Source: Candidatus Omnitrophota bacterium (GTDB lineage Bacteria; Omnitrophota; Gorgyraeia; Gygaellales; Profunditerraquicolaceae). Taken from it: a stretch of DNA of 64,000 bases. Where the stretch lies: contig JAQUQW010000003.1 in NCBI GenBank assembly GCA_028716245.1, positions 20,638 through 84,637 on the forward strand, given 5' to 3'. The notes beneath the pieces are model-generated. The model was given only the letters and a program-made list of their open reading frames with translations. It was not told the origin of the DNA and did not search any database. The first letter of the stretch is position 1; every line of letters begins with the position of its first letter. The position numbers and the translations under genes were made by a program. Of this stretch, positions 1 to 64,000 are shown piece by piece.

Positions 1-774
1 CAGGCTAAATGCTTGTTTTGGCGGAATCCGTGTTATGGTGTTTTTAGGACAATGGTGGATAAAGAATATTCTTTTAAGCGGCGCTGATTCAATCCTAGAA
101 GCAAGATAATCGCTAAATTCACCGTGCCAGGGAGAGCCGTAGATGAAAAATTTACCGTTGAACTTACGTATAATTATACGATCATCATTTAAGACCGTCG
201 CCCTTGAGTGTTTATGCCAGAGTCTGGCGGTGGTGCTTTTGCCTGCCCCGGATTTACCGGCGAAAAGCAAACCCCGGCCACCGACATCTTTTATTCCCAC
301 AGAATGAGTAAAGATACCCTGATTCCTCTGGGCAAAATAATTTATCAAAAGCACCTGAAGAAAATCATAGATTATGTCCGAGGTATTCCAAACCTTGCCT
401 TTATTCTTCTTAGGCAATAGATAAACTTTTACTCTATCAAAAGTTTTATTTACCAGCATAATTTGTTTTTTGTCCTCAAGCGGGCATTTATAGATATAGA
501 TATCGCCTCTTTTAAGCAGGCGCCAGTTCTCGTTTTTATCCTGAAAATGATAGGTAATAAATACCGGTTTTGTATTCAAGACATCGGGAAGTTTATCCGC
601 TATTTCGATATCAATTACAATATCCGGCCTTTGGCTTCCTTTATAGAAGAAATTATCAAACCGTTCAGCAGCTTCCAGCTTCTGTCCTTCCGCGCTAAAC
701 TGCTCTAAAGGGAAACAACTTTGCATCAAGATAACCGTATCCGCGATTTTAAGATTAACCTTGTAGTCTATCAT
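1..774 (-). CDS. HPr kinase/phosphorylase C-domain-like serine kinase (partial; C-terminus lies beyond window start)
   Basis: Own translation of minus strand from ATG 774..772 gives an uninterrupted frame to position 1. It is absent from the ORF track only because it runs off the edge. P-loop ...IKDVGGRGLLFAGKSGAGKSTTARLWH... encoded ~290..215 is typical of the HprK C-terminal domain. Start overlaps stop of upstream rSAM gene (TAATG). Confidence 0.6.
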   Translation of the reverse strand, partial: MIDYKVNLKIADTVILMQSCFPLEQFSAEGQKLEAAERFDNFFYKGSQRPDIVIDIEIADKLPDVLNTKPVFITYHFQDKNENWRLLKRGDIYIYKCPLEDKKQIMLVNKTFDRVKVYLLPKKNKGKVWNTSDIIYDFLQVLLINYFAQRNQGIFTHSVGIKDVGGRGLLFAGKSGAGKSTTARLWHKHSRATVLNDDRIIIRKFNGKFFIYGSPWHGEFSDYLASRIESAPLKRIFFIHHCPKNTITRIPPKQAFSL

Positions 775-1892
775 TATGACACGATGCTCCTTTCAGGATA
801 AATTTTCATTCTTTTGCCGGCCTTTGCTTTTACCATCATCTTTTTTGCTGTTTCTTCTGCCAATTGGCAATAATATAACACTGGCGCTTCTTCGTCACCC
901 GTCTCTAAATACGCCCTTGCCGGGCAATGATAGCAGATTGGCCGCCAAGAGCAATCTTTGCATTTAGAGTCGGTTTTAAAGCGCTCATTTAATATTTGTG
1001 TAGGCCAACGATAAAAACCCTCTTTGAATGGTGTAGTTTTTAAATCTATGCTAAATTGATCTGAAAATATACAAAACTTAAGCCGTCCATAAGGATTAAT
1101 AAAAAATTGCTGCATCCAGGAATTGCAATGATAAAGCAGGCTTCTCTCCTGTTTTAAATCGGGAAAATCGCTATGGAGCCCCTTTTGATATTCTCCCCAG
1201 ATATCCGGGTCTTGTTTTCTTAACTCCACCAGCTCTTCAAAAGAAAGCCGGTGATTACACGGCGCCTTATCGCCATTTACCCGAGGATAAATCATCGGGT
1301 CATATTTAAAACGATACTTATTGTCCGCAGGCTTGCCTAAAAGCTCCTCTGTCCATCTTTTTATCTTGGCAATCTCATTTTTGTTCTGTTTTAGGCAATT
1401 GGATTTTAATATAAGTTTAGTATTGTTCTTTGATAATAACTTAATATTTTTAATTACCCGAAAAAAAGAACCGCTAACTTGGGTAATTGATTCATAGGAT
1501 TCTTGGGTTATGCCATTTAGAGTTATCTCAATGGAAAAAGGAGGATATTTCGCCAAATAATTGACAATTTCTTTGCTCAGGCTGTAACCATTGGTAAAAA
1601 GCGTGATAATAAAACCCTTACTTTTAGCATAGGAATAGATTTCTAAAAAATCACCCCTGACTAAAGGATCTCCGCCGGTAAAAGTAAGCCAAAGACAACC
1701 TTCTTGCTGAAGCGTATCAAGAATTTTCTTCCACTCCTCAGCAGTCAATTCTCTGTCTTCCGAACTTTTGCAATAGCAATGAACGCAGTTTAGATTACAA
1801 CGATAGGTGAATTCAAGCTGGCCGCTCCAGGGATAATGCTCTTTTTTACTATTTAATTTACGAATAAAACGACCGAGGCTATTTTTTTCCAT
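774..1892 (-). CDS. radical SAM / SPASM-domain peptide-modifying enzyme
   Basis: CNLNCVHCYC (CxxxCxxC) near N-terminus; C-terminal Cys-rich SPASM-like region (CNSW...CIF...CKDCSWRPICYHCPARAY...YYC). Confidence 0.8.
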   Translation of the reverse strand: MEKNSLGRFIRKLNSKKEHYPWSGQLEFTYRCNLNCVHCYCKSSEDRELTAEEWKKILDTLQQEGCLWLTFTGGDPLVRGDFLEIYSYAKSKGFIITLFTNGYSLSKEIVNYLAKYPPFSIEITLNGITQESYESITQVSGSFFRVIKNIKLLSKNNTKLILKSNCLKQNKNEIAKIKRWTEELLGKPADNKYRFKYDPMIYPRVNGDKAPCNHRLSFEELVELRKQDPDIWGEYQKGLHSDFPDLKQERSLLYHCNSWMQQFFINPYGRLKFCIFSDQFSIDLKTTPFKEGFYRWPTQILNERFKTDSKCKDCSWRPICYHCPARAYLETGDEEAPVLYYCQLAEETAKKMMVKAKAGKRMKIYPERSIVS

Positions 1893-1974
1893 TCTTTCAA
1901 ACGCTAATCCACACGAATTTCAAAGGTAATTAAGTACTATGCCCCCGGAATTCAAATAAACAACTAGGTAAATC

Positions 1975-2021
1975 ACCAAAAAAATAAAAAGGGTTCAGGA
2001 GGAAGCGCTGCTCAATAACCC
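1975..2021 (-). terminator. putative attenuator/terminator downstream of precursor gene
   Basis: On minus strand: GGGUU-(22 nt loop)-AACCC followed by UUUUUAUUUUUUU, ~55 nt after precursor stop. Weak stem, strong U-tract. Confidence 0.3.
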
Positions 2022-2074
2022 AGTCGCAGCCTCGTTCATCATTAATTAGATATTGTGTTCCCAATTAAAATGGC

Positions 2075-2299
2075 TTATGAAGTGCCTGTCGTGGTTCTAG
2101 TAAAATTAATTAATGGACCTGATCCTGAAGGGAATATGCAGCCCCAAACCGCCCCTTTATTGTGCGAATACCCTTTCAAGGACGGTCCAGCGATTGCGGT
2201 TTGGTACCCCCAACCGTAACAATTACACGACAACACCGCCTGCTCAGGGTTGAGTTTTACCCGCGTAATCACCGGCTTAAATTTAGGTTTTTTGGGCAT
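2075..2299 (-). CDS. RiPP precursor peptide candidate (74 aa)
   Basis: AAGGAG 7 nt upstream of ATG at 2299 (the ORF-track N-terminal extension MLILERRSK contains the SD). Sequence MPKKPKFKPVITRVKLNPEQAVLSCNCYGWGYQTAIAGPSLKGYSHNKGAVWGCIFPSGSGPLINFTRTTTGTS: Lys-rich leader-like N-terminus, Gly/aromatic/Thr-rich C-terminal part with 3 Cys, no Asp, C-terminal Ser. Sits immediately after the PqqD gene. Confidence 0.55.
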   Translation of the reverse strand: MPKKPKFKPVITRVKLNPEQAVLSCNCYGWGYQTAIAGPSLKGYSHNKGAVWGCIFPSGSGPLINFTRTTTGTS

Positions 2300-2327
2300 C
2301 TTACTTCTCCTTTCCAGGATTAGCAAT

Positions 2328-2609
2328 TTATTTTACCGCTTTGATCTCTTTTAAGTCTTTTAATAATTTCTGCATCTCCTTGTCTACTTCTTCGGGCGTG
2401 GTATCAAACTCCTTCAGGAGCTTACTTTTAAGCTCGGTCAGCGTCCTTTTGCCGTCGAGCAATTCCCAAACCCTTGAAGCAACTTTATTTAAAGTATAGA
2501 TACAGTTTATCTCATCTGAGGTCTTATAAATCGGCAGAAGTATGGTCTCATCTTCAATCACCCGAGTTACCATATCGGAATTCTTGCGTAAAACAGTCTT
2601 TTCTTGCAT
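2328..2609 (-). CDS. PqqD-family RiPP recognition element protein
   Basis: 93 aa; ...LNKVASRVWELLDGKRTLTELKSKLLKEFDTTPEEVDKEMQKLL... matches the PqqD consensus. GGAGG 9 nt upstream of ATG 2609. Confidence 0.75.
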   Translation of the reverse strand: MQEKTVLRKNSDMVTRVIEDETILLPIYKTSDEINCIYTLNKVASRVWELLDGKRTLTELKSKLLKEFDTTPEEVDKEMQKLLKDLKEIKAVK

Positions 2610-4020
2610 TGGTTTTACCTCCTCTTGAAAGAATCTTCTCTATCGCCCACATCTTTTTTTCAGTTTTATCCCACTTTTTTATCGACCTATTGTTTTTTAG
2701 TTTTCTTTCTTTCAGAAATGCCGCCTTAAACGCATTATATCTACCGGTAACCAAATCAATTATAGCATGTTTTTCTTTTAACAAAAAGGCAATCTTTAAT
2801 AGGCGCAAAGTCGTTTCCAACGCGTCAAAACCTAAGATCAACGAATTTTTATAAAAAACAGCCGCCTTGGGGAATTTTCTTTGTTTTTCATATATCCGGC
2901 CTAAAAGATAATGGCTTTGCGCGTCTAAACGTTCAAATGATTGATACCTTAACAATAATTTCTTGGCTTTATGAATATTGCCGAGTTTAAATTCCGCGGC
3001 TGCCATTCCCAAGAGGTATTGCTCTTCTAGCTTATTAAACAATCCTTGATTGCCCTGCTTTAAAGCCAAGGAAAAATATGTTTTTGCTTTTTTAAAATTA
3101 TTTCTTTGCAGGAAAATTTGGCCCAAACCCAGAAAGCAAGCGGGGTTTTTGGGATCAACTTTCAATATTTTTGAAAATTCTTTTCTCGCTAAAGAAAACT
3201 TCCCCAGAGATAAGTAAAGCGGCCCATAATTATTATCTGAAACCCTGTAAGCGGGATCACAGGCGATTGCTTTTTCGTAGTATTCTTTTCTTCCCGTGGA
3301 CCTAAAAAGATTAAAATTCTCGGCTGCCGCTAAAGCGGCCCGGAAACGGTTTCTAAATTCTCCGGGAGAAAAATTATAGGCGAGCTCATCACCTAAATGC
3401 TTATACTCCATTGGTGTATAACCGCCGTTTACCGAATAGGCGATAGTGATTATTTGCGGCTGTCGTATCTTTCCCTTAAGCGTTTCTACCAAATGAGCTG
3501 GCGTAATCCAAGGTTTTCTTTTGCCTATATCGACTGTATTGTTTGCATTCACAAGGCTATCTATAACTAAAAAATCAGTATCGATATCAAGCAAAACCTT
3601 CTGCTTAAAAATAGGCAGATTTTTTAAGGTGCAGACAATAAATCTCCTGCCAGAAAGCCTGTTTGATAATTTTCTTTGCATGCACAGAGCGGCTTGCGGT
3701 ATACTGCCAGCTCCCGGCACCACCCAGTAAAAATCCCTGACAATGCCCTCCTGCATTGCCGGATAAATATAATTGCCGATATTTGCCTGCTTATCCAAAT
3801 CATTTTCATACTGTTGATAAGCTAAACTATGCTCTAAATCGCTTTTTAATTCCTTCAAAGTTTTTGCATCCCGAATTATATTATCTATCGGTTTTGCCTG
3901 ATAAAACCCAAAATCAATATGGGCGTCAATATGCACCAAATCAAGGTTTTTAAAACCCTTCTGCCGCCAAATGGTTAGCGCTGCATCATGGTCTTCGATA
4001 AGGAACACGCCTTTACTCAT
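2554..4020 (-). CDS. arginase/deacetylase-fold (UPF0489-like) metallohydrolase domain fused to C-terminal TPR repeats
   Basis: N-terminal motifs in arginase-family order: EDHDAALTI, VHIDAHIDF, LLDIDTDFLVID. C-terminal half has repeated TPR-like helices (AIACDPAY...YLSLGKF...LGQIFLQRNNFKKAKTYF...). Confidence 0.45.
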   Translation of the reverse strand: MSKGVFLIEDHDAALTIWRQKGFKNLDLVHIDAHIDFGFYQAKPIDNIIRDAKTLKELKSDLEHSLAYQQYENDLDKQANIGNYIYPAMQEGIVRDFYWVVPGAGSIPQAALCMQRKLSNRLSGRRFIVCTLKNLPIFKQKVLLDIDTDFLVIDSLVNANNTVDIGKRKPWITPAHLVETLKGKIRQPQIITIAYSVNGGYTPMEYKHLGDELAYNFSPGEFRNRFRAALAAAENFNLFRSTGRKEYYEKAIACDPAYRVSDNNYGPLYLSLGKFSLARKEFSKILKVDPKNPACFLGLGQIFLQRNNFKKAKTYFSLALKQGNQGLFNKLEEQYLLGMAAAEFKLGNIHKAKKLLLRYQSFERLDAQSHYLLGRIYEKQRKFPKAAVFYKNSLILGFDALETTLRLLKIAFLLKEKHAIIDLVTGRYNAFKAAFLKERKLKNNRSIKKWDKTEKKMWAIEKILSRGGKTNARKDCFTQEFRYGNSGD

Positions 4021-4415
4021 CTTTTGCGAAGTTTCATATAAACAGGTTTTAAAGACTTAATAATCAAAGGGACAATGACCACCATAAAGCTATTGATCAA
4101 CCTATTTCTCCAAATTGTAAGATTGATCATCCTATTATTTTTTATAATACCAACCACTTTACCGATAAACATTTCTCGGGTTATCGGTTCCGGCGCAGAC
4201 AGAGAATTGTCTCCCCGCGTATAGAGAAAATCCTTATTTTTCCTTACTAGCCGATGACAAATCAATTGGTTATTTACCCGGTATAAAATAATATCCCCGG
4301 CTCTTAAATCATCTGCCGGGAATTTTTTAATCACCAGTTTTTCTTTCGGCCGGATAAACGGCCACATACTAAACCCGGAGGTTTCAAAAAATAATAGATC
4401 TTCGGAATTATTCAC
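4017..4415 (-). CDS. S26-family signal peptidase I-like serine protease (SipW/archaeal type)
   Basis: GFSMWPFI (Ser), GDIILY, HRLV (His), TRGDNS box; C-terminal hydrophobic helix. Confidence 0.6.
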   Translation of the reverse strand: MNNSEDLLFFETSGFSMWPFIRPKEKLVIKKFPADDLRAGDIILYRVNNQLICHRLVRKNKDFLYTRGDNSLSAPEPITREMFIGKVVGIIKNNRMINLTIWRNRLINSFMVVIVPLIIKSLKPVYMKLRKR

Positions 4416-5325
4416 GGATCCCTTTCGGCGCGGGAAAATTCAACGCGTCGCAAACTTTACAAATCTCTGAACAGCTTCGGGATCCTTTTGCTAGCGATCG
4501 CCTGGCGCTTTTAAAAAAATCTGAAAACCAGATGTCCTTAAGAGTTGAATCTTTGGCATCCCCCATAACTACCTTCCACAATCCATCCGCGCAGCATAAA
4601 GGCACAGTCCCATCATAACCAATAACTATTTCGGTTAACGGCCTCAGGCATTGGATCTTTAGCGGATTTTTTAAAAAAACTCCCGCGTTTGGGCTTTGGC
4701 CGGCACGATTGCCGAAGTAATCGGTTTTAGCCCTATAATTAATTATAACTTCGCCACCCAAAACAGCTGAATTATTTAGCAGTTTCCTTATGGAGGGATT
4801 CAATTTGTGCTGATCATTATAATTATTTATGATAATCCTATTTAAACCGGATTCGAATAGTTCATTCACTAAATTCGCGTTAATCAAAATGCCGTTAGTA
4901 TACAGATAAAAAAAATTGTTTTTCAATAGGCCCCTGGCAATTCTTATCCGAGAGGATAAACGCGCATCCAAAAGCGGTTCGTTATTGCAATGAAAGGCAA
5001 TGCTTCCAATAAAAGATAAATTTGCCAATTCATTAAGTATCTTTAGGTATAAACTCTCGAGCATAAGGTTTTTGGGATTTTTTGCTCCAGCTTTTGCCGA
5101 CGCCGGGCAAAAAGCGCAATCATTATTACAATAAGAAACGGTCTCAATAAATACTTTATCAAACAACTTATTTTTATCCGCAGGCACCCGGAAGTTATTT
5201 TTAATAACAATTTCTTTTAATTTGAGATAATTCTTTTGCATAAAATTGCTGCGGCGCAGGAATCTCCTAACCTTTGATCTTATGCCGTAAACATATTTAT
5301 TCTTATTCCTTATTTTAATTGTCAT
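4408..5325 (-). CDS. radical SAM / SPASM-domain enzyme (second)
   Basis: CNNDCAFCPAS rSAM motif; C-terminal CCADGLW...CSEICKVCD auxiliary-cluster motif. Confidence 0.8.
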   Translation of the reverse strand: MTIKIRNKNKYVYGIRSKVRRFLRRSNFMQKNYLKLKEIVIKNNFRVPADKNKLFDKVFIETVSYCNNDCAFCPASAKAGAKNPKNLMLESLYLKILNELANLSFIGSIAFHCNNEPLLDARLSSRIRIARGLLKNNFFYLYTNGILINANLVNELFESGLNRIIINNYNDQHKLNPSIRKLLNNSAVLGGEVIINYRAKTDYFGNRAGQSPNAGVFLKNPLKIQCLRPLTEIVIGYDGTVPLCCADGLWKVVMGDAKDSTLKDIWFSDFFKSARRSLAKGSRSCSEICKVCDALNFPAPKGIRE

Positions 5326-5355
5326 ATTAATCTTCTATTTAAGCTGTATCTCTTA

Positions 5356-5364
5356 TGTTATAAT
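5356..5364 (+). promoter_or_regulatory. extended -10 promoter element TGT-TATAAT, 6 nt before ATG 5371 (possible leaderless transcript)
   Basis: Sequence atgTTATAATttgaatATG; no SD between -10 and start. Confidence 0.3.
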
Positions 5365-6513
5365 TTGAATATGAACGAAAGGAAAATACCCAGTGAACAT
5401 AAATTAATCTTGCTTTGTACAAGATTAAAGATAAACGAACCTAACCGGAATGAAATCTTGGGCCTTCTAAATGGGCCGCTTAACTGGAATAGAATAAGAG
5501 AATTCTCCGTCCGGCAAGAAATCCTGCCTTTTCTGTATTATAACTTAAACAGGCTGAATCTTCAAGATTCCATCCCTCAGGAGATGTTCGCAATAATGAA
5601 AAACTACCATTATTCTAACCTTGTTAGAAACTCAATGTTAGAAAAAGAGGCTGCGCTTATTCTGAAATCGGCCAATTCCGCGGGCATAACCATTATGCCT
5701 TTCAAAGGCTTTAGCTTAATACAAACAATATACCAGAGCAATCCTGAGCTAAGGATAATGGTTGATGTCGATATACTTGTAAAAGAAACTGAATTTCCGA
5801 AAATAAAAAATATTCTTACCCAAACAGGCTATATAGAAAATACGGATACTATTGGCAATAAAATCGCTTTCGAAAACGTCTTCTCAAAAAAGCTTTCCGC
5901 GAGTTTTTCGTCAATTATAGAGATCCACACCGAGCTTTCTCCTGCCCGCCCTTACCCGCTCAAACTCCCGCAACTTTGGGAAAGAACCCGGGAAATAAAC
6001 ATTAATAGCCAGAAAATATCGCTTTTATCCGCGGAAGACACATTTTTATCCTTAGCCCTGCATTTACGCAGGCATCTGCGGAGGCTAACTTTAAAATTTA
6101 TAGTCGATATTTCTGAATTGTTAAGCGCGAGCGGCGAAAACCTTGATTGGAAATATATAAAGAAATCGGCCCAAGATAGCCATATGATAACAACCGTTTA
6201 TCTTTCTCTTTATATCACGAAAGAACTGCTGGATATGCCTGTTGCCGGCAAAATCTTAAATGAATTCCGGCCAAATATCATTAAAAACGCCCTGATAAGT
6301 TTATCGATAAACAAACATAATTTTTTTACTTTTAAAAAATGGCAAGCCACGTTTTTGCGGTTTTTACTTTTTGACCGCCTTTTAGACTTCTTCCTTTATC
6401 TCTGGCGGGTATCTTTTGTCGAAAGATTTATCGGCAGACGGGCCCGCAAAAAGACTAAAACAAACGCTATACCGAGAATACCGATAAGAAATATTGTGGA
6501 AACCAGGAAGTAA
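5365..6513 (+). CDS. PF14907-like putative nucleotidyltransferase (RiPP-cluster-associated)
   Basis: ORF track starts at TTG 5365; first ATG at 5371. ...FKGFSLIQTIYQSNPELRIMVDVDILVKETEFPKIKNILTQTGY... resembles the G-x-A...R-x-DxDxLV core of the uncharacterised nucleotidyltransferase family found next to PqqD/HprK genes in lasso-type clusters. Confidence 0.55.
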   Translation: MNMNERKIPSEHKLILLCTRLKINEPNRNEILGLLNGPLNWNRIREFSVRQEILPFLYYNLNRLNLQDSIPQEMFAIMKNYHYSNLVRNSMLEKEAALILKSANSAGITIMPFKGFSLIQTIYQSNPELRIMVDVDILVKETEFPKIKNILTQTGYIENTDTIGNKIAFENVFSKKLSASFSSIIEIHTELSPARPYPLKLPQLWERTREININSQKISLLSAEDTFLSLALHLRRHLRRLTLKFIVDISELLSASGENLDWKYIKKSAQDSHMITTVYLSLYITKELLDMPVAGKILNEFRPNIIKNALISLSINKHNFFTFKKWQATFLRFLLFDRLLDFFLYLWRVSFVERFIGRRARKKTKTNAIPRIPIRNIVETRK

Positions 6514-7439
6514 AAAAGCGCTTTGGCTATAATAATATCTGATTTTAAGCTTTTACTAAATCTATCCACGTAATGAACAAACCTATCTTCTCCGCCAAAT
6601 AGATAACTCGTCCCTATTCTGATGCCATTGGGAAGCTTATCAATGTAGCTTTGGAATACAGAAAAAAATCCATATCTGGTATTATACTTATCGATAAAAT
6701 CGTTTCCTGTGCGCAAAAATACGCATTTTAAAAGCTTCGAGTAAGAAACCGGCATTGCATTGTGTTCCTCTGCCCCACTTCCTATTCTCTGAATCAAAAT
6801 ATTTCCGGTTCGATCATCCAGCAGCCTTTCTCTTAATTCTAAAAAGGAAAGCGGGTTGCCCCGCTCGGTAGCGTAAAAACCAAACGTTGTATCTACAAAT
6901 ACCCATTTTTTTAAGCTTTTAATATAAACTTCGTTCACCGAGTGAGCCAGCGGCTTAAACTTCTCGCTTTCTAAAGCCCATAATCTTGATTTTAAGCCTA
7001 AACCGGATAAATACGCGGAGAATAAAATCGAGCGGTGAAAACAATTCGCGCCCCGGGCTCCCTCTCTTATCTGCCTGAGCATGCCATCGGGAGAATCCCA
7101 TTTTAAAACTCGGCCCGTACGGTTATTATTCGAAAATATATTCATTACATATTTTGCGGCTTCAAGCATAGCTTCAAAGTCATCGTTTTTGTTCCTGATT
7201 AAAGGCCGGATCTCATTTTTAAAAATATCGAGCCCGGGCTTATCCGGTTCGAGATGAAAATATCCCGGGGCCTTATCCGGCTGCCAGTAAAAATCATCCG
7301 GGTTAACGGACTCAATAATATCCCAGACAGCCAAATGTGAAAACGCGCGGCTTTTGAATAACGAATAACCAATAACCCCGTCGATTAAAATAATTATAAA
7401 AACAGCTAGGTAAATATTTCTTTTAATTATTCTTTTCAT
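6396..7439 (-). CDS. membrane-anchored transglutaminase-like cysteine protease
   Basis: N-terminal TM helix; GANCFHRSILFSAYLSGLGLKSR (Cys), HSVNEVYI (His), WVFVDTT (Asp) as in the transglutaminase-core / lasso B2 protease superfamily. Confidence 0.55.
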   Translation of the reverse strand: MKRIIKRNIYLAVFIIILIDGVIGYSLFKSRAFSHLAVWDIIESVNPDDFYWQPDKAPGYFHLEPDKPGLDIFKNEIRPLIRNKNDDFEAMLEAAKYVMNIFSNNNRTGRVLKWDSPDGMLRQIREGARGANCFHRSILFSAYLSGLGLKSRLWALESEKFKPLAHSVNEVYIKSLKKWVFVDTTFGFYATERGNPLSFLELRERLLDDRTGNILIQRIGSGAEEHNAMPVSYSKLLKCVFLRTGNDFIDKYNTRYGFFSVFQSYIDKLPNGIRIGTSYLFGGEDRFVHYVDRFSKSLKSDIIIAKALFYFLVSTIFLIGILGIAFVLVFLRARLPINLSTKDTRQR

Positions 7440-8169
7440 ATCCGCTTAATTTACACCTAAGAATATGGTGAATAAAAATCAGATTCCCCAATAAGTATCT
7501 CTTCCACAACCTTTTCGGCTGCTGCCACAATCTGTGCAGCCATTCAAGCCCAAATTTAATCATCCAGTTCGGCGCTCTTTTTCGTTGGCCGGACAACCAA
7601 TCAAACACGGCGCCTACAGCCCAATATAAATTAACATTTAACGCACCTATATTATTAGCTATCCATTTTTCTTGTTTCGGAACCCCCATCCCAACCATTA
7701 ATATATTTGGCTTTAAACTGTTAATTTCTTGAATGATTTTCTGCTCTTCGGATTTAGCAAAAAAACCCTCCCGGCTGCCTACAATTCTTAATCCTTTGGC
7801 CTTCAATGCTTCTGCTGTCTTTTTAACGGTTCCCTCCCGGCCTCCCAATAAATAAATGGTTATCTTTCGATCTTTCAGTTCGGAAACTAACCTATCAAAA
7901 AAATCCAATATGTTTACCCTTTCCGGCAAAGGGTTACCTAAAAATCTCGCGGCCCAGACCACGCCCTGGCCTCCGGTGTAAACCAAGTCTGCTTTTTGCA
8001 GAATTTTTTTATATTCATTATCGATTAAGGCGGTATTTACACAGTGCGCGTTAAGATAGGTTATAAATTTAGCCTTATCCGTAAGGGCGTATTCCAGAAT
8101 TTTCCCTATGATATCATCGGCAGCCAGCGCCCCAACCTCTATGCCTAAAAAATTAATAGTTTTATGCAT
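7423..8169 (-). CDS. WecB/TagA/CpsF-family glycosyltransferase
   Basis: 248 aa; conserved ...VYTGGQGVVWAARFLG...ERV.G.DF...GVPKQEKW...DWLSGQRKRAPNWMIKFGLEWLHRLWQQPKRLWKRY matches the family throughout. Confidence 0.75.
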   Translation of the reverse strand: MHKTINFLGIEVGALAADDIIGKILEYALTDKAKFITYLNAHCVNTALIDNEYKKILQKADLVYTGGQGVVWAARFLGNPLPERVNILDFFDRLVSELKDRKITIYLLGGREGTVKKTAEALKAKGLRIVGSREGFFAKSEEQKIIQEINSLKPNILMVGMGVPKQEKWIANNIGALNVNLYWAVGAVFDWLSGQRKRAPNWMIKFGLEWLHRLWQQPKRLWKRYLLGNLIFIHHILRCKLSGYEKNN

Positions 8170-8186
8170 CTAAAAATAGAAATAAA

Positions 8187-9920
8187 TTACTGATTATGAA
8201 AAAAATCCCGGTAAGCCTGGCTTTCGGATAAAAGCTGGTCATGGACGCCTGCTTCTATTTTTCCATCCCCTCTTAAAAAATATATCCTATCCGCGTCTTT
8301 TATCGAAAACAGCCGGTGAGAAATAACTAGGGTACTTAAACCCTGCCTCTTTTGCCTCAAAGCCTTGAATAGCCGCTCTTCGGTAAAAGAATCCACGGAA
8401 GAAGTGGCTTCATCAAGAATAAGCAAATGGGGATTTTTTAATATCGCCCGGGCGATAGAAATCCGCTGTTTAAGCCCTTGTGAGAGGCGGCAGGCATCCT
8501 CGCCGATCAAAGTATGATAACCCTGAGGCAATTGACTGATAAAATCGTGAACACAGGCAATTTTGGCCGCCTCGATTATCAATTCTTCTTTAATATTTTT
8601 AAAACCATACCTTATATTTTCTTTTATGGAAACATCAAATAAAAACGGCTGTTGAGTAGCGACAGCTATTCTTTCTCTTAAGGATTTTAATTCTATTTCT
8701 CTCAAGTCCAAACCATCCAAGCATATCCGGCCCGCGTCAGGATCGTATAACCGCAGGATCAGATTAATCAGCGTGGTTTTGCCGCATCCCGAAGGTCCGA
8801 CTATCCCGGTCCATGAACAAGCAGGGATCTTAAAATTAAGCTCATTGATAACGGGTTTTCCATTATACCCAAAACGCACATCTTTAAACAGAATTTCTCC
8901 TTTTATGGCGGGTAATGTTTTTGCTTCTGGCGCGCTTTTTATCAAAGGCCGGGTATTCATAATCTCAAAGAAGTTATTCAGGGAGACCGCTTCCTGCGTA
9001 AGAAAAGCGAAATTGTTGCTCAGAGACCCCAGTAACCCTCCTAACTGAGTAAGATACAGCATAACCGCGGTATAGCTGCCCAGCGTCATTCTTCCTTTAA
9101 TTATCAACCACCCGCCATAAAGAGTGATTGCCCCGTAGATCGCCTTGGTTAAAAAAGACGAACTCAAAGAATTGATTGTGGTCCAGCGAAAACTTTTTAT
9201 CCTCCAGCGGATATTCTCAATCCAAGATCTTAAATAACTCCGCCTTTGATATGACTCCAAGCCGAATGCCTTAATAATCAAAACCCTGGAAAAAGCTTCA
9301 TAAACCTTTTTGGAAACTAAAGCGCTGTATTTCCAGAGCTCTTGATAAATGGGCCTGAGTTTTTTCTGCAGGTAGACACTATGCAGGATAAAGAGAGGGC
9401 TTAGAATAAGCAAAAACACAGTCATCCGGGCATTAATCCAAAACGAAATCCCCAGAATAATGAATAACTTGAAAATATCCACCAAGAGGCGCGGGAACTG
9501 TTCGAGGATAAAGTTGGCAACGTTCTCTACATCGGAAAGCCTGTAAACATTTTCGCCTACGGATTGGGATTGAAAAAAACTTAAATCCAGGGAATAGAAT
9601 TTTCTGATAAACCGGCCGGCTAAATCGAGCTTTAACTTTATGGCTATTTTGTTTTTTATGATATCTTCGGCGGCCTTAACCGATATAGTGAATATGAATA
9701 TCGCCGCTCCCACAATAGACAGGTTCAGGAATTTGTCAAAGTTTCTGGCGATAAACGCCTTGTCGATAAACAACTTGGAAAGATACGGCGTGATCAGCGC
9801 GAGGCTGGAAGAAAAAAGACCCAATAAAAATAATACGAGGATCCGTTTCCGGTAAAAAAATATAAATTTTGCTAGGAGTTGATTATTGCGGAAAAGCTTA
9901 AATCTATTTAAAAATTCCAT
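8187..9920 (-). CDS. ABC exporter, fused permease + ATPase (type I exporter)
   Basis: Six predicted TM helices then Walker A GPSGCGKTT, signature LSQGLKQRISIARA, Walker B LILDEATSSVD. ORF track start is GTG 9935; first ATG at 9920. Confidence 0.85.
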   Translation of the reverse strand: MEFLNRFKLFRNNQLLAKFIFFYRKRILVLFLLGLFSSSLALITPYLSKLFIDKAFIARNFDKFLNLSIVGAAIFIFTISVKAAEDIIKNKIAIKLKLDLAGRFIRKFYSLDLSFFQSQSVGENVYRLSDVENVANFILEQFPRLLVDIFKLFIILGISFWINARMTVFLLILSPLFILHSVYLQKKLRPIYQELWKYSALVSKKVYEAFSRVLIIKAFGLESYQRRSYLRSWIENIRWRIKSFRWTTINSLSSSFLTKAIYGAITLYGGWLIIKGRMTLGSYTAVMLYLTQLGGLLGSLSNNFAFLTQEAVSLNNFFEIMNTRPLIKSAPEAKTLPAIKGEILFKDVRFGYNGKPVINELNFKIPACSWTGIVGPSGCGKTTLINLILRLYDPDAGRICLDGLDLREIELKSLRERIAVATQQPFLFDVSIKENIRYGFKNIKEELIIEAAKIACVHDFISQLPQGYHTLIGEDACRLSQGLKQRISIARAILKNPHLLILDEATSSVDSFTEERLFKALRQKRQGLSTLVISHRLFSIKDADRIYFLRGDGKIEAGVHDQLLSESQAYRDFFHNQ

Positions 9921-9926
9921 ATTTTT

Positions 9927-9932
9927 ATTATA
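9927..9932 (-). promoter_or_regulatory. TATAAT hexamer 6 nt upstream of ABC-exporter ATG (inside the atpC/ABC junction)
   Basis: Minus strand: ...TAA GATGTG TATAAT AAAAAT ATG GAA...; same TATAAT-N6-ATG geometry as at 5359. Confidence 0.25.
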
Positions 9933-9938
9933 CACATC

Positions 9939-10190
9939 TTACTTAAGAAGAATCGTGGCTTTGTTCTGCAGGACCTCAAGATACCCGGTTTGTTTTGTTT
10001 CTATAGCCTTGGTTAGGCCGGTGCTATCCTTAAAAGTAATTACCCCGGGTTTGAGCTTGGCAATCACCGGGGCATGAAACGCTAAAATGCCAAGATAACC
10101 TGATTCCGAAGGAGCCACCAGAGAAACCGCCTCTCCTTCATATATTGTCTTATCGCTGGAATAAATACCGATCTGAAAAATATTAGCCAT
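9939..10190 (-). CDS. atpC: ATP synthase F1 epsilon subunit (short form, N-terminal beta-sandwich only)
   Basis: 83 aa, position after atpD; ...HAPVIAKLKPGVITFKD... typical epsilon N-domain; no C-terminal helical hairpin. Confidence 0.7.
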   Translation of the reverse strand: MANIFQIGIYSSDKTIYEGEAVSLVAPSESGYLGILAFHAPVIAKLKPGVITFKDSTGLTKAIETKQTGYLEVLQNKATILLK

Positions 10191-10193
10191 ATC

Positions 10194-12453
<2,260 letters not shown>

Positions 12454-12459
12454 AATTTT

Positions 12460-13983
12460 TTAAGGTTTAATCAAAAATTCTTTTTTAAAATCAGCAATTA
12501 AATTATCCAACTTGTTTTTCAGGTTTAAATCCAATTCATTCTTTGAAGTAATCTCCGCTTGAATTTCCGGATATTTCTGCTCGATAAATTTATAAAGCTG
12601 GCTCTCAAACCTCTTAACCGCGACAAGAGGCAGGTCATCCAAATACCCGTTGGTGCCGGCGTAAATAATAATTATCTGTTTTGCTGTTGCCAAAGGCTCA
12701 TACTGCACTTGCTTTAATACCTCCACCATCCTTTCGCCGCGGGTTAGCTGAGCGCGCGTAGTTTTATCCAGATCCGTGCCGAATTGCGTAAAGGTTACCA
12801 GTTCCCGGTACTGCGCAAGATCCAACCGGAGTTTTGAAGCCACCTGGCGCATCGCCTTGCTCTGTGCCTTGCCTCCCACGCGGGAAACCGATAATCCCAC
12901 ATTTACCGCGGGCCGCACACCGGCATAAAATAGATCGCTTTCCAGATAGATCTGTCCGTCAGTAATCGAAATTACGTTGGTGGGGATATAACTTGAAATA
13001 TCTCCGGCCTGAGTTTCAATAATTGGAATCGCCGTTATTGAGCCTGCCCCCAGTTGATCGTTTAATTTTGCGGCTCGCTCAAGCAGCCGCGAATGTAAAT
13101 AGAAGATATCGCCCGGATAAGCTTCTCTTCCCGGAGGCCTCCTTAAAAGTAAAGATAACTGCCGGTAAGCCTGGGCGTGTTTGGATAAGTCATCGTAAAT
13201 TACCAGGACGTGCTTTCCGGCATACATAAATTCTTCGGCCATAGCGGTGGCCGCGTAAGGAGCAAGATACTGCAGGCTTGCCGAAGCCCGGCTGGAAGCG
13301 CTGACAATCGTAGTGTAATCCATTGCCCCGTGTTTTTTAAGTACTTCACTTACCGCCACCACACTGGATAACTTTTGGCCGATCGCGCAATAAATACAAT
13401 AAACATCCTTGCCTTTTTGATTAATAATCGTATCGATGGCAATGGCGGTTTTTCCGGTTTGGCGGTCTCCGATAATCAACTCGCGCTGGCCACGGCCGAT
13501 AGGGGTCATCGTATCAATAGCCTTTATCCCGGTCTGCAATGGTTCTTTTACCGGCTGCCTCTGGACCACATTAGGGGCAGAGGATTCCAGCGGCCGCGCC
13601 GATTGCGTATTGACCTGGCCTTTACCGTCGATTGGCCGGCCTAAGGCATTGACTACCCTGCCAACCAAAGCTTCACCTACAGGAACCTGCACAATCTTAC
13701 CTGTACGTTTGACAATATCCCCTTCGCGGATATTTTTATCCGGGTTGTCCGTGCCAAAAATTACTACCCCGACGCTATCCTCCTCCAAGTTTAAAACCAT
13801 CCCCATGATATTATCGGAAAACTGGACCAATTCTCCCATCATTACATCATCCAAACCGTAAATACGCGCGATGGTATCCCCCACCTGGATAACTGTGCCG
13901 ATAGACTCGGTACGCAGGCGCGTCTTATATTTTTCTAACTCCTTCTTAATTATTGAAGTAACCTCTTCCGGTTTTAAAACCAT
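12460..13983 (-). CDS. atpA: ATP synthase F1 alpha subunit
   Basis: 507 aa; [10 protein letters not shown]-loop; AtpA-like throughout. Confidence 0.95.
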
Positions 13984-13984
13984 A

Positions 13985-14533
13985 TCAATCCATCCTTACT
14001 GTAGTAAGCCTCTCTCTTAGGCCCTCGAGGCGTTTTTTTACCGAACCGTCAATAATAGTATTACCGATAATTATCTGGACTCCTCCTAACAAACTGCCGT
14101 CTAAATTTATATAAAATCTTAGGTCCTGTTTAAATTTTTTCTTTAAAGCCGCCTCTATTCTTCTAATCAGATCCAGATCCAACGGGAAAGCAGTCTTAAG
14201 CAGCACATCAACCTGCCCTTGATGGCTGTATTTTGCACGTAAGTACTCGGCAACATCCAAGAAGATATTGAAACGTTTTTTTTCAAGAAGGAGCTTTAAT
14301 AAATTACGCATCTCATCAGCAACACCGTCCTTGATTACTCCATCGATAATCAGGCACTTCTCAAGGTAAGAGATCTCCGGATTATCCAGCAACTGGCCAA
14401 ACCCCGGATTATCGCGGATAATATTCTTTACAATTACCAGATCCTCCAGGGCTTTATCTGTTCCGCAATTGGCCTTAGCAAAACTTAAGAAAGCTTCGGC
14501 ATACCTGCTGACCACTGCTTTATCTTTGATCAT
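13985..14533 (-). CDS. atpH: ATP synthase delta (OSCP) subunit
   Basis: 182 aa, operon position, OSCP-like. Confidence 0.8.
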
Positions 14534-15027
14534 TCCACTTTCTCAATTTCTTTAATAAAATTTTCCACTATTTTGCGGTCACCGTCTTCAGTGAGCCTCT
14601 CCTGGATTACGCTTTTAGCAGCGCCCAGGGCAATATCCACAATCTTATCCTTGAGCTGTTCCTGAACCTTAGAGACCTCGTATTTTACCTGATTGCGCGC
14701 ATCGGTAATAATGTCCTGCGCCTCCTCATAAGCCTTCTTGCGCATTTGGGAATTTATCTCCTTACCTTCTTCAATGGCCTCCTTAATCTTTGCCTGCGCT
14801 TGATCGGCAATTAAAGAAATCTTAGCCTCATAATCAGACTTAAGCTTGGCAATCTCAAGCTTAGAATTCTCTATCTCACCAAGCTCAGAGCTAATTTTTT
14901 CCCTGCGCTGGTCCAGGAGACCAAGGATTTTCTTCCAGGCAAAATGCTTGAGCAGAAATAACAGCAGAAAAAAACTTAAAATTTGGGCAAAAATCTCATT
15001 TGCGCTGAGCATCTTCAATAATTCCAC
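14530..15027 (-). CDS. atpF: ATP synthase Fo b subunit
   Basis: 165 aa, N-terminal TM then long charged coiled coil. Confidence 0.75.
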   Translation of the reverse strand: MELLKMLSANEIFAQILSFFLLLFLLKHFAWKKILGLLDQRREKISSELGEIENSKLEIAKLKSDYEAKISLIADQAQAKIKEAIEEGKEINSQMRKKAYEEAQDIITDARNQVKYEVSKVQEQLKDKIVDIALGAAKSVIQERLTEDGDRKIVENFIKEIEKVE

Positions 15028-15045
15028 CTGACTATTCCTTTCCGA

Positions 15046-15273
15046 TTATTTTCCGGCGTACATAAAAGCAAAAACCAAGACATAAATGGTAATTGCTTCG
15101 ATAAAAGCGCAACCGATAATCATATTCATCATGATCTTATTGGTTGCCTCCGGCTGCCTACCGATCGCCCCCAATGCCGCAGCTACCGCTATACCTAAAC
15201 CGAGCGCTGAACCTAATGCTGCTAAGCCCAGCGACAAAGGAACGCCTAAATCTAAAGCTGCTTTAAAATCCAT
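15046..15273 (-). CDS. atpE: ATP synthase Fo c subunit
   Basis: 75 aa hairpin proteolipid, conserved Glu (AFIEAITIY). Confidence 0.85.
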   Translation of the reverse strand: MDFKAALDLGVPLSLGLAALGSALGLGIAVAAALGAIGRQPEATNKIMMNMIIGCAFIEAITIYVLVFAFMYAGK

Positions 15274-15288
15274 TTCATCCTCCTTTTA

Positions 15289-16041
15289 TTATACAGTTTC
15301 TTCTTCGTGAATTAATACCAGTGCAAAATATATTGTCGTTAACAAAGTAAAAACTACTGCCTGAACAATTGCGGTTAATACCGCCATCGACATATTAAAA
15401 AATAAAATCGGAAATCCTTTAATGCCAAAACCGGAAAGCAAACCGATTAAAACCTCATCCCCCCAAATATTTCCCCGCAGACGCAGAGATAAGCTTAACG
15501 GGCGAATAAGCTCGGTAATAATGTGCAAAAAAAACATAAATAACGGCAAAATAACCGTAAAGGCCAATACGCCCCGCGGCTTGCCGGCCAAGTGGTCCAC
15601 ATACCCTAGAAAGCCCATCTCTTTTACCGCGGTATATTGCACATAAAAAAATACGCACAGTGACAAGGCCAGCGTCGTGGACCAGCTGGCGGTGGAGGCT
15701 TTTACAAACGGAATAAGCCCGGAAAGATTCATAAAAAGTATATAAACAAAGAGTGTGCCGATAAAAGGAGTATATTTTCTGCCCTTAGGCCCCAGGATCC
15801 CGCAAATAAAATCATTCAGCCCTCCCACAACCACCTCAGCGCAGTTTTGAAGGCGTCCGGGAATCAAATTATTCTTTCTGGAAGCAAAATAAGCCAGGAT
15901 ACCCAACACCAAAACAATAACCAGGGAATAACTGACATGCTCCCAGAGATGAATAAATTTAAATAACGGATTTGCCGGAAACTTCTCGGCTAATACGGCA
16001 AAAATATCCGGCAGCTCTGGGGCGGCGATATTCTGGCTCAT
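15289..16041 (-). CDS. atpB: ATP synthase Fo a subunit
   Basis: 250 aa polytopic; conserved Arg region LSLSLRLRGNIWGDE. Confidence 0.85.
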   Translation of the reverse strand: MSQNIAAPELPDIFAVLAEKFPANPLFKFIHLWEHVSYSLVIVLVLGILAYFASRKNNLIPGRLQNCAEVVVGGLNDFICGILGPKGRKYTPFIGTLFVYILFMNLSGLIPFVKASTASWSTTLALSLCVFFYVQYTAVKEMGFLGYVDHLAGKPRGVLAFTVILPLFMFFLHIITELIRPLSLSLRLRGNIWGDEVLIGLLSGFGIKGFPILFFNMSMAVLTAIVQAVVFTLLTTIYFALVLIHEEETV

Positions 16042-16268
16042 TTCTTATTCATCCTGGCTACCATTTTTAAAATCCTGATCATCTCCATTACTCCGGCTAT
16101 AAAACCAATGGCAACACTCAATAAAACTACATGGGGAGACAGGTTAAATTTCTTTTGTATAAAATCCCCCACAAAGTAACCTGAAAGCGGGCCGACTGCC
16201 AGCATAAATGGGATAAAAGTGACAAAGCCCACAGTTTTTACCCCTTTATAAAAATTTTCTTTACGCAT
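16038..16268 (-). CDS. small two-TM protein at head of atp operon (AtpZ / ATPase_gene1-like)
   Basis: 76 aa, two hydrophobic helices, first gene of the atp operon; weak or no SD. Confidence 0.4.
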   Translation of the reverse strand: MRKENFYKGVKTVGFVTFIPFMLAVGPLSGYFVGDFIQKKFNLSPHVVLLSVAIGFIAGVMEMIRILKMVARMNKK

Positions 16269-16280
16269 AAACTACTGATA

Positions 16281-16322
16281 AAAAAATTGACGTCTGCTAT
16301 CCACTATCGGATTTAGGACGTC
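16281..16322 (-). terminator. hairpin GACGUC-(22 nt)-GACGUC followed by U7 in the atp operon leader
   Basis: Inverted GACGTC hexamers at 16289..16294 and 16317..16322; A-run 16281..16287 on plus strand = U-run on minus strand; lies between the putative promoter and the atpZ-like start. Confidence 0.3.
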
Positions 16323-16365
16323 TTCATTTTCCTAACTACTGCTAACACCTCTGTAAGTTCATATT

Positions 16366-16393
16366 ATGATAACATAAAATCGAGGTTTGTCAA
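16366..16393 (-). promoter_or_regulatory. putative sigma70-type promoter of atp operon (-35 TTGACA, 16-nt spacer, -10 TATCAT)
   Basis: Plus-strand tgtcaa 16388..16393 and atgata 16366..16371 read as TTGACA-N16-TATCAT on minus strand; ~95 nt upstream of first atp gene. Confidence 0.3.
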
Positions 16394-16400
16394 TTACTCT

Positions 16401-16805
16401 TTATTCAGTTCTAGTGGCGATATTTAAGTTCTGTATACCCAGTTCATTAAAGATATCCAACAGATTGACTATATCCTTGAACCTGACCATTTTATCCGAA
16501 AACAAAATTACCTCTAAGCCGGGATTATCCCGATGGATCCTGGAAACTTCTGCCTTAAGGCTTTTGCGGGAGGTAAGTTTATTATCCAGATAGATCAACC
16601 CTTCATTGGTCACCGTAATACTGATCTGCCGGTTCTCCTGCATCGGGCTTCCCGTCGCCGAACTGGGCAAACTAACCCGGATATTCGATTGCAGGATGAG
16701 TGGAGTAGTAATCATGAATATGATCAAAAGCACCAAGATCACATCCGTAAACGGAGTAATATTTATTTCGGCGATCAGTTTTTGTTTTCTGGCAGGAGGC
16801 CTCAT
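16401..16805 (-). CDS. exbD: ExbD/TolR biopolymer transport protein
   Basis: 134 aa; N-terminal TM, INITPFTDVILVLLIIFM motif. Confidence 0.8.
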   Translation of the reverse strand: MRPPARKQKLIAEINITPFTDVILVLLIIFMITTPLILQSNIRVSLPSSATGSPMQENRQISITVTNEGLIYLDNKLTSRKSLKAEVSRIHRDNPGLEVILFSDKMVRFKDIVNLLDIFNELGIQNLNIATRTE

Positions 16806-17419
16806 TTTTTTATCGCGCTCACCAAATCCATGGTTTCAGAAGCGGCTAATTCCATATCTTTGATAAAATCATCGATTTTTTTCATAAAATAATTGTAGGC
16901 AACCACTGCGGGCACAGCCACGCAGAGGCCGGCGGCAGTACAAGCCAGGGCTTCGGATATCCCGCTGATGACCACGCTTATTCCTCCTGAGCCGCTGGCG
17001 GAGATATCGTGAAAAGCCCGGATAATGCCTAAAACTGTCCCGAATAACCCGATATAGACAGCGACGCTGCCGATAGTGCCGATTATAGCGGTAAAACGTT
17101 CAAGTATCGTGGTCTCAATAATGACCTGGCGCTCCATATTATTGGAGGCCTCTTTCTCGCTGCAGTCAAAAAAACTTAAGCCCGCATAAACTACCTGGGC
17201 AAAAGGAGCCGGGCTGTCTTTACATATTTTAACCGCCGAATTCAGGCTTCCTTTTTTAATCTCTTGGCGGATCTTGAGCATGAAATCTTTGCGTTTTAAC
17301 CTGGATTTCAGGCGATAAAAAATAATTCTTTCCAGGATAATGGCAACCGACAAAACCGATGCAGCCAAAAGTATGATCATGGTAAAACCGCCGACTTTGA
17401 TTAATCCCCAGATATTCAT
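16802..17419 (-). CDS. exbB: MotA/TolQ/ExbB proton channel
   Basis: 205 aa, 3 TM, conserved C-terminal region; overlaps exbD start by 4 nt. Confidence 0.8.
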   Translation of the reverse strand: MNIWGLIKVGGFTMIILLAASVLSVAIILERIIFYRLKSRLKRKDFMLKIRQEIKKGSLNSAVKICKDSPAPFAQVVYAGLSFFDCSEKEASNNMERQVIIETTILERFTAIIGTIGSVAVYIGLFGTVLGIIRAFHDISASGSGGISVVISGISEALACTAAGLCVAVPAVVAYNYFMKKIDDFIKDMELAASETMDLVSAIKK

Positions 17420-17487
17420 GATGAAAATCCTCCTGTTTACTAAAATAAGGATAGAAAATAATCGTTATTGGAGATAATATAGCACAA

Positions 17488-17826
17488 CTAAGATTTAAAT
17501 ACCACTTTTTCGATATGTATTTGCCGGTTTGCCGCAGAACGCTGGCCTCCCCCGGCACATTTGGGGCAGAGAAAACTTTTATTTATGCGTTCAAAATCCA
17601 AATTACATTTAGGACAATATAATTTTGTCTCTACCGGGTGAACGGATAATTCGACATCTTTAAGCCGGCTATCTTTTTCTCTAATCTCATCAAAATAAAG
17701 TTTGATGGCATCCGGATCCAAACCGCTGGAATCACTAACCGACAAAATAATTTCCAAGACTTCTTTTCCTTTGCCTTGAGTTAAAGCGTCCCGGATAATC
17801 TTCTCAACAAGATGATACTCATGCAC
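17488..17826 (-). CDS. hypA: hydrogenase nickel-insertion protein HypA
   Basis: 112 aa; MHEYHLVEKII N-terminus, two CxxC pairs (CPKC...CPKC). Confidence 0.75.
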   Translation of the reverse strand: MHEYHLVEKIIRDALTQGKGKEVLEIILSVSDSSGLDPDAIKLYFDEIREKDSRLKDVELSVHPVETKLYCPKCNLDFERINKSFLCPKCAGGGQRSAANRQIHIEKVVFKS

Positions 17827-18175
17827 GCCTAAAAACCTCCTCCTCCCGGATTTGAGTAGAGGCAGAATAGGTGTTCTTCATCGATAAACATTTTACCGGA
17901 CAGATCTCCGGGCAATAGCCGCAGGAAACGCAACGCAAGCGATCAATCTTCCATTGCTTATCCGCCTTGGTTACGGTAATTGCCTGGGCAGGGCATTTCC
18001 TCTGGCACATACCGCAATAGATACACTTATTTATATCTATGGTAATGCTGCCGCGCGTATTCTTATAGTAAGTTTTAGGCACAAAAGGATAGCGAAAGGT
18101 TGCCGGCTTGGCGCACAAACTCTTTAAAACCTTTTTGGCCATCACGAATATCTTCATTCTTATCGCTCCGTACAA
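17819..18175 (-). CDS. echF: Ech hydrogenase 2x[4Fe-4S] ferredoxin subunit (NuoI-like)
   Basis: CIYCGMCQRKCP and CVSCGYCPEICP motifs. Confidence 0.8.
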   Translation of the reverse strand: MYGAIRMKIFVMAKKVLKSLCAKPATFRYPFVPKTYYKNTRGSITIDINKCIYCGMCQRKCPAQAITVTKADKQWKIDRLRCVSCGYCPEICPVKCLSMKNTYSASTQIREEEVFRRA

Positions 18176-19245
18176 CTTATACAGGGATCAATGGTCAAAA
18201 CTAAAATCGGCACATCCGCCAGCTGGCATCCCGGCAATAATTTAACCATCGCCGGCACATTGGCAAATGTGGGAGTGCGCACCCTTAGGCGCTGGAGCAA
18301 CCGCGAACCGTCCGCCTTGGCGTAATAAATTACCTCGCCCCGCGGCTGTTCAGTGCGGGCAAAAAATTCACCGTTTGGCGTGCCGGTCACTTTAACTTCA
18401 ATATCCCCAGGTTGGATTTTTCCAACTGCCTGCTTAATCATGTCGATAGATTGAAAAATTTCCCGTATCCTTACCCGGCAGCGGCTATAACTATCCCCGG
18501 CTGTCTCGGTGATCGGCTCAAAATCAATTTCTTTATAAACAGCATAACCTAATTTACGCGTATCTAAACTGACCCCGCTGGCCCTCAGTGTCGGACCGAC
18601 TGCCCCTAAAATATAGGCATCTTCCTTGCTTAATACGCCGACCCCCACTAAACGGTGTTTAACTGAACTGTCATTTATAAAAACATTGGTAATCTCTCTG
18701 ATTTCTTTGGCGTAATTTTCTAATTTTGCCGTTATCTCTGCTAATTTTTCCGGAGAGATATCTTTTCTTACTCCGCCGATTTTGGCTGAACCAAAGATCA
18801 CTCTGCCTCCGGTAGTCTCTTCGATAATATCCAGGATCTTTTCTCTCAATCTCCAGGTGTGCATAAACAGGGCTTCAAAACCAAAACCATCGGCCATTAA
18901 TCCCAGCCATAAAAGATGGCTGTGGATCCGCGATAACTCCGACCAAATTACGCGCAAGTAATTGGCCCGCTTAGGCACCTCTATCTGCATGATCTCTTCA
19001 ATCGCAATGCAATATGTCAGGCCGTGGATAAAACTGCAGATGCCGCAAATCCTTTCGGCAACATAAACAAAATCGATGAAATCCCTCTTCTCTACTAACC
19101 TCTCAAGCCCGCGATGGATAAATCCCAGCGAAGGAATCGCCTCGATTACCTTTTCATCCTCAACCACCAGATCCAAGTGGATCGGTTCAGGCAACACCGG
19201 GTGCTGCGGGCCAAAAGGTATAATTGTCCTCTTAGGGCTGTTCAT
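18160..19245 (-). CDS. echE: group-4 [NiFe] hydrogenase large subunit (NuoD-like)
   Basis: N-terminal RICGICSFIH and C-terminal DPCISCTER Ni-Fe ligand motifs; 361 aa. Confidence 0.85.
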   Translation of the reverse strand: MNSPKRTIIPFGPQHPVLPEPIHLDLVVEDEKVIEAIPSLGFIHRGLERLVEKRDFIDFVYVAERICGICSFIHGLTYCIAIEEIMQIEVPKRANYLRVIWSELSRIHSHLLWLGLMADGFGFEALFMHTWRLREKILDIIEETTGGRVIFGSAKIGGVRKDISPEKLAEITAKLENYAKEIREITNVFINDSSVKHRLVGVGVLSKEDAYILGAVGPTLRASGVSLDTRKLGYAVYKEIDFEPITETAGDSYSRCRVRIREIFQSIDMIKQAVGKIQPGDIEVKVTGTPNGEFFARTEQPRGEVIYYAKADGSRLLQRLRVRTPTFANVPAMVKLLPGCQLADVPILVLTIDPCISCTER

Positions 19246-19591
19246 TTTGCGGATTGAACCCTCTCTTTATAGAAGTACGGTAAAAATTACCTTTATAGTC
19301 TAAGGCGATGTCCTTAAATTTTACGCCGAATAAATCATGAATTTCGTTTTCATATAAAAAAGCGCACCAGTAAATACTGCTTATACTGGGAACCTCAATA
19401 TTTAAATCCACAAGTTTGATCTTAACATTGGTAAAATGATACCCCTTATCAAAAGAGTAGTTTATCTCCAGGCACTCCGGTAGCTTGGTAGCCCCGATCT
19501 GCACCAAGCGGTGGCCGGATTTACAAAAATCTACGGCCTGGCTTAACAAATCCTTAATCTCGATATTAATTAATTTCTGCTCTTCGATCAT
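19232..19591 (-). CDS. echD: Ech hydrogenase NuoC-like subunit
   Basis: 119 aa, position between small and large subunit genes. Confidence 0.6.
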   Translation of the reverse strand: MIEEQKLINIEIKDLLSQAVDFCKSGHRLVQIGATKLPECLEINYSFDKGYHFTNVKIKLVDLNIEVPSISSIYWCAFLYENEIHDLFGVKFKDIALDYKGNFYRTSIKRGFNPQNEQP

Positions 19592-19593
19592 CT

Positions 19594-20502
19594 TTATTCT
19601 TTCTTAACCAATTTTTCCATGAATACCCTGTCACGTAATTGCGAAACCTGCTCCCGCTTGAATATTTTATACCCTAATCTCTGGTGAAAATAAATATTAC
19701 GCCTGCTCTTATGCCCGGTAAATGTCTCAAACCTTTTGGCCTGCCCAAATTTGGCCTCAATCCTGCGCATCAGTTTTCTGCCCAGGCCGTAATTCTGATA
19801 AGTTGGATGCACGATCAACCTTCTGATATGGCAAGTACCTTCTTCCAGATAAGCGCGCACCGAACCGACAATCCTGTCATGCATCACACTTTTTAAAAAA
19901 ACCTTATTTTTAAAATCCCCCCTTAACTCCTCAAGGGTCTGGGTTAGCGGAGAAAGGCTAAAATCATTATAGATCTCAGCTTCGCTTTGATAAGCTAATT
20001 TTTGTAAATCCAGTATTTCCTGCGCGTCTTCAATAGCAGCTTCGGTAATAACCAGTTCCCCATTACCTGCGCTGATTTCCTGGAACTTTTTATGTTTTTC
20101 TTCCAGGATCGCAAGCCCCCTAACCACCCCGTCAATAATTGCCTCCGGCCTCACCGCGCATCCCGGCACATAAATATCCACGGGAATAATCTTATCCACT
20201 CCCCCGGAAACATTATAACATTCCCTAAATACTCCTCCGGAGGTAGCGCAAATACCCAAAGCCAAAACCACTTTTGGTTCAGGCATCTGATGATAAATAT
20301 TCTGGATTACTTCTTTATTCTGCTCGTTCACTGAGCCGGTAACCAGAAAAATATCGGCATGCTTGGGATTGCCGGTATTGATTATCCCAAAACGCTCCAA
20401 GTCATAGACCGGAGTAAGGCAAGCCAATACCTCGATATCGCAGCCATTACAACTTGAGGCATCATAATGAATAACCCAGGGAGATTTTTTTAAATATGAC
20501 AT
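19594..20502 (-). CDS. echC: hydrogenase small subunit (NuoB-like) fused to C-terminal GNAT acetyltransferase domain
   Basis: Residues 1-145: CNGC...GICATSGG...VPGCAVRPE four-Cys proximal-cluster pattern. Residues ~150-302: GNAT motif A RRLIVHPTYQNYGLGRKLM. Single uninterrupted ORF. Confidence 0.7.
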   Translation of the reverse strand: MSYLKKSPWVIHYDASSCNGCDIEVLACLTPVYDLERFGIINTGNPKHADIFLVTGSVNEQNKEVIQNIYHQMPEPKVVLALGICATSGGVFRECYNVSGGVDKIIPVDIYVPGCAVRPEAIIDGVVRGLAILEEKHKKFQEISAGNGELVITEAAIEDAQEILDLQKLAYQSEAEIYNDFSLSPLTQTLEELRGDFKNKVFLKSVMHDRIVGSVRAYLEEGTCHIRRLIVHPTYQNYGLGRKLMRRIEAKFGQAKRFETFTGHKSRRNIYFHQRLGYKIFKREQVSQLRDRVFMEKLVKKE

Positions 20503-20503
20503 T

Positions 20504-21358
20504 TTATTTGGGTAAAATAAACAAAACTAAAATATTCCCAAAACCAAAAATTAAAGTTACCAGCCAGCAGCTTAATAAAGCCAGCTGCCATTTTACTCTG
20601 GCAAAAGTATTATCAATAAGGATAACCAGAAAATAGGCCAATAAACTCAAAAGCACTCCGGCAATCGGCAGATGGGCGAAGAACAAATAAATAAAACCTA
20701 AAACCAGCATATTTTCATACCAATGCGCTAACTCAATCATCGCCAGAGCCTTTCCGGAGAACTCCGTCGTAATCCCTTTAACCAGTTCCTGATGCGCATG
20801 GTGCGAAGTAGACAGGTCAAAGGGTGATTTCCTGAATTTCATCGCCAGGATATACAATAAACCAAACAAGATTCCCGGCAGGTAATAAATCAACGGACGG
20901 GCGAAGGAAACGATATCGGAAACATAAAAACTGCGCGTAACCATATACATACCCACGGCGCTTAAAATAATGATCGGCTCATAAGCCATCATCTGCAATA
21001 ATTCTCTGTGGGCTCCGATAAAGCTGTACGGGGAGCTGGCCTTAAATCCGGCTAAGACAAAAAATATGGCCGCTAGTGTAAAAGCAAAGATCACCAGCAA
21101 TATATCTTTTCCGGTAAAAAACAGGGCGCCGGTGAAAACGACTAAGACTAGAAAAAACCCGATGTAGAAATTCTGGGATCTCCTTACTACCAGGTTCTCT
21201 TTCTGGATTAATTTTAAAACATCAAAAAACGGCTGTAAGATCGGCGGCCCGATCCTGGACTGCATCCGCGCGGTAATCTTGCGGTCTAATCCAGCCAGAA
21301 GCCCTCCGGTTAAAGGAGCCAGGATCAAATATAATAAAATATTCAGGAATATATTCAT
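20504..21358 (-). CDS. echB: Ech hydrogenase membrane subunit (NuoH/HycD-like)
   Basis: 284 aa polytopic; MNIFLNILLYLILAPLTGGLLAGLDRKITARMQSRIGP N-terminus typical of NuoH family. Confidence 0.8.
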   Translation of the reverse strand: MNIFLNILLYLILAPLTGGLLAGLDRKITARMQSRIGPPILQPFFDVLKLIQKENLVVRRSQNFYIGFFLVLVVFTGALFFTGKDILLVIFAFTLAAIFFVLAGFKASSPYSFIGAHRELLQMMAYEPIIILSAVGMYMVTRSFYVSDIVSFARPLIYYLPGILFGLLYILAMKFRKSPFDLSTSHHAHQELVKGITTEFSGKALAMIELAHWYENMLVLGFIYLFFAHLPIAGVLLSLLAYFLVILIDNTFARVKWQLALLSCWLVTLIFGFGNILVLFILPK

Positions 21359-23238
21359 AATAACGATAGACCCAACATGGCAATGACTAAAATAATACTG
21401 ATGATTATTCCGAATTTAAGTAGTTTTGTTTCGTTAAAATAATCTCCCAGATAATAATTATACATCGACATACTCCTAACTCTCCCAGATGAGCCGCGAA
21501 ACTCAACGTTATTATTGATATTTGCCCCGCCCAAATAGGCATCCACGACTTTAACCCGCTTACCGTAATTAATAAAACTCAAAGGAAAAAGCATAACCAT
21601 CGCCAGCATGATCGACATAATCACGATATTCCCCTGGCTCATGGTAATCGTGCGGGCATAAATTTCAAGGCAATACGGCTCAATTAAAACCGAGGAAACC
21701 ACCGGAAAAAACCCGCAAACACTCAGCGTTAATACCGATAGGGCTCCCAACGGAAACCACTGGCTCTTGCTGATCCCCTGCTCAATTTCATCTTTAGGTT
21801 CGGCAACGATGATGAGCTTACCCATCCATTTTACCCAGAAAAAAAGCGTTACCGAACTTCCGAAAACTACAAATATGGCAAGCAAAGGATTGTAATCTAC
21901 CAGCGCTTTAAGCGCTGCCCATTTGCTGATTAACATGCCAAAGGGGGCCAAAAACATACCGGCCATGCCAATCTGGAGCATAATCGAGAGCTTGGGCAGA
22001 GTAATAATTAGCCCGGACATGTTTTCAATATTACGGCTGTGGATCTTATGCTCCACCGTACCGACACAAAGGAACAAAAGGCACTTGGCAGTAGCGTGAA
22101 ATATTATAAGCAGGATTGCCGCCCACATCGCTTCATATGTTCCGATGCCGGCGCATAAAACAATCAGCCCTAGGTTGGCAATAGTAGAATAAGCCAAAAT
22201 CTTCTTGGCATCGCTCTGTGAAACAGCCGCAAACGAAGCAACCAGAAAAGTTATTCCCCCGATTAATGCCAGAGCAAAACCGGCCATTGTTCCTTGTAAA
22301 ACCGCGGCAAATCTCAAAATGATATATACCCCTGCTTTAACCATGGTGCTGGAATGCAGGAGCGCCGATACCGGAGTTGGCGCAACCATTGCTCCCAATA
22401 ACCACGAAGAAAAAGGCAGCTGCGCGGATTTAGTCAGGCCGGCAAAACAAATCAACATCACCGGAATCAAAGCCCAGGCCTTACCCAATAACATTACTTT
22501 GCTCAACTCAATACTCCCGGTTGTCCTGTAAAAAATAATGATTGCCGCCAAAAATGCCAGCCCTCCTAAAAGATTAAATTCCAAAGCCCGGAAGGCATTG
22601 TTCCTTGACTCCTGCGTCCGCTTATACCCGATCAGCAGGAAGGAACAAATCGTAGTAATCTCCCAGAAAAAATAAAGCCAGAGAAGATTGTTGGAAAAAA
22701 TCACCCCGAACATCGCCGAAAGAAATACAAAAACAGCAAAGAAAAAGAAATTACGCCTATCTTTTATCTCCTTATGATAGTCACGGTGAAAATCCTCCAT
22801 ATATCCGGTAGAATAAATACAGATTAGACTGCCGATAATACCTACTACCAGGGACATGATAATCGAAAATTTATCGATGAATAAATTATTTTCTGAAATA
22901 ACCTTTGCCCCGCAGGAATACTCAAAATAAAACATTAAGGCTGCTTGGAGTAAAATAAGCAGGGTTACCCAGGCGCGTTTGAATTTTATCCCTAAATATA
23001 AAATATAACCTGCCAAAGCCCATTCCGTAAAAAACATGATTTTATCAACCAGATGGGACTCGGCCTTAAAATATTGGATACTTTGATGAAAAGTACTGAT
23101 GAGCAGGACAATGACCGCTGAAGAAATGGCCAAGGCGGATATCTTTACTAGACCAGCCCGCAATCTTTCCCCTTTTAATAAAAGCAGGATTACGGATATG
23201 AATAACGGAAATATGATTAAAAACTCTAATAAATACAA
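21355..23238 (-). CDS. echA: Ech hydrogenase antiporter-like membrane subunit (NuoL/MrpA-like)
   Basis: ORF track extends to 23334, overlapping gltD by 86 nt. A TTG at 23238 preceded by AAGGAG (5-nt spacing) gives MYLLEFLIIF... and a 10-nt gap to the gltD stop. Many TM helices. Confidence 0.75.
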   Translation of the reverse strand: MYLLEFLIIFPLFISVILLLLKGERLRAGLVKISALAISSAVIVLLISTFHQSIQYFKAESHLVDKIMFFTEWALAGYILYLGIKFKRAWVTLLILLQAALMFYFEYSCGAKVISENNLFIDKFSIIMSLVVGIIGSLICIYSTGYMEDFHRDYHKEIKDRRNFFFFAVFVFLSAMFGVIFSNNLLWLYFFWEITTICSFLLIGYKRTQESRNNAFRALEFNLLGGLAFLAAIIIFYRTTGSIELSKVMLLGKAWALIPVMLICFAGLTKSAQLPFSSWLLGAMVAPTPVSALLHSSTMVKAGVYIILRFAAVLQGTMAGFALALIGGITFLVASFAAVSQSDAKKILAYSTIANLGLIVLCAGIGTYEAMWAAILLIIFHATAKCLLFLCVGTVEHKIHSRNIENMSGLIITLPKLSIMLQIGMAGMFLAPFGMLISKWAALKALVDYNPLLAIFVVFGSSVTLFFWVKWMGKLIIVAEPKDEIEQGISKSQWFPLGALSVLTLSVCGFFPVVSSVLIEPYCLEIYARTITMSQGNIVIMSIMLAMVMLFPLSFINYGKRVKVVDAYLGGANINNNVEFRGSSGRVRSMSMYNYYLGDYFNETKLLKFGIIISIILVIAMLGLSLL

Positions 23239-23248
23239 AATTTTCTCC

Positions 23249-24691
23249 TTAAAGCATCGGCAGGATTGAACCGCCCATAAGGTATTTGTCGATATGGTGG
23301 GCAGAGCGCCTGCCTTCGGCAATTGCCCAGACAATCAGGGATTGGCCGCGGCGCATATCTCCACAGGCAAACACGCCTTTCTTGGAAGTCATAAAATTAT
23401 CGCCTGTTTTTACATTTCCCTTTTGGTCTAAATCCAATTTAAGCTCTTCAATTATTCCTTTTTTCTCAGGATGCAAGAAACCCAAAGCCAAAATTACCAG
23501 GTCCGTTTCAATTTCAAACTCTGAACCCTTTAGCTCCTGCATAACCGGACACCCCGCAGCATCTTTTTTAAACTCCACCCTTACGCAGGAAAGTTTTTTA
23601 ACTTTTCCGCTTGAGCCGGTAAATTTTTTGGTTAATATCGACCAATCCCTATTGCCTCCCTCTTCATGGCTGGTCGAAGATTTAAGCAATAAAGGATACT
23701 TTGGCCAAGGGTAATCTTTAGTGCGGCAGGAGGCTGGTTTAGGCATAATCTCGATCTGCATAACGCAGGATGCGCCTTGACGATGCGCCACTCCTACGCA
23801 ATCCGCGCCGGTATCCCCGCCTCCGACAACCACTACGCGTTTATTTTTAGCGTCAATTAACTGGTCAGCTGGAATTTTTTCTCCCTTAATCCTCTTATTG
23901 GACTGGATCAGGTAATCCATGGCAAAATTGATTCCGAAAAGATTCCTGCCCTCGATATTCAGGTCCCGCGGCTGCCGTGACCCGCAGGCAATACAAACCA
24001 CATCAAACTCATCCACCAGTTTCTTAATTTTATAATCAACCCCTATATTTGAAGAAGTCTTAAATTTTATCCCTTCCTTTTGCAGAATCTTTATCCGGCG
24101 ATCGATTATTTTCTTCTCCAGCTTAAACTCAGGAATACCATAACGTAAGATTCCTCCAAGAGCATCATCTCTTTCAAAAACCACAACATTATGCCCGGCA
24201 GAATTTAGCTGGTCGGCGCAAGCCAGGCCGGCTGGCCCGGAACCGACTATGGCTATTTTTTTCCCGGTTCTCTTTTTTAAAATTCGCGGCTGGATTAAAC
24301 CATTCTTAAAGGCATACTCGATAATACTCAACTCGTTTTCCCGGATAGTTACCGGGTCATCATTAATCCCCAAAACACAGGCATATTCGCAAAGCGCCGG
24401 ACAAATCCTTCCGGTGATCTCGGGAAGATTATTAGTGGCCTTAAGTAAACTAAAGGCTTTTTCCCACTGGCCATGGAAAAGAAGGTCATTCCATTCCGGT
24501 ATATAATTACCGATGGGGCAGCCAGAGTGGCAAAAAGGCGTGCCGCAATCCATACAGCGCGATGCCTGCTCCTTGCTTTGAAATTCAGTCCGCAATAAAT
24601 TAACCTCGGCGAAATCTTTTATTCTTTCGCAAACCGGACGGTAGGTCCCGGGCTGTCTTTTAACTTTTAAGAATCCTTTTGGATCACCCAT
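23249..24691 (-). CDS. gltD: glutamate synthase small subunit (NADPH; GltD family)
   Basis: 480 aa; N-terminal Cys cluster, two dinucleotide-binding GxGxxG motifs (VGSGPAGL; VVGGGDTG). Confidence 0.85.
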   Translation of the reverse strand: MGDPKGFLKVKRQPGTYRPVCERIKDFAEVNLLRTEFQSKEQASRCMDCGTPFCHSGCPIGNYIPEWNDLLFHGQWEKAFSLLKATNNLPEITGRICPALCEYACVLGINDDPVTIRENELSIIEYAFKNGLIQPRILKKRTGKKIAIVGSGPAGLACADQLNSAGHNVVVFERDDALGGILRYGIPEFKLEKKIIDRRIKILQKEGIKFKTSSNIGVDYKIKKLVDEFDVVCIACGSRQPRDLNIEGRNLFGINFAMDYLIQSNKRIKGEKIPADQLIDAKNKRVVVVGGGDTGADCVGVAHRQGASCVMQIEIMPKPASCRTKDYPWPKYPLLLKSSTSHEEGGNRDWSILTKKFTGSSGKVKKLSCVRVEFKKDAAGCPVMQELKGSEFEIETDLVILALGFLHPEKKGIIEELKLDLDQKGNVKTGDNFMTSKKGVFACGDMRRGQSLIVWAIAEGRRSAHHIDKYLMGGSILPML

Positions 24692-27600
24692 CAGTATATT
24701 CTCCCAGGTCAGCCTTCTTAACCGCCTCTTTCTCTTCCAATATGCGTTTGTACTCTAAAGGCATGACTTTGATAAAAAGATTGGTGTACTTATGAAAATC
24801 ATCGAGGATCTCTTTTGCTCTGGGGCTTTGCGTGTATTTGTGGTGATTAAAAAGCAACTTTTTGATCGTCTCGGCGTCTTGGGCGTCTATTTTCTCTAAA
24901 GCCACCATTTCCAAATTGCATCTTTTCTTAAAATCGTTTCTTTCATCCAGGCAATAAGCAATCCCTCCGGACATCCCTGCCCCGAAATTCCTGCCGCATT
25001 TGCCCAGCACAACCACCCTTCCTCCAGTCATATATTCACAGCCATGGTCTCCCAAACCCTCAATAACCGCATTTAACCCGGAATTGCGGATACAGAACCT
25101 CTCTCCGGCAACCCCCCGGATATATGCCTCCCCGTTAATTGCCCCGTAAAAAGTAGTATTGCCGATAATAATATTTTCTTCCGGTTTATATTCAACTGAC
25201 TTATCCGGGTAAATTATAATTTTACCTCCGGATATCCCTTTACCCACATAATCATTAGCCATGCCTTCAAGAGTAAAAGTAATCCCTTTGGCCAAAAAAG
25301 CCCCGAAACTTTGGCCGGCTACCCCTCTAAAATTACATTTAATCGTATCTTCGGGCAGCCCGCTTTCGCCAAACCTCTTGCAGACCTCTCCGCTTAACAT
25401 TGCCCCGGTGGCGCGGTTTATGTTTTCAATCTTTTGATTTATTTCAACGTTTTTAGCTTCTATTAATGCCGGATTGGATAACTCAATCAGCCTTAAATCC
25501 AGGATCTTATCAATGCCGTGATCCTGCTGCTTACAATAATGCGTAATTACTGATTCTGGCACCTGAGGTTTATAAAGAATTTTAGAAAAATCGATTTCTT
25601 TTGCCTTCCAGGGTAAAATCCCCTGATTTAATTCCAGCAGATCCACCCTGCCGACCATCTCTTCTAATTTTTTTATGCCCAGAGAACTCATGATCTGGCG
25701 CAGTTCATTGGCAATAAAGGTAAAATAATTGATGATATATTCCGGCCTGCCGGTAAATCTTTTCTCCAAAACCTCATCCTGGGTAGCGATCCCGACCGAA
25801 CAATTATTTAAATTACAATGGCGCAGCATCACGCAGCCCAAGACGATTAACACCGCGGTGCAGAAGCCGAATTCTTCAGCGCCAAGTAACGCGGCAATGG
25901 CCACATCGCGTCCGGTGCGCATCTGCCCGTCAGTCTGCAGGCGTACCCTGCTCCTTAAATCATTTAAGACTAAAGTCTGGTGCGTTTCTGAAAGCCCCAA
26001 CTCCCAGGGGAGGCCGGCGTGTTTAATTGAACTTAAAGGAGAGGCTCCGGTACCTCCGTCCTGGCCGGAAATAAGGATCATATCGGCATGCCCCTTGGCT
26101 ACGCCGGCTGCGACTGTGCCTACGCCGATTTCAGAAACCAGCTTTACGCTGATACGCGCTTTAGGATTCGCGTTTTTTAAATCAAAAATAAGCTGCGCTA
26201 AATCTTCGATTGAATAAATATCATGGTGCGGAGGAGGGGAAATTAAAGTAACTCCGGGGGTAGTATAACGGGTCTTGGCGATTATCGCGCTTACCTTATG
26301 CCCGGGAAGCTGCCCGCCTTCGCCGGGTTTTGCGCCTTGGGCCATTTTTATTTGGATTTCATCGGCATTAACTAAATAATTTGTGGTTACGCCGAAACGC
26401 CCGGAGGCAACCTGCTTTATCGCGCTTCTGGCAGAATCTCCGTTGGGCAACGGAACAAAACGCGCGGGGTCTTCGCCGCCCTCTCCGGTATTGGACCTTG
26501 CGCCTAACCTATTCATGGCGATAGCAATCGTTTCATGCGTGGCGCGGCTGATTGAGCCAAAACTCATCGCCCCGGTAGCAAACCTTTTTACAATTTCTTC
26601 AACCGGCTCAACCTGATCTAATGGTATAGATTTTTGTGTTTTAAATTTAAGTAAACTCCTTAAGGTAGTCGGATTTTTTGACTGATCATTGATAAAATTA
26701 GTAAACTCCTGATATTTTTTAAGATCATTATTGCGCACCGCGTCCTGCAAAGCGGCGATGCTATCCGGGTTCCAGAGATGAAATTCTCCGTCGCGCCTCC
26801 ACTGATAAAGGCCGCCTGAAGCCAGATGATTTTCACCTTGGCTCCTTACGGCAAAAGCCTCCTTATGGCGCAGGATAGTTTCTTTAACAATTACGTCTAA
26901 AGATACACCATTAATCCTGGAAACGGTACCGGTAAAATATTCATCAATCACGTTTTGGCTTAATCCCACTGCTTCAAAAATCTGGGCCCCCCGGTAGCTC
27001 TGTAAGGTCGATATACCCATTTTGGAGAGAACCTTCAAGATCCCCTTGTCGATGGCTTTTATATAATTATGCTTGGCCTTTTCAAAACCAAGATTGAGTT
27101 CTTTTTCTTTTGCCATCTCCTCCAGGAGCTTAAAAACAAGATAGGGATTAACGCAATCAACTCCGTAGGCAAAAAGCAGGGCAAAATGGTTTACCTCGCG
27201 GGGCTCGGCACTCTCTAGAATAATGCTGATCTGCGTCCGCAAAGAATGCCGCACCAGATAATGGTGCAGTGCTGAAACCGCCAGGAGGCTGGGAATGCCG
27301 GCATAATTTTTATTCACTCCGCGGTCGCTTAAAATAATAAAAGTATAGCCTTTTTTTATCGCTTCTTCTGCTTCCTGAAATATTTTCTTAAGCGCTTTAG
27401 AAAAGTCTGTTTTGCCGCCTACCTTAAAAAGCAATGAAATGGTTTTGGTTTTAAAACCGTTCTTTCTTATTCTGCGAATCTTCTTAATCTCGATATCGCT
27501 TAAGACCGGTCGGGCCACTAATAATTTATGGCAGTGATCCTCGCCATCGCTTAAAATATTCTTTTCCGGGCCTAAATAACTAGCCAGGCTCATTACCAGT

Positions 27601-29252
27601 TCCTCACGGATCGGATCAATCGGAGGGTTAGTTACCTGGGCAAATAATTGTTTGAAGTAAGAAAACAAAAGTTGCGGCTTAGCTGAAAGCACGGCATGCG
27701 GAGTATCATTACCCATCGAGCCCACCGGCTCTTGAGCATTTTCAGCCATTGGCTTAATAAGCATTTTCAGATCTTCGCGGGTATAACCAAAAGCCTTTAG
27801 CTGGGTTAAAATAGGGACAGCGACCATTTTTTTCTTCACCTCTTTATTCAAGAAAAAATGGGCGCTGTCCCTATTTTTATCTAGTTCTAGTATATTTTTC
27901 TTAACCCATTGCTCATATGGCTTATCTTCGCTGAGCTCTTTTTTTATCTGGCTGTCTTCAATTATACATCCGGCTTTTGTATCGATAAAAAATGTCTTGC
28001 CCGGCTCAAGCCGTCCTGAATGCAGAATAGCGGAAGGCTCAATATCCAGAACTCCGACCTCAGAAGCCATCACCACAAAATCATCTTTGGTCACAATATA
28101 GCGGCACGGCCGCAATCCGTTACGATCAAGGACCGCTCCGATAGACACACCATCAGTAAAAACCATGGCTGCCGGGCCATCCCAAGGTTCGATAAGGCAG
28201 GTATGATATTTATGGAAAGCCCTTACCTCTTGGGCAAGCAGATTATTCTGCTCCCAGGCAGCCGGTATAAGCATCGAGATTGACTGCGTCAGGCTTCTCC
28301 CGGACAAGGTTAGGAGCTCAAAAACATTATCAATGGTCGCCGAGTCACTACCGCCGGGCACAATTACCGGGAATATTTTCTTTAGGTCTTGGCCAAACAA
28401 TTCGCTCTTTAAAAAATCTTGGCGGGCGCGCATCCAGTTAATATTACCTCTTAAGGTGTTGATCTCTCCGTTATGGGCGATAAACCTAAACGGCTGAGAC
28501 AGGTCCCAGGTAGGAAAAGTGTTGGTGGAGTAACGTGAATGCACCATGGCTAAAGCGCTTTTAATCTCCTGGGAACTCAAATCCAAAAAGAAGTTTTCCA
28601 CCTGATGCGGCATAAGCAGGCCTTTATAGATAAAGGTGCGGCTGGATAAGCTGGGAATATAGAAAAAAGTTTTTTGTTTTATTCTGGAAGCGCGGATAAT
28701 ATTTTCAACCTGCTTGCGGATAACATAAAGCTTCCTTTCAAAAGCCGGGCAATCGGTTATTTTTTTACCGCGCCCGATAAAAATCTGCTCAATTTGCGGC
28801 TGGGTATCTACGGCGGTTTTACCGATATCCTGATTATTTACCGGCACACTGCGCCAGCCTAAAAATACTAAAGCTTCATCATGAATGACTTTTTCAAATG
28901 TTTCTTTGCAGAATTTGCGCTCGTTGGTATCTTGAGGCAAAAATACTAACCCTGAGGCATATTCACCTTCTTTAGGCAGACGGATATTTTCTTTTTCGCA
29001 TACAGAAGAAAAAAATTCATGCGGAAACTGAATAAGCAGGCCTGCTCCGTCACCGGTTTTAGGATCTGCGCCGGTTGCTCCGCGGTGGCTCAGGCGGCGT
29101 AAAACCTCCAGGCCCTGCTTGACAATATCATTACTCTTTTTACCTTTGATATTGCAAACAAATCCCACTCCACATGAGTCATGCTCAAACCGTGGATCGT
29201 ATAAACCCTGCTTTTTTGGCAAATGTACCTGTTTCATAAATTTGTTTTCCAC
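24684..29252 (-). CDS. gltB: glutamate synthase large subunit
   Basis: 1522 aa; N-terminal amidotransferase CGVGFV, FMN/Fe-S central domain, C-terminal GXXG-repeat domain. Confidence 0.95.
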   Translation of the reverse strand: MENKFMKQVHLPKKQGLYDPRFEHDSCGVGFVCNIKGKKSNDIVKQGLEVLRRLSHRGATGADPKTGDGAGLLIQFPHEFFSSVCEKENIRLPKEGEYASGLVFLPQDTNERKFCKETFEKVIHDEALVFLGWRSVPVNNQDIGKTAVDTQPQIEQIFIGRGKKITDCPAFERKLYVIRKQVENIIRASRIKQKTFFYIPSLSSRTFIYKGLLMPHQVENFFLDLSSQEIKSALAMVHSRYSTNTFPTWDLSQPFRFIAHNGEINTLRGNINWMRARQDFLKSELFGQDLKKIFPVIVPGGSDSATIDNVFELLTLSGRSLTQSISMLIPAAWEQNNLLAQEVRAFHKYHTCLIEPWDGPAAMVFTDGVSIGAVLDRNGLRPCRYIVTKDDFVVMASEVGVLDIEPSAILHSGRLEPGKTFFIDTKAGCIIEDSQIKKELSEDKPYEQWVKKNILELDKNRDSAHFFLNKEVKKKMVAVPILTQLKAFGYTREDLKMLIKPMAENAQEPVGSMGNDTPHAVLSAKPQLLFSYFKQLFAQVTNPPIDPIREELVMSLASYLGPEKNILSDGEDHCHKLLVARPVLSDIEIKKIRRIRKNGFKTKTISLLFKVGGKTDFSKALKKIFQEAEEAIKKGYTFIILSDRGVNKNYAGIPSLLAVSALHHYLVRHSLRTQISIILESAEPREVNHFALLFAYGVDCVNPYLVFKLLEEMAKEKELNLGFEKAKHNYIKAIDKGILKVLSKMGISTLQSYRGAQIFEAVGLSQNVIDEYFTGTVSRINGVSLDVIVKETILRHKEAFAVRSQGENHLASGGLYQWRRDGEFHLWNPDSIAALQDAVRNNDLKKYQEFTNFINDQSKNPTTLRSLLKFKTQKSIPLDQVEPVEEIVKRFATGAMSFGSISRATHETIAIAMNRLGARSNTGEGGEDPARFVPLPNGDSARSAIKQVASGRFGVTTNYLVNADEIQIKMAQGAKPGEGGQLPGHKVSAIIAKTRYTTPGVTLISPPPHHDIYSIEDLAQLIFDLKNANPKARISVKLVSEIGVGTVAAGVAKGHADMILISGQDGGTGASPLSSIKHAGLPWELGLSETHQTLVLNDLRSRVRLQTDGQMRTGRDVAIAALLGAEEFGFCTAVLIVLGCVMLRHCNLNNCSVGIATQDEVLEKRFTGRPEYIINYFTFIANELRQIMSSLGIKKLEEMVGRVDLLELNQGILPWKAKEIDFSKILYKPQVPESVITHYCKQQDHGIDKILDLRLIELSNPALIEAKNVEINQKIENINRATGAMLSGEVCKRFGESGLPEDTIKCNFRGVAGQSFGAFLAKGITFTLEGMANDYVGKGISGGKIIIYPDKSVEYKPEENIIIGNTTFYGAINGEAYIRGVAGERFCIRNSGLNAVIEGLGDHGCEYMTGGRVVVLGKCGRNFGAGMSGGIAYCLDERNDFKKRCNLEMVALEKIDAQDAETIKKLLFNHHKYTQSPRAKEILDDFHKYTNLFIKVMPLEYKRILEEKEAVKKADLGEYTDG

Positions 29253-29617
29253 CTTGAGACATCAATACCTAATTTGTTTATTTTCACGCGCATTGTGTTA
29301 CGGTTAATCCCCAGGATGCGGGCGGCCTTAAGCTGGTTGCCTTCACAACGCTCTAGTGTCTGTTCGAGCAAAGGTTTCTCGATTGCTTCTAAAACGGATT
29401 TATATAATACTCCTTTTTTCTCAATAAACAATGAATTTTCTAATTCCACCACCCTATCTTTGATAAAAGCCAGGTCCCTTATACAATCCTTTTTCACGAC
29501 GCGGATCACGTTTTCCTGGCTTGTATCCGGGGATAAAGTATATCCCTCCTGCTTTAGCATTTTAGCCAAGGCTTCTTTTGTTTTAATTTCATCTTCGGTA
29601 ATAAGTATGGTAATCAT
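29234..29617 (-). CDS. Fis/NtrC-type HTH_8 DNA-binding protein (orphan C-terminal domain; degenerate receiver-like N-terminus)
   Basis: C-terminal GNQLKAARILGINRNTMRVKINKLGI; overlaps gltB start by 19 nt. Confidence 0.55.
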   Translation of the reverse strand: MITILITEDEIKTKEALAKMLKQEGYTLSPDTSQENVIRVVKKDCIRDLAFIKDRVVELENSLFIEKKGVLYKSVLEAIEKPLLEQTLERCEGNQLKAARILGINRNTMRVKINKLGIDVSRWKTNL

Positions 29618-29647
29618 ATCCTGCCTAAATTTTATGCATCGCTACTG

Positions 29648-29700
29648 ACAAAAAAGACGTTCATTTTGGCAAAAAACAGTTTTAGCCAGCATGAACGTCT
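29648..29700 (-). terminator. rho-independent terminator after glnN (bidirectional U/T tracts)
   Basis: AGACGTTCAT ... ATGAACGTCT 10-bp inverted repeat (29655..29664 / 29691..29700) with T/A runs on both sides. Confidence 0.4.
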
Positions 29701-29764
29701 ATGTTCTTTTTGTTATGTCTTAAGCACTACGCTGTGCTTACTATAATCTTATACTACTATGCCA

Positions 29765-31960
29765 CTATTTAATGAACAGCATTTCGCGATACTTAGGCAA
29801 ATCCCAGGCATCATCGGAAACTACGCATTCCAGCTGGTCAACATGCTTTCGAATATGCTCCATCAAAGGTTTAAGCTCATCAAAATAAAGCTTGGCGCGT
29901 TTTTCATTGCTTAGCTTCCTAGCATCCTCAAGCAGCTTAACCATTTCACCAACATTTCTGCGCACATAATATATCTTAGCGACTATTTCAGCCAAATGTT
30001 CTTTTTTGTCTTTTAATGCCGCGATATCTACTTTTAAGCCGGCATCTTTCTGCAACTTGACCAACGCGTCCAGGTTTGCCGCCAACAATTTTTCATATTC
30101 ATAGCCTGCCGGCACTACCGAAGCATTAACCATTTCGTTTAAGGTATTGGCCTCGATTTCAAGAATCAAGTTATACATATGGACCCAGATATGGTAACGG
30201 GCAATCAACTCTTCTTTAGAGAAGACTTTGTACTTCTCAAAAAGGGCAATATTCTCTTTTTTGGTTAAAGCTTCCAGGGATTCATAAGTTGAAGCGATAT
30301 TCGGTAACCCTCGCTTCTTGGCTTCTTTAATCCATTCTTCCGCGTAGTTATTTCCTTCAAAGCGGATATCTTTGGTTTCTTTAACAATCTTGGAAATTAC
30401 CATTAACACCGCGGAATTAAAATCCTTTCCCGTAGATTTGGCCCGCTTGATCTGTTCAGCGACATAATCAAGGCTTTCAGCAATGATGGTATTGATTACC
30501 GCAATGGGTGTGGAGATATTCTGCGATGAACCGACGGCACGGAATTCAAACTTTGCGCCGGTAAAAGCAAAAGGCGAAGTACGGTTACGGTCAGTTGAGT
30601 CCTTGTTGAATTTAGGCAAGCGGGCTATGCCTAAATCAATAATATCAGCTTTAGAAACTTTAGACTTAACCCCTTTTTCAATCATATTTAAAATAGAGGT
30701 TAACTGCTCCCCTAAGAATACACTAATAATCGCCGGAGGGGCTTCATTAGCGCCTAAGCGGTGCTCGTTGCCGGCAAGGGCAACTGAAGCGCGCAATAAA
30801 TCGGCGTGCAGATAAACCGCCCTTAAAACCGCGGCTAGGACGGCTAAAAATTGTAAATTATCTTCCGGAGTCTGTCCCGGATTAAGTAAATTATCGCCTT
30901 TATCATCTGCCAGCGACCAGTTTAAATGCTTGCCGCTGCCGTTGATTCCGGCAAAAGGTTTCTCATGCAATAAACAAACCAGGCCATGGCGTAAAGCAAC
31001 TTTTTTCATCAATTCCATAAGCAACTGATTGTGATCGGCGGCAATATTTGATTCTTCAAATATCGGAGCAAATTCATACTGATGCGGGGCAACTTCATTG
31101 TGCCGGGTCATTACCGGTATACCCAATTTATAAGCCTCTTCAGCCACCTCAAACATAAAATTAACCACCCGCTCTTTAATCGTGCCGAAATACTGATCCT
31201 CTAACTGCTGGCCTTTAGGAGATGGCGCTCCAACCAGGGTCCGGCCGGTCATGATCAAATCCTGGCGTAAATTGTAATAGTTCTTATCGATCAGGAAATA
31301 TTCCTGCTCCGGCCCGCAGGTAGAAAATATCTTTTTTACATCTTTATGGCCGAAAAGTTTAATCAGGCCTAAAGCGGCATTGTTTAACGCTTCATCCGAA
31401 CGTAAAAGCGGCAGCTTCTTATCCAGGGCTTCTCCATGGTAAGAAATGAATATCGTGGGAATACAGAGAGTCTTACCGAGCTTGCTTTCAATAATAAATG
31501 CCGGGCTGGAAGGATCCCAAGCAGTATAACCTCTGGCTTCAAAGGTTGCCCGGATTCCTCCTGATGGAAAACTGGAGGCATCCGGTTCACCCTGGATTAA
31601 TTTATTCCCCGAGAATTTTTCGATTACTTTTCCCGGAGCGGTTATCGAAATAAAACTGTCATGCTTTTCCGCGGTAAGCCCGGTCATCGGCTGAAACCAG
31701 TGCGTATAATAAGTAGCGCCTTTTGCCATTGCCCAGTCTTTCATCGCGTTAGCAATCTCATTTGCCTGCGCTAAAGTTATGGTTTTACCTTCGGACATCC
31801 AGGTCTTGAATGCCTCAAAAGTACCTTTGGAAATATGCTTTTGCATGGTCTCGGTGCTGAAGGTATTCACACCGAAATAAGAAGAAACTTTTTTAGGAGA
31901 ATCTATTTTCTCTAATTCGGTACTTTTAATTTTAAATAAAACTTTCTGTCTTATACTCAT
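29765..31960 (-). CDS. glnN: glutamine synthetase type III
   Basis: 731 aa; GSIII-type N-terminal extension and catalytic domain; AGGAGG SD 6 nt upstream. Confidence 0.9.
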   Translation of the reverse strand: MSIRQKVLFKIKSTELEKIDSPKKVSSYFGVNTFSTETMQKHISKGTFEAFKTWMSEGKTITLAQANEIANAMKDWAMAKGATYYTHWFQPMTGLTAEKHDSFISITAPGKVIEKFSGNKLIQGEPDASSFPSGGIRATFEARGYTAWDPSSPAFIIESKLGKTLCIPTIFISYHGEALDKKLPLLRSDEALNNAALGLIKLFGHKDVKKIFSTCGPEQEYFLIDKNYYNLRQDLIMTGRTLVGAPSPKGQQLEDQYFGTIKERVVNFMFEVAEEAYKLGIPVMTRHNEVAPHQYEFAPIFEESNIAADHNQLLMELMKKVALRHGLVCLLHEKPFAGINGSGKHLNWSLADDKGDNLLNPGQTPEDNLQFLAVLAAVLRAVYLHADLLRASVALAGNEHRLGANEAPPAIISVFLGEQLTSILNMIEKGVKSKVSKADIIDLGIARLPKFNKDSTDRNRTSPFAFTGAKFEFRAVGSSQNISTPIAVINTIIAESLDYVAEQIKRAKSTGKDFNSAVLMVISKIVKETKDIRFEGNNYAEEWIKEAKKRGLPNIASTYESLEALTKKENIALFEKYKVFSKEELIARYHIWVHMYNLILEIEANTLNEMVNASVVPAGYEYEKLLAANLDALVKLQKDAGLKVDIAALKDKKEHLAEIVAKIYYVRRNVGEMVKLLEDARKLSNEKRAKLYFDELKPLMEHIRKHVDQLECVVSDDAWDLPKYREMLFIK

Positions 31961-31972
31961 TTCTTCCTCCTA

Positions 31973-32018
31973 GCCCACAAGGGCACACCCGCGCAATTCC
32001 TTATAAGCGCGGGGTGTT
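31973..32018 (-). repeat. GC-rich hairpin element copy 1 (REP-like / candidate 5'-UTR RNA structure) directly upstream of glnN SD
   Basis: gcccacaagggcacacccgcgcaattccttataagcgcggggtgtt; 11-bp stem ACACCCGCGC/GCGCGGGGTGT plus small hairpin GCCC-ACAA-GGGC. Confidence 0.6.
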
Positions 32019-32104
32019 GCATGAAATAGTTAATTTATTCTACCACAATCAGTAAAAATTAAAAGAGGCATTCTTTAAGGTCCCAGAACGCCCCTGTTCT
32101 CTCT

Positions 32105-32145
32105 AAGTACAAGTAAAAAACTTGCGCTTCTGGTAACCTGTTTTC
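32105..32145 (-). promoter_or_regulatory. conserved promoter-region motif copy A (TACAAGTAAAAA-N10-TGGTAACC)
   Basis: One of 4 similar ~45-nt segments (others 34008..34050, 35993..36040, 44633..44680), each just after a minus-strand stop codon and 100-250 nt before the next start. Confidence 0.35.
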
Positions 32146-32487
32146 TTACCCAATAGCTATTGCCCCGCGTTCTTCAGTTCTTATACGCACACACTCCTTA
32201 AGATCCAAAACAAAGATCTTGCCATCCCCGGTTTCACCGGTCTTAGCCCCTTTAACAATGGCTTTGATTGTCGGCTCAAGATAATTATCATTTACGGCAA
32301 TTTCAAGACGAATTTTACGCAAAAGGTTTCCGGTTTCCCTGGCCCCCCGATAAACTTCCGTCACGCCTTTCTGCCGGCCATGGCCTAGGACCTCGCTTAC
32401 CGTAAGCAAATTCACCTGCGCTTTATACAACTCTTCTTTTACTTCCTCTAATTTATACGGTTGAATTATCGCAATGACTAATTTCAT
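32146..32487 (-). CDS. glnK: nitrogen regulatory protein P-II
   Basis: 113 aa MKLVIAIIQPYK...; T-loop ...GRQKGVTEVYRG (Tyr51). AGGAGG SD before ATG 32487. The ORF-track TTG extension to 32523 translates the repeat element and is rejected. Confidence 0.9.
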   Translation of the reverse strand: MKLVIAIIQPYKLEEVKEELYKAQVNLLTVSEVLGHGRQKGVTEVYRGARETGNLLRKIRLEIAVNDNYLEPTIKAIVKGAKTGETGDGKIFVLDLKECVRIRTEERGAIAIG

Positions 32488-32499
32488 GTATCCCTCCTT

Positions 32500-32545
32500 G
32501 CCCACAAGGGCACACCCGCGCAATTCCTTATAAGCGCGGGGTGTT
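32500..32545 (-). repeat. GC-rich hairpin element copy 2 in amt-glnK intergenic region
   Basis: Identical to copy 1 over 45 nt; abuts the amt stop codon and the glnK SD. Confidence 0.6.
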
Positions 32546-33770
32546 ATTCTAAAATTGTATATGCGCGTTCACGATGCTGGGTAAGGTCAAGGCCAACCAG
32601 CTCATCCTTTTCGCTTACCCGCATCCTAAAGAAGACATCTACCAGTTTGTAAATAACGAAAGTGGCAAAGAAAGTGTAACTAACCGCAACCACAACCGCA
32701 ACTAATTGTATCAGCAGCTGTTTAGAATTACCATAGAATAATCCATTTGCGCCGGCCGGGTTAATTATCTTAGAAGCCAATACCCCTGTCAAAAGCGTGC
32801 CAAGTATCCCTCCGACGCCATGCACGCCAAAAGCATCCAAAGAATCATCATAACCAAACCGCGGTTTGGTTACGGCAACCGCGATAAAACAAATTATGCT
32901 GGCGGCAATCCCGATAATAATGGCTGAAATCGGGCTGACAAATCCTGAGGCAGGAGTAACAGTAGCAAGTCCTGCAATTGAACCGGTTACGATTCCAAAT
33001 ACCGTGGGCTTGCCATTACGGATCCACTCCAAAAATGCCCAGCTTAAACCCGCTGCTGCTGCGGCAGTATTGGTAGCAATAAAAGCGCTTACGGCAACTC
33101 CATTTACCGCTAAAGCGCTTCCGGCATTAAAACCATACCAGCCAAACCATAAAAGCGCAGTCCCCAAAACTACAAAAGGAAGATTATGCGGCGATGGCGT
33201 ATGCTCCAGGTTTTTTCGCTTACCGATAACAATCGTCGTAACTAAAGCGGCGATGCCTGCGCTGGTATGCACGACAATTCCTCCGGCAAAATCCAAGACA
33301 CCCAGGTTCCTGAGCCATCCGCCAACTCCCCAAACCCAGTGGCACAAAGGATCATAAACAAATGTTGCCCAGAGCAAAGTGAAAACTAAAAATGCCGAAA
33401 ACTTCATCCGCTCGGCAAAAGCGCCGATAATTAAAGCCGGAGTAATCACGGCAAACATCATCTGAAAAACCATAAATGCCTGATGCGGGATAGTCGCGGA
33501 ATAACCCGCGTAAGGAGTCGCCCCCACTCCGTTTAAGCCAAACCAACTAAGCCCTCCCCAAAATCCGTTGCCCGGGGCAAATGCAAGGCTGTAACCAAAA
33601 AGTATCCATTGCAAAGATAATAAACATAAGGCCACAAAACATTGCATTAAGACACTTAAGATATTCTTGCGCCTGACCATGCCGCCGTAGAAAAAAGCCA
33701 GGCCGGGGGTCATCAACATTACAAAGGCCGCCGACATCAAAACGAATAACGTATCTGCTTGATTAATCAT
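32544..33770 (-). CDS. amt: ammonium transporter Amt
   Basis: ~408 aa, 11 TM, Amt signature regions; GGGAGGTGAG SD favours ATG at 33770 (the ORF-track start 33782 lies within the SD). Confidence 0.9.
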   Translation of the reverse strand: MINQADTLFVLMSAAFVMLMTPGLAFFYGGMVRRKNILSVLMQCFVALCLLSLQWILFGYSLAFAPGNGFWGGLSWFGLNGVGATPYAGYSATIPHQAFMVFQMMFAVITPALIIGAFAERMKFSAFLVFTLLWATFVYDPLCHWVWGVGGWLRNLGVLDFAGGIVVHTSAGIAALVTTIVIGKRKNLEHTPSPHNLPFVVLGTALLWFGWYGFNAGSALAVNGVAVSAFIATNTAAAAAGLSWAFLEWIRNGKPTVFGIVTGSIAGLATVTPASGFVSPISAIIIGIAASIICFIAVAVTKPRFGYDDSLDAFGVHGVGGILGTLLTGVLASKIINPAGANGLFYGNSKQLLIQLVAVVVAVSYTFFATFVIYKLVDVFFRMRVSEKDELVGLDLTQHRERAYTILE

Positions 33771-33821
33771 CTCACCTCCCATAAATAGTTCTTTCTCTTA
33801 AGCCCCATTTCCCGATTAGCT

Positions 33822-33859
33822 TCGAAACAGTTTCCAAGTTGAAGCGGAAACTGTTTCGA
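33822..33859. repeat. perfect 14-bp inverted repeat (TCGAAACAGTTTCC-N10-GGAAACTGTTTCGA) ~50 nt upstream of amt
   Basis: Read directly from sequence. Confidence 0.5.
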
Positions 33860-33914
33860 TTAATTCCTCTTATACTACACAACTGGATAATCAACTGTGT
33901 AAAATTTGGGTAAA

Positions 33915-33960
33915 TAAAAAAGCGCCTTTACGGTTTTTTCTTAACCGTATTGGCGCCGAC
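33915..33960 (-). terminator. putative rho-independent terminator after second glnK
   Basis: Minus strand GGCGCCAAUACGG-loop-CCGUAAAGGCGC followed by UUUUUUAUUU. Confidence 0.35.
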
Positions 33961-34050
33961 ATTGCGCTATTCAATATAAACACTACAGCGTGCCTATATT
34001 AACTTATAATCATACAAGTAAACAATTGCTTGTTTTGGTAACTTAAATTT

Positions 34051-34392
34051 TTATCCTATCGCCGAGTTTCCCTGCTCTTCGGTGCGGATGCGGATACATT
34101 CCTTAAGATCCAGGATAAAGATTTTACCGTCGCCAGTTTCACCGGTCTTAGCCCCTTTAACAATAGCTTTGATTGTCTGGTCAAGGTAGTTATCATTCAC
34201 GGCAATCTCAAGACGAATTTTACGCAAAAGGTTTCCGGTTTCCTTCGAACCACGGTAAACTTCCGTCACGCCTTTCTGCCGGCCGTGCCCTAAAACTTCA
34301 CTTACGGTAATCAGGTTTACTTCCGCTTTATACAATTCTTCTTTTACTTCCTCTAATTTATACGGTTGAATTATCGCAATGACTAATTTCAT
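34051..34392 (-). CDS. glnK: nitrogen regulatory protein P-II (second copy)
   Basis: 113 aa, near-identical to the 32146 copy; Tyr51 present. Confidence 0.9.
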   Translation of the reverse strand: MKLVIAIIQPYKLEEVKEELYKAEVNLITVSEVLGHGRQKGVTEVYRGSKETGNLLRKIRLEIAVNDNYLDQTIKAIVKGAKTGETGDGKIFILDLKECIRIRTEEQGNSAIG

Positions 34393-34415
34393 AAAAACCT
34401 CCTTGTGAGAATCCA

Positions 34416-34457
34416 GGGGACGGTTCTGGAAAATCCAGAACCGTCCCCGTGTTTTTC
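34416..34457. repeat. perfect 12-bp hairpin GGGGACGGTTCTGG-AAAATCC-AGAACCGTCCCC with T-run, in amt-glnK intergenic region
   Basis: Read directly from sequence; occupies the same position as hairpin element copy 2 in the other amt-glnK pair. Confidence 0.5.
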
Positions 34458-34458
34458 G

Positions 34459-35688
34459 CTATTCTAATATGGTATACGCCCTCTCTCTATGCTGTGTCAG
34501 GTCAAGGCCCATAGCTTCTGACTTCTCATCCACCCTGACCCCGATAAAAATATCTACTAATTTGTAGATGATAAAGGTCATAACTCCCGTATAAACAACA
34601 GTTACCCCTACAGCTAAAAGCTGAACCAGGAACTGTTTGGGGTTACCAAAAAATACTCCGTTGGCACCGGCGGAATTAACCAGCTTGGAGGCAAATAACC
34701 CGGTAGCCAATGCCCCCCAAATTCCTCCGACACAATGCACGCCAAAAGCATCCAGCGAATCATCATAACCAAACAAAGGTTTGATTACGGTTACAGCGAT
34801 AAAACAAAATACACTTACCAATAAACCGATAATAATTGCCGGGATAACACTGACAAAACCCGCCGCTGGAGTAATCGCAACTAATCCGGCAACCGCGCCC
34901 GAACAAAGGCCGAAGATAGTCGGTTTACCATTACGGATCCACTCAATCAAAGCCCAACTTAAACCCGCGGCCGCCGCGGCAGTGTTGGTCACGACAAAAG
35001 CGTTTACCGCCAGGCCATTTGCCGCTAAAGCGCTTCCGGCATTAAAACCAAACCAGCCAAACCATAAAAGCGCCGTGCCTAAGACCACAAAAGGCATATT
35101 ATGCGGTGTAGGTACATTTTTCTCCAGGTTATTTCTTTTACCTAACACAATTGCCGTCACTAAAGCAGCGATACCGGCGTTGATGTGCACGACAGTGCCT
35201 CCGGCAAAATCCAAAGCTCCCAAATTCCTCAGCCATCCACCTATTCCCCAAACCCAGTGGCATAGAGGATTATAAACAAAGGTTGCCCAAAGCAGGGTAA
35301 AAATTAAAAAAGCCGAAAACTTCATCCTCTCGGCAAACGCACCGATGATTAAAGCCGGAGTGATTATCGCGAACATCGCCTGAAAGATCATAAAGGCCTG
35401 ATGCGGAATCGTTCCGGAGTAGTCCGCATAAGGCTCTAAACCTACTCCATTTAAACCCAGCCATTGCAGCCCTCCCCAGAATCCATTTCCCGGGTGAAAA
35501 GATAAACTATAACCCACCAAAACCCATTGCAGGCTTAAAACACACATAATGATAAAACATTGCATCAAAACACTTAACACATTCTTGCGCCTGACCATGC
35601 CGCCGTAGAAAAAAGCCAGGCCGGGAGTCATCAATAAAACCAGCGCTGATGAAATCAAAACCCACGCCGTATCGCCTGAATTAATCAT
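34459..35688 (-). CDS. amt: ammonium transporter Amt (second copy)
   Basis: 409 aa, paralogous to the 32544 copy. Confidence 0.9.
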   Translation of the reverse strand: MINSGDTAWVLISSALVLLMTPGLAFFYGGMVRRKNVLSVLMQCFIIMCVLSLQWVLVGYSLSFHPGNGFWGGLQWLGLNGVGLEPYADYSGTIPHQAFMIFQAMFAIITPALIIGAFAERMKFSAFLIFTLLWATFVYNPLCHWVWGIGGWLRNLGALDFAGGTVVHINAGIAALVTAIVLGKRNNLEKNVPTPHNMPFVVLGTALLWFGWFGFNAGSALAANGLAVNAFVVTNTAAAAAGLSWALIEWIRNGKPTIFGLCSGAVAGLVAITPAAGFVSVIPAIIIGLLVSVFCFIAVTVIKPLFGYDDSLDAFGVHCVGGIWGALATGLFASKLVNSAGANGVFFGNPKQFLVQLLAVGVTVVYTGVMTFIIYKLVDIFIGVRVDEKSEAMGLDLTQHRERAYTILE

Positions 35689-35708
35689 CTTGCTCTCCTT
35701 TTCTTATA

Positions 35709-35888
35709 TTAATCTATTCTTAATTTATCCTTCACCATCTGCGCGTAAACTTTATTGATGCGCTTGGTCTTAAACCAGCGCTCAATTGTAGTCACCTGAA
35801 TATCCAGCTTTTTGGATAAATCATACAAGGTATAGCTTCTTTCTTCTTTTAGCTGGATCAATTTATCGATCAATTTTCCGTCAATCAT
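35709..35888 (-). CDS. small HTH protein (59 aa) preceding amt-glnK
   Basis: ORF-track call 35709..35981. Paralog alignment (40300..40479) supports a start at MIDGKLIDKLIQLKEERSYTLYDLSKKLDIQVTTIERWF..., giving 59 aa. Confidence 0.45.
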   Translation of the reverse strand: MIDGKLIDKLIQLKEERSYTLYDLSKKLDIQVTTIERWFKTKRINKVYAQMVKDKLRID

Positions 35889-36032
35889 GGAAATTACATA
35901 TGCATTTGATAAAACAAATGTGCAAAAAAAGTTAATAAAAAAGCGCTCTATTTTCATAGAACGCCTATGTTTAAGTCTCACACTTCAATGTGTCTTACAT
36001 TACTACAAGTAAAAAATACTTAAATCTGGTAA

Positions 36033-36557
36033 CTAAATTTTATCTAAATGTTTTTGGGATTTAGCCCTGATCTTGCGCATCAGCTTAACCACGCTGACAT
36101 GGGATATCCCCATACGCTTGCCTATATCTCTGGTAGTCAGGCCCTGGCTAAAATAATCAAGCAGCCTTTTCTCTTTCGGGTTAAAACCATTATCCCGGAT
36201 GCTTTGCGCTAAAAACTTATTGTGTAAATCCTGCCGGCAATCCGGACAAGACCAATATTTCCCCAATACCTCTTCTACGGTTGCCTCATTATTGGTATTC
36301 AAAGAAGCATCCATACTAATAATATTGGAACGCTCATTTACTTTACGGATATAGTTCCTCAAGTGGAAATAACATCCCTGCAAGATATAGCTGTCGGTCT
36401 TATCGCTAAGCTTGCCTTTTAGAAAATTACTCCAAAGGTGGATTGAGGCCTCCTGATACAGATCCTCATGGCTAAACGAACGATAGCGTCCGTTTAACTT
36501 ATAGGCAATCCGCTTAATGGTTGGCGACAGTTTCCGGTGCAACTCCTCAAAACCCAT
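36033..36557 (-). CDS. sigma-70 family (ECF-like) sigma factor
   Basis: Region 2-like DLYQEASIHLWSNF and region 4 HTH LTTRDIGKRMGISHVSVVKLMRKIRAK. Confidence 0.7.
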   Translation of the reverse strand: MGFEELHRKLSPTIKRIAYKLNGRYRSFSHEDLYQEASIHLWSNFLKGKLSDKTDSYILQGCYFHLRNYIRKVNERSNIISMDASLNTNNEATVEEVLGKYWSCPDCRQDLHNKFLAQSIRDNGFNPKEKRLLDYFSQGLTTRDIGKRMGISHVSVVKLMRKIRAKSQKHLDKI

Positions 36558-36604
36558 AGTTTACTCCCTTGTTAAAACAAAAACGTCCTTTGGTCCCATA
36601 TGGG

Positions 36605-36650
36605 TACACCCCGCGCTTATAATGTATTGCGCGGGTGTGCCCTGGTGGGC
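36605..36650 (+). repeat. GC-rich hairpin element copy 3, inverted orientation, between sigma-factor gene and P-type ATPase gene
   Basis: tacaccccgcgcttataatgtattgcgcgggtgtgccctggtgggc = reverse complement form of copies 1/2; preceded by CCCATATGGG palindrome. Confidence 0.55.
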
Positions 36651-36774
36651 AAAGGACGCCTTAGTCCTGACAAAATAAAAAAGCCTTCCGGCAAACCTTT
36701 CTCGCCAGAAGACTTCTGTGTCTTTTGCTACAACGCTGTAATCTATTTAAAGTTTAACACATTTCAGGGATTTG

Positions 36775-39700
36775 TCAACTAAAATTCCCAAAACGTTTCC
36801 GCAATTCTTCGATAGCAAATATCGATAGCATAAATAGAAATAATATCACCCAGTCCCCTGAGCTTAAACCCGTAGTATTGAATATCTTCTGAAAAAACGG
36901 CACGTAGATCAAGACGCAGGTAAAAATAAACGAAATGGCAATACTCCAGAAAATACGCATATTACTGAAAAACCCGATCCTAAATGTTGAATATTTTTCG
37001 CTGCGGCAATTAAAAACATTGGCGATTTGCATCACGACAATACCAACAAAAAGAATGGTCATTGCCTTCAGATGCAGCGGATTAGTAAAGGTAGTGTCAT
37101 TTGGCTCAAGCTGCATTCCGGGTTTCCATCCTCCCTGAAAAAGTATAAGATAATAGGAACCTAAGGTTGCCGCCGTGCTCAACAGCCCCAAAATGATATA
37201 ACCTCTAAAGAGCACCATTTTATCAATCACTCCTTTATTCTTAGGCCTTGGCGGAAGGTTCATTATCCCCGGCTCGGGTTTCTCCGCGCCTAAGGCCAAG
37301 GCGGGAAAAATCTCCGTGCCCAAATCAATAGCTAAAATCTGCAGTACGGCAATCGGCACGGGAATCTTAAATAAAACATAGAATATAAAAGGTATCCCCT
37401 CGGGTACAAGGTGGGCGAAGATATAGGTAATAAATTTCTTGATATTATCGAATACCGCCCGGCCCTCTTCAATAGCCGAAACGATACTGGCAAAATTATC
37501 GTCGAGCAGAACCATCTCGGCGGATTCTTTGGCCACGTCAGTCCCGCGCAGCCCCATCGCCACGCCAATATCGGAACGCTTAAGGGCAGGGGCATCGTTG
37601 ACGCCGTCTCCGGTCACCGCCACGATATTACCCATCTCCTTAAAAGTATTTACCACCCTTAATTTATGCTCGGGATTTGCCCTGGCAAAAATAATTTCTT
37701 TGCTGCCAACCTTCTCCTTTAATTGCTCATCGCTCATATGAATCAAATCTGTTCCGTTAATAACTTCGTAATTTTGCGAAGACACAATCCCTACCTGCCT
37801 GGCGATAGATAGGGCGGTTACCTGATAATCACCGGTAATCATCACCACGCGAATTCCGGCTTTTTTGCAAATCCCGACAGCATCTTTTACTTCCGGCCGG
37901 GGTGGATCATACATACCCGTGGCTCCGACAAAAACCAACTCTTTTTCAACCGACTGCGCCGTCGCCCCGGAAATATCCTTGGGATTAATTTTACAAAATG
38001 CAAAACCCAAAACCCTTAAACCTTCTTCGGCAAACCTCTCTACAGAAGCGGATATTTCCGATTTCTTCTCTACAGTCAAATCCGCGATATCGTTTCCAAG
38101 CATAACCTTATTACAAAGCTCCAGGATCTCTTTAGGAGAGCCCTTAACCAACGCATAAGTATCTCCATCGGGAAGAGTATGGATAGAGCTCATTCTCTTA
38201 CGTATCGATTCAAATGGAAAACGTTTTAGTACCGGATATTTTAGGCGCTCTTGGTCGGCGTCATAACCGGCTTTTCGCATTAAGGTCAATAATGCGGCTT
38301 CCGTCGGATCGCCAATAATACTCCAATACGTTATCGTCTCTGAGGGAGAATTTAGCTTTGCGGTATTGCATAATGCGCAAATATGCATCAGCTGATCAAA
38401 AGCAGCGCTCCGAAGAACATTTTTTAAAAGAACGCTGCCCTTACAAGTAAATTCTCCTGCCGGTTCATATCCGCTTCCGGAGGCTTCGATAACCTTATCA
38501 TCGATCCAAATTTTCCGGACACTCATTTGATTGGTTGTCAGCGTGCCGGTTTTATCCGTGCAAATAACGTTGGTACAACCCAACGTTTCTACTGAAGAAA
38601 GTTTTTTGATCAGGGCTTTCCGCTTAGCCATCCGCTGCACGGCCATGGCCAAGGCAAGGGTCAAAGTAGGCATGAGCCCCTGAGGAACATTGGCCGTAAT
38701 AATACCTATCGCAAACATTCCCGAAGCAAAAACCGTCAATTTAGTAAAAAATAAACCCGCAAAGAAAAAAACCAAACCCATAGCTACCGATATAAATGAA
38801 ATCAATTTGCCGATGCGATTGACCTCTCTTTGCAGCGGGCTGAGATCTTCTTTGACCGTCTGCGTCAGGTAGGCGATTTTACCAATCTCGGTCCCCATAC
38901 CCGTGGCAATGACCACCGCTTTTCCCATGCCTGAGGCAACGCTGGTTCCGGCAAAAACCAAATTAGGCATTTCCAGCCACAGAAAATCCTTTCCGTCATG
39001 AAATTCCTCTGAAAATTTATAGGCCAGCTTGGATTCTCCGGAGAAGGCGCTATTGTTCAAGCGTAATTCGGCAGCTTCGATCAACCTGGCATCCGCGGGG
39101 ACGTTATCTCCTTCCTCCAGCATAATGATATCTCCCGGGACAATCTCGCTTGTAGGCACGAGCTTCTCCTTGCCCTCCCTGATTAGACGGGCATTAGATG
39201 GAATCAGTTTGGAAAGCGCCTCAATCGCCTTCTCCGCTTTAAACTCCTGCCAAAAACTAAATATCGCGTTAATAAAGACTACGGCAATGCAGGCCCAACC
39301 TGCCTCCGGCATCTGCGCCCAAAAACAAAGGGCGCCGCAAATCCACATCATCACCGCCAGTAAATTAGTAAGATGGAGCGAGAACCTTATAATCAAGGGG
39401 GTTTTTTTAACGGCTTTCAATTTATTGGTTCCATATACCTCCAGCCGTTTTCCCGCGGAAACTTCAGAGATACCGTTATCGCTGCTTGCCAATTCAAGAT
39501 AAATCTCCTCTTTGCTTAAAGCGATAAAACCTTCTTTCTCGATTCCTCCATACTTTAAGGCCCGATAGAGCTCCTCGTTGGTTGAGCAGTTCAGGATCTG
39601 CCGGACAAATACTTTATTATCCAAGAGTACGGCCAGCTTCGATAAAATTTTAAGATGCATTTCGCTTTCTACCAGCGGAGTCAGAAAAAACATAACCAAA

Positions 39701-40029
39701 TGCACCGGCTTCTTGTCAATGGAAGAAAAATCTATTCCTTCCCTTGAGATGCCAACAAATATCAATCCCTCTTTTAGTTCAGCTATTCTAGCATGGGGGA
39801 TAGCTATGCCATCCCCGATTCCGGTACTGCCAAGCTTTTCCCTTTTGAGAAGGCTTTCTAAAACACGTTTTTTGTCTTTAATTTTGCGGCTTTTATAAAG
39901 CTGGTCGACAATCTCCCGGATTACACCTTCACTTGTACGGGATTTCAAGTTTACGCTTAATAGATCCTTATATACCAAATCCGCGATTTTCACTTCTTGC
40001 TCTCCTTTTATACCAGCGTTCTCATACAA
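36775..40029 (-). CDS. P-type cation-transporting ATPase with N-terminal PTS EIIA(Ntr)-like domain
   Basis: N-terminal ~150 aa: ...GIGDGIAIPHARI... (EIIA type-2 active-site His). Remainder: DKTGTLT phosphorylation motif, TGDGVNDAPAL, 8-10 TM. TTG start. Confidence 0.85.
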   Translation of the reverse strand: MYENAGIKGEQEVKIADLVYKDLLSVNLKSRTSEGVIREIVDQLYKSRKIKDKKRVLESLLKREKLGSTGIGDGIAIPHARIAELKEGLIFVGISREGIDFSSIDKKPVHLVMFFLTPLVESEMHLKILSKLAVLLDNKVFVRQILNCSTNEELYRALKYGGIEKEGFIALSKEEIYLELASSDNGISEVSAGKRLEVYGTNKLKAVKKTPLIIRFSLHLTNLLAVMMWICGALCFWAQMPEAGWACIAVVFINAIFSFWQEFKAEKAIEALSKLIPSNARLIREGKEKLVPTSEIVPGDIIMLEEGDNVPADARLIEAAELRLNNSAFSGESKLAYKFSEEFHDGKDFLWLEMPNLVFAGTSVASGMGKAVVIATGMGTEIGKIAYLTQTVKEDLSPLQREVNRIGKLISFISVAMGLVFFFAGLFFTKLTVFASGMFAIGIITANVPQGLMPTLTLALAMAVQRMAKRKALIKKLSSVETLGCTNVICTDKTGTLTTNQMSVRKIWIDDKVIEASGSGYEPAGEFTCKGSVLLKNVLRSAAFDQLMHICALCNTAKLNSPSETITYWSIIGDPTEAALLTLMRKAGYDADQERLKYPVLKRFPFESIRKRMSSIHTLPDGDTYALVKGSPKEILELCNKVMLGNDIADLTVEKKSEISASVERFAEEGLRVLGFAFCKINPKDISGATAQSVEKELVFVGATGMYDPPRPEVKDAVGICKKAGIRVVMITGDYQVTALSIARQVGIVSSQNYEVINGTDLIHMSDEQLKEKVGSKEIIFARANPEHKLRVVNTFKEMGNIVAVTGDGVNDAPALKRSDIGVAMGLRGTDVAKESAEMVLLDDNFASIVSAIEEGRAVFDNIKKFITYIFAHLVPEGIPFIFYVLFKIPVPIAVLQILAIDLGTEIFPALALGAEKPEPGIMNLPPRPKNKGVIDKMVLFRGYIILGLLSTAATLGSYYLILFQGGWKPGMQLEPNDTTFTNPLHLKAMTILFVGIVVMQIANVFNCRSEKYSTFRIGFFSNMRIFWSIAISFIFTCVLIYVPFFQKIFNTTGLSSGDWVILFLFMLSIFAIEELRKRFGNFS

Positions 40030-40067
40030 ATAAAAAACCAGAGAACGCTTTCCCTGGCATGTTCTCT
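40030..40067 (-). terminator. leader terminator hairpin (AGAGAAC-N14-GUUCUCU + U6) immediately upstream of ATPase start; overlaps alternative antiterminator
   Basis: Plus-strand 40040..40046 / 40061..40067 inverted repeat; U-run from 40039..40030 on minus strand; 3' arm AGCGUUCUC is also exactly complementary to codons 3-5 (GAGAACGCU). Confidence 0.4.
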
Positions 40068-40233
40068 CAAAATTGGCTTACGAGGTTAGCTGTCGGGCTC
40101 GGGTCGAGTAACCCTAATCTGATATTTCCAGATATTGGCCCCAAGATCATTTTAGTCGATCGGATTCTTGGATTCCCCGCTATCTTTTTAGATTCACATA
40201 CAAGTCTAAAAAAAGATTAAGCTTATTAAAATA

Positions 40234-40261
40234 AATATACCGCAAAAAATACCTTTGTCAA
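40234..40261 (-). promoter_or_regulatory. putative sigma70 promoter (-35 TTGACA, 16-nt spacer, -10 TATATT) driving ~200-nt leader of ATPase gene
   Basis: Read from minus strand: gcTTGACAaaggtattttttgcggTATATTtattt. Confidence 0.35.
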
Positions 40262-40299
40262 GCTCAAAACTTCTCTAATTTATTTAATAATGAATAAAA

Positions 40300-40479
40300 T
40301 TAATCTATGTTCAATGTTTCCCTGACTAATCTGGCATAAACTTTATTAATGTGCTTAGTCCTGAACCATCTTTCTATAGTAGTTACTTGGAGGTCGAGTT
40401 TCTTAGATAGATCGTAAAGAGTATACTTTCTTTCTTCTTTAAACTGTAAAAGTTTGCTAATTAATTCCGTATCCAACAT
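40300..40479 (-). CDS. small HTH protein (59 aa), paralog of 35709..35888; below ORF-track length cut-off
   Basis: Own translation: MLDTELISKLLQFKEERKYTLYDLSKKLDLQVTTIERWFRTKHINKVYARLVRETLNID; GGAGGA SD 7 nt upstream; precedes glnB-like gene. Confidence 0.5.
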   Translation of the reverse strand: MLDTELISKLLQFKEERKYTLYDLSKKLDLQVTTIERWFRTKHINKVYARLVRETLNID

Positions 40480-40495
40480 CTAGAAATTCCTCCGG

Positions 40496-40834
40496 CTATA
40501 CCGCGTCCTCTCCTTTTTCATCGGTGCGGATTCTGATTGCGTTATCTGCCGGATAAACAAATATTTTACCATCCCCCACCTTCCCGGTAAAAGCAGCTTC
40601 GCGCATAGCTTTGATTGTCTTATCCAAATCCCGGTCATTGACCACAACCTCAAGTTTTGCCTTGCTCAGTAATTCTGTTTTATAGGTTTTGCCGCGGAAT
40701 TCCTGCTCTATGCCTTTTTGTTTGCCGTGCCCTTCGATTTCAGTAATCATAATCCCCGGATGTCCAACCTTCTCCAGGGCAGCGCACACATCGCCGACTT
40801 TTGCGGGACGAATTATAGCTTCTATCTTTTTCAT
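40496..40834 (-). CDS. P-II family nitrogen regulatory protein (third; Phe at T-loop position 51)
   Basis: 112 aa; ...GHGKQKGIEQEFRGKTY... T-loop with F instead of Y. Confidence 0.85.
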   Translation of the reverse strand: MKKIEAIIRPAKVGDVCAALEKVGHPGIMITEIEGHGKQKGIEQEFRGKTYKTELLSKAKLEVVVNDRDLDKTIKAMREAAFTGKVGDGKIFVYPADNAIRIRTDEKGEDAV

Positions 40835-40902
40835 AGTCTCACCCCTTTATTAGGAATCGATATCTGTCTAAAAAATGACTGCTAAACTCAAAAAGAGCGT
40901 TT

Positions 40903-42225
40903 CTAAAAAGTAAACAAGATGTCCCCGCCTAACATCAACTGACCTTTATCCTTGTTGTCAAAGACCTTGCGGTTAGCCCAGTCATAGCGGACTTCCGGCC
41001 TTAGCAGCAAATTAGATAAAATCTTGTCTTTTGGAAACGGCTTGATAGCCACGCCCACTGTGGACTCGTAGTAATTGGCACCGGTGGATGCGCCAGTAGC
41101 AAAACCATTGGATGAATCGTTGTACCATTCCAACCGCCCATTAAGCGTGAAGTGTGGATCGAAAGCATAGCTTACATAGCCATCCACGGCTCCCCATTGC
41201 TTGGTGCCATTTTTTAAGCCGGGGATCTGCGGAGCGTCAACATAGTCAAGGCCTGTACCCAGGCTCAATTTGTCGGTTACCTTCTGTGTTACCACCAAAT
41301 CCAACGCAGTCCACCAATGTTTGTTGTCGCCAGCAGGTAAATTACTTCCTACAGCTATAGGGTATTCCGGACCTTCAGTCATAACGAAAATAACGCAAGT
41401 CTTATCGCTAGGCGTATAGGTAACGCGGCCCAAGAAGTCAGAAGTACCATTAGAATCCCGCGTTGACTGGTTCCAACCCCGTGTAAGGCCGGCGTCAAAG
41501 GTCCATTGAGGATTCAATATATAGGTAGCAAAGGCCCCTGTCTGCGTACCCGGCTCCGCATAGAGGAACGAGTAGCTATAGGAATATAGTGCCCTGGATG
41601 GATCTCCGAATGCGCCATATATGTTGGCGTCGAATTGCTCAAAACCGGCAAGTTCAATCCATTTTCCGACGCGAATTTTCATAGGCACATAAGGCAGCGC
41701 TACGTCTACGTATGCTTCCAGAGGATCCCATTGGTAGCGTCCGGTCTGCGTAGCAACAAGGCCGTTTGAATGTATCCATTTTGAATCAAAACCCCAGATA
41801 GTCTTCGAACGAAAACCCCAGTCAAGCTGTCTCTTAGAAGGATCTACTGTCCGCTCAATAGTTAAACCAATCTTGTCAAGAAGCGGGGTGTTCTTTAAGT
41901 TATTGAATCCCATAAAGGTCTGGCCCTTTTTTGGTACTGTACTATCGTACATGTAACCGGCTTGGCTGTAGCCATAGATGTTAATCCCAAGTTTGCTCAA
42001 AGGGTTAGCCAGTCCTGCCTTGTCCAAAATACTCATCAATGGCGCAAGCGAAGGTGTAGCCGCTGGCGCAGGTGTGGCCGCAGGCGCAGCTGCTGGTGCC
42101 ATATTGCCGGCATCCTCCGCCAAAACAGAAGGAATATTTACTCCAAGAAAACATAATCCCAAAAATATTACTACCATACTACCGCTTACGATACCTTTAA
42201 ATATACTCCCAAACTTCTCCATCAT
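40903..42225 (-). CDS. putative outer-membrane beta-barrel porin
   Basis: Signal peptide, Ala/Pro-rich linker, alternating amphipathic strands, C-terminal ...ILFTF. Confidence 0.45.
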   Translation of the reverse strand: MMEKFGSIFKGIVSGSMVVIFLGLCFLGVNIPSVLAEDAGNMAPAAAPAATPAPAATPSLAPLMSILDKAGLANPLSKLGINIYGYSQAGYMYDSTVPKKGQTFMGFNNLKNTPLLDKIGLTIERTVDPSKRQLDWGFRSKTIWGFDSKWIHSNGLVATQTGRYQWDPLEAYVDVALPYVPMKIRVGKWIELAGFEQFDANIYGAFGDPSRALYSYSYSFLYAEPGTQTGAFATYILNPQWTFDAGLTRGWNQSTRDSNGTSDFLGRVTYTPSDKTCVIFVMTEGPEYPIAVGSNLPAGDNKHWWTALDLVVTQKVTDKLSLGTGLDYVDAPQIPGLKNGTKQWGAVDGYVSYAFDPHFTLNGRLEWYNDSSNGFATGASTGANYYESTVGVAIKPFPKDKILSNLLLRPEVRYDWANRKVFDNKDKGQLMLGGDILFTF

Positions 42226-42239
42226 TTTTCTCCTTCCTC

Positions 42240-42560
42240 TTAAACAACTGCCTTATCCATTTTTTCTTTTGTACGTATACGAATGCAGTTATCCAATGGC
42301 ATTACAGCGACTTTGCCGTCACCGGCATGGCCGGAAAAACATTCTTTTAAGATTACGGCCAGAATTTCATTTACCTGAGAATCAAGGGCATAAACCTCGA
42401 TCTTGGTTTTATGCACAAAAAGGAAACTTTCCGGCCTTATGCTCTGGATGCCAAAACCACGCACTTCACTTACTGTCATTCCCCCTATCCCGGCTCCCAG
42501 CAGCGCCTCAGTCAGCTCTTTTAGTTTTTCCGAACGGATAATGCATTCTATCTTCTTCAT
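42240..42560 (-). CDS. divergent P-II-like protein (fourth)
   Basis: 106 aa; P-II fold pattern MKKIECIIRSEKL...GDGKVAVMPLDNCIRIRT with atypical T-loop. Confidence 0.6.
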   Translation of the reverse strand: MKKIECIIRSEKLKELTEALLGAGIGGMTVSEVRGFGIQSIRPESFLFVHKTKIEVYALDSQVNEILAVILKECFSGHAGDGKVAVMPLDNCIRIRTKEKMDKAVV

Positions 42561-42584
42561 GATTTCACGCTACATTTATGTTGT

Positions 42585-44453
42585 CTATATTGCCCAAACC
42601 CCTTGTTCTCCTGTTCGGATACGCATAGCTTCCGATGCATCGGTCACGAAGATCTTACCGTCACCGACATTACCGGTACAGGCGGCCTCCTTTATAATAT
42701 CCATTATTTGAGGAACATCCCATTCTTTAACTACGACATCAATCCTAATCTTGGGGATAAAACTAATTTTATCACTTTCCGGCTCTCCATCAAGGTGTCC
42801 TTTTTGCCTGCCGAACCCCTTTACTTTTGTAACAGTCATGCCTAGAATACAGTCGTCCTCTTTAAGGGCCTGCACCACAATATTCAACTGTTCCGGACGG
42901 ATCATGCCAGATACCATTTTTAAGCGGTATGTTTTTCGCACGGTAGTTACTGCAACATAGATAATACTTATCAGAGCCCATCCTCCGGCGAACATAAAGC
43001 AAATCTTTGCTTCTGACTTGGCATCGGCATTACCAATAATATATAGGTAAAGGATACCTATGGTCATAACAACATTGGCAATGACGCCTGCCACAGGAAT
43101 AATACCATGCTTTAAAAGATTAAAATCTTCCCTGCCCTTGAATGCCACAATAGTCCATACACAGGTCAGGCCATAAAGTATGAATGTTCCTAGGTTTGAA
43201 GCAAGAGTAATACCCGTTAGCCCGACTACTGACCGAACGCCAATAGCCCCGACTACTGAAGTAATCAGGATCAAGGTTGCAAGGGAAACATGTGGGGTAA
43301 TATACTTAGTATGTATAAAACCTAGCGAGGAAGGCAGCTCTCTGTCCTCTGCCATACCAGCACTCACACGCATTGCCGTATTCATACAGCTTAAGGTTGT
43401 TCCGATTACCGCAATGGCTACAGTAATTGCCATAGTAATCATTAAACCAAATCCCAAGCCATGGAACAGAGAATCTCCGATCAACTTGGCTAGGTCTCCG
43501 ATTGGAGCGCCTGATGCCGCGGCAGCAGCCATACCGGTTACCGTGGTGGTACCAGTAGTATTGACTAACTTCTCACTAATCATAAAGCTTGCGCCGAAAT
43601 ACTCAAACAGATAAGCAAACAACCCCTGGACAATAAGAGAAATGATAATCGCCTTAGGAATTGTTGATTGAGGGTTTTTTGTTTCAGCTGCTAAAGCTGT
43701 GCAGCTTTCAAAACCAACCAGGATTAAAATAGCTATGGTCGACTGAACCAAAATACCCTGCAAGGAATGTATCCTAATAATATCCACACCTCCGCTAAAA
43801 ACCCATTGCGCTGCGTGTTGGGGATTAGCAATACGGTACCAGATGGCTAAGGCGGTAAAGATAATTAAGGTAATCCATTGGATAACATTGATCCAGATTG
43901 CTACCACCGTTGAGCCTGTCACTCCCCGGTAGGCTATATAGCCGGTAACAACTGTAAATGCAATACCGATAACAGTCATATTCATTATCGATAAAGTATG
44001 CCCGGTAAACTGTGTATAAATATAACCGATAAGAGTCGCCATCATCGCGACCATAACTCCCGGATAAACCCAATAGAAAAGATGCGCTGCCCAACCAGTA
44101 ACAAGCTTAGCTATGCGGGCCATTGAAGTGGGGCCGCTGACTTTCTCCTTGCGAGCGTCCAAGAAAGCCTTTTCCGCAAAGTAGGTGCAGCTGGCAAAAC
44201 CCGCCTCAGGATAAATTTTTGCAAGTTCCGAATAGGATAGGGCTGTCAAAAAACATACGGTCAGAGCAAGCGCAATACCTGCCCAGATATCGCTTGCAAC
44301 AGATGCCCCGCTTGGCGCACTAGCAGCGGCTTGCAGCTGATAGGTAATCCACAAAAATGCCCCTGGGGCAATCAAGGCCATCGCGTTCATCGCCGCACCT
44401 AATAACCCCAGCTTAGGTTTTACTAGAGATAAGTCATTTTGATTTTGTGCCAT
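42585..44453 (-). CDS. APC-superfamily transporter with C-terminal P-II domain
   Basis: ~500 aa 12-TM permease then ...MIRPEQLNIVVQALKEDDCILGMTVTKVKGFGRQKGH...GDGKIFVTDASEAMRIRTGEQG (P-II fold). Confidence 0.7.
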   Translation of the reverse strand: MAQNQNDLSLVKPKLGLLGAAMNAMALIAPGAFLWITYQLQAAASAPSGASVASDIWAGIALALTVCFLTALSYSELAKIYPEAGFASCTYFAEKAFLDARKEKVSGPTSMARIAKLVTGWAAHLFYWVYPGVMVAMMATLIGYIYTQFTGHTLSIMNMTVIGIAFTVVTGYIAYRGVTGSTVVAIWINVIQWITLIIFTALAIWYRIANPQHAAQWVFSGGVDIIRIHSLQGILVQSTIAILILVGFESCTALAAETKNPQSTIPKAIIISLIVQGLFAYLFEYFGASFMISEKLVNTTGTTTVTGMAAAAASGAPIGDLAKLIGDSLFHGLGFGLMITMAITVAIAVIGTTLSCMNTAMRVSAGMAEDRELPSSLGFIHTKYITPHVSLATLILITSVVGAIGVRSVVGLTGITLASNLGTFILYGLTCVWTIVAFKGREDFNLLKHGIIPVAGVIANVVMTIGILYLYIIGNADAKSEAKICFMFAGGWALISIIYVAVTTVRKTYRLKMVSGMIRPEQLNIVVQALKEDDCILGMTVTKVKGFGRQKGHLDGEPESDKISFIPKIRIDVVVKEWDVPQIMDIIKEAACTGNVGDGKIFVTDASEAMRIRTGEQGVWAI

Positions 44454-44560
44454 ATTAATCCCCCTTTCACATTTGGTTACACAGTTAGTTGATAAAAATT
44501 AAAAAGCGTCTTTTTTATCCATCTTCGGATTAAAAGACGCCTGCGTCTTAAACAACTGAT

Positions 44561-44610
44561 AAAAAAATAAAAATGGCGTTCCTTATCTTGGAACGCCTGT
44601 GTCTTTTTTA
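44561..44610 (-). terminator. bidirectional rho-independent terminator after dedA
   Basis: GGCGTTCC-ttatctt-GGAACGCC perfect 8-bp stem (44575..44597) flanked by A-run and T-run. Confidence 0.5.
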
Positions 44611-44681
44611 TGCATCACTGCATGCCTTACATTAGTACAAGTAAAAAGATGCTGGCATTGGTAACCTAAATTTTTACTTAG

Positions 44682-45269
44682 CTACTTGATTCTTTTTCTT
44701 GAAGCACTTTTATAAAACGCGTGGCTTGCCTTATAAGCTAAAAATATCAAAACAATACCGCCGGCAACCATAAGCGTAGGCTTGGTAAATTTAGCCAGGC
44801 TAAGGCCAAACATCGCTAAAAGGAATATACGCGGAACCACACCGATTAACGTACAGACCACAAAAGGCACAAAAGGTATTTTTGTAATTCCCGCGGCAAT
44901 GGAAAATACCTTAAAAGGCACCACGGGTAAAACCCTGCCGATGAGAACGCTGTAAACACCATATTTTTTGGCAAATTTTTCCGCTTTCTCGATATGGTGA
45001 GGCTTAATCAAAACAAACTTTCCGTATTTTAAGATTACCGGCATAGCCGCGCATCTACCCAAAAGATAGCCCACCATTGCCCCTAAGGTAGCCCCTAAAG
45101 ATCCAAAAATTGCTATAGAAACTACCGGTATGCCGACTGAACTAGCGCCGATAATAACGACTTCCGAGGGTATGGGCACAACGCTGGATTCCAGGAACAT
45201 CCCGATAAAGACACCGATATCCCCTAATCCATTGATCAAGTTTACCACATGATTTGCGCTATGAATCAT
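44682..45269 (-). CDS. DedA/TVP38 family membrane protein
   Basis: 195 aa; ...FIGMFLESSVVPIPSEVV... DedA core. Confidence 0.75.
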   Translation of the reverse strand: MIHSANHVVNLINGLGDIGVFIGMFLESSVVPIPSEVVIIGASSVGIPVVSIAIFGSLGATLGAMVGYLLGRCAAMPVILKYGKFVLIKPHHIEKAEKFAKKYGVYSVLIGRVLPVVPFKVFSIAAGITKIPFVPFVVCTLIGVVPRIFLLAMFGLSLAKFTKPTLMVAGGIVLIFLAYKASHAFYKSASRKRIK

Positions 45270-45295
45270 AAGATTAGCTTATTTCTTACCTTTTC

Positions 45296-46981
45296 TTAAC
45301 CGCGATACTTATTGGTAATCGGCATGCGCCTGTCCCGGCCAAAGGCTTTAGGCGTGATCTTGATACCCGGAGGAGACTGCCTGCGTTTATATTCATTTTT
45401 ATCCACCATACCTACGGTCTTATTAACAATTTCTTTATCAAAACCTAAAGAAATAATTTTCGCTAAATCCTTATCTTCCTCAACATAGGCTTTGAGGATC
45501 GCATCCAGGGTTTCATAAGGCGGCAAAGTATCCTGATCCTTTTGGTTTGGCTTTAGTTCGGCAGTAGGGGCCTTGGTAAATACGCGCTCAGGGATAACCT
45601 GACAGATAGAATTCCGGTATCGGGATAATTTATAAACTAATGTTTTGGGCACATCTTTTATCACGGCAAGGCCGCCGGCCATATCGCCATAAAGAGTGGC
45701 GTAACCTGTGCTCATCTCCGATTTATTTCCGGTAGTCAAAACCAGCCAGCCGAACTTGTTGGAAAAAGCCATCAGGATATTGCCTCTTATGCGCGCCTGC
45801 AGGTTCTCCTCGGCTGTATCCCTTGCCAAACCTGTAAAATGCGGCTCAAGCACCAACAGGTAAAACCTGAATATTTGTTCGATAGAAATAGTGATAAATT
45901 TAATCCCTAAATTTCTCGCTAGCGCGATAGCGTCTTCATGTGACTGGTTGGAAGAATAGCGCGAAGGCATAAATACGCCGGTAACATTTTCTCGGCCCAA
46001 AGCATCAACCGCTAGTGTTGCCACAAGAGAAGAGTCAATCCCGCCGCTTAAACCGATTATAACTTTTCCGAAATCGTTTTTAAGCACGTAATCCTTTAAT
46101 CCTAAAACTAATGCCTGATAAACCTCAGCTGCCGGTTCTAAAATTTTAGGCTCTTGCCGGATAGCTATTTTTTTCTTTGCCGGTGCCTTTGTGCTTGAGA
46201 TTCTAATTATCTTTTTAGAAAACCTTATTCTCCTTACGGGAATAGCTAAATCCTGAATTAATAAATCTTCCGCAAAGGCCTTGGCGCAGGCCAGCATCTT
46301 ACCCTTATTATCAACAATCATACTCTGGCCGTCAAATACCAGCTCGTCCTGGCCACCGACAAGGTTAGCGTAAACAACAAATACCTTGTTAGTCTTGGCT
46401 TGATTGGTAATGATCGCCTGCCTTTCCTTAAATTTAGCCGCATAATAGGGAGAAGCATTGATATTCAGGATTAATTTTGCTCCCGATGCTGCCTGCGATT
46501 TTGTCGGCCCGTCCGGATACCAGATATCTTCGCAGATATTTACCCCAAAGATAAAATCGCGGAGTCCAAAAACCAGAGATTTATTCCCGGGGTCAAAATA
46601 ACGCCGCTCATCAAAAACCCCGTAATTGGGCAGAAAAATTTTACGATACACCCCTTTAATTTGCCTGTTATAAATTATCGCGGCGGCATTGTATGTTTCT
46701 TTAAACCTGCCATCAGCAAAACCCACAATCGCTACAACATTACCATTGATATTTTTTGCCAAATTTTCTAAGGCATCGATATTATCGCTGATAAATTTTG
46801 GTTTTAACAGGAGATCTTCGGGAGGGTATCCGCAAAGCGCCAATTCCGGAAAACAGATTATATCTGTGCCGTAATCTTTTGCTTTTTCGATATAGCGGAT
46901 GATTTTAGCGGCATTTCCCTGCAGGTCGCCGACAGTGGAATTTACCTGCGCGATTGCTACGCGTAAAGACTTATCTTTCAT
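45296..46981 (-). CDS. nadE: glutamine-dependent NAD+ synthetase (nitrilase + synthetase domains)
   Basis: 561 aa; N-terminal CN-hydrolase domain (E...K...C triad region) and C-terminal SGGIDSS PP-loop. Confidence 0.85.
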   Translation of the reverse strand: MKDKSLRVAIAQVNSTVGDLQGNAAKIIRYIEKAKDYGTDIICFPELALCGYPPEDLLLKPKFISDNIDALENLAKNINGNVVAIVGFADGRFKETYNAAAIIYNRQIKGVYRKIFLPNYGVFDERRYFDPGNKSLVFGLRDFIFGVNICEDIWYPDGPTKSQAASGAKLILNINASPYYAAKFKERQAIITNQAKTNKVFVVYANLVGGQDELVFDGQSMIVDNKGKMLACAKAFAEDLLIQDLAIPVRRIRFSKKIIRISSTKAPAKKKIAIRQEPKILEPAAEVYQALVLGLKDYVLKNDFGKVIIGLSGGIDSSLVATLAVDALGRENVTGVFMPSRYSSNQSHEDAIALARNLGIKFITISIEQIFRFYLLVLEPHFTGLARDTAEENLQARIRGNILMAFSNKFGWLVLTTGNKSEMSTGYATLYGDMAGGLAVIKDVPKTLVYKLSRYRNSICQVIPERVFTKAPTAELKPNQKDQDTLPPYETLDAILKAYVEEDKDLAKIISLGFDKEIVNKTVGMVDKNEYKRRQSPPGIKITPKAFGRDRRMPITNKYRG

Positions 46982-47702
46982 TTTTCTTGGCTCTTATGTC
47001 TTTTGCCAAAATAATCGCTTCGGCCACCTGGCGCATGGATTTTCGCATATCCATACTTTGCTTCTGGATCAAGCGATATGCCTCTGAAGGTAGAATATTA
47101 GCTTCTTGAGAAAGGATATCCTTTGCCCGCTCGACTAATTTACGAATATTCAAAGCCTCTTCTGCCGAGCGAACGCGTAAATCCAGCTCCGCGTTTTCAA
47201 TGGCAATCGCTGCCTGGTTTGCCAAAGCCGTCAAAAGATCCAATTCGTGTTTAGAAAATTTGTGCTTTTTAGAAGTATAGCAGTTAAGCGCTCCGATAAC
47301 TCTTCCCTTCACTGCCAACGGCACACAGGCCAAAGAACAAAGGCCCTCTTTTTTAGCCAGATCCTGGTTTAGATAGCGGCCGTCGGTTTTAACATCCAAA
47401 ATACACACCGGCTTGTTGTCTCTGGCAACCACGCCGGCTATGCCCTCGCCTAAACGGATATTGGGCTTTTTATTGTAGGCCTCAGATATTGACTGCGTAG
47501 CTTTAACTACCAGCTCCTTCTTATCCGGATCAAGCAACATCAAAGAAGAAATCTTAGAGCTCATAATTTCAGCGGTAACCTGCACAACCAGGCGCAACAG
47601 TTCTTCAAGGTACATACCTGAAGTAATCAGGTTGGCTACTTTAGAAATTGCCTCGATCTGTTTTACGTAAACCTGAAAATTATCTTTCTTTTTGGCAGCC
47701 AT
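46971..47702 (-). CDS. GAF-ANTAR RNA-binding antitermination regulator
   Basis: N-terminal GAF-like domain; C-terminal ANTAR ...ALNIRKLVERAKDILSQEANILPSEAYRLIQKQSMDMRKSMRQVAEAII. Confidence 0.7.
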   Translation of the reverse strand: MAAKKKDNFQVYVKQIEAISKVANLITSGMYLEELLRLVVQVTAEIMSSKISSLMLLDPDKKELVVKATQSISEAYNKKPNIRLGEGIAGVVARDNKPVCILDVKTDGRYLNQDLAKKEGLCSLACVPLAVKGRVIGALNCYTSKKHKFSKHELDLLTALANQAAIAIENAELDLRVRSAEEALNIRKLVERAKDILSQEANILPSEAYRLIQKQSMDMRKSMRQVAEAIILAKDIRAKKNER

Positions 47703-48853
47703 TATCTCCTCTTTTCTAAAAACTTTTTAATCCTACTTAAAGCTTCCTTTAAATTATCCATACTAGAAGCGTAAGAAATCCGGATATAGCCTTCTGCGCA
47801 GGGACCAAAAGCAGTTCCCGGGACTACCGCTACCTTCTCCTCTTCCAATAATTGGCGCGAAAATTCCATAGAAGATAAACCTGTGCTTTTAATGCAAGGA
47901 AAAACATAGAAAGCCCCCTGCGGCCGAAAGCATTTTAATCCTAAAGAATCTAACTCAGACACCATAAGCTCCCGCCTGCGGTTATACTCGCGTTTCATCT
48001 GCTCTACTGATCTTCTGCCGCTAACCAAAGCCTCTGCCGCAGCCATCTGGCTGGTAATCGACACGCACATAATCGTATATTGATGAATTTTGGTCATCGC
48101 CGCGATAACCTCTTTTGGCCCACAAGCAAATCCCACACGCCAGCCGGTCATCGCGTATGACTTGGAGAATCCGTTAAAATAGACCGTGTTTTTCTTGGCA
48201 CCCGGTAAAGTTGGAAAAGCAACATGCTCAAAATCATAAGTCAGGTCGCTATAAACTTCATCACTAATACAAAGTATTTTATGTTTTAATAAAACTTTAT
48301 TTATATTCACCAGCTCCTTACGATGATATGAAACACCGGTAGGATTAGTGGGGTAATTTAAAACGATGCCTTTAGTTTTCTGATCAATATGTTTTTCTAA
48401 AAGCCTGGGAGTGATTTTAAATCCATCTTTGGAAGTATCGATATAAACCGGAGTGCCGCCGGCAAGCTCGGTAACCGGGCCATACGAAACATAACTGGGC
48501 TGGGGAACCAATATTTTATCCCCAGGGTTAATGATCGCCCGCATAAGCAAATCAAGGCCTTCGCTGACTCCCACCGTAATTAATATTTCTTCATCCGGGC
48601 AATAGTCTAAGCCATATTCACTTTTTAAAAAACGGTGGATTCCTATGCGCAGTTTATAGAGACCCTTGTTTGAAGTATAACTGGTAAAACCCTGCTCCAG
48701 GGAATAGATCCCTGCCTCACGGATCTGCCAAGGGGTGACAAAATCCGGCTCCCCTACTCCCAAGGATATAACCTCCTTCATCCCAAGCACTAAATCAAAG
48801 AATGCCCGGATTCCCGATGACTGCATTTTTTCTACAGTTTTTGATATTTGCAT
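47702..48853 (-). CDS. class I/II PLP-dependent aminotransferase (aspartate/aromatic type)
   Basis: 383 aa; ...GFSKSYAMTGWRVG... PLP-lysine region. Confidence 0.85.
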   Translation of the reverse strand: MQISKTVEKMQSSGIRAFFDLVLGMKEVISLGVGEPDFVTPWQIREAGIYSLEQGFTSYTSNKGLYKLRIGIHRFLKSEYGLDYCPDEEILITVGVSEGLDLLMRAIINPGDKILVPQPSYVSYGPVTELAGGTPVYIDTSKDGFKITPRLLEKHIDQKTKGIVLNYPTNPTGVSYHRKELVNINKVLLKHKILCISDEVYSDLTYDFEHVAFPTLPGAKKNTVYFNGFSKSYAMTGWRVGFACGPKEVIAAMTKIHQYTIMCVSITSQMAAAEALVSGRRSVEQMKREYNRRRELMVSELDSLGLKCFRPQGAFYVFPCIKSTGLSSMEFSRQLLEEEKVAVVPGTAFGPCAEGYIRISYASSMDNLKEALSRIKKFLEKRR

Positions 48854-48860
48854 TTGCTCT

Positions 48861-49346
48861 TTAATAGGATATCGCTATCCTTTTGTTCTCCGGCTTCTGC
48901 TTCAAAATTACTCCGTCTTCCTTATACTTTTTTAATAAAAAGTGCGTAGCTGTGCCGCGGACATGCTCTAAACAGGAAAGCTTCTCCGCCACAAAATTGG
49001 AGACCGTATGCAGATTCTTACCCTCGACAACCACCAATAAATCATATGTTCCGCTGATAAGATAACAGCTGGTTACCTCGGGAAACGAATAGATCCGCTC
49101 GGCAATTTTCTCAAAACCCAAATCCTTCTGCGGAACAATATTTACTTCAATCAAAGCCCTAACTTCGGATTCATTGTCTTTAATCAAATCCTTATTAATT
49201 ACTGCTTTGTATTTTAAAATTGCCCCTTCTTTTTCGTATTTTTTAATCGCTTTTTTTACCTCTTCGGGTTTCCTGCGGGTCATCTTGGCGATATCCTCCA
49301 CGCTTGCCCGACCGTCTTTTTCTAAAATTTCTAAAATCTCATCCAT
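48861..49346 (-). CDS. lrp: Lrp/AsnC-family transcriptional regulator
   Basis: Start at MDEILEILEKDGRASVEDIAKMTRR (AAGGAGG SD). The ORF-track extension to 49376 is translation of the hairpin element. C-terminal RAM domain. Confidence 0.8.
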   Translation of the reverse strand: MDEILEILEKDGRASVEDIAKMTRRKPEEVKKAIKKYEKEGAILKYKAVINKDLIKDNESEVRALIEVNIVPQKDLGFEKIAERIYSFPEVTSCYLISGTYDLLVVVEGKNLHTVSNFVAEKLSCLEHVRGTATHFLLKKYKEDGVILKQKPENKRIAISY

Positions 49347-49361
49347 TTTCAATTCCTCCTT

Positions 49362-49406
49362 GCCACAAGGGCACACCCGCGCAATTCATTATAGGCGCGG
49401 GGTATT
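49362..49406 (-). repeat. GC-rich hairpin element copy 4, directly upstream of lrp SD
   Basis: gccacaagggcacacccgcgcaattcattataggcgcggggtatt. Confidence 0.6.
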
Positions 49407-49498
49407 GTCTAAATATGGCAAATATCCGCGCCTTTTCAATATAGAATGGATTATATACCACTAAATTCTGAGGGTCAAGGAGATATATTTGCAAAAAA

Positions 49499-49576
49499 CT
49501 ACTAAGGGACGCTACTAAGGGACGTCCTGTTAGGGGACACCCTTAGAAAAGGGTGTCCCCTAACAGGACGTCCCCG
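49499..49576. repeat. tandem direct repeats (CTACTAAGGGACG x2) followed by 24-bp perfect palindrome with 4-nt loop
   Basis: Direct repeats 49499..49511 and 49512..49524; inverted repeat arms 49521..49544 / 49549..49572; lies between phoU stop and lrp. Confidence 0.6.
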
Positions 49577-49605
49577 ATTAGAGGAAAGCAAAAGACGGAA
49601 ATTAA

Positions 49606-50274
49606 CTATTTTAATTCTTCGGGATGGTGCTTGACTACCTTCGCCTCAACCATATAAATTACATCTTCGGCGATATTGGTAGTATGGTCGCAGATACGCT
49701 CTAGGTATCTGGCAATAAGTATCAATGCCACGGCACGATCAGCGGTTTTGGGATCACGTGCCAGATATTCATTAACCAGTTCATCCTGCACCAGATTACG
49801 CAGCTTATCAGCTTCGCAATCCGCTAAAACTACCTGCCGGGCCAGCTGGGCATCTTTCTTTACAAATGCGTCAATTGCATCCTTTACCATATTCTGCGCC
49901 ACCTGGGAAAGTTTGGGAATATCTACTAATGGCTTAAGTAAAGGCTTGTCCATCAATCCTAAGGATTTTTGTGAAATATCCAAAGCTATATCGGCAATCC
50001 GCTCCAGTTCCGTATTTATCTTCATCCCGGTTGTAATATACCTTAGGTCTCCTGCCATCGGCTGGTAACGGGCAATAAGATCGATGCATTTCTCATCGAT
50101 TGCCAACTCCAGTTCATCGATCTTATTATCGGTATCAATTACATCCTGAGCCAGGTATTTGTCGCGGTTCTTTAGCGACTCGATAGATTTAAATATCGAC
50201 TCCTGGGCAAATACCGCCATTTTTAAAATTTCCTTGTGCAGTTCCTTTAATTCTTCATCTAAGTGTCTTAACAT
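49606..50274 (-). CDS. phoU: phosphate signalling regulator PhoU
   Basis: 222 aa, two PhoU repeats (E/DxxxD motifs). Confidence 0.85.
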   Translation of the reverse strand: MLRHLDEELKELHKEILKMAVFAQESIFKSIESLKNRDKYLAQDVIDTDNKIDELELAIDEKCIDLIARYQPMAGDLRYITTGMKINTELERIADIALDISQKSLGLMDKPLLKPLVDIPKLSQVAQNMVKDAIDAFVKKDAQLARQVVLADCEADKLRNLVQDELVNEYLARDPKTADRAVALILIARYLERICDHTTNIAEDVIYMVEAKVVKHHPEELK

Positions 50275-50285
50275 TGGACTCCTCC

Positions 50286-51041
50286 TTAACCGTATCGGCC
50301 GGTAATATAGTCTTCTGTCCGCTTATCTTTCGGCCTGGTAAAAATATCCTCTGTTTTACCAAACTCAACCAACTCGCCTAAAAGCATAAAACCCGTTTGG
50401 TCCGAAACGCGCGCTGCCTGCTGCATATTATGCGTAACAATTATTATCGTATAGTTATTCTTGAGTTCACGCATTAATTCCTCAATACGGCTGGTTGCCT
50501 GCGGGTCAAGGGTCGAACAGGGTTCATCCATCAGTAAAATCTCGGGCTTAACCGCGATCAGCCGGGCAATACAAAGCCGCTGCTTTTGTTCGAGCGATAA
50601 GCTCAGCGCGGATTTATTCAGCCTATCTTTAAGTTCATCCCATAAAAGAACGGATTTTAAACTATCCTCAACCACCCCATCAAGTTTAAGCTTGGTTAGG
50701 CCTTCGGCATGCACCTTCTGGCCAAAAACAATATTCTCATAAATAGATAACGGAAAAGGATTGGGACGCTGAAAAACCATACCTACTTTTTTACGCAAGC
50801 CCACTAAATCCGTTTTATCGGAAATTATATTCTGTGCGTCGATAATTACTTCTCCTTCAACGCGCACCCCCTCAATAAGGTCGTTCATCCGGTTAAATAC
50901 CCGCAGTAAAGTCGACTTACCGCATCCCGATGGCCCGATCATGGCGGTAATTTGGTTTTGGGTAAAATGCGCGTTCACCTTGATCAGCGCCTGAAAATCC
51001 GCGTACCATAAATTTAAATTATTTACCTTAATCTCCGCCAT
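50286..51041 (-). CDS. pstB: phosphate ABC transporter ATP-binding protein
   Basis: [34 protein letters not shown]. Confidence 0.9.
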
Positions 51042-51787
51042 TATCCGAATTTTCCTCTAATATAGCCATCGGTACGCTGGTCGCCTGGTGCCGTAAATAT
51101 CTTTTCGGTCCGGTCCAATTCTATCAACTCCCCTGACAGAAAGAATGCTGTACGATCCCCCACTCTGGCTGCCTGCTTTACATTATTGGTTACTAAAACT
51201 ATCGTGTAGTCTTTTTTTAATTTAAGCATTGCCTCTTCAACTTTGGCGGTTGAAATCGGGTCAAGCCCGGAACAAGGCTCATCAAATAAAATAACCTCCG
51301 GCTCAACTGCCAGGGTCCGGGCAATACAGAGACGCTGCTGCTGTCCGCCGGATAATTTAAAAGCCGAGACATCCAGCCTATCCTTAACCTCATCCCAGAG
51401 ATAGGCTTGTTTTAATGCACGCTCAACAACCCCTGAAATCCTGCCGCGGTTATTTTCTCCGTGCATCCTGACGCCATAAGCCACGTTTTCAAAAATTGAT
51501 AGAGGCAGGGGCAGGGGTAAAGCAAAAACCATGCCTACTTTTTTACGCAAGACCTCAATATCTATTTTTCTTACATCTTCTTGATCAAGCTCCAGCCATC
51601 CGCTCATTTTAAAACCCGGATGCAGATCATTTAAACGGTTGAGCATACGCAGGAAACTTGTCTTTCCGCTGTTGGACGGGCCGATTACGCTTAAAATCTC
51701 ATTGGCCTCTACCTCGATGTTCACACTTTTTAAAGCGTGAATATGGCTAAACCAGATGTTCAGATTTTTAGCGCTAAACTTTACCAT
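51041..51787 (-). CDS. pstB: phosphate ABC transporter ATP-binding protein (tandem paralog)
   Basis: [34 protein letters not shown]. Confidence 0.85.
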
Positions 51788-52629
51788 TTTTTCTTTTTCC
51801 TGAAGTTATAACGGATAATTATGGCAATTAAATTCATAAACAAAACTAAAGATAACAAAACCAAAGCCGTGCCATAACGTATTTTTTCATCCACATTAGG
51901 CACTTGGGTTGAAATTACATACAAGTGATACGGCAATGCCATCGCCTGGTCAAAAATAGATTTGGGCAGCTGCGGCAGATAGAAAGCGGCGACGGTAAAA
52001 AGAATTGGAGCGGTTTCACCCGCTGCCCTGCCTAACCCAAGGATGGTACCGGTTAAAATACCCGGAATAGCATTGGGTAAAACTATATGCCTTATGGTTT
52101 GCCATTTACTTGCGCCCAAAGATAAGCTTACCTCGCGAAATGACTGCGGCACGCTTTCCAAAGCTTCCCGAGACGTAGTAATGATTATCGGCAGGATCAT
52201 TATCCCTAAAGTGAGTGAACCGGATAAAATCGATGCCCCGAATTTTAAGAAAACCACAAAAAGCGCCAAACCAAACAAGCCATAGACAACCGAAGGCACT
52301 CCGGAAAGATTTACGATTGCCAGCTTGATTATGCGGTTAAGTATATTCTCTTTGGCGTATTCACTTAAATAAATTGCCGCCAGCAGCCCGATAGGCAGGG
52401 CAAAGATTATCGCGCCCAGGACAAGGTAAAATGTCCCGATAATTGCCGGGAAGATCCCTCCTGTACGCATCCCCTGTCGCGGAATATCCGATAAAAACTG
52501 CCAGTTAATCGCCGGCAGGCCTTTCTGAATGATAATTACAACGATCAAACCAACCGGCACAACAATTAAAAGTGTGGCCAGGAGAAGAAAAAGGAAGGCG
52601 ATCTTTTGCGACCTTTGTGTATTACGCAT
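51781..52629 (-). CDS. pstA: phosphate ABC transporter permease PstA
   Basis: 282 aa, 6 TM, EAA-like loop. Confidence 0.85.
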   Translation of the reverse strand: MRNTQRSQKIAFLFLLLATLLIVVPVGLIVVIIIQKGLPAINWQFLSDIPRQGMRTGGIFPAIIGTFYLVLGAIIFALPIGLLAAIYLSEYAKENILNRIIKLAIVNLSGVPSVVYGLFGLALFVVFLKFGASILSGSLTLGIMILPIIITTSREALESVPQSFREVSLSLGASKWQTIRHIVLPNAIPGILTGTILGLGRAAGETAPILFTVAAFYLPQLPKSIFDQAMALPYHLYVISTQVPNVDEKIRYGTALVLLSLVLFMNLIAIIIRYNFRKKKKW

Positions 52630-53492
52630 TAATGCCTCTTATGTAAAAATAGATCCGCGGTAACATTAATAATAAAACTTATGATAAATAAGACTATCCC
52701 GATAGCAAAAAGCGCAAAATAATGTTCACTGCCCACAACAGCCTCACCCATCTCCGCGGCAATGGTGGCGGTCAAAGTGCGCACCGGCACAAGAATACTT
52801 TGCGGAATAACCGCGGCGTTGCCGGTAATCATCATTACCGCCATCGTCTCACCAATTACGCGGCCTATGCCAAGCATTACCGCGGCGACAATCCCTGAAG
52901 AGGCAGCCGGAAGCAAAACCCGGTAAATTGTCTGCCAATGCGTAGCTCCTAAAGCAAACGCGCCTTCTTTATAGCTCTTGGGCACCGAATAAAGCGCGTC
53001 CTCGGCAATCGAAACTATCGTCGGCATGGCCATAAAAGCTAAAATTATCGAGCCGGATAAGGCAGTCAAGCCGGTAGGTAAATGGAATACCGCCTTGACC
53101 CAGGGCACAAGCGTAACCATACCGATAAAACCCAAAACCACGCTAGGTATAGCCGCCAATAATTCAATTCCCGCTTTTAAAATTTCCTTGATGTTTAAAG
53201 GCGCGATTTCGGCGATATAAACCGCGCAGGCCACGCCTATGGGTATAGAGATAATCGCCGCGCCCATCGTTACCAAAAGAGAGCCGAAGATCAACGGCAG
53301 TATGCCTAATTGCGGAGGTTCTGAAATGGGATACCAACTTTTGCCAAAAATAAAATTAAAGGGAGTAACTGATTTAAATACGGATAGGCCTTCCTTGGCC
53401 AGAAATAAGAAAATCAAAATGACAAAAAATATAGAAGCTAATCCGCAGATCAGGATTAGCTTCTCAATGACAAATTCTTTTAACTTACGCAT
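52629..53492 (-). CDS. pstC: phosphate ABC transporter permease PstC
   Basis: 287 aa, 6 TM. Confidence 0.85.
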   Translation of the reverse strand: MRKLKEFVIEKLILICGLASIFFVILIFLFLAKEGLSVFKSVTPFNFIFGKSWYPISEPPQLGILPLIFGSLLVTMGAAIISIPIGVACAVYIAEIAPLNIKEILKAGIELLAAIPSVVLGFIGMVTLVPWVKAVFHLPTGLTALSGSIILAFMAMPTIVSIAEDALYSVPKSYKEGAFALGATHWQTIYRVLLPAASSGIVAAVMLGIGRVIGETMAVMMITGNAAVIPQSILVPVRTLTATIAAEMGEAVVGSEHYFALFAIGIVLFIISFIINVTADLFLHKRH

Positions 53493-54343
53493 TATTTAAT
53501 CGGCACGAAATCGGTTTTTACCACAATATCCTGCCCTTCTTTGGAAAGCGTAAAATCCAAGAACTTTTTCACCAGCCCCTGAGCCTCTCCGTTAGTATAA
53601 AGATACAAAGGCCGGGATATAGGATATTTGCTCTTCACCACGTTTTCTGTTGTCGGAGTGATATATTCGGATTTCTCATCCTTGGCAACTAAAATAACTT
53701 TCTGTTTAGGGCTGATGTATCCCATGCCGTAATAGCCTATGGCATTTTGATTCTGGGCTACCTCATCGGCGATTGCCTGGCTTGACGGCATAAGTAAGGC
53801 CCCCGGAGCAAATTCTTCGGGGCCTTTTTCATGCCCGCGGCGTAAGACATGTTCTTTAAAAAATACGTGCGTACCGGAATTGACTTCCCTAGATAATATT
53901 ACTATGGTTTTATCTTCTCCTCCAACCTCTTTCCAGTTTTTTATGGTACCCATAAATATTGCGCGGAGTTGTTCCATAGTAAGCTTACTTACAGGGTTTT
54001 TCGGGCTCACCACTACAGCGATCCCGTCTAAAGCCACGATATGCTCAACCGGTTTTACTCCCTTATTTTCGGCAAGCTGAATCTCTTCTTTTTTCATAGA
54101 ACGGGAGCATTCAGCTATATCGCATGTTGAATTAATGAGCGCGGCTATTCCCGTACCAGAGCCTCCTCCGGTTACCGCCACGAAATCTCCGGGATTAGCC
54201 TCCATATATTTTTCTGCCCAAGCCTGGCCAAGGTTGACCATGGTATCGGAGCCTTTGATTTGGATAGAATTTTTGTTTCCTGCGGCATACCCTGAGACCG
54301 TAAACATAAGTACAGCCAAAATAAACAGACCTTTTTTAAGCAT
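53492..54343 (-). CDS. pstS: phosphate-binding protein PstS
   Basis: Signal peptide; ...GGGSGTG... PBP motif; SREVNSGT. Confidence 0.85.
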   Translation of the reverse strand: MLKKGLFILAVLMFTVSGYAAGNKNSIQIKGSDTMVNLGQAWAEKYMEANPGDFVAVTGGGSGTGIAALINSTCDIAECSRSMKKEEIQLAENKGVKPVEHIVALDGIAVVVSPKNPVSKLTMEQLRAIFMGTIKNWKEVGGEDKTIVILSREVNSGTHVFFKEHVLRRGHEKGPEEFAPGALLMPSSQAIADEVAQNQNAIGYYGMGYISPKQKVILVAKDEKSEYITPTTENVVKSKYPISRPLYLYTNGEAQGLVKKFLDFTLSKEGQDIVVKTDFVPIK

Positions 54344-54538
54344 TGCATCCCTCCCTTTTGTTGATAATTTATATTGGCTATCATTATACTTGTATTTGCG
54401 TCAAATCCATGTTAAATCTATGTAAAATTAAATACGCCATAATTTTTTAATCCATGGATGAATTTATACTCACCGGAAATTGTTAACTGTTGGCTAACAG
54501 TAATCGGATATTGGGACAGACCGCGGCGGGGCTAATCT

Positions 54539-54811
54539 TTAGTTATTTTGTAATGCCTCTTTGATCGCTACCAATAAATCTGAAATTTCAGCTATAGCGT
54601 AGAAGAAAAAGAAGAAAAATGTATACGCGGATAAAACAACCAGGCCGGCCCACGGCGGAACGTTGCTTAAAACCCCCGACATTATCAACATTGCCGAGAA
54701 CACGCTTAAAATAAGAACAAACCAAGCGTACGTTCTTAAAACCATGCTGGCTGTTGTAAGAAATTTTGTATTCTTGCGCCTTAAATTATTTTTTATAATA
54801 TAATTTTTCAT
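54539..54811 (-). CDS. small two-TM membrane protein, unknown
   Basis: 90 aa, two hydrophobic segments; no recognisable motif. Confidence 0.3.
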   Translation of the reverse strand: MKNYIIKNNLRRKNTKFLTTASMVLRTYAWFVLILSVFSAMLIMSGVLSNVPPWAGLVVLSAYTFFFFFFYAIAEISDLLVAIKEALQNN

Positions 54812-54826
54812 GCCGTAGATACCTCC

Positions 54827-57800
54827 TTACCTTAAAGCAAGATTCTTGGAATTCATTTGGCTGCCCTGCCGGTTTAGATTTTCTTCCAGCACCAGTAACA
54901 GTCTTTTAATTTCCATCTGCGCCGGGATTACTAATTCTTCTTCCAGTTTGAGGATACCGGCGACGCAGGCCATTGCTTTATACAACTGCATACCGGAATC
55001 AGTATTTTTTACTGCCGTTTCCACATAATTTGTGACCGAAGGTATTGAGGGAAGGCTTCCGGATTCCAACATCTTTTCAATTTGCCCCCATTCCCCGTCT
55101 ATTTTTAGCAGATTATCATAGTTCAGGACAACTTTCATTGAAGAAAAATCTATGCCGCCGGCGCCGCCTCCCAATGATGGAATTACAACTCTCTGCGGGC
55201 TGGGGGATATTGTGCTGGATGATGAATGACCGCCGTCTAATCCACCTGTATACTTGCCTGAGCTAGGCAATCTCCCCCAGCCCGCAGAGTTGCCAGCATT
55301 CGAGTTATCAACTTGGACATTTCTGTATGCTAAAGTAAAAATTTCTTTGTTAGGCGGTTCGGTATAAAGGCTGCCTAATTGTTGTTTCAATACCGTATCC
55401 GCATCCGCGGTACCGTCTAAACGCGTATAAAATGAACTTTGGTGGGGTATAAGGGCCTCTATTTGGAGGGCTGCTAATTTACTGTGATACTCTGTATCAT
55501 CTTCAGGCCAAAACAAATTGAAGAGCCCCTTTAAAAAAATATCCTCTTTATTTTTTAAATTCAGGCCCTCCCGAAAACGGTGAATCCCCGCTCCTTCGTT
55601 ATTAGTAAGCATGACCAGAGGAACGAGAAAATGGGTAGTAAGATTGGGTTGAAAGCTATCTTTGGAATGCTCAGCCATATAATCCTTCATTTGCGAAAGA
55701 AACGACATAAAAGACTCATTGCGTTCTTTATCCCGAATGCTTACCAATATCTCTCCGCTGAATACGCGCATTTGCCGCTTTTCTTTATTGCGCCAGTCAA
55801 CAGAAAACGCAGGCAAATGCCTTGGCCCGGTCTTACTCCTCACGTCTTCTAAACTCAAATGTTTAAATATCTTGCGGATCCACCCATACGGTTTTGGCTT
55901 ACCGTTTCCGCCATTACCGTTATTTTCAACAATTAATGCCAGATCCTGCCTGGCCATTTGCTCTATATCAACCAATGACGTTGTTAATTCCATGTCAGGC
56001 ACTTCTTCCAATGATGAATTCAGATCACGGATCAAGCATTTATGCGTAACTTCTACCGCTGTTCCCCAACGGCCTTTTTGTTTTAAAGCCTGGGTTAGCT
56101 GATAACCATTAATCAGCGATAATTCCAAAGGAGTCAATGGCCGCCCCAGCGGCTCAAGCGCCGGAAGCGGCAAAAGCTGCAATGAACGCGCAATATCCTG
56201 TTCTCTTCCCAACAACACTATACTTCTCTTAAATTTCTGCGCTTCTAACATACCTTCGATAAACGCCGCGGCACTGCCTTTATTTTCGGCGGAAATAGCT
56301 AATAATGCGACATCTTTTCGCAATATCGTACCGCGCAAATTTTCAAGAAAATCCTGAATTATTTTAGGCTGTTCCGTGACAACAATGACTGCCTGCGCGC
56401 TGGCGCTGGCGCTAGAAACTTCTTTCGAAGCCGCTTCAAGAGACTGCTCATAAGCAAATTGCAATGCCTTGTTTCTTGAATCCCCTTCAATAAGGGGAAA
56501 AGTGTCTTTAAATTGCCGTTTTAACTTCTCAATTGTCTTATTATGTTCTTTATAAATCTGGTCGGCTTTACCTCTACCGGGAAACAGTAATACATACCAA
56601 CCCAAAAAAATAAGTGAAAGCCCTACCAATGGTTTCGCGTTCCATAAAGCATTCAAACTAAAATCAGGGGCGGACAAGAAATCTATAAAACCGGTATTGC
56701 CGCCAATCGGAAGGGCAGAAGCCACCAAGACCAAGCTGACCAGGGGGCCGAACATCTCTTTCCAAAAAACCCATCCTTTTCTTGCGCCCAGCCTTTTTCT
56801 CTTGCCTTCATAACAATTTTGGATCCATTCCCCCCACTTTTTAATAACCTGCTTATCGATACCGGCTTTTGCCGAGTAAAGGTTATCCAAGCTATTGCCT
56901 AAGGGAATGATTTTCTCCTTTAGTTGCTTCATAAGCTCCTTCTTGGAATAGTTGAATGTCTTATTAAACCCAAACGCATGCCCGACAATAAAAGAGATTG
57001 TTTTACGAAAAGGGGTGCTGCGGTCAAGCCGGTCACCGGATGAAAGAGGTATATTCTCTACCTCATTAAGAGCGCGCAGGCACTCATTAAAATATTCGGC
57101 AGTAACCAATATTTCAGAAGCGTAGATATTCAGGCGTTTTCGCTCCAACTCGTCTGTATTTACACACAGCCTATCCATAATCTCCTGGAGTTTCTTGCAC
57201 AAAGACTGCAAAGCTTCGTCGTAAATCTGATAATAGGCGACTCTTTTATCGGCAACGATATGCGACTCAAAAGGCAGTAGGTTTCTGAGCTTGCGCGTTT
57301 GTTCCAGAAACTCAAGACAGGCCCTATCGGTAAGGTCGGAAATACCGGCTCTTTTTTTTACTTCATTCAAAGCCGCCTCTACTACAGCGTCCCATGAAGG
57401 CTCCACCCAACCCGTATTGTTTTCTATATCCGGACCACCCTCAGGAAAATCAACCGGCCTTTCCTTTTTAGTATTAATCCCCGGCAGCATACCTATAACT
57501 GCCGCGCCCAAAAGCGCGAAGGCCTCCATCGCGTAAGGAGAAACCGCCAGTTGCAAATTAAAATATTTATCTAAACCCGTAAGGCTGATAGCCAGCGGCA
57601 CTATTCCAAAAAGCGTAAATCCCGAAAGTATTGAAAAAATGGGGGCAAGCCCGGTTTTTGCGCAAAGCGCGGGTGATTTTGATAATCCGAACAAGGCGTT
57701 AAAGGCAATAAAAGAAAGCGAGATAATCTGGAAATACTCATTTAAACTTGGCAGGGGATAGCCGACAAACTTCTCCATTAAGGAGTGTCCAAATACCCCA

Positions 57801-59215
57801 TAGTTATAAAACATACTCCCGGCGTCAACAAAAAATCCAAAAATAAATAAAGCGCCAAGCAATAGCTCCGCGGCAATTAAATAAGCGGGATTATTTAATT
57901 CTACTGCGCTTAGTTTTTCTTTTACTTTTTTCAATACCTGGCTTCCACCGTCATTCATCGCCTGCGCGCTGCTGATAGCAAAAGCAGGAGCAACTGGCGC
58001 AGCATTACGAACTGAACTTGCCGCGGATTGAACAATAACATTACCCAGCGGATCCTTTAGATCAAATTTTGCAGTTGCGCTGATTAACCCTGGGGCAAGA
58101 ACCCGGCCAGGGGACAAAATGCCTTCTATTTCTCTTCCGCCTATTAAAGTCATGCCTCCATTGCTGGTAATCATCCCCGCAGAAGCAAAAGGCGGAATTT
58201 TTAATGCCAGAGTTACCCCTCCACAAGAATAGCTGGTTACCATTTCTCCAAAAACTAAAGGTTCTCTTTCGTCAAGACGGTAATCCCCTCTTTGTACTGA
58301 TTCCTGGTATTGCGCAAAATAATCCTCCTTGGACCAGGGATGTTTAGAATTAAGGCCGGATAAAATTTTGCTGTCGATGAACCTGGGCGCCGGGCCGTTA
58401 CGCTGCAGGAACCTATCTTTAAACCACTGAGCTAAAATAAAAGAGTAATAAACCTGCCTTAAAGCGGCAAACTCTTTGCCGGTATTTACCTCCTTGATAA
58501 GCTTAGGTAAAATTAAATTTTTTATAAGTTCTGAGGCATAATCGTTAAAAGCCTGCACCCGTTTATCTTCAGAGGCCGGGGAATTTCCAAAATAATCTTC
58601 CTCCGTAAGCACATTCAAGTTGGCTTTATATATATAGGCGCTGTTTTGAGTTTCTCTGACGATTATCTCACCCGGATTAATCCATACGCGGGTAAAAGTT
58701 GAAGGAGCCAACGCCAGGCAGCCAAAAAGCTCTTCGGCTTTTTTCCTGATTTGAAGACGGTATTCTTTTCCCTGCCGGGCAGACATAGTGAACCGGGCAA
58801 ACTCCTTCTTTAACTGCAAGTCGGCTTCTAAGAAAATCTTGCCCACATCAGTTTCAGCCAGTAGATCATCGATAATATTGCCCGGGGAATCCGGCCGCAG
58901 ATTTACCCAGAAACTTTCGCTCGGTAAAGTTATTCCTACCAAAAAATAATTTAAAGGGCCGCTGATTGAATCCTTTAAAGCAGGATCGTCAGCATCTTCC
59001 AAATCACCCTTATCAAATAAAAATTTAAATTTATTGATGTTTTCGGCGTATGCAACATAGCGAAGGCGCGCTTGATTAAAAGCGCCGTTTAGATGGGCAG
59101 GGGCAAAAAAACCTAAAAAATTTCCTTCCGCCACAGATTGGGCAAAACCACTCTGTTCAAAAAGAAGCGTAAAACACAATAGGCAGGCTATGATCCTACG
59201 TAACATTCTAAACAT
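54827..59215 (-). CDS. large (1462 aa) secreted/membrane protein of unknown function
   Basis: N-terminal signal peptide (MFRMLRRIIACLLCFTLLFEQSGFA), central cluster of 4-6 TM helices (~aa 440-570), another hydrophobic pair ~aa 820-870; no motif I can assign. Confidence 0.5.
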   Translation of the reverse strand: MFRMLRRIIACLLCFTLLFEQSGFAQSVAEGNFLGFFAPAHLNGAFNQARLRYVAYAENINKFKFLFDKGDLEDADDPALKDSISGPLNYFLVGITLPSESFWVNLRPDSPGNIIDDLLAETDVGKIFLEADLQLKKEFARFTMSARQGKEYRLQIRKKAEELFGCLALAPSTFTRVWINPGEIIVRETQNSAYIYKANLNVLTEEDYFGNSPASEDKRVQAFNDYASELIKNLILPKLIKEVNTGKEFAALRQVYYSFILAQWFKDRFLQRNGPAPRFIDSKILSGLNSKHPWSKEDYFAQYQESVQRGDYRLDEREPLVFGEMVTSYSCGGVTLALKIPPFASAGMITSNGGMTLIGGREIEGILSPGRVLAPGLISATAKFDLKDPLGNVIVQSAASSVRNAAPVAPAFAISSAQAMNDGGSQVLKKVKEKLSAVELNNPAYLIAAELLLGALFIFGFFVDAGSMFYNYGVFGHSLMEKFVGYPLPSLNEYFQIISLSFIAFNALFGLSKSPALCAKTGLAPIFSILSGFTLFGIVPLAISLTGLDKYFNLQLAVSPYAMEAFALLGAAVIGMLPGINTKKERPVDFPEGGPDIENNTGWVEPSWDAVVEAALNEVKKRAGISDLTDRACLEFLEQTRKLRNLLPFESHIVADKRVAYYQIYDEALQSLCKKLQEIMDRLCVNTDELERKRLNIYASEILVTAEYFNECLRALNEVENIPLSSGDRLDRSTPFRKTISFIVGHAFGFNKTFNYSKKELMKQLKEKIIPLGNSLDNLYSAKAGIDKQVIKKWGEWIQNCYEGKRKRLGARKGWVFWKEMFGPLVSLVLVASALPIGGNTGFIDFLSAPDFSLNALWNAKPLVGLSLIFLGWYVLLFPGRGKADQIYKEHNKTIEKLKRQFKDTFPLIEGDSRNKALQFAYEQSLEAASKEVSSASASAQAVIVVTEQPKIIQDFLENLRGTILRKDVALLAISAENKGSAAAFIEGMLEAQKFKRSIVLLGREQDIARSLQLLPLPALEPLGRPLTPLELSLINGYQLTQALKQKGRWGTAVEVTHKCLIRDLNSSLEEVPDMELTTSLVDIEQMARQDLALIVENNGNGGNGKPKPYGWIRKIFKHLSLEDVRSKTGPRHLPAFSVDWRNKEKRQMRVFSGEILVSIRDKERNESFMSFLSQMKDYMAEHSKDSFQPNLTTHFLVPLVMLTNNEGAGIHRFREGLNLKNKEDIFLKGLFNLFWPEDDTEYHSKLAALQIEALIPHQSSFYTRLDGTADADTVLKQQLGSLYTEPPNKEIFTLAYRNVQVDNSNAGNSAGWGRLPSSGKYTGGLDGGHSSSSTISPSPQRVVIPSLGGGAGGIDFSSMKVVLNYDNLLKIDGEWGQIEKMLESGSLPSIPSVTNYVETAVKNTDSGMQLYKAMACVAGILKLEEELVIPAQMEIKRLLLVLEENLNRQGSQMNSKNLALR

Positions 59216-59232
59216 GTTGAAGAATTAAATGT

Positions 59233-59886
59233 TTAGCTTTGTCCATGATAAGCCCTGGTTAGAAGCTCCCGGGCCTCTGTATCAAGCGGTTGTAATTTTA
59301 AAACAGCGGACAAATAGGCGATTGATTTTTTATATTCCCCCAAGGAAAAATAAGCGGAACCAAGATTATAATTTAGATCCGGGTCTTTAGGGTTAATTTC
59401 CCATGCCTTTTCCAAAGATGTTATGGCTGAATTATATTCCCCGTTAATCATATGCAATGACCCTTGAAATAAATAGATGGCATACTCTTTACTAATTGAG
59501 CCCTTCTCTGCAGCATCAAGGATATTAAGTCCTCCATTTATGTCATTGAGCTGCTTTTGAAATTCCTGTCTAGCTTGGCCGAAGTTCCCTGCCGAAGCCA
59601 ATTCTATTGCGTTCTTAAAAGATGGCATTGGATCTTGGACTGCTTTTTCTTTTTGCGCAATTACCGCAAGTTCAGGCGCATTTTGCGCCTCTATATTTTT
59701 AATATATTTATTTTCGTAATAAATCTCTTGCCCGTCATACTTAACTTTAATATAATCCTTGGCTCTTTCGACAATTTCACCGTCAATAACTTTGCCGGAT
59801 TTAAGGGTAACTACTTGAGCCCGGGCATAGCGCGACGATACCAGGATAAATATTATGGATAAAATAGCACCTCTTATTTTTAACAT
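59233..59886 (-). CDS. TPR-repeat protein with signal peptide
   Basis: 217 aa; signal peptide; C-terminal TPR-like helices (EYNSAITSLEKAWEINPKDPDLNYNLGSAYFSLGEYKKSIAYL). Confidence 0.6.
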   Translation of the reverse strand: MLKIRGAILSIIFILVSSRYARAQVVTLKSGKVIDGEIVERAKDYIKVKYDGQEIYYENKYIKNIEAQNAPELAVIAQKEKAVQDPMPSFKNAIELASAGNFGQARQEFQKQLNDINGGLNILDAAEKGSISKEYAIYLFQGSLHMINGEYNSAITSLEKAWEINPKDPDLNYNLGSAYFSLGEYKKSIAYLSAVLKLQPLDTEARELLTRAYHGQS

Positions 59887-60089
59887 TCTTGATTCCCTCG
59901 TGATATTTTAAGGGAAAAACCTCTTTTACGAGGCTTTTCCCTTCCGTGGCTTTTAACTTATTGATACATAAAAAATATACAATAAATCTGTTAACTAATC
60001 ATTAAGGGAGGGTAAATTCCTTGTAAACTTTTGCTGTCAATCGGGATTAACAATCAAACAGGTTAGATCCTAATCAGAGAATTGACTTG

Positions 60090-60545
60090 TTATTCTAGTG
60101 GTTTTAGATCAAAGGCGGGTAGTAATAGCCATTCCATAATCCGGAGTTTAATCTTATCTCTAACCTGGCGGGTTTTCTCCATTATCTCATCCTGGCTCCC
60201 CTGAAAGCTTGAAGGATCATCAAAACCCCAATGCATTCTTTGCGTGACTGCTGTGCCGGGAAAAATAGGGCACTTTTGTGCCTGCGATTCGACGCACACA
60301 GTCACAACGTAATCATATTTTTTACCTTGCTTGAAAAAATCAAATACACTCTTGGTCTTATTCTGTGAAATATCAATACCTGCCTCTTTCATCACCTCAA
60401 CAACTGTAGGATTTAACTTGCCTGGCTCCAGGCCCGCGCTTTCTACCTCAAATCTATCACCTGCCATCTGTTTTAAAAACGCTTCGGCCATTTGCGAACG
60501 GGCCGAATTATGCACGCAAACAAATAAAACTTTCTTTTTATCCAT
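60090..60545 (-). CDS. low-molecular-weight phosphotyrosine phosphatase / ArsC-like (LMWPc family)
   Basis: VLFVCVHNSARSQMAEA CX5R P-loop at N-terminus. Confidence 0.7.
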   Translation of the reverse strand: MDKKKVLFVCVHNSARSQMAEAFLKQMAGDRFEVESAGLEPGKLNPTVVEVMKEAGIDISQNKTKSVFDFFKQGKKYDYVVTVCVESQAQKCPIFPGTAVTQRMHWGFDDPSSFQGSQDEIMEKTRQVRDKIKLRIMEWLLLPAFDLKPLE

Positions 60546-60601
60546 TAAAATACCCCCTTTTAAATATAACGCGACATTATAATATTGCGGCAGCTTTTAG
60601 A

Positions 60602-61279
60602 TCAGCTGTTTTCATCTAATTTTTCCAGATGGTGTTTTACTACTTTTGCTTCAACCATATAGATTACATCTTCGGCAATATTGGTGGCATGGTCGCAGAT
60701 ACGCTCAAGGTGGCGGGCAACCAAAAGCAGGGGGATAGCGCGCGGGATGGTGGATTTATTTTTGGATATATAGTCATTAAGCAATTCCTGCTGGACCAGA
60801 TTGCGCAGGTTATCGGCTTGGCTGTCGCTTAATATTACGCTCCTGGCTAATTCCGCGTCTTTATTAACAAATGCGCTTATAGAATTACGGGTCATTTCCT
60901 GGGCCAGGAGTGTTAACTTCGGAATATCTACCAGAGGCTTAAGCAGCGGCTTATCCGCCAACTCCAGCACCCGCTGGGATATATCTACAGCTAAATCCGC
61001 CATTCTTTCCAAATCAGTAGAGATCTTCATCGCCATGGTAATAAAACGCAGGTCTACTGCCATCGGCTGCCTTAAAGCCAAAAGATCCAGGCATTTTTCA
61101 TCAATCTTTAACTCCTGCTCATCGGTAAACTGGTCTTCATGAATGACCTTTTGAGCCTTATCTCTACTTAACTGCTTTAATGCCTCAACTGAATCGATAA
61201 TCGCCTCCTCTACTAAATCGCCCATCCGGAGTATGTTACCTTTTAAATCCGCCAACTCTGCGTCAAAATGCCTTTCCAT
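60602..61279 (-). CDS. phoU: PhoU (second copy)
   Basis: 225 aa, paralog of 49606..50274. Confidence 0.85.
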   Translation of the reverse strand: MERHFDAELADLKGNILRMGDLVEEAIIDSVEALKQLSRDKAQKVIHEDQFTDEQELKIDEKCLDLLALRQPMAVDLRFITMAMKISTDLERMADLAVDISQRVLELADKPLLKPLVDIPKLTLLAQEMTRNSISAFVNKDAELARSVILSDSQADNLRNLVQQELLNDYISKNKSTIPRAIPLLLVARHLERICDHATNIAEDVIYMVEAKVVKHHLEKLDENS

Positions 61280-61311
61280 AATCAGGCCTCTCTAATAAAA
61301 AGTTTTTTCAT

Positions 61312-62070
61312 TTAACCAAACCTCCCAGTTATATAAGCCTCGGTTTTCTTATCTTTGGGGGCAGTGAATATATCCTGCGTTTTGCCAAACTCTATTAATT
61401 CCCCTAAAAGAAAAAAACCGGTATAATCGGATACGCGGGCTGCCTGCTGCATATTATGAGTAACGATTATCATGGTATAATCTTGTTTTAATTTGAATAT
61501 CAACTCTTCGATTTTCCCGGTAGAAATAGGATCCAGGGCAGAACAGGGTTCATCGAACAAAATTACTTCCGGCTTAACTGCCAATGCCCTGGCAATACAT
61601 AACCGCTGCTGCTGGCCTCCGGAAAGGCTGACGCCCGAAGAATTGAGTTTATCTTTTACTTCATCCCATAAAGCAGCCATTTTAAGAGATTGCTCAACTA
61701 TTAAATCAAGGCGGCCTTTCTTCATTAAGCCATTTAATTTTAAGCCCGCGGCTACATTGTCATAAATAGAGAGCACGGGAAAGGGATTAGGTTTCTGAAA
61801 TACCATACCAATCTTCCGCCTTATTTCAATGGGGTCGATATCAGCCGAATAGATATCTTTACCGTCTAATAAAACCTTGCCGGATACTTTTGTATTCGGC
61901 ACAACCTCGTGCATCCTGTTTATACAGCGTATAAACGTGGACTTGCCGCAACCTGAAGGGCCGATGATAGCGGTAACCATTTTTTCTCTAATCGAAATGT
62001 TGATATCCTTTAATGCCTGGATATTGCCAAAATATGCGTTCAAATTTGAAACCCCGATTGTTTCTTCCAT
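61312..62070 (-). CDS. pstB: phosphate ABC transporter ATP-binding protein (second operon)
   Basis: [34 protein letters not shown]. Confidence 0.9.
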
Positions 62071-62081
62071 ATTCCTTCCTT

Positions 62082-62126
62082 GCCCACAAGGGCATACTGG
62101 CGCAATTCAAATAAGCGCCAGGTATT
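62082..62126 (-). repeat. GC-rich hairpin element copy 5 (stem with compensatory substitutions) in pstA-pstB intergenic region
   Basis: gcccacaagggcatactggcgcaattcaaataagcgccaggtatt: stem CATACTGGCGC/GCGCCAGGTAT versus CACACCCGCGC/GCGCGGGGTGT in other copies. Confidence 0.6.
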
Positions 62127-62976
62127 ATCTTGACGTTGGGAATTTATACCGCAATCTAATTACAAACCGGCTGATGAAACTCATTAAAAAAACTATGACA
62201 ATTAAGACAAAAGCGCCTGCCCAAGCCTGCCTGTGCCAATCATCAAAAGGAGAAATCGCGTAGGCGAATATTTGAAGAGGTAAAGCGGCTATGGGCTGCT
62301 GCAGGCTCTGATGCCAGAACCTATTGCCAAAGGCGGTAAAAAGAAGCGGGGCTGTTTCTCCGGCAATGCGCGCTATTGCCAGCAGAATACCGGTCAGTAT
62401 CCCCGGTAACGCGGTTTTTAACACAATGCTAATTATCATCCTGAACTGGTTGATGCCTAAGGCTAACGCGCCCTCGCGTAAATTACGGGGCACCATCCTG
62501 AGCATCTCTTCGGTTGTGCGCATTACTGTTGGCAACATAATTATCCCCAAAGCGAAAGCGCCGCTTACCGCTGAGAAGCTTTTCATTGGCAGGACGAATA
62601 AAGTATAGGCGAATATCCCGATTACAATAGAGGGAATCCCGTTTAAAACATCCACGGTAAACCTGATCGTTGTGCCTAATTTATTCTTGCCGAATTCAGA
62701 AAGATATACCCCGCCCAATACTCCTATAGGTATTGCCCATAGACAGGAAAGACCCATTAAAATCAGGCTTCCCACTATAGCATTACCCATACCTCCGCCG
62801 GGTTCTCCCACAGGTTTGGGCAGATGAATAAAAAAGTTAAGATTTACGCTGGTAATCCCTTTTGAGACGACATAACCCAAAATACTAATCAAAGGCACTA
62901 AGGTCAAAATTGAGCACAGAAACGCGGCCAGGCACATTAATTTGTCGGTAATCTTTCTTTTTTTGTAGCTGTTCAT
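62125..62976 (-). CDS. pstA: phosphate ABC transporter permease PstA (second operon)
   Basis: 283 aa, 6 TM. Confidence 0.85.
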   Translation of the reverse strand: MNSYKKRKITDKLMCLAAFLCSILTLVPLISILGYVVSKGITSVNLNFFIHLPKPVGEPGGGMGNAIVGSLILMGLSCLWAIPIGVLGGVYLSEFGKNKLGTTIRFTVDVLNGIPSIVIGIFAYTLFVLPMKSFSAVSGAFALGIIMLPTVMRTTEEMLRMVPRNLREGALALGINQFRMIISIVLKTALPGILTGILLAIARIAGETAPLLFTAFGNRFWHQSLQQPIAALPLQIFAYAISPFDDWHRQAWAGAFVLIVIVFLMSFISRFVIRLRYKFPTSR

Positions 62977-63899
62977 TCTTTTATCTCGCCTTTTAGCTTA
63001 CCCGAAACCTGCCAAATAAGCACCCTGGCTGCGATATTAAGAAGTAAGGTAACAAAAAATAATACCAGACCTATTTCAATAAGGGCTGAAAGATATAGAT
63101 TGCTGGTTGCTTCGCTAAATTCATTAGCGATAACCGATGCCATAGTATATGCGGGGGCAAATAGAGAAGCGGAAATCTCCGGCCTGTTACCTATAACCAT
63201 GGTAACCGCCATTGTTTCGCCCAATGCCCTTCCTAAGCCTAATATTACTGCGCCTAATATCCCTGGCCGGGTATATTTCAATACCCCAAGCCTTATGGTT
63301 TCCCAACGCGTTGCTCCTAAGGCTAACGCGGCTTCCCGCTGGGTAGAGGGTACCGCCAGGAAAACCTCCCTTGATACAGAAGAAATTGTAGGAATAATCA
63401 TTATACTCAAGATAATACCCGCGGTCAGCATTCCTACGCCATAGAATTGGCCTTGAAATATCGGCAAGAAACCAAAATATTTGGCTAAAAATGGCTGCAC
63501 ATCTTGCCTTAAAAATGGCGCTAAGACAAATATTCCCCATAAACCATATACTACACTGGGAATTGCGGCTAATAGCTCAATTAAGAAACTTAGGGGTTCT
63601 CTTATCCAGGCAGGCGCCAATTCCGCCAGGTAAATAGCTACCCCTAATGAAACCGGCACAGCAATTAACAAAGCTAATAATGATGAAATAATCGTGCCAT
63701 AGATAAAAGGCAGCGCCCCAAAGACTTCTTTAACCGGGTCCCAGGTGCTGGTGAACAAAAAACGCAACCCAAACTTCTGGATAGCCGGCAGAGCATGCGC
63801 TGCCATGCTAAACGCTAAAAGTATGGTTAAGGCGGCTACGCATAAGGCCAATAGCGTAACCGCCTCTTTAAACCCCAGGTCAACAAATTTTATTTTCAT
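62973..63899 (-). CDS. pstC: phosphate ABC transporter permease PstC (second operon)
   Basis: 308 aa, 6 TM. Confidence 0.85.
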   Translation of the reverse strand: MKIKFVDLGFKEAVTLLALCVAALTILLAFSMAAHALPAIQKFGLRFLFTSTWDPVKEVFGALPFIYGTIISSLLALLIAVPVSLGVAIYLAELAPAWIREPLSFLIELLAAIPSVVYGLWGIFVLAPFLRQDVQPFLAKYFGFLPIFQGQFYGVGMLTAGIILSIMIIPTISSVSREVFLAVPSTQREAALALGATRWETIRLGVLKYTRPGILGAVILGLGRALGETMAVTMVIGNRPEISASLFAPAYTMASVIANEFSEATSNLYLSALIEIGLVLFFVTLLLNIAARVLIWQVSGKLKGEIKE

Positions 63900-63926
63900 T
63901 ACCTATTATTCACTACCCCTATTGCG

Positions 63927-64000
63927 CTTAATAGCTTATCTGCTTTATTTTTTCTTCAATCTGCTTGACCAAGCTTTCCGGTAAAGGAGCGTATAGTAAA
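63927..64000 (-). CDS. 3' end of an upstream gene running off the window (possibly a phosphate-binding protein; not assignable)
   Basis: Own translation of minus strand gives an open frame ending ...LLYAPLPESLVKQIEEKIKQISY-stop at ~63927; only ~24 codons visible. Confidence 0.2.

Follow-up and report, generated by a model that had tools for sequence, protein, structure and literature searches.

An EchC hydrogenase subunit fused in frame to a GNAT acetyltransferase domain in Omnitrophota and other anaerobic bacteria

The ech operon

The window analysed here, a stretch of 64,000 nucleotides from an Omnitrophota genome, carries on its minus strand a tightly packed operon with the order echA-echB-echC::GNAT-echD-echE-echF-hypA, as assigned with Pfam and NCBIfam. 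The first gene, echA (21355..23334; Pfam Proton_antipo_M, 2.1e-56), encodes a NuoL/Mrp-antiporter-like membrane subunit. Its mechanically called open reading frame begins with a TTG codon at 23334, and the real start probably lies near 23238, 10 nt past the gltD stop codon; it is placed there because the protein of relatives has 627 aa (626–630 aa in loci L001–L013). It is followed by echB (20504..21358), which encodes a NuoH-like membrane subunit (NADHdh, 8.1e-46) and is separated from the fused gene by 1 nt. Two nucleotides beyond the fused gene lies echD (19232..19591), encoding a short NuoC-like subunit of 119 aa (Complex1_30kDa, 3.4e-09).

The [NiFe] large subunit is encoded by echE (18160..19245; Complex1_49kDa, 6.1e-63; NiFeSe_Hases, 7.3e-14). 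Paired CxxC motifs that ligate the NiFe centre separate true hydrogenases from their Ehr-type and complex-I-type relatives, and both are kept in the translation of EchE, as RICGICSFIH near residue 66 and DPCISCTER at the C-terminus. The NuoI-like subunit with two [4Fe-4S] clusters is encoded by echF (17819..18175; Pfam Fer4 families and a NuoI-like NCBIfam model), the real start of which is likely to be the ATG at 18157, giving a protein of 112 aa as in relatives (loci L001, L003 and L006 have echF frames of this length). The conserved module ends with hypA (17488..17826; Pfam HypA, 4.4e-17), which encodes a nickel metallochaperone.

The same synteny of NuoL-, NuoH-, NuoB-, NuoC-, NuoD- and NuoI-like genes is common to 80 related loci. 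Judged by sequence, the operon is that of a six-subunit Ech-type group 4 [NiFe] hydrogenase, putatively ferredoxin-dependent and ion-translocating. Two observations point indirectly to subgroup 4e: homologues carry the JGI name ‘ech hydrogenase subunit C’, and residues 1–142 of the fused protein are 78–82% identical to EchC of Methanomicrobiales. The six-gene order is that of the group 4e Ech hydrogenase (EchABCDEF) of Methanosarcina barkeri and various anaerobic bacteria, with which the operon also shares the NiFe motifs of EchE, the four cysteines of EchC and the two ferredoxin motifs of EchF. It differs from ordinary Ech, as do the operons of the fused clade generally, in the extra GNAT domain of 150 aa and in the position of hypA, usually right after echF (27 fused loci versus 2 unfused loci). 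The setting within an echABCDEF operon proposed in the preliminary description is thus borne out by the neighbours, which are homologues of EchA, EchB, EchD, EchE, EchF and HypA. Adjacency to glutamate synthase genes was considered as a general clue and discarded; it is confined to close Omnitrophota relatives.

The echC::GNAT gene

The fused gene occupies 19594..20502 of the minus strand. It starts with ATG, encodes 302 aa in one uninterrupted frame with no internal stop, as first described, and ends with a stop codon at 19594-19596. EchC proper, the NuoB-like [4Fe-4S] small subunit, comprises residues 1–145 (20068..20502). It matches Pfam Oxidored_q6 over residues 18–127 (E 1.1e-31; 109.6 bits, cut-off 27) and the NuoB subfamily PRK06411 of NCBIfam over residues 5–128 (138.8 bits, cut-off 116). 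The four cysteines of the proximal [4Fe-4S] cluster, C18, C21, C85 and C115, are all present and invariant in 52 homologues. In a Foldseek comparison the best structural matches of this N-terminal domain were MbhJ of the Pyrococcus furiosus membrane-bound hydrogenase (6CFW chain J; 54% identity, E 2.4e-12) and HycG of the Escherichia coli formate hydrogenlyase (7Z0S chain G; 42% identity), with E values of about 1e-11 to 1e-12; both lack a GNAT domain. None of the PDB chains among the Foldseek matches covers both domains, and no small-subunit chain found there bears a GNAT.

In an AF2 model the EchC part closes with a long C-terminal helix (residues 119–144). The GNAT part begins about six linker residues past this normal C-terminal helix, and ordinary EchC proteins (145–157 aa) end where the linker starts. 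The linker itself (residues ~146–150, AGNGE; 20053..20067) varies in sequence and is constant in length.

The GNAT domain proper comprises residues 151–302 (19597..20052). It exceeds the thresholds of three Pfam families, Acetyltransf_1 (residues 190–278; E 5.1e-11; 43.3 bits, gathering threshold 20.7), Acetyltransf_7 (42.3 versus 27 bits) and Acetyltransf_10 (40.6 versus 23.6 bits). Residues 151–298 are modelled with a pLDDT of about 90–95 in the order beta1-alpha-alpha-beta2-4-alpha3-beta5-alpha4-beta6-7, and Foldseek matches this part to PaiA (1tiq), 3fnc and 2i79 (E about 3e-10 for PaiA and others; TM(target) 0.7–0.8). The model shows no confident packing between the EchC and GNAT domains (pTM 0.54). 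The predicted acetyl-CoA-binding motif A quoted in the preliminary description, HPTYQNYGLGRKLM, is found at residues 232–245 (19768..19809), where Q236-N-Y-G239-L-G241 fits the pyrophosphate-binding loop Q/R-x-x-G-x-G/A. Both halves of the protein are therefore as that description had them, a complete NuoB-like small subunit at residues 1–145 and a full GNAT fold from about residue 150 to 302, and the gene is confirmed as a genuine in-frame fusion of the two.

Distribution of the fusion

The fusion is widespread. The best 120 database protein clusters (61–91% identity) all contain proteins of about 300 aa with both Pfam domains, and at least 50 species-level genomes encode a fused protein of 298–310 aa, every time in the slot between echB and echD. 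A search of related genomes for the same fusion, as had been suggested at the outset, thus recovers it with length and place unchanged. The carriers belong to Omnitrophota, Fibrobacterota, Kiritimatiellia, Lentisphaerae, other Verrucomicrobiota and Phycisphaerales, with one Spirochaetaceae metagenome-assembled genome. Independent assemblies in NCBI, JGI, ENA and Logan likewise carry the fusion uninterrupted, and the fused protein of locus L001 is 95% identical to the 302-aa protein over its full length.

Relatives with two separate genes at the fusion site, raised earlier as an outcome that would speak against a real fusion, were not encountered. In 30 unfused loci echD directly follows echC, and no separate GNAT gene that might represent a pre-fusion state lies within about 8 kb. 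A hidden GNAT was also sought in the long EchD found in Coriobacteriia and Clostridia; the extensions of these proteins contain no Pfam domain. Pipeline annotation names the fused proteins just ‘NuoB’ or ‘EchC’, which masks the extra domain. The preliminary description knew of no hydrogenase–GNAT fusion, and our literature search likewise found no description of an EchC/NuoB–GNAT fusion.

Origin of the GNAT domain

Residues 150–302 are 45–57% identical to a widespread subfamily of free-standing GNAT proteins of about 155 aa, examples of which are HUT19480.1 (Anaerolineae) and MBU2552120.1 (Pseudomonadota metagenome-assembled genomes), named at source only as ‘GNAT family N-acetyltransferase’. 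Sequence and profile searches of the PDB gave no characterised close relative of the domain; the best solved relatives, 2atr, RibT and 6wqb, are all uncharacterised. The NCBIfam matches of the domain and of its close free-standing relatives all fall below the cut-offs. RimI identity was considered and rejected, with the fused protein scoring 22.2 bits and the free-standing relatives 26–34 bits against a cut-off of 86.4 for the equivalog TIGR01575.

Members of this subfamily are found alone or joined to other enzymes, in variable contexts. The partners include TrpC, TrpF, SAM methyltransferases, glyoxalase, alpha/beta hydrolase, CHMI and DUF3795. Since the subfamily fuses so readily, the fusion alone is weak evidence of functional coupling. 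No consistent gene context was found for the free-standing relatives. One of them (P0172, at locus L081) adjoins a POR gamma subunit gene, a single anecdote.

A neighbour-joining tree groups 51 of the 52 fused GNAT domains in a single clade free of other sequences, and 56 of 100 bootstrap replicates regain at least 50 of the 52 fused sequences with at most one outsider. The junction is identical in all fused cases. Together these sequence relationships suggest that the GNAT was captured once and that the fusion probably has a single origin. It has been shown to travel with the whole ech-hypA operon through several anaerobic phyla. In a tree of EchE (neighbour-joining, distance-based and without support values) 11 unfused operons are nested among the fused ones, so that the fused operons do not come out as monophyletic; the GNAT domain seems to be dispensable for Ech as such.

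Constraint on the GNAT domain

The spacing of the two domains is conserved far more closely than the sequence that joins them. From the invariant L133 to A155 the distance is 20–22 residues in all 50 of 50 fused proteins, while identity across homologues in the linker region is only 15–50%. Estimates of dN/dS in the GNAT part are about 0.04–0.16, which indicates that the domain is under purifying selection.

Motif A is well kept among 50 fused proteins, with Q in 39 and R in 8 at its first position, G in 48 at the second, G in 29 or A in 20 at the third, and P233 in all 50. The residues invariant in 62 free-standing relatives are shared by the fused proteins at Q167, Y178, Q188, K204, R216, P233, G239, E249, T262, S266, N269, G277, Y278 and K297. 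The sole subfamily-invariant residue not kept across the fused proteins is Y273, the motif-B tyrosine, a site borne out by alignment to the FYRSMGF segment of 2atr. A tyrosine in motif B commonly, though not universally, serves as the general acid in GNATs. It is present in 37 of 50 fused proteins against 59 of 62 free-standing ones, and is thus replaced in 13 (26%) against 3. Position 273 is His in the 302-aa protein of the window (19684..19686) and in those of L001 and L002, and Phe in six of six Fibrobacterota. The preliminary description mentions neither this substitution nor the strand of the gene. Three other residues, E176, F202 and E284, are conserved in the fused clade only. Loss of the motif-B tyrosine from an otherwise intact CoA pocket, together with these fused-only residues, hints at a shift towards a role in the fused context.

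Possible roles of the fused domain

In fermenting anaerobes, pyruvate:ferredoxin oxidoreductase (PFOR) yields acetyl-CoA and reduced ferredoxin, and Ech re-oxidises the ferredoxin. The reading that we prefer, though tentatively and with a little less than even confidence, is that the anciently fused EchC::GNAT subunit carries a docked module that responds to acetyl-CoA and acts in cis on the hydrogenase. The GNAT would be held at a defined position on the cytoplasmic arm, where it could respond to acetyl-CoA or CoA. It might then acetylate an Ech subunit or a ferredoxin partner, at a lysine or at the N-terminus; alternatively, occupancy by acetyl-CoA might be passed on allosterically. In either case the acetyl-CoA state would govern ferredoxin oxidation, H2 evolution and ion pumping. 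In a stronger and more doubtful form of this proposal, the complex would be a complex-I-family hydrogenase with a built-in regulator, in which a rigidly docked GNAT acetylates or allosterically gates the ferredoxin:H+ module and the acetyl-CoA/CoA ratio tunes proton reduction and pumping.

Two known arrangements may be compared with the fused domain. Pat and AcuA, protein acetyltransferases that depend on acetyl-CoA and control metabolic enzymes, act on acetyl-CoA synthetase; they offer a possible working analogy of a GNAT that senses acetyl-CoA and alters an enzyme of central energy metabolism. The fused GNAT has no specific sequence relationship to them, giving generic GNAT matches only, and no target lysine was found in the Ech subunits. 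Respiratory complex I carries accessory subunits with enzyme folds, namely an acyl carrier protein, the SDR-like 39-kDa subunit and, in plants, gamma-carbonic anhydrases. These likewise place the fold of a metabolic enzyme permanently on the peripheral part, a possible analogy that implies no homology. Whereas they are separate mitochondrial polypeptides, the GNAT here is covalently part of the NuoB homologue in a bacterial hydrogenase.

A serious rival, although on balance we consider it unlikely, is that the fusion is a passenger. In that case the GNAT would still act on a general metabolite or protein as its free-standing relatives do, independently of Ech, the boundary of stop and start with a neighbouring gene having been lost, and the joining would be harmless and would secure co-expression. 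The promiscuous fusion of the subfamily to unrelated enzymes, the retention of nearly all its invariant residues and the inconsistent gene context of its free-standing members all accord with this, as do the unfused operons nested inside the fused group. So does a comparison of fused and unfused operons: at a 90%/20% contrast no residue of EchB, the N-terminal domain of EchC, EchD, EchE or EchF sets the fused clade apart, a relaxed threshold yields only four weak ones across these subunits, and nothing in the other Ech subunits suggests that a docking surface or a target lysine has evolved along with the GNAT. Against a passenger, the inter-domain spacing has stayed constant despite deep divergence, at least 50 species in several phyla keep the fusion together with the operon, and no unfused relative has a GNAT gene beside echC from which it might have arisen. 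The canonical catalytic tyrosine, moreover, has been lost more often than among the free-standing relatives, and three residues are conserved solely in the fused clade.

Improbable, in our estimate, is a structural accessory domain, a GNAT fold on the peripheral arm that does not catalyse but serves as a scaffold or aids assembly, in the manner of the enzyme-fold accessory subunits of mitochondrial complex I, with acetyl-CoA or CoA as at most a structural ligand. The fixed junction length would suit such a part, as would replacement of the tyrosine in about a quarter of fused proteins, the 302-aa protein of the window included, and the high confidence with which the GNAT is modelled while the NuoB part needs partners. 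However, motif A stays invariant, as do 14 residues of polar or active-site type shared with the free-standing enzymes, and a pure scaffold would not require them; this speaks against the possibility, as does the assembly of related Ech complexes that lack the domain.

An artefact, whether a frameshift (the ‘frameshift-fused neighbour gene’ first entertained), a chimeric assembly or a miscalled frame merging two genes, can be dismissed almost entirely, given the recurrence of the uninterrupted fusion in independent assemblies, at least 50 species and at least 120 clusters, the near-identical full-length protein of L001, purifying selection that spans the junction, and unfused relatives with no adjacent GNAT.

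Implications

Respiratory complex I has its simplest relatives in the Ech-type hydrogenases, which set the balance of H2 and ferredoxin in many anaerobes; almost nothing is known of how their activity is regulated. Anoxic lakes, sediments, groundwater and digesters commonly harbour Kiritimatiellia, Lentisphaerae, Fibrobacterota and Omnitrophota. Dozens of uncultured lineages have a conserved, selected and predicted acetyl-CoA-binding domain hard-wired to an electron-transfer subunit, and this conserved fusion suggests that acetyl-CoA and hydrogen metabolism are linked in a way not described before. If the GNAT is a mere passenger, the finding amounts to a small addition to the record of a GNAT subfamily prone to fusion. 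Should it prove to be a built-in regulator, it would be without described precedent among complex-I-family energy-converting hydrogenases as a covalently integrated control element, whether post-translational or allosteric. The fusion offers a testable handle on a possible link of carbon flux, by way of acetyl-CoA, to H2 and energy metabolism.

The fused gene and its operon

The echC::GNAT gene is read on the minus strand from an ATG at 20502 down to 19594 and encodes 302 amino acids. Pfam places Oxidored_q6 (NuoB/20-kDa) at residues 18–127 (E 1.1e-31) and Acetyltransf_1, _7 and _10 at residues 190–296 (E 5e-11 to 3e-10), all above gathering cut-offs, and NCBIfam assigns residues 5–128 to the NuoB subfamily with a score over the cut-off. 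The ligands of the proximal [4Fe-4S] cluster, C18, C21, C85 and C115, all lie in the EchC part and are invariant across homologues; residues 232–245 (motif A) match the GNAT pyrophosphate loop, Q/R-x-x-G-x-G/A. The preliminary description, which left the strand unstated but reported an Ech small subunit and a GNAT domain with acetyl-CoA motif A in one uninterrupted frame, is therefore confirmed. The protein is not assigned to RimI by NCBIfam (score 22 bits, cut-off 86).

An AlphaFold2 model built from 52 aligned sequences (mean pLDDT 81.9) consists of an EchC core closing with a long helix (residues 119–144), a linker of about six residues, and a canonical GNAT domain at pLDDT ~90–95. Its pTM is modest (0.54), so the model gives no relative orientation of the two domains. 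In Foldseek comparisons with the PDB the N-terminal half resembles MbhJ (6cfw_J, 54% identity), HycG (7z0s_G, 42%) and complex I PSST/NuoB, the C-terminal half resembles generic GNATs such as PaiA (1tiq), 3fnc and 2i79, and no chain spans both.

As previously described, the gene belongs to an echABCDEF operon, where it is third of seven tightly packed minus-strand genes: echA (NuoL-like), echB (NuoH-like), echC::GNAT, echD (short NuoC-like), echE ([NiFe] large subunit, with RICGICSFIH and a C-terminal DPCISCTER), echF (two ferredoxin-type motifs) and, closing the series, hypA. It is separated from echB by 1 nt and from echD by 2 nt. In every sequence feature tested, the hydrogenase agrees with an Ech-type group 4 enzyme. 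The mechanically called starts of echA (TTG, 23334) and echF (TTG, 18175) probably lie too far upstream; in relatives EchA has 627 aa and EchF 112 aa, which places the starts near 23238 and 18157, and the overlaps of echA with gltD and of echF with echE then vanish.

A nitrogen-assimilation block (23249–35688) directly precedes the operon on this strand and comprises two amtB/P-II pairs, a type III glutamine synthetase, gltB and gltD, the gltD stop falling about 10 nt ahead of the probable echA start; exbB/exbD and F-ATPase genes lie downstream of the operon. The gltBD-ech adjacency occurs only in close Omnitrophota relatives (loci L001, L002, L003, L014 and L016). Three further minus-strand frames of the window encode a 1084-aa P-type cation ATPase with an N-terminal PTS EIIA-2 (PtsN-like) domain (36775–40029, E 1.8e-35), homologues of which lie in the flanks of the fused ech loci L006, L022 and L026; an amino-acid permease with a C-terminal P-II nitrogen-regulatory domain (42585–44453, residues 512–616, E 6.6e-21); and a 1462-aa protein with no Pfam match at E<=1e-5 (54827–59215).

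Distribution of the fusion

Among 5.8 billion protein clusters searched, each of the best 120 matches (61–91% identity) was ~300 aa long with both Pfam domains, and their source assemblies came from NCBI, JGI, ENA and Logan. In a scan with GTDB species represented by a single genome each, a fused gene of 298–310 aa was found in 50 genomes, all metagenome-assembled. The search for the same fusion that the preliminary description called for thus returned at least 120 clusters and 50 genomes. The genomes are labelled as Omnitrophota, Fibrobacterota (Chitinispirillaceae, 'Fibrobacter sp.'), Kiritimatiellia/Pontiellaceae, Lentisphaeraceae, other Verrucomicrobiota including Opitutaceae, Planctomycetia/Phycisphaerales and one Spirochaetaceae MAG. 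The nearest, Candidatus Omnitrophota MAG JAQURC010000006.1, is 95% identical across the whole protein. In all sufficiently long loci the fused gene has echB before it and echD after it within the same operon. A hypA gene follows echF in 27 fused loci as against 2 unfused ones, an association which may reflect shared ancestry alone.

In 30 unfused relatives, which include Methanomicrobiales, Margulisbacteria, Lacunisphaera, Coriobacteriia and Clostridia, EchC has 145–169 aa, except for 224 aa in one Coriobacteriales MAG, and echD follows directly. No homologue of the GNAT domain was found in the fetched flanks of these 30 loci. In the Coriobacteriales protein (L060:6553-7227) the ~80-aa C-terminal extension matches no Pfam family and is thus another kind of addition to the small subunit, not a GNAT.

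Other Ech subunits also vary in architecture. In many fused Kiritimatiellia/Verrucomicrobiota loci (L017:845-3694, L021, L024, L026, L029-L034, L036, L040-L043, L045, L047 and L069) echA and echB are merged into one frame of ~940–970 aa, Proton_antipo_M then NADHdh, which is a second fusion inside the same operon. EchD reaches 243–359 aa in Coriobacteriia and Clostridia operons (L063:8454-9524, L066:3756-4835, L076:8450-9334, L065:8448-9182 and L073:8446-9177) as against ~120 aa elsewhere, its C-terminal extension having no significant Pfam domain.

Origin and history of the GNAT domain

Residues 150–302 alone gave 2459 matches at E<=1e-3 and 145 at E<=1e-30 among 1.84 billion representatives, only two of which were EchC fusions. 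The best matches (45–57% identity) are mostly free-standing proteins of 150–170 aa; other relatives are tandem GNATs or are joined to IGPS/TrpC, PRAI/TrpF, SAM methyltransferases, glyoxalase, alpha/beta hydrolase, CHMI or DUF3795. The free-standing relatives are annotated only as 'GNAT family N-acetyltransferase'; they fall under every NCBIfam cut-off, no consistent gene neighbourhood was found for them, nor any close characterised relative in the PDB, and homology therefore cannot give the substrate. The best PDB profile matches (E 1e-11 to 3e-13) are 2atr (unknown function), RibT and the N-terminal acetyltransferase 6wqb. Among the free-standing GNATs, P0172 (L081:3-1035) alone groups with the fused clade; its gene lies 52 nt downstream of one with a 2-oxoacid:ferredoxin oxidoreductase gamma (POR, PF01558) domain. 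This hints at a ferredoxin/acyl-CoA context, as a single suggestive case and not as evidence.

An NJ tree of 195 GNAT domains unites 51 of the 52 EchC-linked domains in one pure clade, and the common ancestor of all 52 takes in one free-standing protein. A split holding 50 or more of the 52 fused sequences with no more than one outsider was recovered in 56 of 100 bootstrap replicates, a moderate support attributable to the shortness of the domain; in the rest the largest pure fused clade mostly held 33–37 sequences, roughly matching the Verrucomicrobiota/Kiritimatiellia/Lentisphaerae group in size. Between the invariant L133 of the terminal EchC helix and the invariant A155 at the GNAT start, all 50 proteins have 20, 21 or 22 residues, though linker identity is only 15–50%; this near-constant spacing argues for a single fusion event. 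Eleven unfused operons are nested among fused ones in an EchE distance tree and, if that topology is correct, the GNAT domain would have been lost several times.

Selection and the acetyl-CoA site

Pairwise Nei-Gojobori dN/dS is 0.01–0.10 for the NuoB part and, in pairs with unsaturated dS, 0.04–0.16 for the GNAT part in six of seven and 0.41 in the remaining one, values which clearly indicate purifying selection. In the 50 fused proteins the motif A columns read Q39/R8, G48 and G29/A20. Of the positions that reach 80% conservation among 62 free-standing relatives, nearly all reach 90% or more in the fused clade as well (Q167, Y178, Q188, K204, R216, P233, G239, E249, T262, S266, N269, G277, Y278 and K297 in both sets); conservation of E176, F202 and E284 is confined to the fused clade.

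The usual general acid of GNAT enzymes is a Tyr four residues ahead of the motif-B G-Y/F. It is present in 59 of 62 free-standing relatives as against 37 of 50 fused proteins, being replaced by His273 in the window protein and correspondingly in its two closest relatives, by Phe in all six Fibrobacterota, and by Leu, Cys or Phe in four others. The window domain thus has the fold, motif A and above-threshold Pfam scores of the GNAT superfamily but lacks its canonical motif-B Tyr. Preservation is thus universal for the acetyl-CoA site and for most of the pocket; part of the fused clade may have relaxed classical catalysis.

Possible roles of the fusion

EchC::GNAT is a real, old and selected fusion in an otherwise ordinary Ech hydrogenase, with a predicted acetyl-CoA-binding GNAT that follows the EchC terminus at constant spacing. 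It is established biochemistry that PFOR forms acetyl-CoA alongside reduced ferredoxin, which Ech re-oxidises. As the most likely mechanism it is tentatively proposed that the GNAT domain would be docked on the cytoplasmic arm and act in cis as an element responsive to acetyl-CoA/CoA and, through acetylation of an Ech subunit or ferredoxin or else through allostery, would couple ferredoxin-driven H2 evolution to the acetyl-CoA state.

A passenger fusion of a fusion-prone housekeeping GNAT is a serious though somewhat less likely alternative. The promiscuous architectures of the GNAT relatives fit it, as does the lack of co-evolution in the partner subunits: in a comparison of EchB, EchC(N), EchD, EchE and EchF across three groups of operons (fused, nested-unfused, other unfused), no residue combined 90% or more conservation in the fused group with 20% or less in both unfused groups, and a relaxed cut yielded only R6 and L348 of EchE and L99 and T109 of EchF; thus neither a co-evolved docking patch nor a lysine dedicated as a target can be seen. 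The fixed inter-domain spacing, the long retention of the fusion and the drifting catalytic Tyr speak against a passenger. A purely structural accessory domain is improbable, and a frameshift or assembly artefact can practically be dismissed: of the refuting conditions named in the preliminary description, neither a stop codon between the domains nor, in the fetched flanks of the 30 unfused relatives, a separate GNAT gene was found.

The preliminary description knew of no hydrogenase-GNAT fusion, and a full-text literature search likewise found no description of an EchC/NuoB-GNAT fusion. Database entries label the proteins 'NuoB' or 'ech hydrogenase subunit C', and one JGI entry names both parts ('Ni,Fe-hydrogenase III small subunit/GNAT superfamily N-acetyltransferase'); as far as the literature searched shows, the fusion is known in sequence databases but undescribed and uncharacterised. 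The finding is real, solid in anatomy and conservation, and its putative function is amenable to experimental testing.

Follow-up and report, generated by a model that had tools for sequence, protein, structure and literature searches.

The 64-kb window (the whole stretch of Candidatus Omnitrophota DNA analysed here) contains five copies of a short two-hairpin repeat, most of them pressed directly against the Shine-Dalgarno (SD) sequence of a gene. On balance, this “RBS-abutting hairpin element” is probably a lineage-specific miniature dispersed repeat, mobile, inserted at ribosome-binding sites (RBS) and co-transcribed with the gene it precedes. This reading is favored because near relatives differ in presence or absence of the element, because degraded remnants exist, because the genes involved are unrelated housekeeping genes, and because predicted SD accessibility is not reduced by it.

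A covariance model run with filters off recovers exactly five copies in the window (59-80 bits, E below 1e-12), the same five that a preliminary description of this DNA had located (Table 1). The next-best match, at E=0.13, is the opposite strand of copy 5, and 0 matches to the 32-nt consensus are expected by chance, as judged from shuffled sequence. The copies are spaced 527 nt, 4 kb, 13 kb, and 13 kb apart. Four share the strand of the gene that follows and lead directly into its SD, as had been reported, and the gene names proposed there are upheld by Pfam (GSIII glnN, PII glnK, Amt, Lrp/AsnC, pstA, pstB). Copies 2 and 4 occupy the whole stop-to-SD spacer, since the last A of the preceding TAA (amt, 32546-32544; pstA, 62127-62125) is also the first base of the stem; the paralogous cluster has no element, its pstA1 and pstB1 genes overlapping. 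Copy 3 is placed within the lrp 5′ UTR because a promoter-like site lies upstream of it; the same promoter is found in relative L160, in a UTR without the element. Copy 5 has a terminator-like hairpin (36717-36679) on one side and, on the other, the start of an ECF-sigma-like ORF (36557), and L160, which is the closest relative, has two inverted copies at the orthologous place.

Table 1. The five copies, their parts, and adjoining sites, in window positions (P1, stem; P2, small hairpin).
Feature	Positions	Strand	Remarks
Copy 1, glnN 5′ leader	31973..32017	-	77.6 bits
Copy 1 parts	P1 5′ arm 32017-32007; loop 32006-31995; P1 3′ arm 31994-31985; P2 hairpin 31984-31973	-	
glnN SD and start, abutting copy 1	31958..31972	-	SD TAGGAGG 31972-31966; ATG at 31960; GSIII by Pfam
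Copy 2, entire amt-glnK spacer	32500..32544	-	80.2 bits
Copy 2 parts	P1 5′ arm 32544-32534; loop 32533-32522; P1 3′ arm 32521-32512; P2 32511-32500	-	Bulged C 32541
glnK SD and start	32485..32499	-	SD AAGGAGGG 32499-32492; ATG 32487-32485; PII by Pfam
Copy 3, lrp 5′ UTR	49362..49405	-	59.1 bits
Copy 3 parts	P1 5′ arm 49405-49395; loop 49394-49383; P1 3′ arm 49382-49373; P2 49372-49362	-	One G missing in P2
lrp SD and start	SD 49361-49355; ATG at 49346	-	SD AAGGAGG; Lrp/AsnC by Pfam
Promoter-like site	49450..49478	-	TTGACC-17-TATAAT, 11/12 matches; 44 nt upstream of copy 3
Copy 4, entire pstA2-pstB2 spacer	62082..62125	-	68.8 bits
Copy 4 parts	P1 5′ arm 62125-62115; loop 62114-62104; P1 3′ arm 62103-62094; P2 62093-62082	-	Loop 11 nt
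pstB2 SD and start	SD 62081-62074; ATG at 62070	-	SD AAGGAAGG
Copy 5, inverted relative to surrounding minus-strand genes	36606..36650	+	67.9 bits
Copy 5 parts	P1 36606-36638; P2 36639-36650	+	Followed by AAAGGACG

Read along the gene strand, the element is ~45-50 nt long: often TA, then R-Y-A-C-C (e.g., ACACC, GCACC, ATACC, with no GTAG head), P1, P2, A/T, and AGGAGG. The stem, first described as 11 bp, has 10 bp and leaves one C bulged, its 5′ arm being 11 nt and its 3′ arm 10 nt long; the bulged C is invariant (89/89 aligned copies), and the base of P1 is a conserved CACC/GGUG. The P1 loop is 8-12 nt, usually with GG inside, and there are short-loop subfamilies (GGCC and GAACC); the 12 nt first assigned to it hold for copies 1-3 but not for copy 4. 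P2 adjoins P1 without a spacer and has 4-6 bp, usually GCCC-UUGU-GGGC, the 4-bp hairpin already described, although copy 3 departs from it. Inverted repeats are limited to the P1 stem, with no terminal ones outside the hairpin. Both helices carry compensatory changes (in the copy 4 stem, CCTGGCGC/GCGCCAG): 97.7% of pair cells are paired, double changes occur at 12 of 14 pairs compared with 4.1 in shuffles, and pairing falls to about 30-66% in slid controls. All 83 units returned by a structure-only descriptor scan belong to the family. There is no conserved ORF through the element. Its translation gives artefactual extensions only; the spurious N-terminal extensions noted in the ORF predictions are real.

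Several other sequence features were considered and discarded. A pseudoknot between loop AAGG and P2 CCUU has variants without compensation. The loop TATAAG as an internal promoter is confined to the long-loop subfamily, would leave the stem covariation unexplained, and coexists with separate promoters upstream. GGGGACG as a second repeat family occurs in the window at chance level.

In all, ~125 copies of the family were recovered, both from metagenome contigs and from 45 species-level assemblies, most of them Candidatus Omnitrophota. A genome scan with an exact pattern, which contained no SD, matched 79 loci, 71 of them family members from the 45 species-level assemblies, and the covariance model has 89 matches in 498 kb of pattern-scan loci. 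A control set was chosen by protein alone, as glnN neighborhoods. Density is about 1 per 13-28 kb (five in 64 kb in the window, 1 per 22-28 kb in protein-chosen loci), similar to REPs, as first suggested. The notion of a “phylum-wide ancient leader” was dropped after the protein-chosen control set, and since orthologous carrier proteins are 75-96% identical, the host range may be narrower than the phylum. A collection of viral contigs yielded 0 pattern matches, and thus no sign that the element is phage-borne there. At the gathering threshold, the window's sole Rfam match is a c-di-AMP riboswitch away from the element, and an E-value search of the element region gave only noise; the literature search found no published description of such a repeat, hairpin, or RNA from Omnitrophota/Omnitrophica or Velamenicoccus.

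The placement of these copies is not random. Of 89 arrays, 77 have an SD and start codon 8-18 nt past the 3′ limit of the model (mode 12; one at 0 nt), and about four further arrays are inner units of nested copies; in the protein-chosen set, SD and start codon follow 14 of 25 arrays, plus 5 nested. Overall, some 85-90% of copies or arrays immediately precede an SD and start codon, and ~95% are in sense orientation, so that the fixed position and orientation noted in the window are family-wide, and the random placement expected of a pure REP is not found. Of 73 units, 21 (about 29%) have their stem fused to the stop codon of the preceding gene; among the other 52, TAA or TAG occupies the fused-stop position in 19, compared with a background of 6%. 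In zero-length spacers, SD adjacency could arise by selection alone. The downstream genes are functionally unrelated, with no common regulon; they include DnaK, GroES, S8, L20, L31, L9, ACP, MetK, PEPCK, and RpoD.

Turnover between relatives is rapid. The element is not a conserved leader fixed at given genes, being present at a minority of slots in close relatives: about 16 of 78 glnN leaders (about 20%, remnants included) and 7 of about 48 amt-glnK junctions (about 15%). Between the window and its two nearest relatives, L160 (GlnN 96% identical) and L161 (95%), occupancy varies at the pstB-phoU, lrp, aminotransferase-ANTAR, glnN, and amt-glnK slots. Truncated remnants are found in L080/L081 and L101, and there are copies nested inside the P1 loop of others, tandem arrays, and a few inverted copies. 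Recurrent loss from an ancestral state could produce part of the presence/absence pattern, and the differing compensated stems at one amt-glnK junction could reflect either structural conservation in place or independent insertions. Copies are 85-100% identical where the adjacent gene is mostly saturated at its four-fold synonymous sites (29-62% identity, in all compared pairs but one, which is near-identical); this near-identity also fits purifying selection for a host function.

Paired filled and empty sites (empty GGT-TAA-GGAGG, filled GGT-TAG-[element]-AAGGAGG) put the insertion point at A^AGGAGG; further junctions are GAGG^AGATAATG and ..GCA^AGGGAGG. A target-site duplication, such as flanks a MITE, was not found: filled/empty pairs leave an ambiguity of at most 1 nt, and 5′ and 3′ flanking bases are uncorrelated. 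Duplications of TA, AA, or GCA were considered specifically and are supported by neither the flank correlations nor the filled/empty pairs.

If the element is a mobile repeat of this kind, it would be copied into new sites, nearly always in sense orientation, by insertion at the 5′ edge of an SD (N-A^AGGAGG) that leaves the target site unduplicated. Where a compact operon has its stop codon and SD fused (TAAGGAGG), the insert would exactly fill the slot between them; in 5′ UTRs it would come to lie between promoter and SD. Because it is placed between promoter or stop and SD, it should therefore be co-transcribed with the gene. The two adjacent self-folded hairpins would keep SD and start codon usable, which would account for tolerance even in ribosomal-protein and chaperone operons, and the effect on expression may be near-neutral or only modulatory. 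As the element lacks both a target-site duplication and terminal inverted repeats other than its hairpin, it is only from presence/absence and nesting that we infer mobility. Targeting of the SD may be intrinsic to the copying mechanism, possibly by way of the element's own CCUU, an anti-SD-like tract. No transposase or mobilizing gene was found by tblastn with IS200 and IS608 TnpA (approximate query sequences; 0 matches in 1.2 Mb from >100 genomes, with thin per-genome coverage). A more specific proposal, which we consider doubtful, is homing by nucleic-acid recognition, the CCCUU tract of P2, invariant in position, acting as an anti-SD mimic that pairs with target AAGG/AGGAGG; alternatively or additionally, the element could act as a portable operator of translation, recognized by a protein specific to the lineage.

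At the RNA level, the element could instead be a host cis-acting module: a two-hairpin leader kept by selection for its action on mRNA, with dispersal secondary. It might insulate or present the SD, shield a downstream 5′ end and an upstream 3′ end from exonucleases, or be the operator to which an RNA-binding protein peculiar to the lineage attaches. Conservation far above that of synonymous sites argues for this, as do the covariation in both helices with its universal bulged C, the occurrence of different compensated stems at the same amt-glnK junction in six species, and the many highly expressed genes downstream. Predicted mean unpaired probability of the SD is also higher than in 150 control genes (0.61 vs. 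0.47, p=7e-5) and, for glnN leaders, higher with the element (0.62 vs. 0.39). Nested pairs differ in stem sequence, which would avoid misfolding, and in the L160 aminotransferase-ANTAR case, where the element parts an upstream GAAGG from the AUG, the hairpins could rejoin them. However, the element is dispensable at every slot examined, with 80-85% of orthologous glnN and amt-glnK sites empty, differences between the nearest relatives, and degraded remnants. The genes share no regulon, no Rfam family matches, and glnK shows no such gain in accessibility (0.47 vs. 0.57, not significant). G-U and A-C mismatches among aligned copies are equally frequent (12 vs. 11), with no sign of RNA-strand-specific selection, although as a test of such selection this asymmetry is uninformative. 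Taken together, we think a selected host module possible but unlikely. Nor does the element resemble a gene-specific cis-regulatory RNA, having no curated Rfam match and no conservation across a coherent regulon. A role in translation control or in mRNA processing and stability, proposed in the preliminary description, is possible and does not follow from fixed position.

A switch acting on the SD itself seems very improbable. In such a riboregulator or thermometer, the P2 CCCUU would pair with the SD (AAGG/GAGGG) in competition with P2, and translation would be toggled by upstream ribosomes, temperature, or a protein factor. The alternative pairing proposed earlier does exist: the occluding helix appears in RNAfold MFE folds of two of the four sense copies (CCCUU:GAGGG in copy 2, a shorter CCUU:AAGG in copy 3). 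Most SD-proximal P2 variants retain a CUU/CCU tract despite stem change, and some element-free glnN leaders have their own UUCCUU upstream of the SD. Against this, predicted ensemble SD accessibility is not below that of controls (filled and empty orthologues give a mixed picture), pairing is weaker in roughly 20% of copies, which have a GC-UAGGAG junction, and the tract is missing in some P2 variants (GCCCGUGU, UCACAGCUGUGA); since an SD complements any pyrimidine tract, covariation is no test of this pairing. The element is not an intrinsic terminator by its form, as no T run follows P1 (P2 and SD are there), and a terminator scan left copies 1, 3, and 5 uncalled. Neither does it fit a CsrA/RsmA-type bipartite site, with GGA in only 53 of 83 loops (GGU only in 16, no GG in 14); tblastn for a CsrA homologue, a weak test, had 0 matches in 1.2 Mb over >100 genomes.

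At the DNA level, it could conceivably be a classical REP/BIME or an IS200/IS605-derived element, mobilized in single-stranded form by a RAYT or Y1 (HUH) transposase, so that orientation would reflect the replication strand. The hairpin with an extrahelical base, the lack of target duplication and terminal inverted repeats, the density, and the mosaic, nested, and tandem arrangements all suit this. In the window, gene direction cannot be separated from replication direction because nearly all genes are on the strand of positive GC skew, and one inverted copy in L160 also abuts an SD. L079 does not prove that orientation follows the gene on both strands: of its copies, the second is inverted and stands as an orphan between groES and groEL, and what looks like an ORF beside it is antisense to groES. 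An origin of this sort is nevertheless improbable. The 5′ end is R-Y-A-C-C rather than a GTAG head, no inverted REPIN doublets were seen among the copies, about 95% share one orientation and precede an SD instead of trailing a gene, and the tblastn search of 1.2 Mb, a weak test, gave no Y1 transposase match. We also know of no described IS200/IS605 derivative of left and right ends as short as 45 nt, which counts against that origin.

Known repeats share some of these properties. MIRUs insert at start codons with minimal impact on expression (2025 review, PMC12548453). Like them, the Omnitrophota element is short, apparently mobile, sited in one orientation at gene starts and intercistronic junctions, sometimes in tandem, and built in a way that should keep the downstream gene expressed. 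A MIRU, however, contains a small translationally coupled ORF (-4 nt overlap) joining the flanking stop and start; the Omnitrophota element has none, the stop preceding or abutting it and the SD coming after. It precedes and restores the SD with a double hairpin, in another phylum and without sequence similarity. REP/BIME sequences of enterobacteria and pseudomonads, in hundreds of copies, are likewise short (about 35-45 nt) GC-rich imperfect palindromes, extragenic yet transcribed, arranged in mosaics and conserved among related species. They are mostly 3′ of genes, however, in both orientations and often as inverted pairs, with a GTAG head recognized by RAYT and no relation to the SD, whereas about 90% of the Omnitrophota copies are sense and SD-abutting. 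REPs near a stop codon reportedly affect the upstream gene.

Cyanobacterial small dispersed repeats are also very small, hairpin-forming, and self-nesting, and their nesting has reportedly been read as mobility without a known transposase; they are 21-27 nt long, with no reported association with ribosome-binding sites, and belong to another lineage than Omnitrophota. Correia (NEMIS) and ERIC/IRU elements are miniature co-transcribed repeats with orientation-dependent effects on mRNA processing or stability. At 100-150 bp they are longer than the Omnitrophota element, variable in position relative to the SD, and, for Correia, bounded by terminal inverted repeats with TA duplication; they are demonstrated substrates of RNase III or RNase E processing, whereas the Omnitrophota element is known from sequence alone. 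Hairpin leaders such as T7 early-gene RNase III sites, the split RBS of T4 gene 38, and RiboJ-type insulators illustrate how structured elements directly 5′ of an SD can insulate the RBS, protect the 5′ end, or draw a distant SD to the AUG, the last resembling the L160 aminotransferase-ANTAR case. These are single, locus-specific, or engineered, while the Omnitrophota element is a dispersed family, and its 10-bp P1 is too short for a canonical RNase III substrate. A CRISPR array is at odds with the irregular spacing given above, and an integron attC with ends that do not fit R″/R′ core sites (GTTRRRY) and with hosts that are housekeeping genes.

To our knowledge, no dispersed repeat has been recognized whose defining trait is to land on and regenerate a ribosome-binding site. 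If targeting is intrinsic to the copying mechanism, this would be a new target-site logic for mobile DNA; SD homing, if true, would make this the first mobile element to target the Shine-Dalgarno sequence, and a translational operator, if true, would mean that each insertion recruits a gene into a post-transcriptional regulon. In practical terms, the element causes systematic mis-calls of start codons in annotation of Omnitrophota MAGs, with N-terminal extensions such as RGCALVGK, and filled and empty alleles could be used as strain markers. It would also be a natural portable RBS leader, tolerated in ribosomal-protein and chaperone operons. Unusually high protein-synthesis activity has been reported for Omnitrophota (PMC10066038). 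If the hairpins alter translation or mRNA stability, the element would offer this little-known uncultured phylum a means of fast, gene-by-gene retuning of expression.

Read on the gene strand, one unit of the element runs ACACCCCGCGC, UUAUAAGGAAUU, GCGCGGGUGU, GCCC-UUGU-GGGC and (A/U)AGGAGG, with no gap between GCGCGGGUGU and GCCC-UUGU-GGGC. The preliminary description was right about this small hairpin (P2) running into the Shine-Dalgarno (SD) sequence, but the main stem (P1), given there as 11 bp, has 10 bp and a single bulged C on its 5′ arm; P2, a hairpin of 4 bp, begins immediately after P1. The bulge is invariant (89/89 copies) and is retained in copy 4, where the arms carry the compensatory changes CCUGGCGC/GCGCCAG. 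Among 65 seed copies, P1 has double changes at three pairs (C-G/U-A, C-G/U-A, and C-G/G-C). In the alignment of 89 covariance-model hits from pattern-chosen loci, which is biased towards structure because it was fitted to the model, paired cells make up 97.7%, both sides change at 12 of 14 pairs (4.1 in shuffles), and sliding the partner by 1–3 columns lowers pairing to 28–66%. An independent descriptor scan, demanding only R-Y-R, a bulged C, 7 bp, a 7–14 nt loop, the matching base, and a small hairpin after it, returned 83 units, every one recognizable as a family member. P2 covaries (GCCC/GGGC, ACCC/GGGU, GCGC/GCGC, GCAC/GUGC, GUCU/AGAC, ACAU/AUGU); the P1 loop has GG in 69/83 and a UU end in 71/83, but GGA in only 53/83. 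Stem mismatches are equally often G-U (12) and A-C (11), so this comparison gives no verdict on sense-RNA selection of the hairpin.

With filters off, the model finds exactly five copies in the 64 kb (59–80 bits; next match E = 0.13), and inspection of the sequence bore out all five positions proposed earlier. In copies 2 and 4 the last base of the upstream TAA forms part of the first P1 base pair, so that the element is the whole intercistronic spacer. A promoter-like TTGACC-17-TATAAT lies 44 nt upstream of copy 3, which places that copy within a 5′ UTR. Of the two pst clusters in the window, one has overlapping pstA1 and pstB1 and no element there; in the other, the pstA2-pstB2 spacer is the element.

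Element copies and other features of the window
Feature	Position	Strand	Remarks
Copy 1		−	glnN leader; glnN (GSIII) downstream by Pfam
Copy 2		−	amt-glnK spacer; by Pfam, amt upstream and glnK (PII) downstream
Copy 3		−	lrp 5′ UTR; lrp/AsnC downstream by Pfam
Copy 4		−	pstA2-pstB2 spacer; by Pfam, pstA upstream and pstB downstream
Copy 5	36606–36650	+	inverted; flanked by terminator-like hairpin and ECF-sigma-like ORF
ORF extension, glnK	32488–32523		through element
ORF extension, lrp	49347–49376		through element
amt-glnK tandem duplication	32146–33782, 34051–35688		75–86% DNA identity; element in pair 1 spacer
Pair 2 spacer hairpin	34407–34457		perfect 15 bp, GGGGACGGTTCTGGA/TCCAGAACCGTCCCC; differs from element
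pstS-C-A-B-B′-phoU	49606–54343		two ABC ATPase genes
pstC-A-B-phoU	60602–63899		phoU and pstB 74–85% identical (DNA) to those of other cluster
Phosphotyrosine phosphatase gene	60090–60545		low-molecular-weight type
Inverted repeat	49512–49581	−	downstream of phoU, just 5′ of lrp promoter; 33-nt arms, 91% complementary, 4-nt gap, T run after; probably a large terminator
Long palindrome	27801–27884		similar to 49512–49581 repeat
c-di-AMP (ydaO-type) riboswitch	40059–40233	−	72 bits; upstream of ORF 36775–40029
P-type cation ATPase ORF	36775–40029		1084 aa; N-terminal PTS EIIA-2 domain, an unusual fusion

Placement is far from random. At pattern-chosen loci, 77 of 89 arrays precede an SD and start codon, which lie 8–18 nt past the 3′ end of the model (one at 0 nt; mode 12); the random orientation and position that would mark a pure REP sequence were thus not found. 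About four others of the 89 lie inside another copy as its inner unit. The control set consisted of 80 metagenome loci chosen solely for GlnN at 83–94% identity; there, 14 of 25 arrays have an SD and start codon downstream, and 5 more are nested. Among the 73 units that are single or outermost, 21 have the stop of a long upstream ORF placed precisely at −2 to +1, and TAA or TAG occupies the stop position in 19 of the remaining 52 (background 6%). Inverted or orphan copies make up ~5% (window copy 5, two in L160, and others in the comparison loci L079:3184, L116, and L104). Gene and replication directions are confounded within the window.

A 22-nt pattern, taken from within the element's 3′ half and lacking the SD, was run against a single genome for each species and gave 79 loci, of which 71, in 45 assemblies, are family members; the other eight are chance matches inside coding regions of unrelated taxa, without a 5′ arm. 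The family loci are nearly all labeled Candidatus Omnitrophota/Omnitrophica, with a few Planctomycetales, Margulisiibacteriota, and Deltaproteobacteria MAGs, and orthologous proteins of carriers are 75–96% identical. These labels place the window itself in an Omnitrophota genome; its closest relative in the collections is MAG JAQURC01 (GlnN 96% identical). The pattern had zero matches in viral contigs, Rfam has no family for the element, and a literature search found no description of it.

Judged from the protein-chosen set and from close relatives, the element is not a fixed leader. It occurs in only ~16 of 78 glnN leaders of that set, counting decayed copies and remnants such as the 5′-arm remnant GCACCCCGCG adjoining GUAAGGAGG (L080, L081) and a 3′-half remnant (L101), and in 7 of ~48 amt-glnK junctions. 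Empty amt-glnK junctions have GAA-TAA/TAG fused to GGAGG, the stop codon overlapping the SD. The two nearest relatives, L160 (GlnN 96%) and L161 (95%), keep the synteny of the window and differ in their element slots. Filled and empty pairs suggest N-A^AGGAGG as the insertion point; no target duplication of at least 2 nt was seen in these pairs or their flanks.

State of element slots in the window and its two nearest relatives
Slot	Window	L160	L161
pstB-phoU	empty (GGT TAA GGAGG)	filled (GGT TAG [element] AAGGAGG)	filled
lrp 5′ UTR	filled	empty, same promoter	empty
aminotransferase-ANTAR	overlapping GAGGAGATAATG, no element	inserted at GAGG^AGATAATG	not comparable
glnN leader	filled	empty	empty
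amt-glnK	filled in 1 of 2 tandem paralogues, different hairpin in other	different hairpin	nested element
upstream of ECF-sigma-like ORF	one inverted copy	two inverted copies	not covered

In L160 (3150–3240) the element lies within the former SD. The aminotransferase ORF continues through the 5′ arm of P1 until a TAA in the loop stops it, and the sole SD-like GAAGG lies ahead of the hairpins and ~55 nt before the AUG, an arrangement that may be a split ribosome-binding site (RBS) bridged by the hairpins.

The amt-glnK junctions of L096, L101, and L160 have a hairpin that shares the GGGGACGGTTCT arm of the pair 2 hairpin; L160, the closest relative, has a single amt-glnK pair. Many element-free amt-glnK spacers (L080, L081, L082, L084, L091, L106, L154) are filled by TAG/GTAG-rich runs such as GGTAGGTAGTATGTAGAGGGTAGAATGTAGG; these may represent a further class of repeats or an insulator rich in stop codons. 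Most glnN leaders have a common terminator-like hairpin and then an extended −10 (TGGTAAAAT); the element-free leaders of L088, L094, L102, and L136 share AGUAUUCCUUAUAAAAUGCAAGG, and their 11-nt AUUCCUUAUAA, the reverse complement of the P1 loop, holds an anti-SD-like UUCCUU ~10 nt upstream of the SD.

Units are nested in the P1 loop of another copy at 14 loci (L024, L048, L032, L066, L064, L045, L071, L077, L074, L089, L090, L139, L142, L145), the stems of the partners nearly always differing in sequence, and form tandem arrays joined by TA(A) at five (L005, L046, L051, L070, L115). When two species have the element at the same gene, their copies are 85–100% identical, and four-fold synonymous sites of the carrying genes are mostly 29–62% identical (glnN, window vs. 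L038: 45/47 and 36%). This excess would fit a constraint from copying machinery, purifying selection on an RNA, or independent insertions of one master sequence, and does not tell the three apart.

The genes that follow the element, as identified by Pfam, include DnaK, GroES, ribosomal proteins S8, L20, L31, and L9, ACP, MetK, PEPCK, Skp, AhcY, HisB, AroC, PurE, PurB, a PLP-dependent (PALP-family) enzyme, ferredoxin, a type II/IV secretion ATPase (T2SSE family), RpoD, and a CdhD-family acetyl-CoA synthase subunit; Amt, GlnK, GlnN, PstB, and Lrp likewise bear elements. Many are highly expressed housekeeping genes, and no common regulon was found among them. When the longest ORF is called, glnK, lrp, and glnN gain 5′ extensions that run through the element (glnK and lrp in the window; also L089, L090, L145), yielding peptides such as RGCALVGK and VSPCGQGG; these extensions, already suspected to be spurious, are an artefact that arises systematically when such MAGs are annotated.

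On the comparative evidence, the element is on balance probably a miniature mobile repeat that inserts at the 5′ edge of the SD and is co-transcribed. This reading draws on the strict position rule, which is kept even in 5′ UTRs that offer other positions; on individual slots being filled in one genome and empty in another whose GlnN is 95–96% identical; on remnants; and on nesting and tandem arrays. No mobilizing enzyme was identified in the collected loci, which cover any single genome thinly. Several defining features of a classical REP/RAYT or IS200/605 mechanism are absent, and such a mechanism is improbable. The element was also compared with REP, Correia, and ERIC elements, with the small dispersed repeats of cyanobacteria, with T4/T7 hairpins, and with CsrA.

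A dedicated switch that occludes the SD is highly unlikely. The preliminary description had noted an alternative pairing that would cover part of the SD. RNAfold forms P1 in all copies and predicts an SD-covering CCCUU:GAGGG helix (shorter in copy 3, CCUU:AAGG) that rivals P2, and the minimum-energy fold has this helix in copies 2 and 3 but P2 in copies 1 and 4. The SD core is predicted to be unpaired with a mean probability of 0.61 in 72 element leaders vs. 0.47 in 150 SD-bearing control genes of the same loci (p = 7e-5); for filled vs. empty orthologous leaders the values are 0.62 vs. 0.39 in glnN (p = 0.003) and 0.47 vs. 0.57 in glnK (not significant). Predicted occlusion is therefore not systematic, and the predictions hint at an insulating effect on the RBS. 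The main rival of the mobile-repeat reading, in which the element is an RNA module or a protein operator kept by selection, seems rather unlikely.

If the element is a mobile repeat, its folding on itself and the SD left after the insert would make it tolerable. The same logic has been proposed for MIRUs, in which the basis of tolerance is instead a coupled small ORF (PMC12548453). Mobility and selection as an RNA module are compatible, since co-option of a mobile element can occur.

Follow-up and report, generated by a model that had tools for sequence, protein, structure and literature searches.

Riboswitches that bind c-di-AMP turn off the transcription of the K+ importers kimA and ktrAB and of the operon of the P-type pump kdpFABC (PMC6488665). 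At the protein level, unphosphorylated PtsN controls KdpD/Kdp (PMC9239096) and YcgO (PMC11808508), and in LacS a fused EIIA-like domain that is phosphorylated by HPr modulates lactose transport (PMC10710835). Many P-type ATPases have a terminal R domain that is autoinhibitory, and the field counts the function of prokaryotic Na,K-ATPase relatives among its open problems (PMC10654040).

Here we describe a gene in which two controls of K+ homeostasis converge, in poorly known phyla. c-di-AMP has been studied mainly in Firmicutes and Actinobacteria, and the PtsN branch of the PTS in Proteobacteria. Our literature searches returned nothing relevant on fusions of EIIA to P-type ATPases, on c-di-AMP riboswitches combined with P2-type ATPases, or on the PTS in Omnitrophota, Planctomycetes or Leptospira. 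The window, by which we mean the whole 64-kb stretch of DNA that was analysed, had been the subject of an earlier note made from the sequence, which read the gene as a nitrogen-regulated ion pump. Our results suggest that the locus is a doubly regulated, unstudied potassium pump rather than a nitrogen-specific device.

Results

One uninterrupted ORF on the minus strand spans 36775-40029. TTG at 40029 was rejected as the start codon, as it falls within the U-tract of the leader terminator. GTG at 39993 is the better-supported start, with a ribosome-binding site upstream and a 1072-aa product that matches P0001, a deposited Candidatus Omnitrophica MAG protein, at 100% identity (Table 1). The earlier note had reported an in-frame EIIA-P-type ATPase fusion and had quoted the motifs GIAIPHAR, DKTGTLT and TGDGVNDAPAL, all of which are present in the protein. 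The domain HMM check that it proposed was run, and PF00359 and all five Pfam ATPase domains scored above their cut-offs; Cation_ATPase_N, E1-E2_ATPase, Cation_ATPase, Hydrolase and Cation_ATPase_C follow the EIIA domain in frame and far exceed theirs.

Table 1. Features of the pump locus (window coordinates).
Feature	Position	Strand	Evidence
Sigma-70-like promoter of the pump unit, TTGACA-16-TATATT	40234..40261	-	11/12 consensus matches
c-di-AMP riboswitch aptamer (RF00379, ydaO/kimA class)	40059..40233	-	Rfam covariance model
Expression platform: intrinsic terminator, 9-bp stem (40058-40037) and U-rich tail	40027..40058	-	Hairpin MFE -14.8 kcal/mol
Ribosome-binding site AAAGGAGAG, 6 nt before the GTG start	40000..40008	-	Sequence
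CDS, EIIA::P2-type ATPase fusion (1072 aa + stop)	36775..39993	-	Pfam/NCBIfam domains; 100% identical to P0001
PTS EIIA type-2 (PtsN-like) domain, residues 9-147	39553..39969	-	PF00359; PtsN structures 3urr, 4gqx and 1a6j are the best solved relatives
His67 codon, predicted phospho-acceptor	39793..39795	-	Aligned with E. coli PtsN His73
Short linker, residues 148-157, EIIA to Cation_ATPase_N segment	39523..39552	-	Pfam domain boundaries
Type-II P-type ATPase core, residues 158-1072, with SGES, DKTGT and TGDGVNDAP	36778..39522	-	Pfam, NCBIfam, alignment
TM4 Gln438 codon, PQGL replacing canonical PEGL	38680..38682	-	Opposite Glu of NVPEGL
Asp480 codon (DKTGT)	38554-38556	-	120/120 homologues
TM5-TM6 pocket His861, Leu862, Glu865, Asp890, Thr893, Glu894	37312..37413	-	Alignment against Na,K/H,K-ATPase
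Intrinsic terminator past the stop codon, closing the monocistronic unit	36679..36717	-	17-pair stem, then TTATTTTGTC

Omnitrophota and Phycisphaerae contribute at least 120 protein clusters with the fusion. They were obtained from independent assemblies at 67-100% identity, and PF00359 accompanies the ATPase domains in every cluster listed. More distant fused clades come from Fibrobacter, NC10, Turneriella and cultured Leptospira, and the junction from EIIA to TM2 is contiguous in 58 metagenome contigs. An assembly artefact is therefore ruled out, and the fusion is real. A neighbour-joining tree of the ATPase part, which is indicative only and not a robust phylogeny, points to a single origin of the fusion. 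When contigs were searched with the single pump protein, the only match was an 88% relative.

The pump promoter is the best in the 5.3-kb region scanned and adjoins the riboswitch on its 5' side; this promoter was also found at one related locus (L031). On the sense strand of the leader, RF00379 matched over its full length (model positions 1-134 of 134) with 72.2 bits against a gathering threshold of 38 (E 8e-15), and this is the sole Rfam match at gathering level within the 64 kb. The aptamer ends 66 nt ahead of the start codon. Its 3' tail GAGAGAAC is complementary to the 3' arm GTTCTCT of the terminator, a sequence match that would permit an alternative antiterminator pairing. The riboswitch is the main regulatory feature of the locus and had been missed by the earlier note.

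Orthologous riboswitches were verified with Rfam in 29 related loci, and 52 of the 55 assessable non-redundant loci carry one; in the Omnitrophota/Phycisphaerae clade the element is conserved almost throughout. A terminator-like hairpin follows the aptamer in 44/58 loci and falls into two co-varying sequence classes. From these sequence features we infer that the leader is a c-di-AMP OFF switch, with binding of c-di-AMP predicted. Riboswitches of this class also govern genes unrelated to K+, such as those for cell-wall hydrolases and osmolyte or amino-acid transporters. The riboswitch is absent from the distant fused clades, from a Fibrobacter-type clade and from the nearest unfused pump; the two controls are thus not obligatorily coupled, as the distant fused and Fibrobacter-type clades make plain. 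With its own promoter, leader and terminator the pump gene is an autonomous transcription unit, and its position alone therefore implies no co-regulation with amt/glnK.

The earlier note had taken that position as support for a nitrogen-linked role. The nitrogen island is real, and comprises GOGAT, GSIII, two Amt genes, four PII genes and a permease::PII fusion. Nitrogen neighbourhoods were found at the window and at L006, where the pump gene is embedded among amt-glnK pairs, GS and GOGAT, at L008, where GS genes flank it, at L001, where GOGAT is near, at L036, and in the distant, independent fused clade L077, where amt lies directly downstream. A pump dedicated to nitrogen, for instance one that drives NH4+ uptake or NH4+/K+ exchange with ATP under a nitrogen PTS, would have this island as its functional context; the genes that adjoin or lie near the pump in the window, L006, L008, L001 and L077 speak for it, as does the behaviour of NH4+ as a K+ congener in Na,K/H,K-ATPases. 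However, nitrogen genes are absent at about 60 other loci, and in Phycisphaerae the pump gene sits between yidC and mnmE. The unit is moreover monocistronic, its leader is of the c-di-AMP type rather than nitrogen-responsive, and the recurrent operon partner is trkH, so that we hold a nitrogen-dedicated pump to be very improbable. As only a few lineages among the more than 70 loci examined show nitrogen genes, the island was rejected as a trait of the family; given the roughly 60 loci that lack them and a pump with its own transcription unit, a nitrogen-linked role does not follow from location.

A TrkH-family gene stands between riboswitch and pump in five loci, and in two further loci it lies upstream of the pump and is cut by the contig end; relics remain in two. 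The family assignment was made with PF02386 (183-195 bits) and TIGR00933 (304 bits). L048 and L003 have a common synteny in which the sole difference is trkH. Riboswitch and trkH together suggest that K+/osmotic homeostasis, not nitrogen, is the primary context. The best reading of the nitrogen island is that of a lineage-specific neighbourhood, compatible with a link between K+-glutamate and ammonium, which does not define the context of the pump.

The catalytic core is that of a full P-type ATPase with all motifs intact, as had been claimed. Among 120 homologues, the DKTGT core and S-G-E of SGES are invariant and the final Ser of SGES is kept in 118; T-G-D-G and N-D-A-P of TGDGVNDAP are likewise found in 120/120, and the Val in 118/120, with a few conservative changes at other positions of the quoted motifs. 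The best solved relatives are the Na,K/H,K-ATPase alpha subunits (E ~1e-155), followed by LMCA1 and SERCA. TIGR01106 (IIC) is the best NCBIfam model, yet reaches 617 bits against a cut-off of 946. The KdpB equivalog HMM gave 103 bits against 528, and neither kdpA nor kdpC is among the annotated genes of the window.

The ion pocket is unlike that of every characterised pump, so that K+ is not assured as the substrate. At the TM4 position, where PEGL is canonical, 116/120 close homologues have Gln and 4/120 have Glu; Glu occurs in the unfused relatives and in the other fused clades examined, except for P0123, which has Leu. In TM5 and TM6, His861, Leu862, Glu865, Asp890 and Glu894 are invariant (120/120) and Thr893 is found in 114/120. 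By comparison with the TM5/TM6 pocket S-N..E / D..T-D, which the distant fused clades share with the nearest unfused relatives, that of the pump is derived. Relative to the Na,K/H,K-ATPase alpha subunit, Gln replaces Glu327, His replaces Ser775, Leu replaces Asn776, Glu replaces Asp808 and Asn replaces Asp926, which leaves the set of sites I-III incomplete. With Gln in TM4, His-Leu in TM5, Asp/Glu in TM6 and a Na+ site III that is lacking, the derived pocket is likely to hold fewer ions.

Many automatic names of homologues would make the protein an ordinary Ca2+ or Mg2+ pump, and high partial scores to the PMR1, SERCA and MgtA models are in line with such names. All three models nevertheless stayed under their cut-offs. 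In SERCA the TM4 Glu is essential for Ca2+ site II; this Glu is Gln in 116/120 here, and SERCA Asn768, Asn796 and Glu908 are replaced by Leu, Asp and Gln. On the pocket residues and HMM cut-offs we reject the annotation, and we regard an ordinary Ca2+ or Mg2+ pump as scarcely credible.

A primary exporter of Na+ (or H+), with K+ at most as the counter-ion, has to be taken more seriously, although we still consider it unlikely. Such a pump would be induced together with K+ uptake of the TrkH/Ktr type and would remove the Na+ that enters with K+, or energise the membrane. P2-type pumps load their primary substrate on the cytoplasmic side, a Na,K-like pocket at sites I/II is retained by the nearest relatives, 'potassium/sodium efflux P-type ATPase' is among the automatic names of many homologues, and co-transcription with trkH would suit such a division of labour. 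Against this, the equivalents of Na+ site III are not conserved (Asp926 to Asn, Thr774 to Ala), and the characterised ion-transporter targets of c-di-AMP riboswitches are importers (PMC6488665). The export reading also overlaps with the K+-exchange pump that we prefer, since exchange pumps do both.

The N-terminal part is a genuine EIIA type-2 domain, as the earlier note had it. PF00359 (PTS_EIIA_2) matched with 122.5 bits against a cut-off of 27 (E 1.8e-35, model positions 5-142 of 144), and among solved structures those of PtsN are nearest (E ~4e-18; IIA-Mtl gives 2e-7). In E. coli PtsN the active-site residues are Arg57/His73/His120. His67 aligns with His73, Arg51 lies opposite the Arg of PtsN TREK and His113 opposite the His of KTHLH. 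Close homologues keep His67 and His113 in 120/120 and Arg51 in 119/120; in the distant fused clades the equivalent of His67 is always kept and those of Arg51 and His113 vary. PtsN proper is free-standing, encoded with rpoN/hpf/npr and phosphorylated by EI-Ntr through NPr, whereas the present domain is fused to a pump, and it scored 84.7 against 138.7 bits and 76.3 against 221 bits with the PtsN equivalog models TIGR01419 and NF008145, and 96.8 against 103.5 bits with the fruA IIA model. The free-standing EIIA of locus L052 likewise stays under the PtsN/FruA-type equivalog cut-offs, which means that the phylum's own PtsN-like proteins are divergent too. A separate PtsN-like gene is present in two pump-carrying genomes.

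An AF2 model of the full protein, built with 60 close homologues, had a mean pLDDT of 62 and a pTM of 0.39, so that domain packing and the interface between EIIA and pump are not interpretable from it. Only the EIIA module and the linker are readable, with a pLDDT of 73-90 over residues 1-150 and below 50 for residues 151-157.

Among all ORFs of the window and of 73 loci (~700 kb of related or flanking DNA) no match to the EI, HPr or NPr sequences of E. coli and B. subtilis was found. The earlier note had proposed a search for ptsP/npr elsewhere in the genome; this one covered the window and those loci. rpoN was not found in the window or in the ~700 kb of related loci. Direct control by nitrogen-PTS phosphorylation, as the earlier note had put it, is therefore still conjecture, with no EI, HPr or NPr found in these regions.

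The EIIA domain might also stand outside any PTS phosphorelay, as a structural or ligand-binding autoinhibitory module whose His serves folding or ligand contact. EIIA-like cytoplasmic domains of this kind are known from SLC4 anion exchangers, and the missing EI, HPr and NPr near all loci searched, the scores under the PtsN and FruA equivalog thresholds and the variable Arg51 and His113 equivalents in distant fused clades would agree with it. However, every fused clade keeps the phospho-acceptor His, 119-120/120 members of the core clade have the full Arg/His/His set, and free-standing PtsN-like genes occur in the same genomes (two genomes). PTS genes are moreover normally unlinked to their targets, so that their absence from the flanks says little. 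On balance we think such a module rather unlikely, and favor a domain that takes part in a phosphorelay.

Discussion

We propose that the locus encodes an ATP-driven K+-uptake (exchange) pump whose transcription would be turned off by c-di-AMP and whose activity would be gated by the EIIA domain, a reading of the sequence that we give about an even chance of being correct. We infer the ion, the direction of transport and the phosphodonor, the first two from regulation, synteny and homology. The locus would then be a self-contained module of promoter, riboswitch with terminator (the OFF switch) and a single pump gene. When the K+/osmotic status is satisfactory, c-di-AMP would be high and bound to the leader, and transcription would terminate ahead of the pump gene; under K+ limitation c-di-AMP would fall, and read-through would allow the pump to be made. 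The pump would act like a Na,K/H,K-ATPase, moving cytoplasmic H+ or Na+ out and K+ in at the expense of ATP. The EIIA domain, presumably joined through ~10 residues to the N-terminal segment that runs into the actuator domain, would be a regulatory domain at the end of the chain, and the phosphorylation state of His67 would decide how it acts on the pump. A relay of the EI/NPr type would set that state and thus give the protein itself a metabolic (C/N) input.

A more far-reaching version is possible, although the chances are clearly against it. The family could be an unrecognised class of bacterial K+ pumps, single-chain exchangers resembling the Na,K/H,K-ATPase that import K+ with ATP, replace Kdp in Omnitrophota and Phycisphaerae and unite two global signals in one gene, c-di-AMP at the RNA level and, through the fused EIIA domain, PTS phosphorylation at the protein level. 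It would then be the first P-type ATPase known to be regulated by His phosphorylation of a PTS domain, and would give the first functional handle on prokaryotic P2C-like pumps.

The family offers testable clues to the function of such pumps, namely a ligand-defined riboswitch, a K+-translocating operon partner and a fixed, unusual ion pocket. Since related fused pumps are present in cultured saprophytic Leptospira, part of the hypothesis is genetically testable. Should EIIA gate the pump, P-type ATPases would gain a kind of regulatory domain that is new for them, and the control of transporters in cis by PTS domains would have a second case, mechanistically distinct from the first, LacS. Hundreds of database entries carry misleading labels such as 'HAD-IC family P-type ATPase', 'Ca2+/Mg2+-transporting ATPase' and 'fructose-specific PTS IIA component'.

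Each of the closest known systems shares part of this arrangement. KdpFABC of the Bacillus cereus group is a P-type ATPase for K+ acquisition that is turned off through a c-di-AMP riboswitch and intrinsic termination (PMC6488665), and Kdp of E. coli and rhizobia receives an input from unphosphorylated EIIA-Ntr (PMC9239096); the present locus combines both kinds of input. Kdp is, however, a four-subunit P1A pump on which PtsN acts indirectly via the kinase KdpD, whereas the pump described here is a single-chain P2-type protein with the EIIA domain covalently attached. With the alpha subunits of the Na,K-ATPase and of the gastric and non-gastric H,K-ATPase (P2C) it shares the TM5/TM6 framework of ..PE..P.. 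and IDLGT[DE], and the pocket E / S-N..E / D..T-D is retained in the unfused bacterial proteins nearest to it. The pump itself differs in TM4 (Glu to Gln), TM5 (Ser/Lys to His, Asn to Leu), TM6 (second Asp to Glu) and TM8 (Asp to Asn). Alignment gaps indicate a shorter TM7-8 loop, which in animals is where beta binds. We expect no beta subunit. A bacterial N-terminal EIIA domain is present.

On the regulatory side, free-standing PtsN, which regulates TrkA, KdpD and YcgO, has the same fold family and active-site residues, and the phosphorylation state of EIIA-Ntr tunes K+ fluxes (PMC11808508, PMC9239096). PtsN is soluble and single-domain, is encoded in the rpoN operon and acts in trans on several targets, whereas the present domain is joined in cis to a single transporter. 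LacS, a non-PTS transporter with a covalent EIIA-type domain, is the clearest precedent for the proposed cis-regulation, although its domain is C-terminal, belongs to the Glc-type EIIA superfamily and regulates a secondary GPH carrier, while the present one is N-terminal, of the Fru/Mtl/Ntr type and joined to a P-type pump. Pumps of the P2B (PMCA/ACA) and P3A (plant and fungal H+-ATPase) groups also carry a terminal cytoplasmic extension with a regulatory role, which binds to the catalytic machinery until a signal frees it (PMC10654040). In these pumps the R domain is a short and largely unstructured peptide that responds to calmodulin or to Ser/Thr phosphorylation and 14-3-3, in contrast to the folded domain of 140 residues, predicted to be phosphorylated on His, that precedes the pump described here.

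Results and Discussion

The minus strand of the window carries a single uninterrupted open reading frame on which Pfam places PTS_EIIA_2 (residues 21-159 counted from TTG; E 1.8e-35, 122.5 bits), followed by Cation_ATPase_N, E1-E2_ATPase, Cation_ATPase, Hydrolase and Cation_ATPase_C, all well over their cut-offs. The in-frame union of an EIIA domain with a full P-type ATPase, read from the sequence in the earlier note, is thereby confirmed. A start at TTG 40029 was ruled out, since this codon sits within the terminator U-tract; the ribosome-binding site AAAGGAGAG lies six nt before GTG 39993, from which the frame encodes 1072 aa identical to P0001, a deposited Candidatus Omnitrophica MAG protein. 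All other residue numbers in the protein are counted from this GTG. PF00359 and the ATPase domains occur together in all 120 best clusters (67-100% identity), drawn from independent assemblies in NCBI, JGI, ENA and Logan, and the junction from EIIA to TM2 is contiguous in 58 metagenome contigs. These clusters and contigs rule out an assembly artefact, and the fusion, which the earlier note allowed might be missing from read-level data, is genuine.

Features of the pump gene, its surroundings and related loci (window coordinates unless a related locus is named)
Feature	Position	Strand	Remarks
Fused open reading frame	36775-40029	-	
Sigma-70-like promoter	40261-40234	-	11/12 consensus matches
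c-di-AMP riboswitch aptamer, RF00379	40233-40059	-	complete; 72.2 bits against gathering score 38, E 8e-15
Intrinsic terminator	stem 40058-40037	-	stem and U-tract, directly before the ribosome-binding site
Second terminator	36717-36679	-	after the stop codon
60-aa and 59-aa paralogues	35709-35891; 40300-40479	-	73% identical
ECF-type sigma-70 factor	36033-36557	-	174 aa; TIGR02937, 48.6 bits
BBP2/OmpL-like porin	40903-42225		outer membrane
APC family amino-acid permease::PII	42585-44453	-	C-terminal PII domain, residues 512-616, 75 bits
PII cluster	32146-42560		four free-standing genes and the fused domain inside about 12 kb
GAF-ANTAR protein	46971-47702	-	RNA-binding antiterminator, NasR/AmiR type
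NuoB/Oxidored_q6-like::GNAT	19594-20502	-	small subunit, C-terminal acetyltransferase domain
Ech/Mbh-type membrane hydrogenase cluster	18160-23334		
GAF-ANTAR gene, L006	8976-9698		immediately upstream of pump leader
Ammonium transporter (amt), L077	7481-8650		directly downstream of EIIA-pump gene
TrkH-like relic, L016 and L020	9740-9985		about 80 residues
Free-standing PtsN-like EIIA, L052	18679-19173	-	PF00359, 126-128 bits (L052, L067)
Free-standing PtsN-like EIIA, L067	18683-19141	-	PF00359, 126-128 bits (L052, L067)

The 355-nt gap upstream of the pump gene, whose content the earlier note missed, holds promoter, aptamer and terminator in that order, and the aptamer is the sole Rfam match within the 64-kb window. 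The segment GAGAGAAC in the aptamer 3' tail is complementary to the 3' arm of the terminator, which we read from the sequence as the usual competition between antiterminator and terminator. Past the stop codon stands the second terminator, so the pump gene forms a monocistronic unit.

The riboswitch was present in 7/7 related loci obtained by exact-protein look-up (67.6-84.8 bits), among them Phycisphaerae loci and L005, which are without nitrogen genes, and in 20/20 metagenome loci tested with Rfam (57.8-92.1 bits); when the count was extended with an nhmmer profile, it was found in 52 of the 55 assessable non-redundant loci. In two of the three exceptions (L018 and L031) the 120 nt ahead of the pump gene contain no aptamer. 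They look like natural aptamer deletions, because a terminator remnant persists in both and a TTGACA..TATATT promoter in L031 as well, and the loss should free expression from c-di-AMP. Terminator-like hairpins follow the aptamer in 44/58 loci and form two co-varying sequence classes. No riboswitch was detected in the Fibrobacter-type clade (58% identity), three distant fused clades or the nearest unfused pump.

Only a handful of the top 150 matches in a search of 1.84 billion cluster representatives were fused. A rough NJ tree built on the ATPase part placed the fused proteins in three sub-clades of one 29-member clade, mostly as one another's nearest neighbours, a pattern compatible with one old fusion event. 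By source names they come from Omnitrophota, Phycisphaerae, a Fibrobacter MAG, NC10, Turneriella and cultured Leptospira species, and public databases store the architecture under generic or wrong names. Among the assemblies in which the gene occurs are GCA_026387255.1, GCA_041643075.1, GCA_041661665.1 and GCA_040961665.1 and the complete genomes of Leptospira levettii, L. limi and L. paudalimensis. With high confidence, the riboswitch-controlled EIIA::P2-ATPase is a real module and a widespread one. A full-text literature search found no paper on an EIIA::P2-type pump fusion and none on a c-di-AMP riboswitch before a P2-type pump. What prokaryotic P2C-type pumps do is treated as unsolved in a recent review of the field, in which PTS domains and riboswitches are not mentioned (PMC10654040).

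The EIIA domain has PtsN structures as its nearest solved relatives (3urr, 4gqx and 1a6j; E about 4e-18), with IIA-Mtl far behind (E 2e-7). The active-site histidine that the earlier note saw in GIAIPHAR was borne out: His67 aligns with His73 of E. coli PtsN, and Arg51 and His113 stand opposite PtsN Arg57 and His120. All 120 homologues have His67 and His113, and 119 have Arg51. The domain scores under threshold with both the PtsN equivalog HMM (84.7 bits, cut-off 138.7) and the FruA-IIA HMM (96.8 bits, cut-off 103.5), as do the free-standing EIIA proteins of two related genomes. In the AlphaFold2 prediction residues 1-150 form an alpha/beta module of their own, modelled with confidence (block pLDDT 73-90), and confidence is low over the linker at 151-157; at pLDDT 62 and pTM 0.39, the model of the whole protein cannot serve to place the domain on the pump. 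A rival reading of the domain, as a structural, non-phosphorylated element, has to be weighed against the conserved histidines and beside the search for a phosphodonor, which turned up no homologue of EI, HPr or NPr in the 64-kb window or in about 700 kb of DNA from related loci. PTS genes seldom sit beside the genes of their targets, so these flanks say little about a phosphodonor encoded elsewhere. Some 5.5 kb downstream of the pump gene, L052 and L067, both Phycisphaerae-type contigs, have their PtsN-like genes; the ORFs adjoining these have no Pfam match, and hence no recognisable rpoN or npr stands beside them.

In the pump itself SGES, DKTGT (Asp480) and TGDGVNDAP are intact. Its best solved relatives are the alpha subunits of Na,K- and H,K-ATPase (E about 1e-155), followed by Listeria LMCA1 (1e-143) and SERCA (1e-134); the top NCBIfam model is IIC (617 bits), and all subfamily models fall below their cut-offs. 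Alignment with the solved relatives shows that the ion pocket is unusual, and the 120 homologues show it to be fixed across the family. The TM4 motif is PQGL (Gln in 116/120), and the pump has A-H-L-V-P-E in TM5, D-L-G-T-E in TM6 and Q-I-A-N in TM8, whereas Na,K-ATPase has T-S-N-I-P-E, D-L-G-T-D and Q-x-A-D. We interpret these positions through the roles of the Na,K-ATPase residues. The clade of the window gene has a derived pocket, because the Na,K-like form (E / S-N..E / D..T-D) is retained both by the nearest unfused pumps and by fused clades that are more distant. Two rivals concern the ion carried, namely a Na+/H+ exporter and a Ca2+/Mg2+ pump.

In five loci a TrkH/KtrB-family gene (PF02386 183-195 bits; TIGR00933 304 bits) fills the ~1.4 kb between riboswitch and pump, and two further loci have the same gene truncated at the contig end. 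The relic between riboswitch and pump in L016 and L020 indicates that an ancestral riboswitch-trkH-pump operon decayed in some lineages. L048 shares the neighbours yidC, pump, mnmE and dnaK with Phycisphaerae L003/L004, trkH being the sole difference. In known systems c-di-AMP riboswitches act as transcriptional OFF switches on K+ importers, namely kimA, ktrAB and the operon of the P-type pump kdpFABC (PMC6488665), and PtsN, when unphosphorylated, controls both the expression of Kdp and YcgO, a K+/H+ antiporter (PMC9239096; PMC11808508).

The earlier note had set the pump in a nitrogen island and proposed a nitrogen-linked role. The island is real, but nitrogen control is not demonstrated by it, since promoter, leader and terminator all belong to the pump's own unit. 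Transcribed on the minus strand, it runs from the AA-permease::PII fusion through PII, BBP2 porin, PII and a 59-aa protein to the pump unit, then to an ECF-type sigma factor and the 60-aa paralogue, and on through Amt, PII, Amt, PII, GSIII, Fis-type HTH and GOGAT; NadE, GAF-ANTAR, an aminotransferase and AsnC lie farther upstream. The neighbourhood is common to L006 (an 88% relative) and partly kept in L008 (GS, Amt, PII), L001 (GOGAT) and L036; nothing like it occurs in about 60 other loci. A separate, second case of a nitrogen gene beside the pump is the amt of L077, which represents an independent, distant fused clade (43% identity) that has the Na,K-like pocket and lacks the riboswitch. 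The association is thus recurrent yet lineage-specific. An ammonium-related pump is the rival that draws on these neighbours, and K+ may plausibly be tied to glutamate/ammonium metabolism at the physiological level.

Several neighbours deserve mention in their own right. The HTH-like 59-60-aa paralogues (core YTLYDLSKKLD[IL]QVTTIERWF) flank the pump unit, one after a PII gene and the other before amt, as is a 59-aa homologue in L006; they have no match in Pfam or NCBIfam and may be small regulators of nitrogen genes. The transporter::PII fusion is unusual, and a free PII gene comes next; in L007 an AA_permease of 663 aa stands immediately upstream of the pump gene. The porin lies between two PII genes, which hints at an association with PII and at a nitrogen compound as its substrate. 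ECF-type sigma genes adjoin the pump in five closer relatives as well (L006, L015, L025, L027, L072), either directly after the pump or directly ahead of the riboswitch, and no anti-sigma factor was identified. The GAF-ANTAR gene belongs to the nitrogen region, and the GNAT fusion to the hydrogenase cluster.

We give an even chance to the reading that the gene encodes a c-di-AMP-repressed, ATP-driven K+-uptake pump with EIIA as a phosphorylation-dependent regulatory domain. Under this proposal c-di-AMP would repress the gene, the pump would use ATP to take up K+ in exchange for H+ or Na+, and the EIIA domain, with some 10 residues between it and the N-terminal segment leading into the actuator domain, would regulate by its phosphorylation state. 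The proposed analogues are the EIIA domain that acts in cis on LacS (PMC10710835) and the R domains at the termini of other P-type pumps (PMC10654040). We rate the pump gene as a combination of known kinds, namely a regulated P2 pump, a member of the c-di-AMP regulon and a case of PTS cis-regulation.
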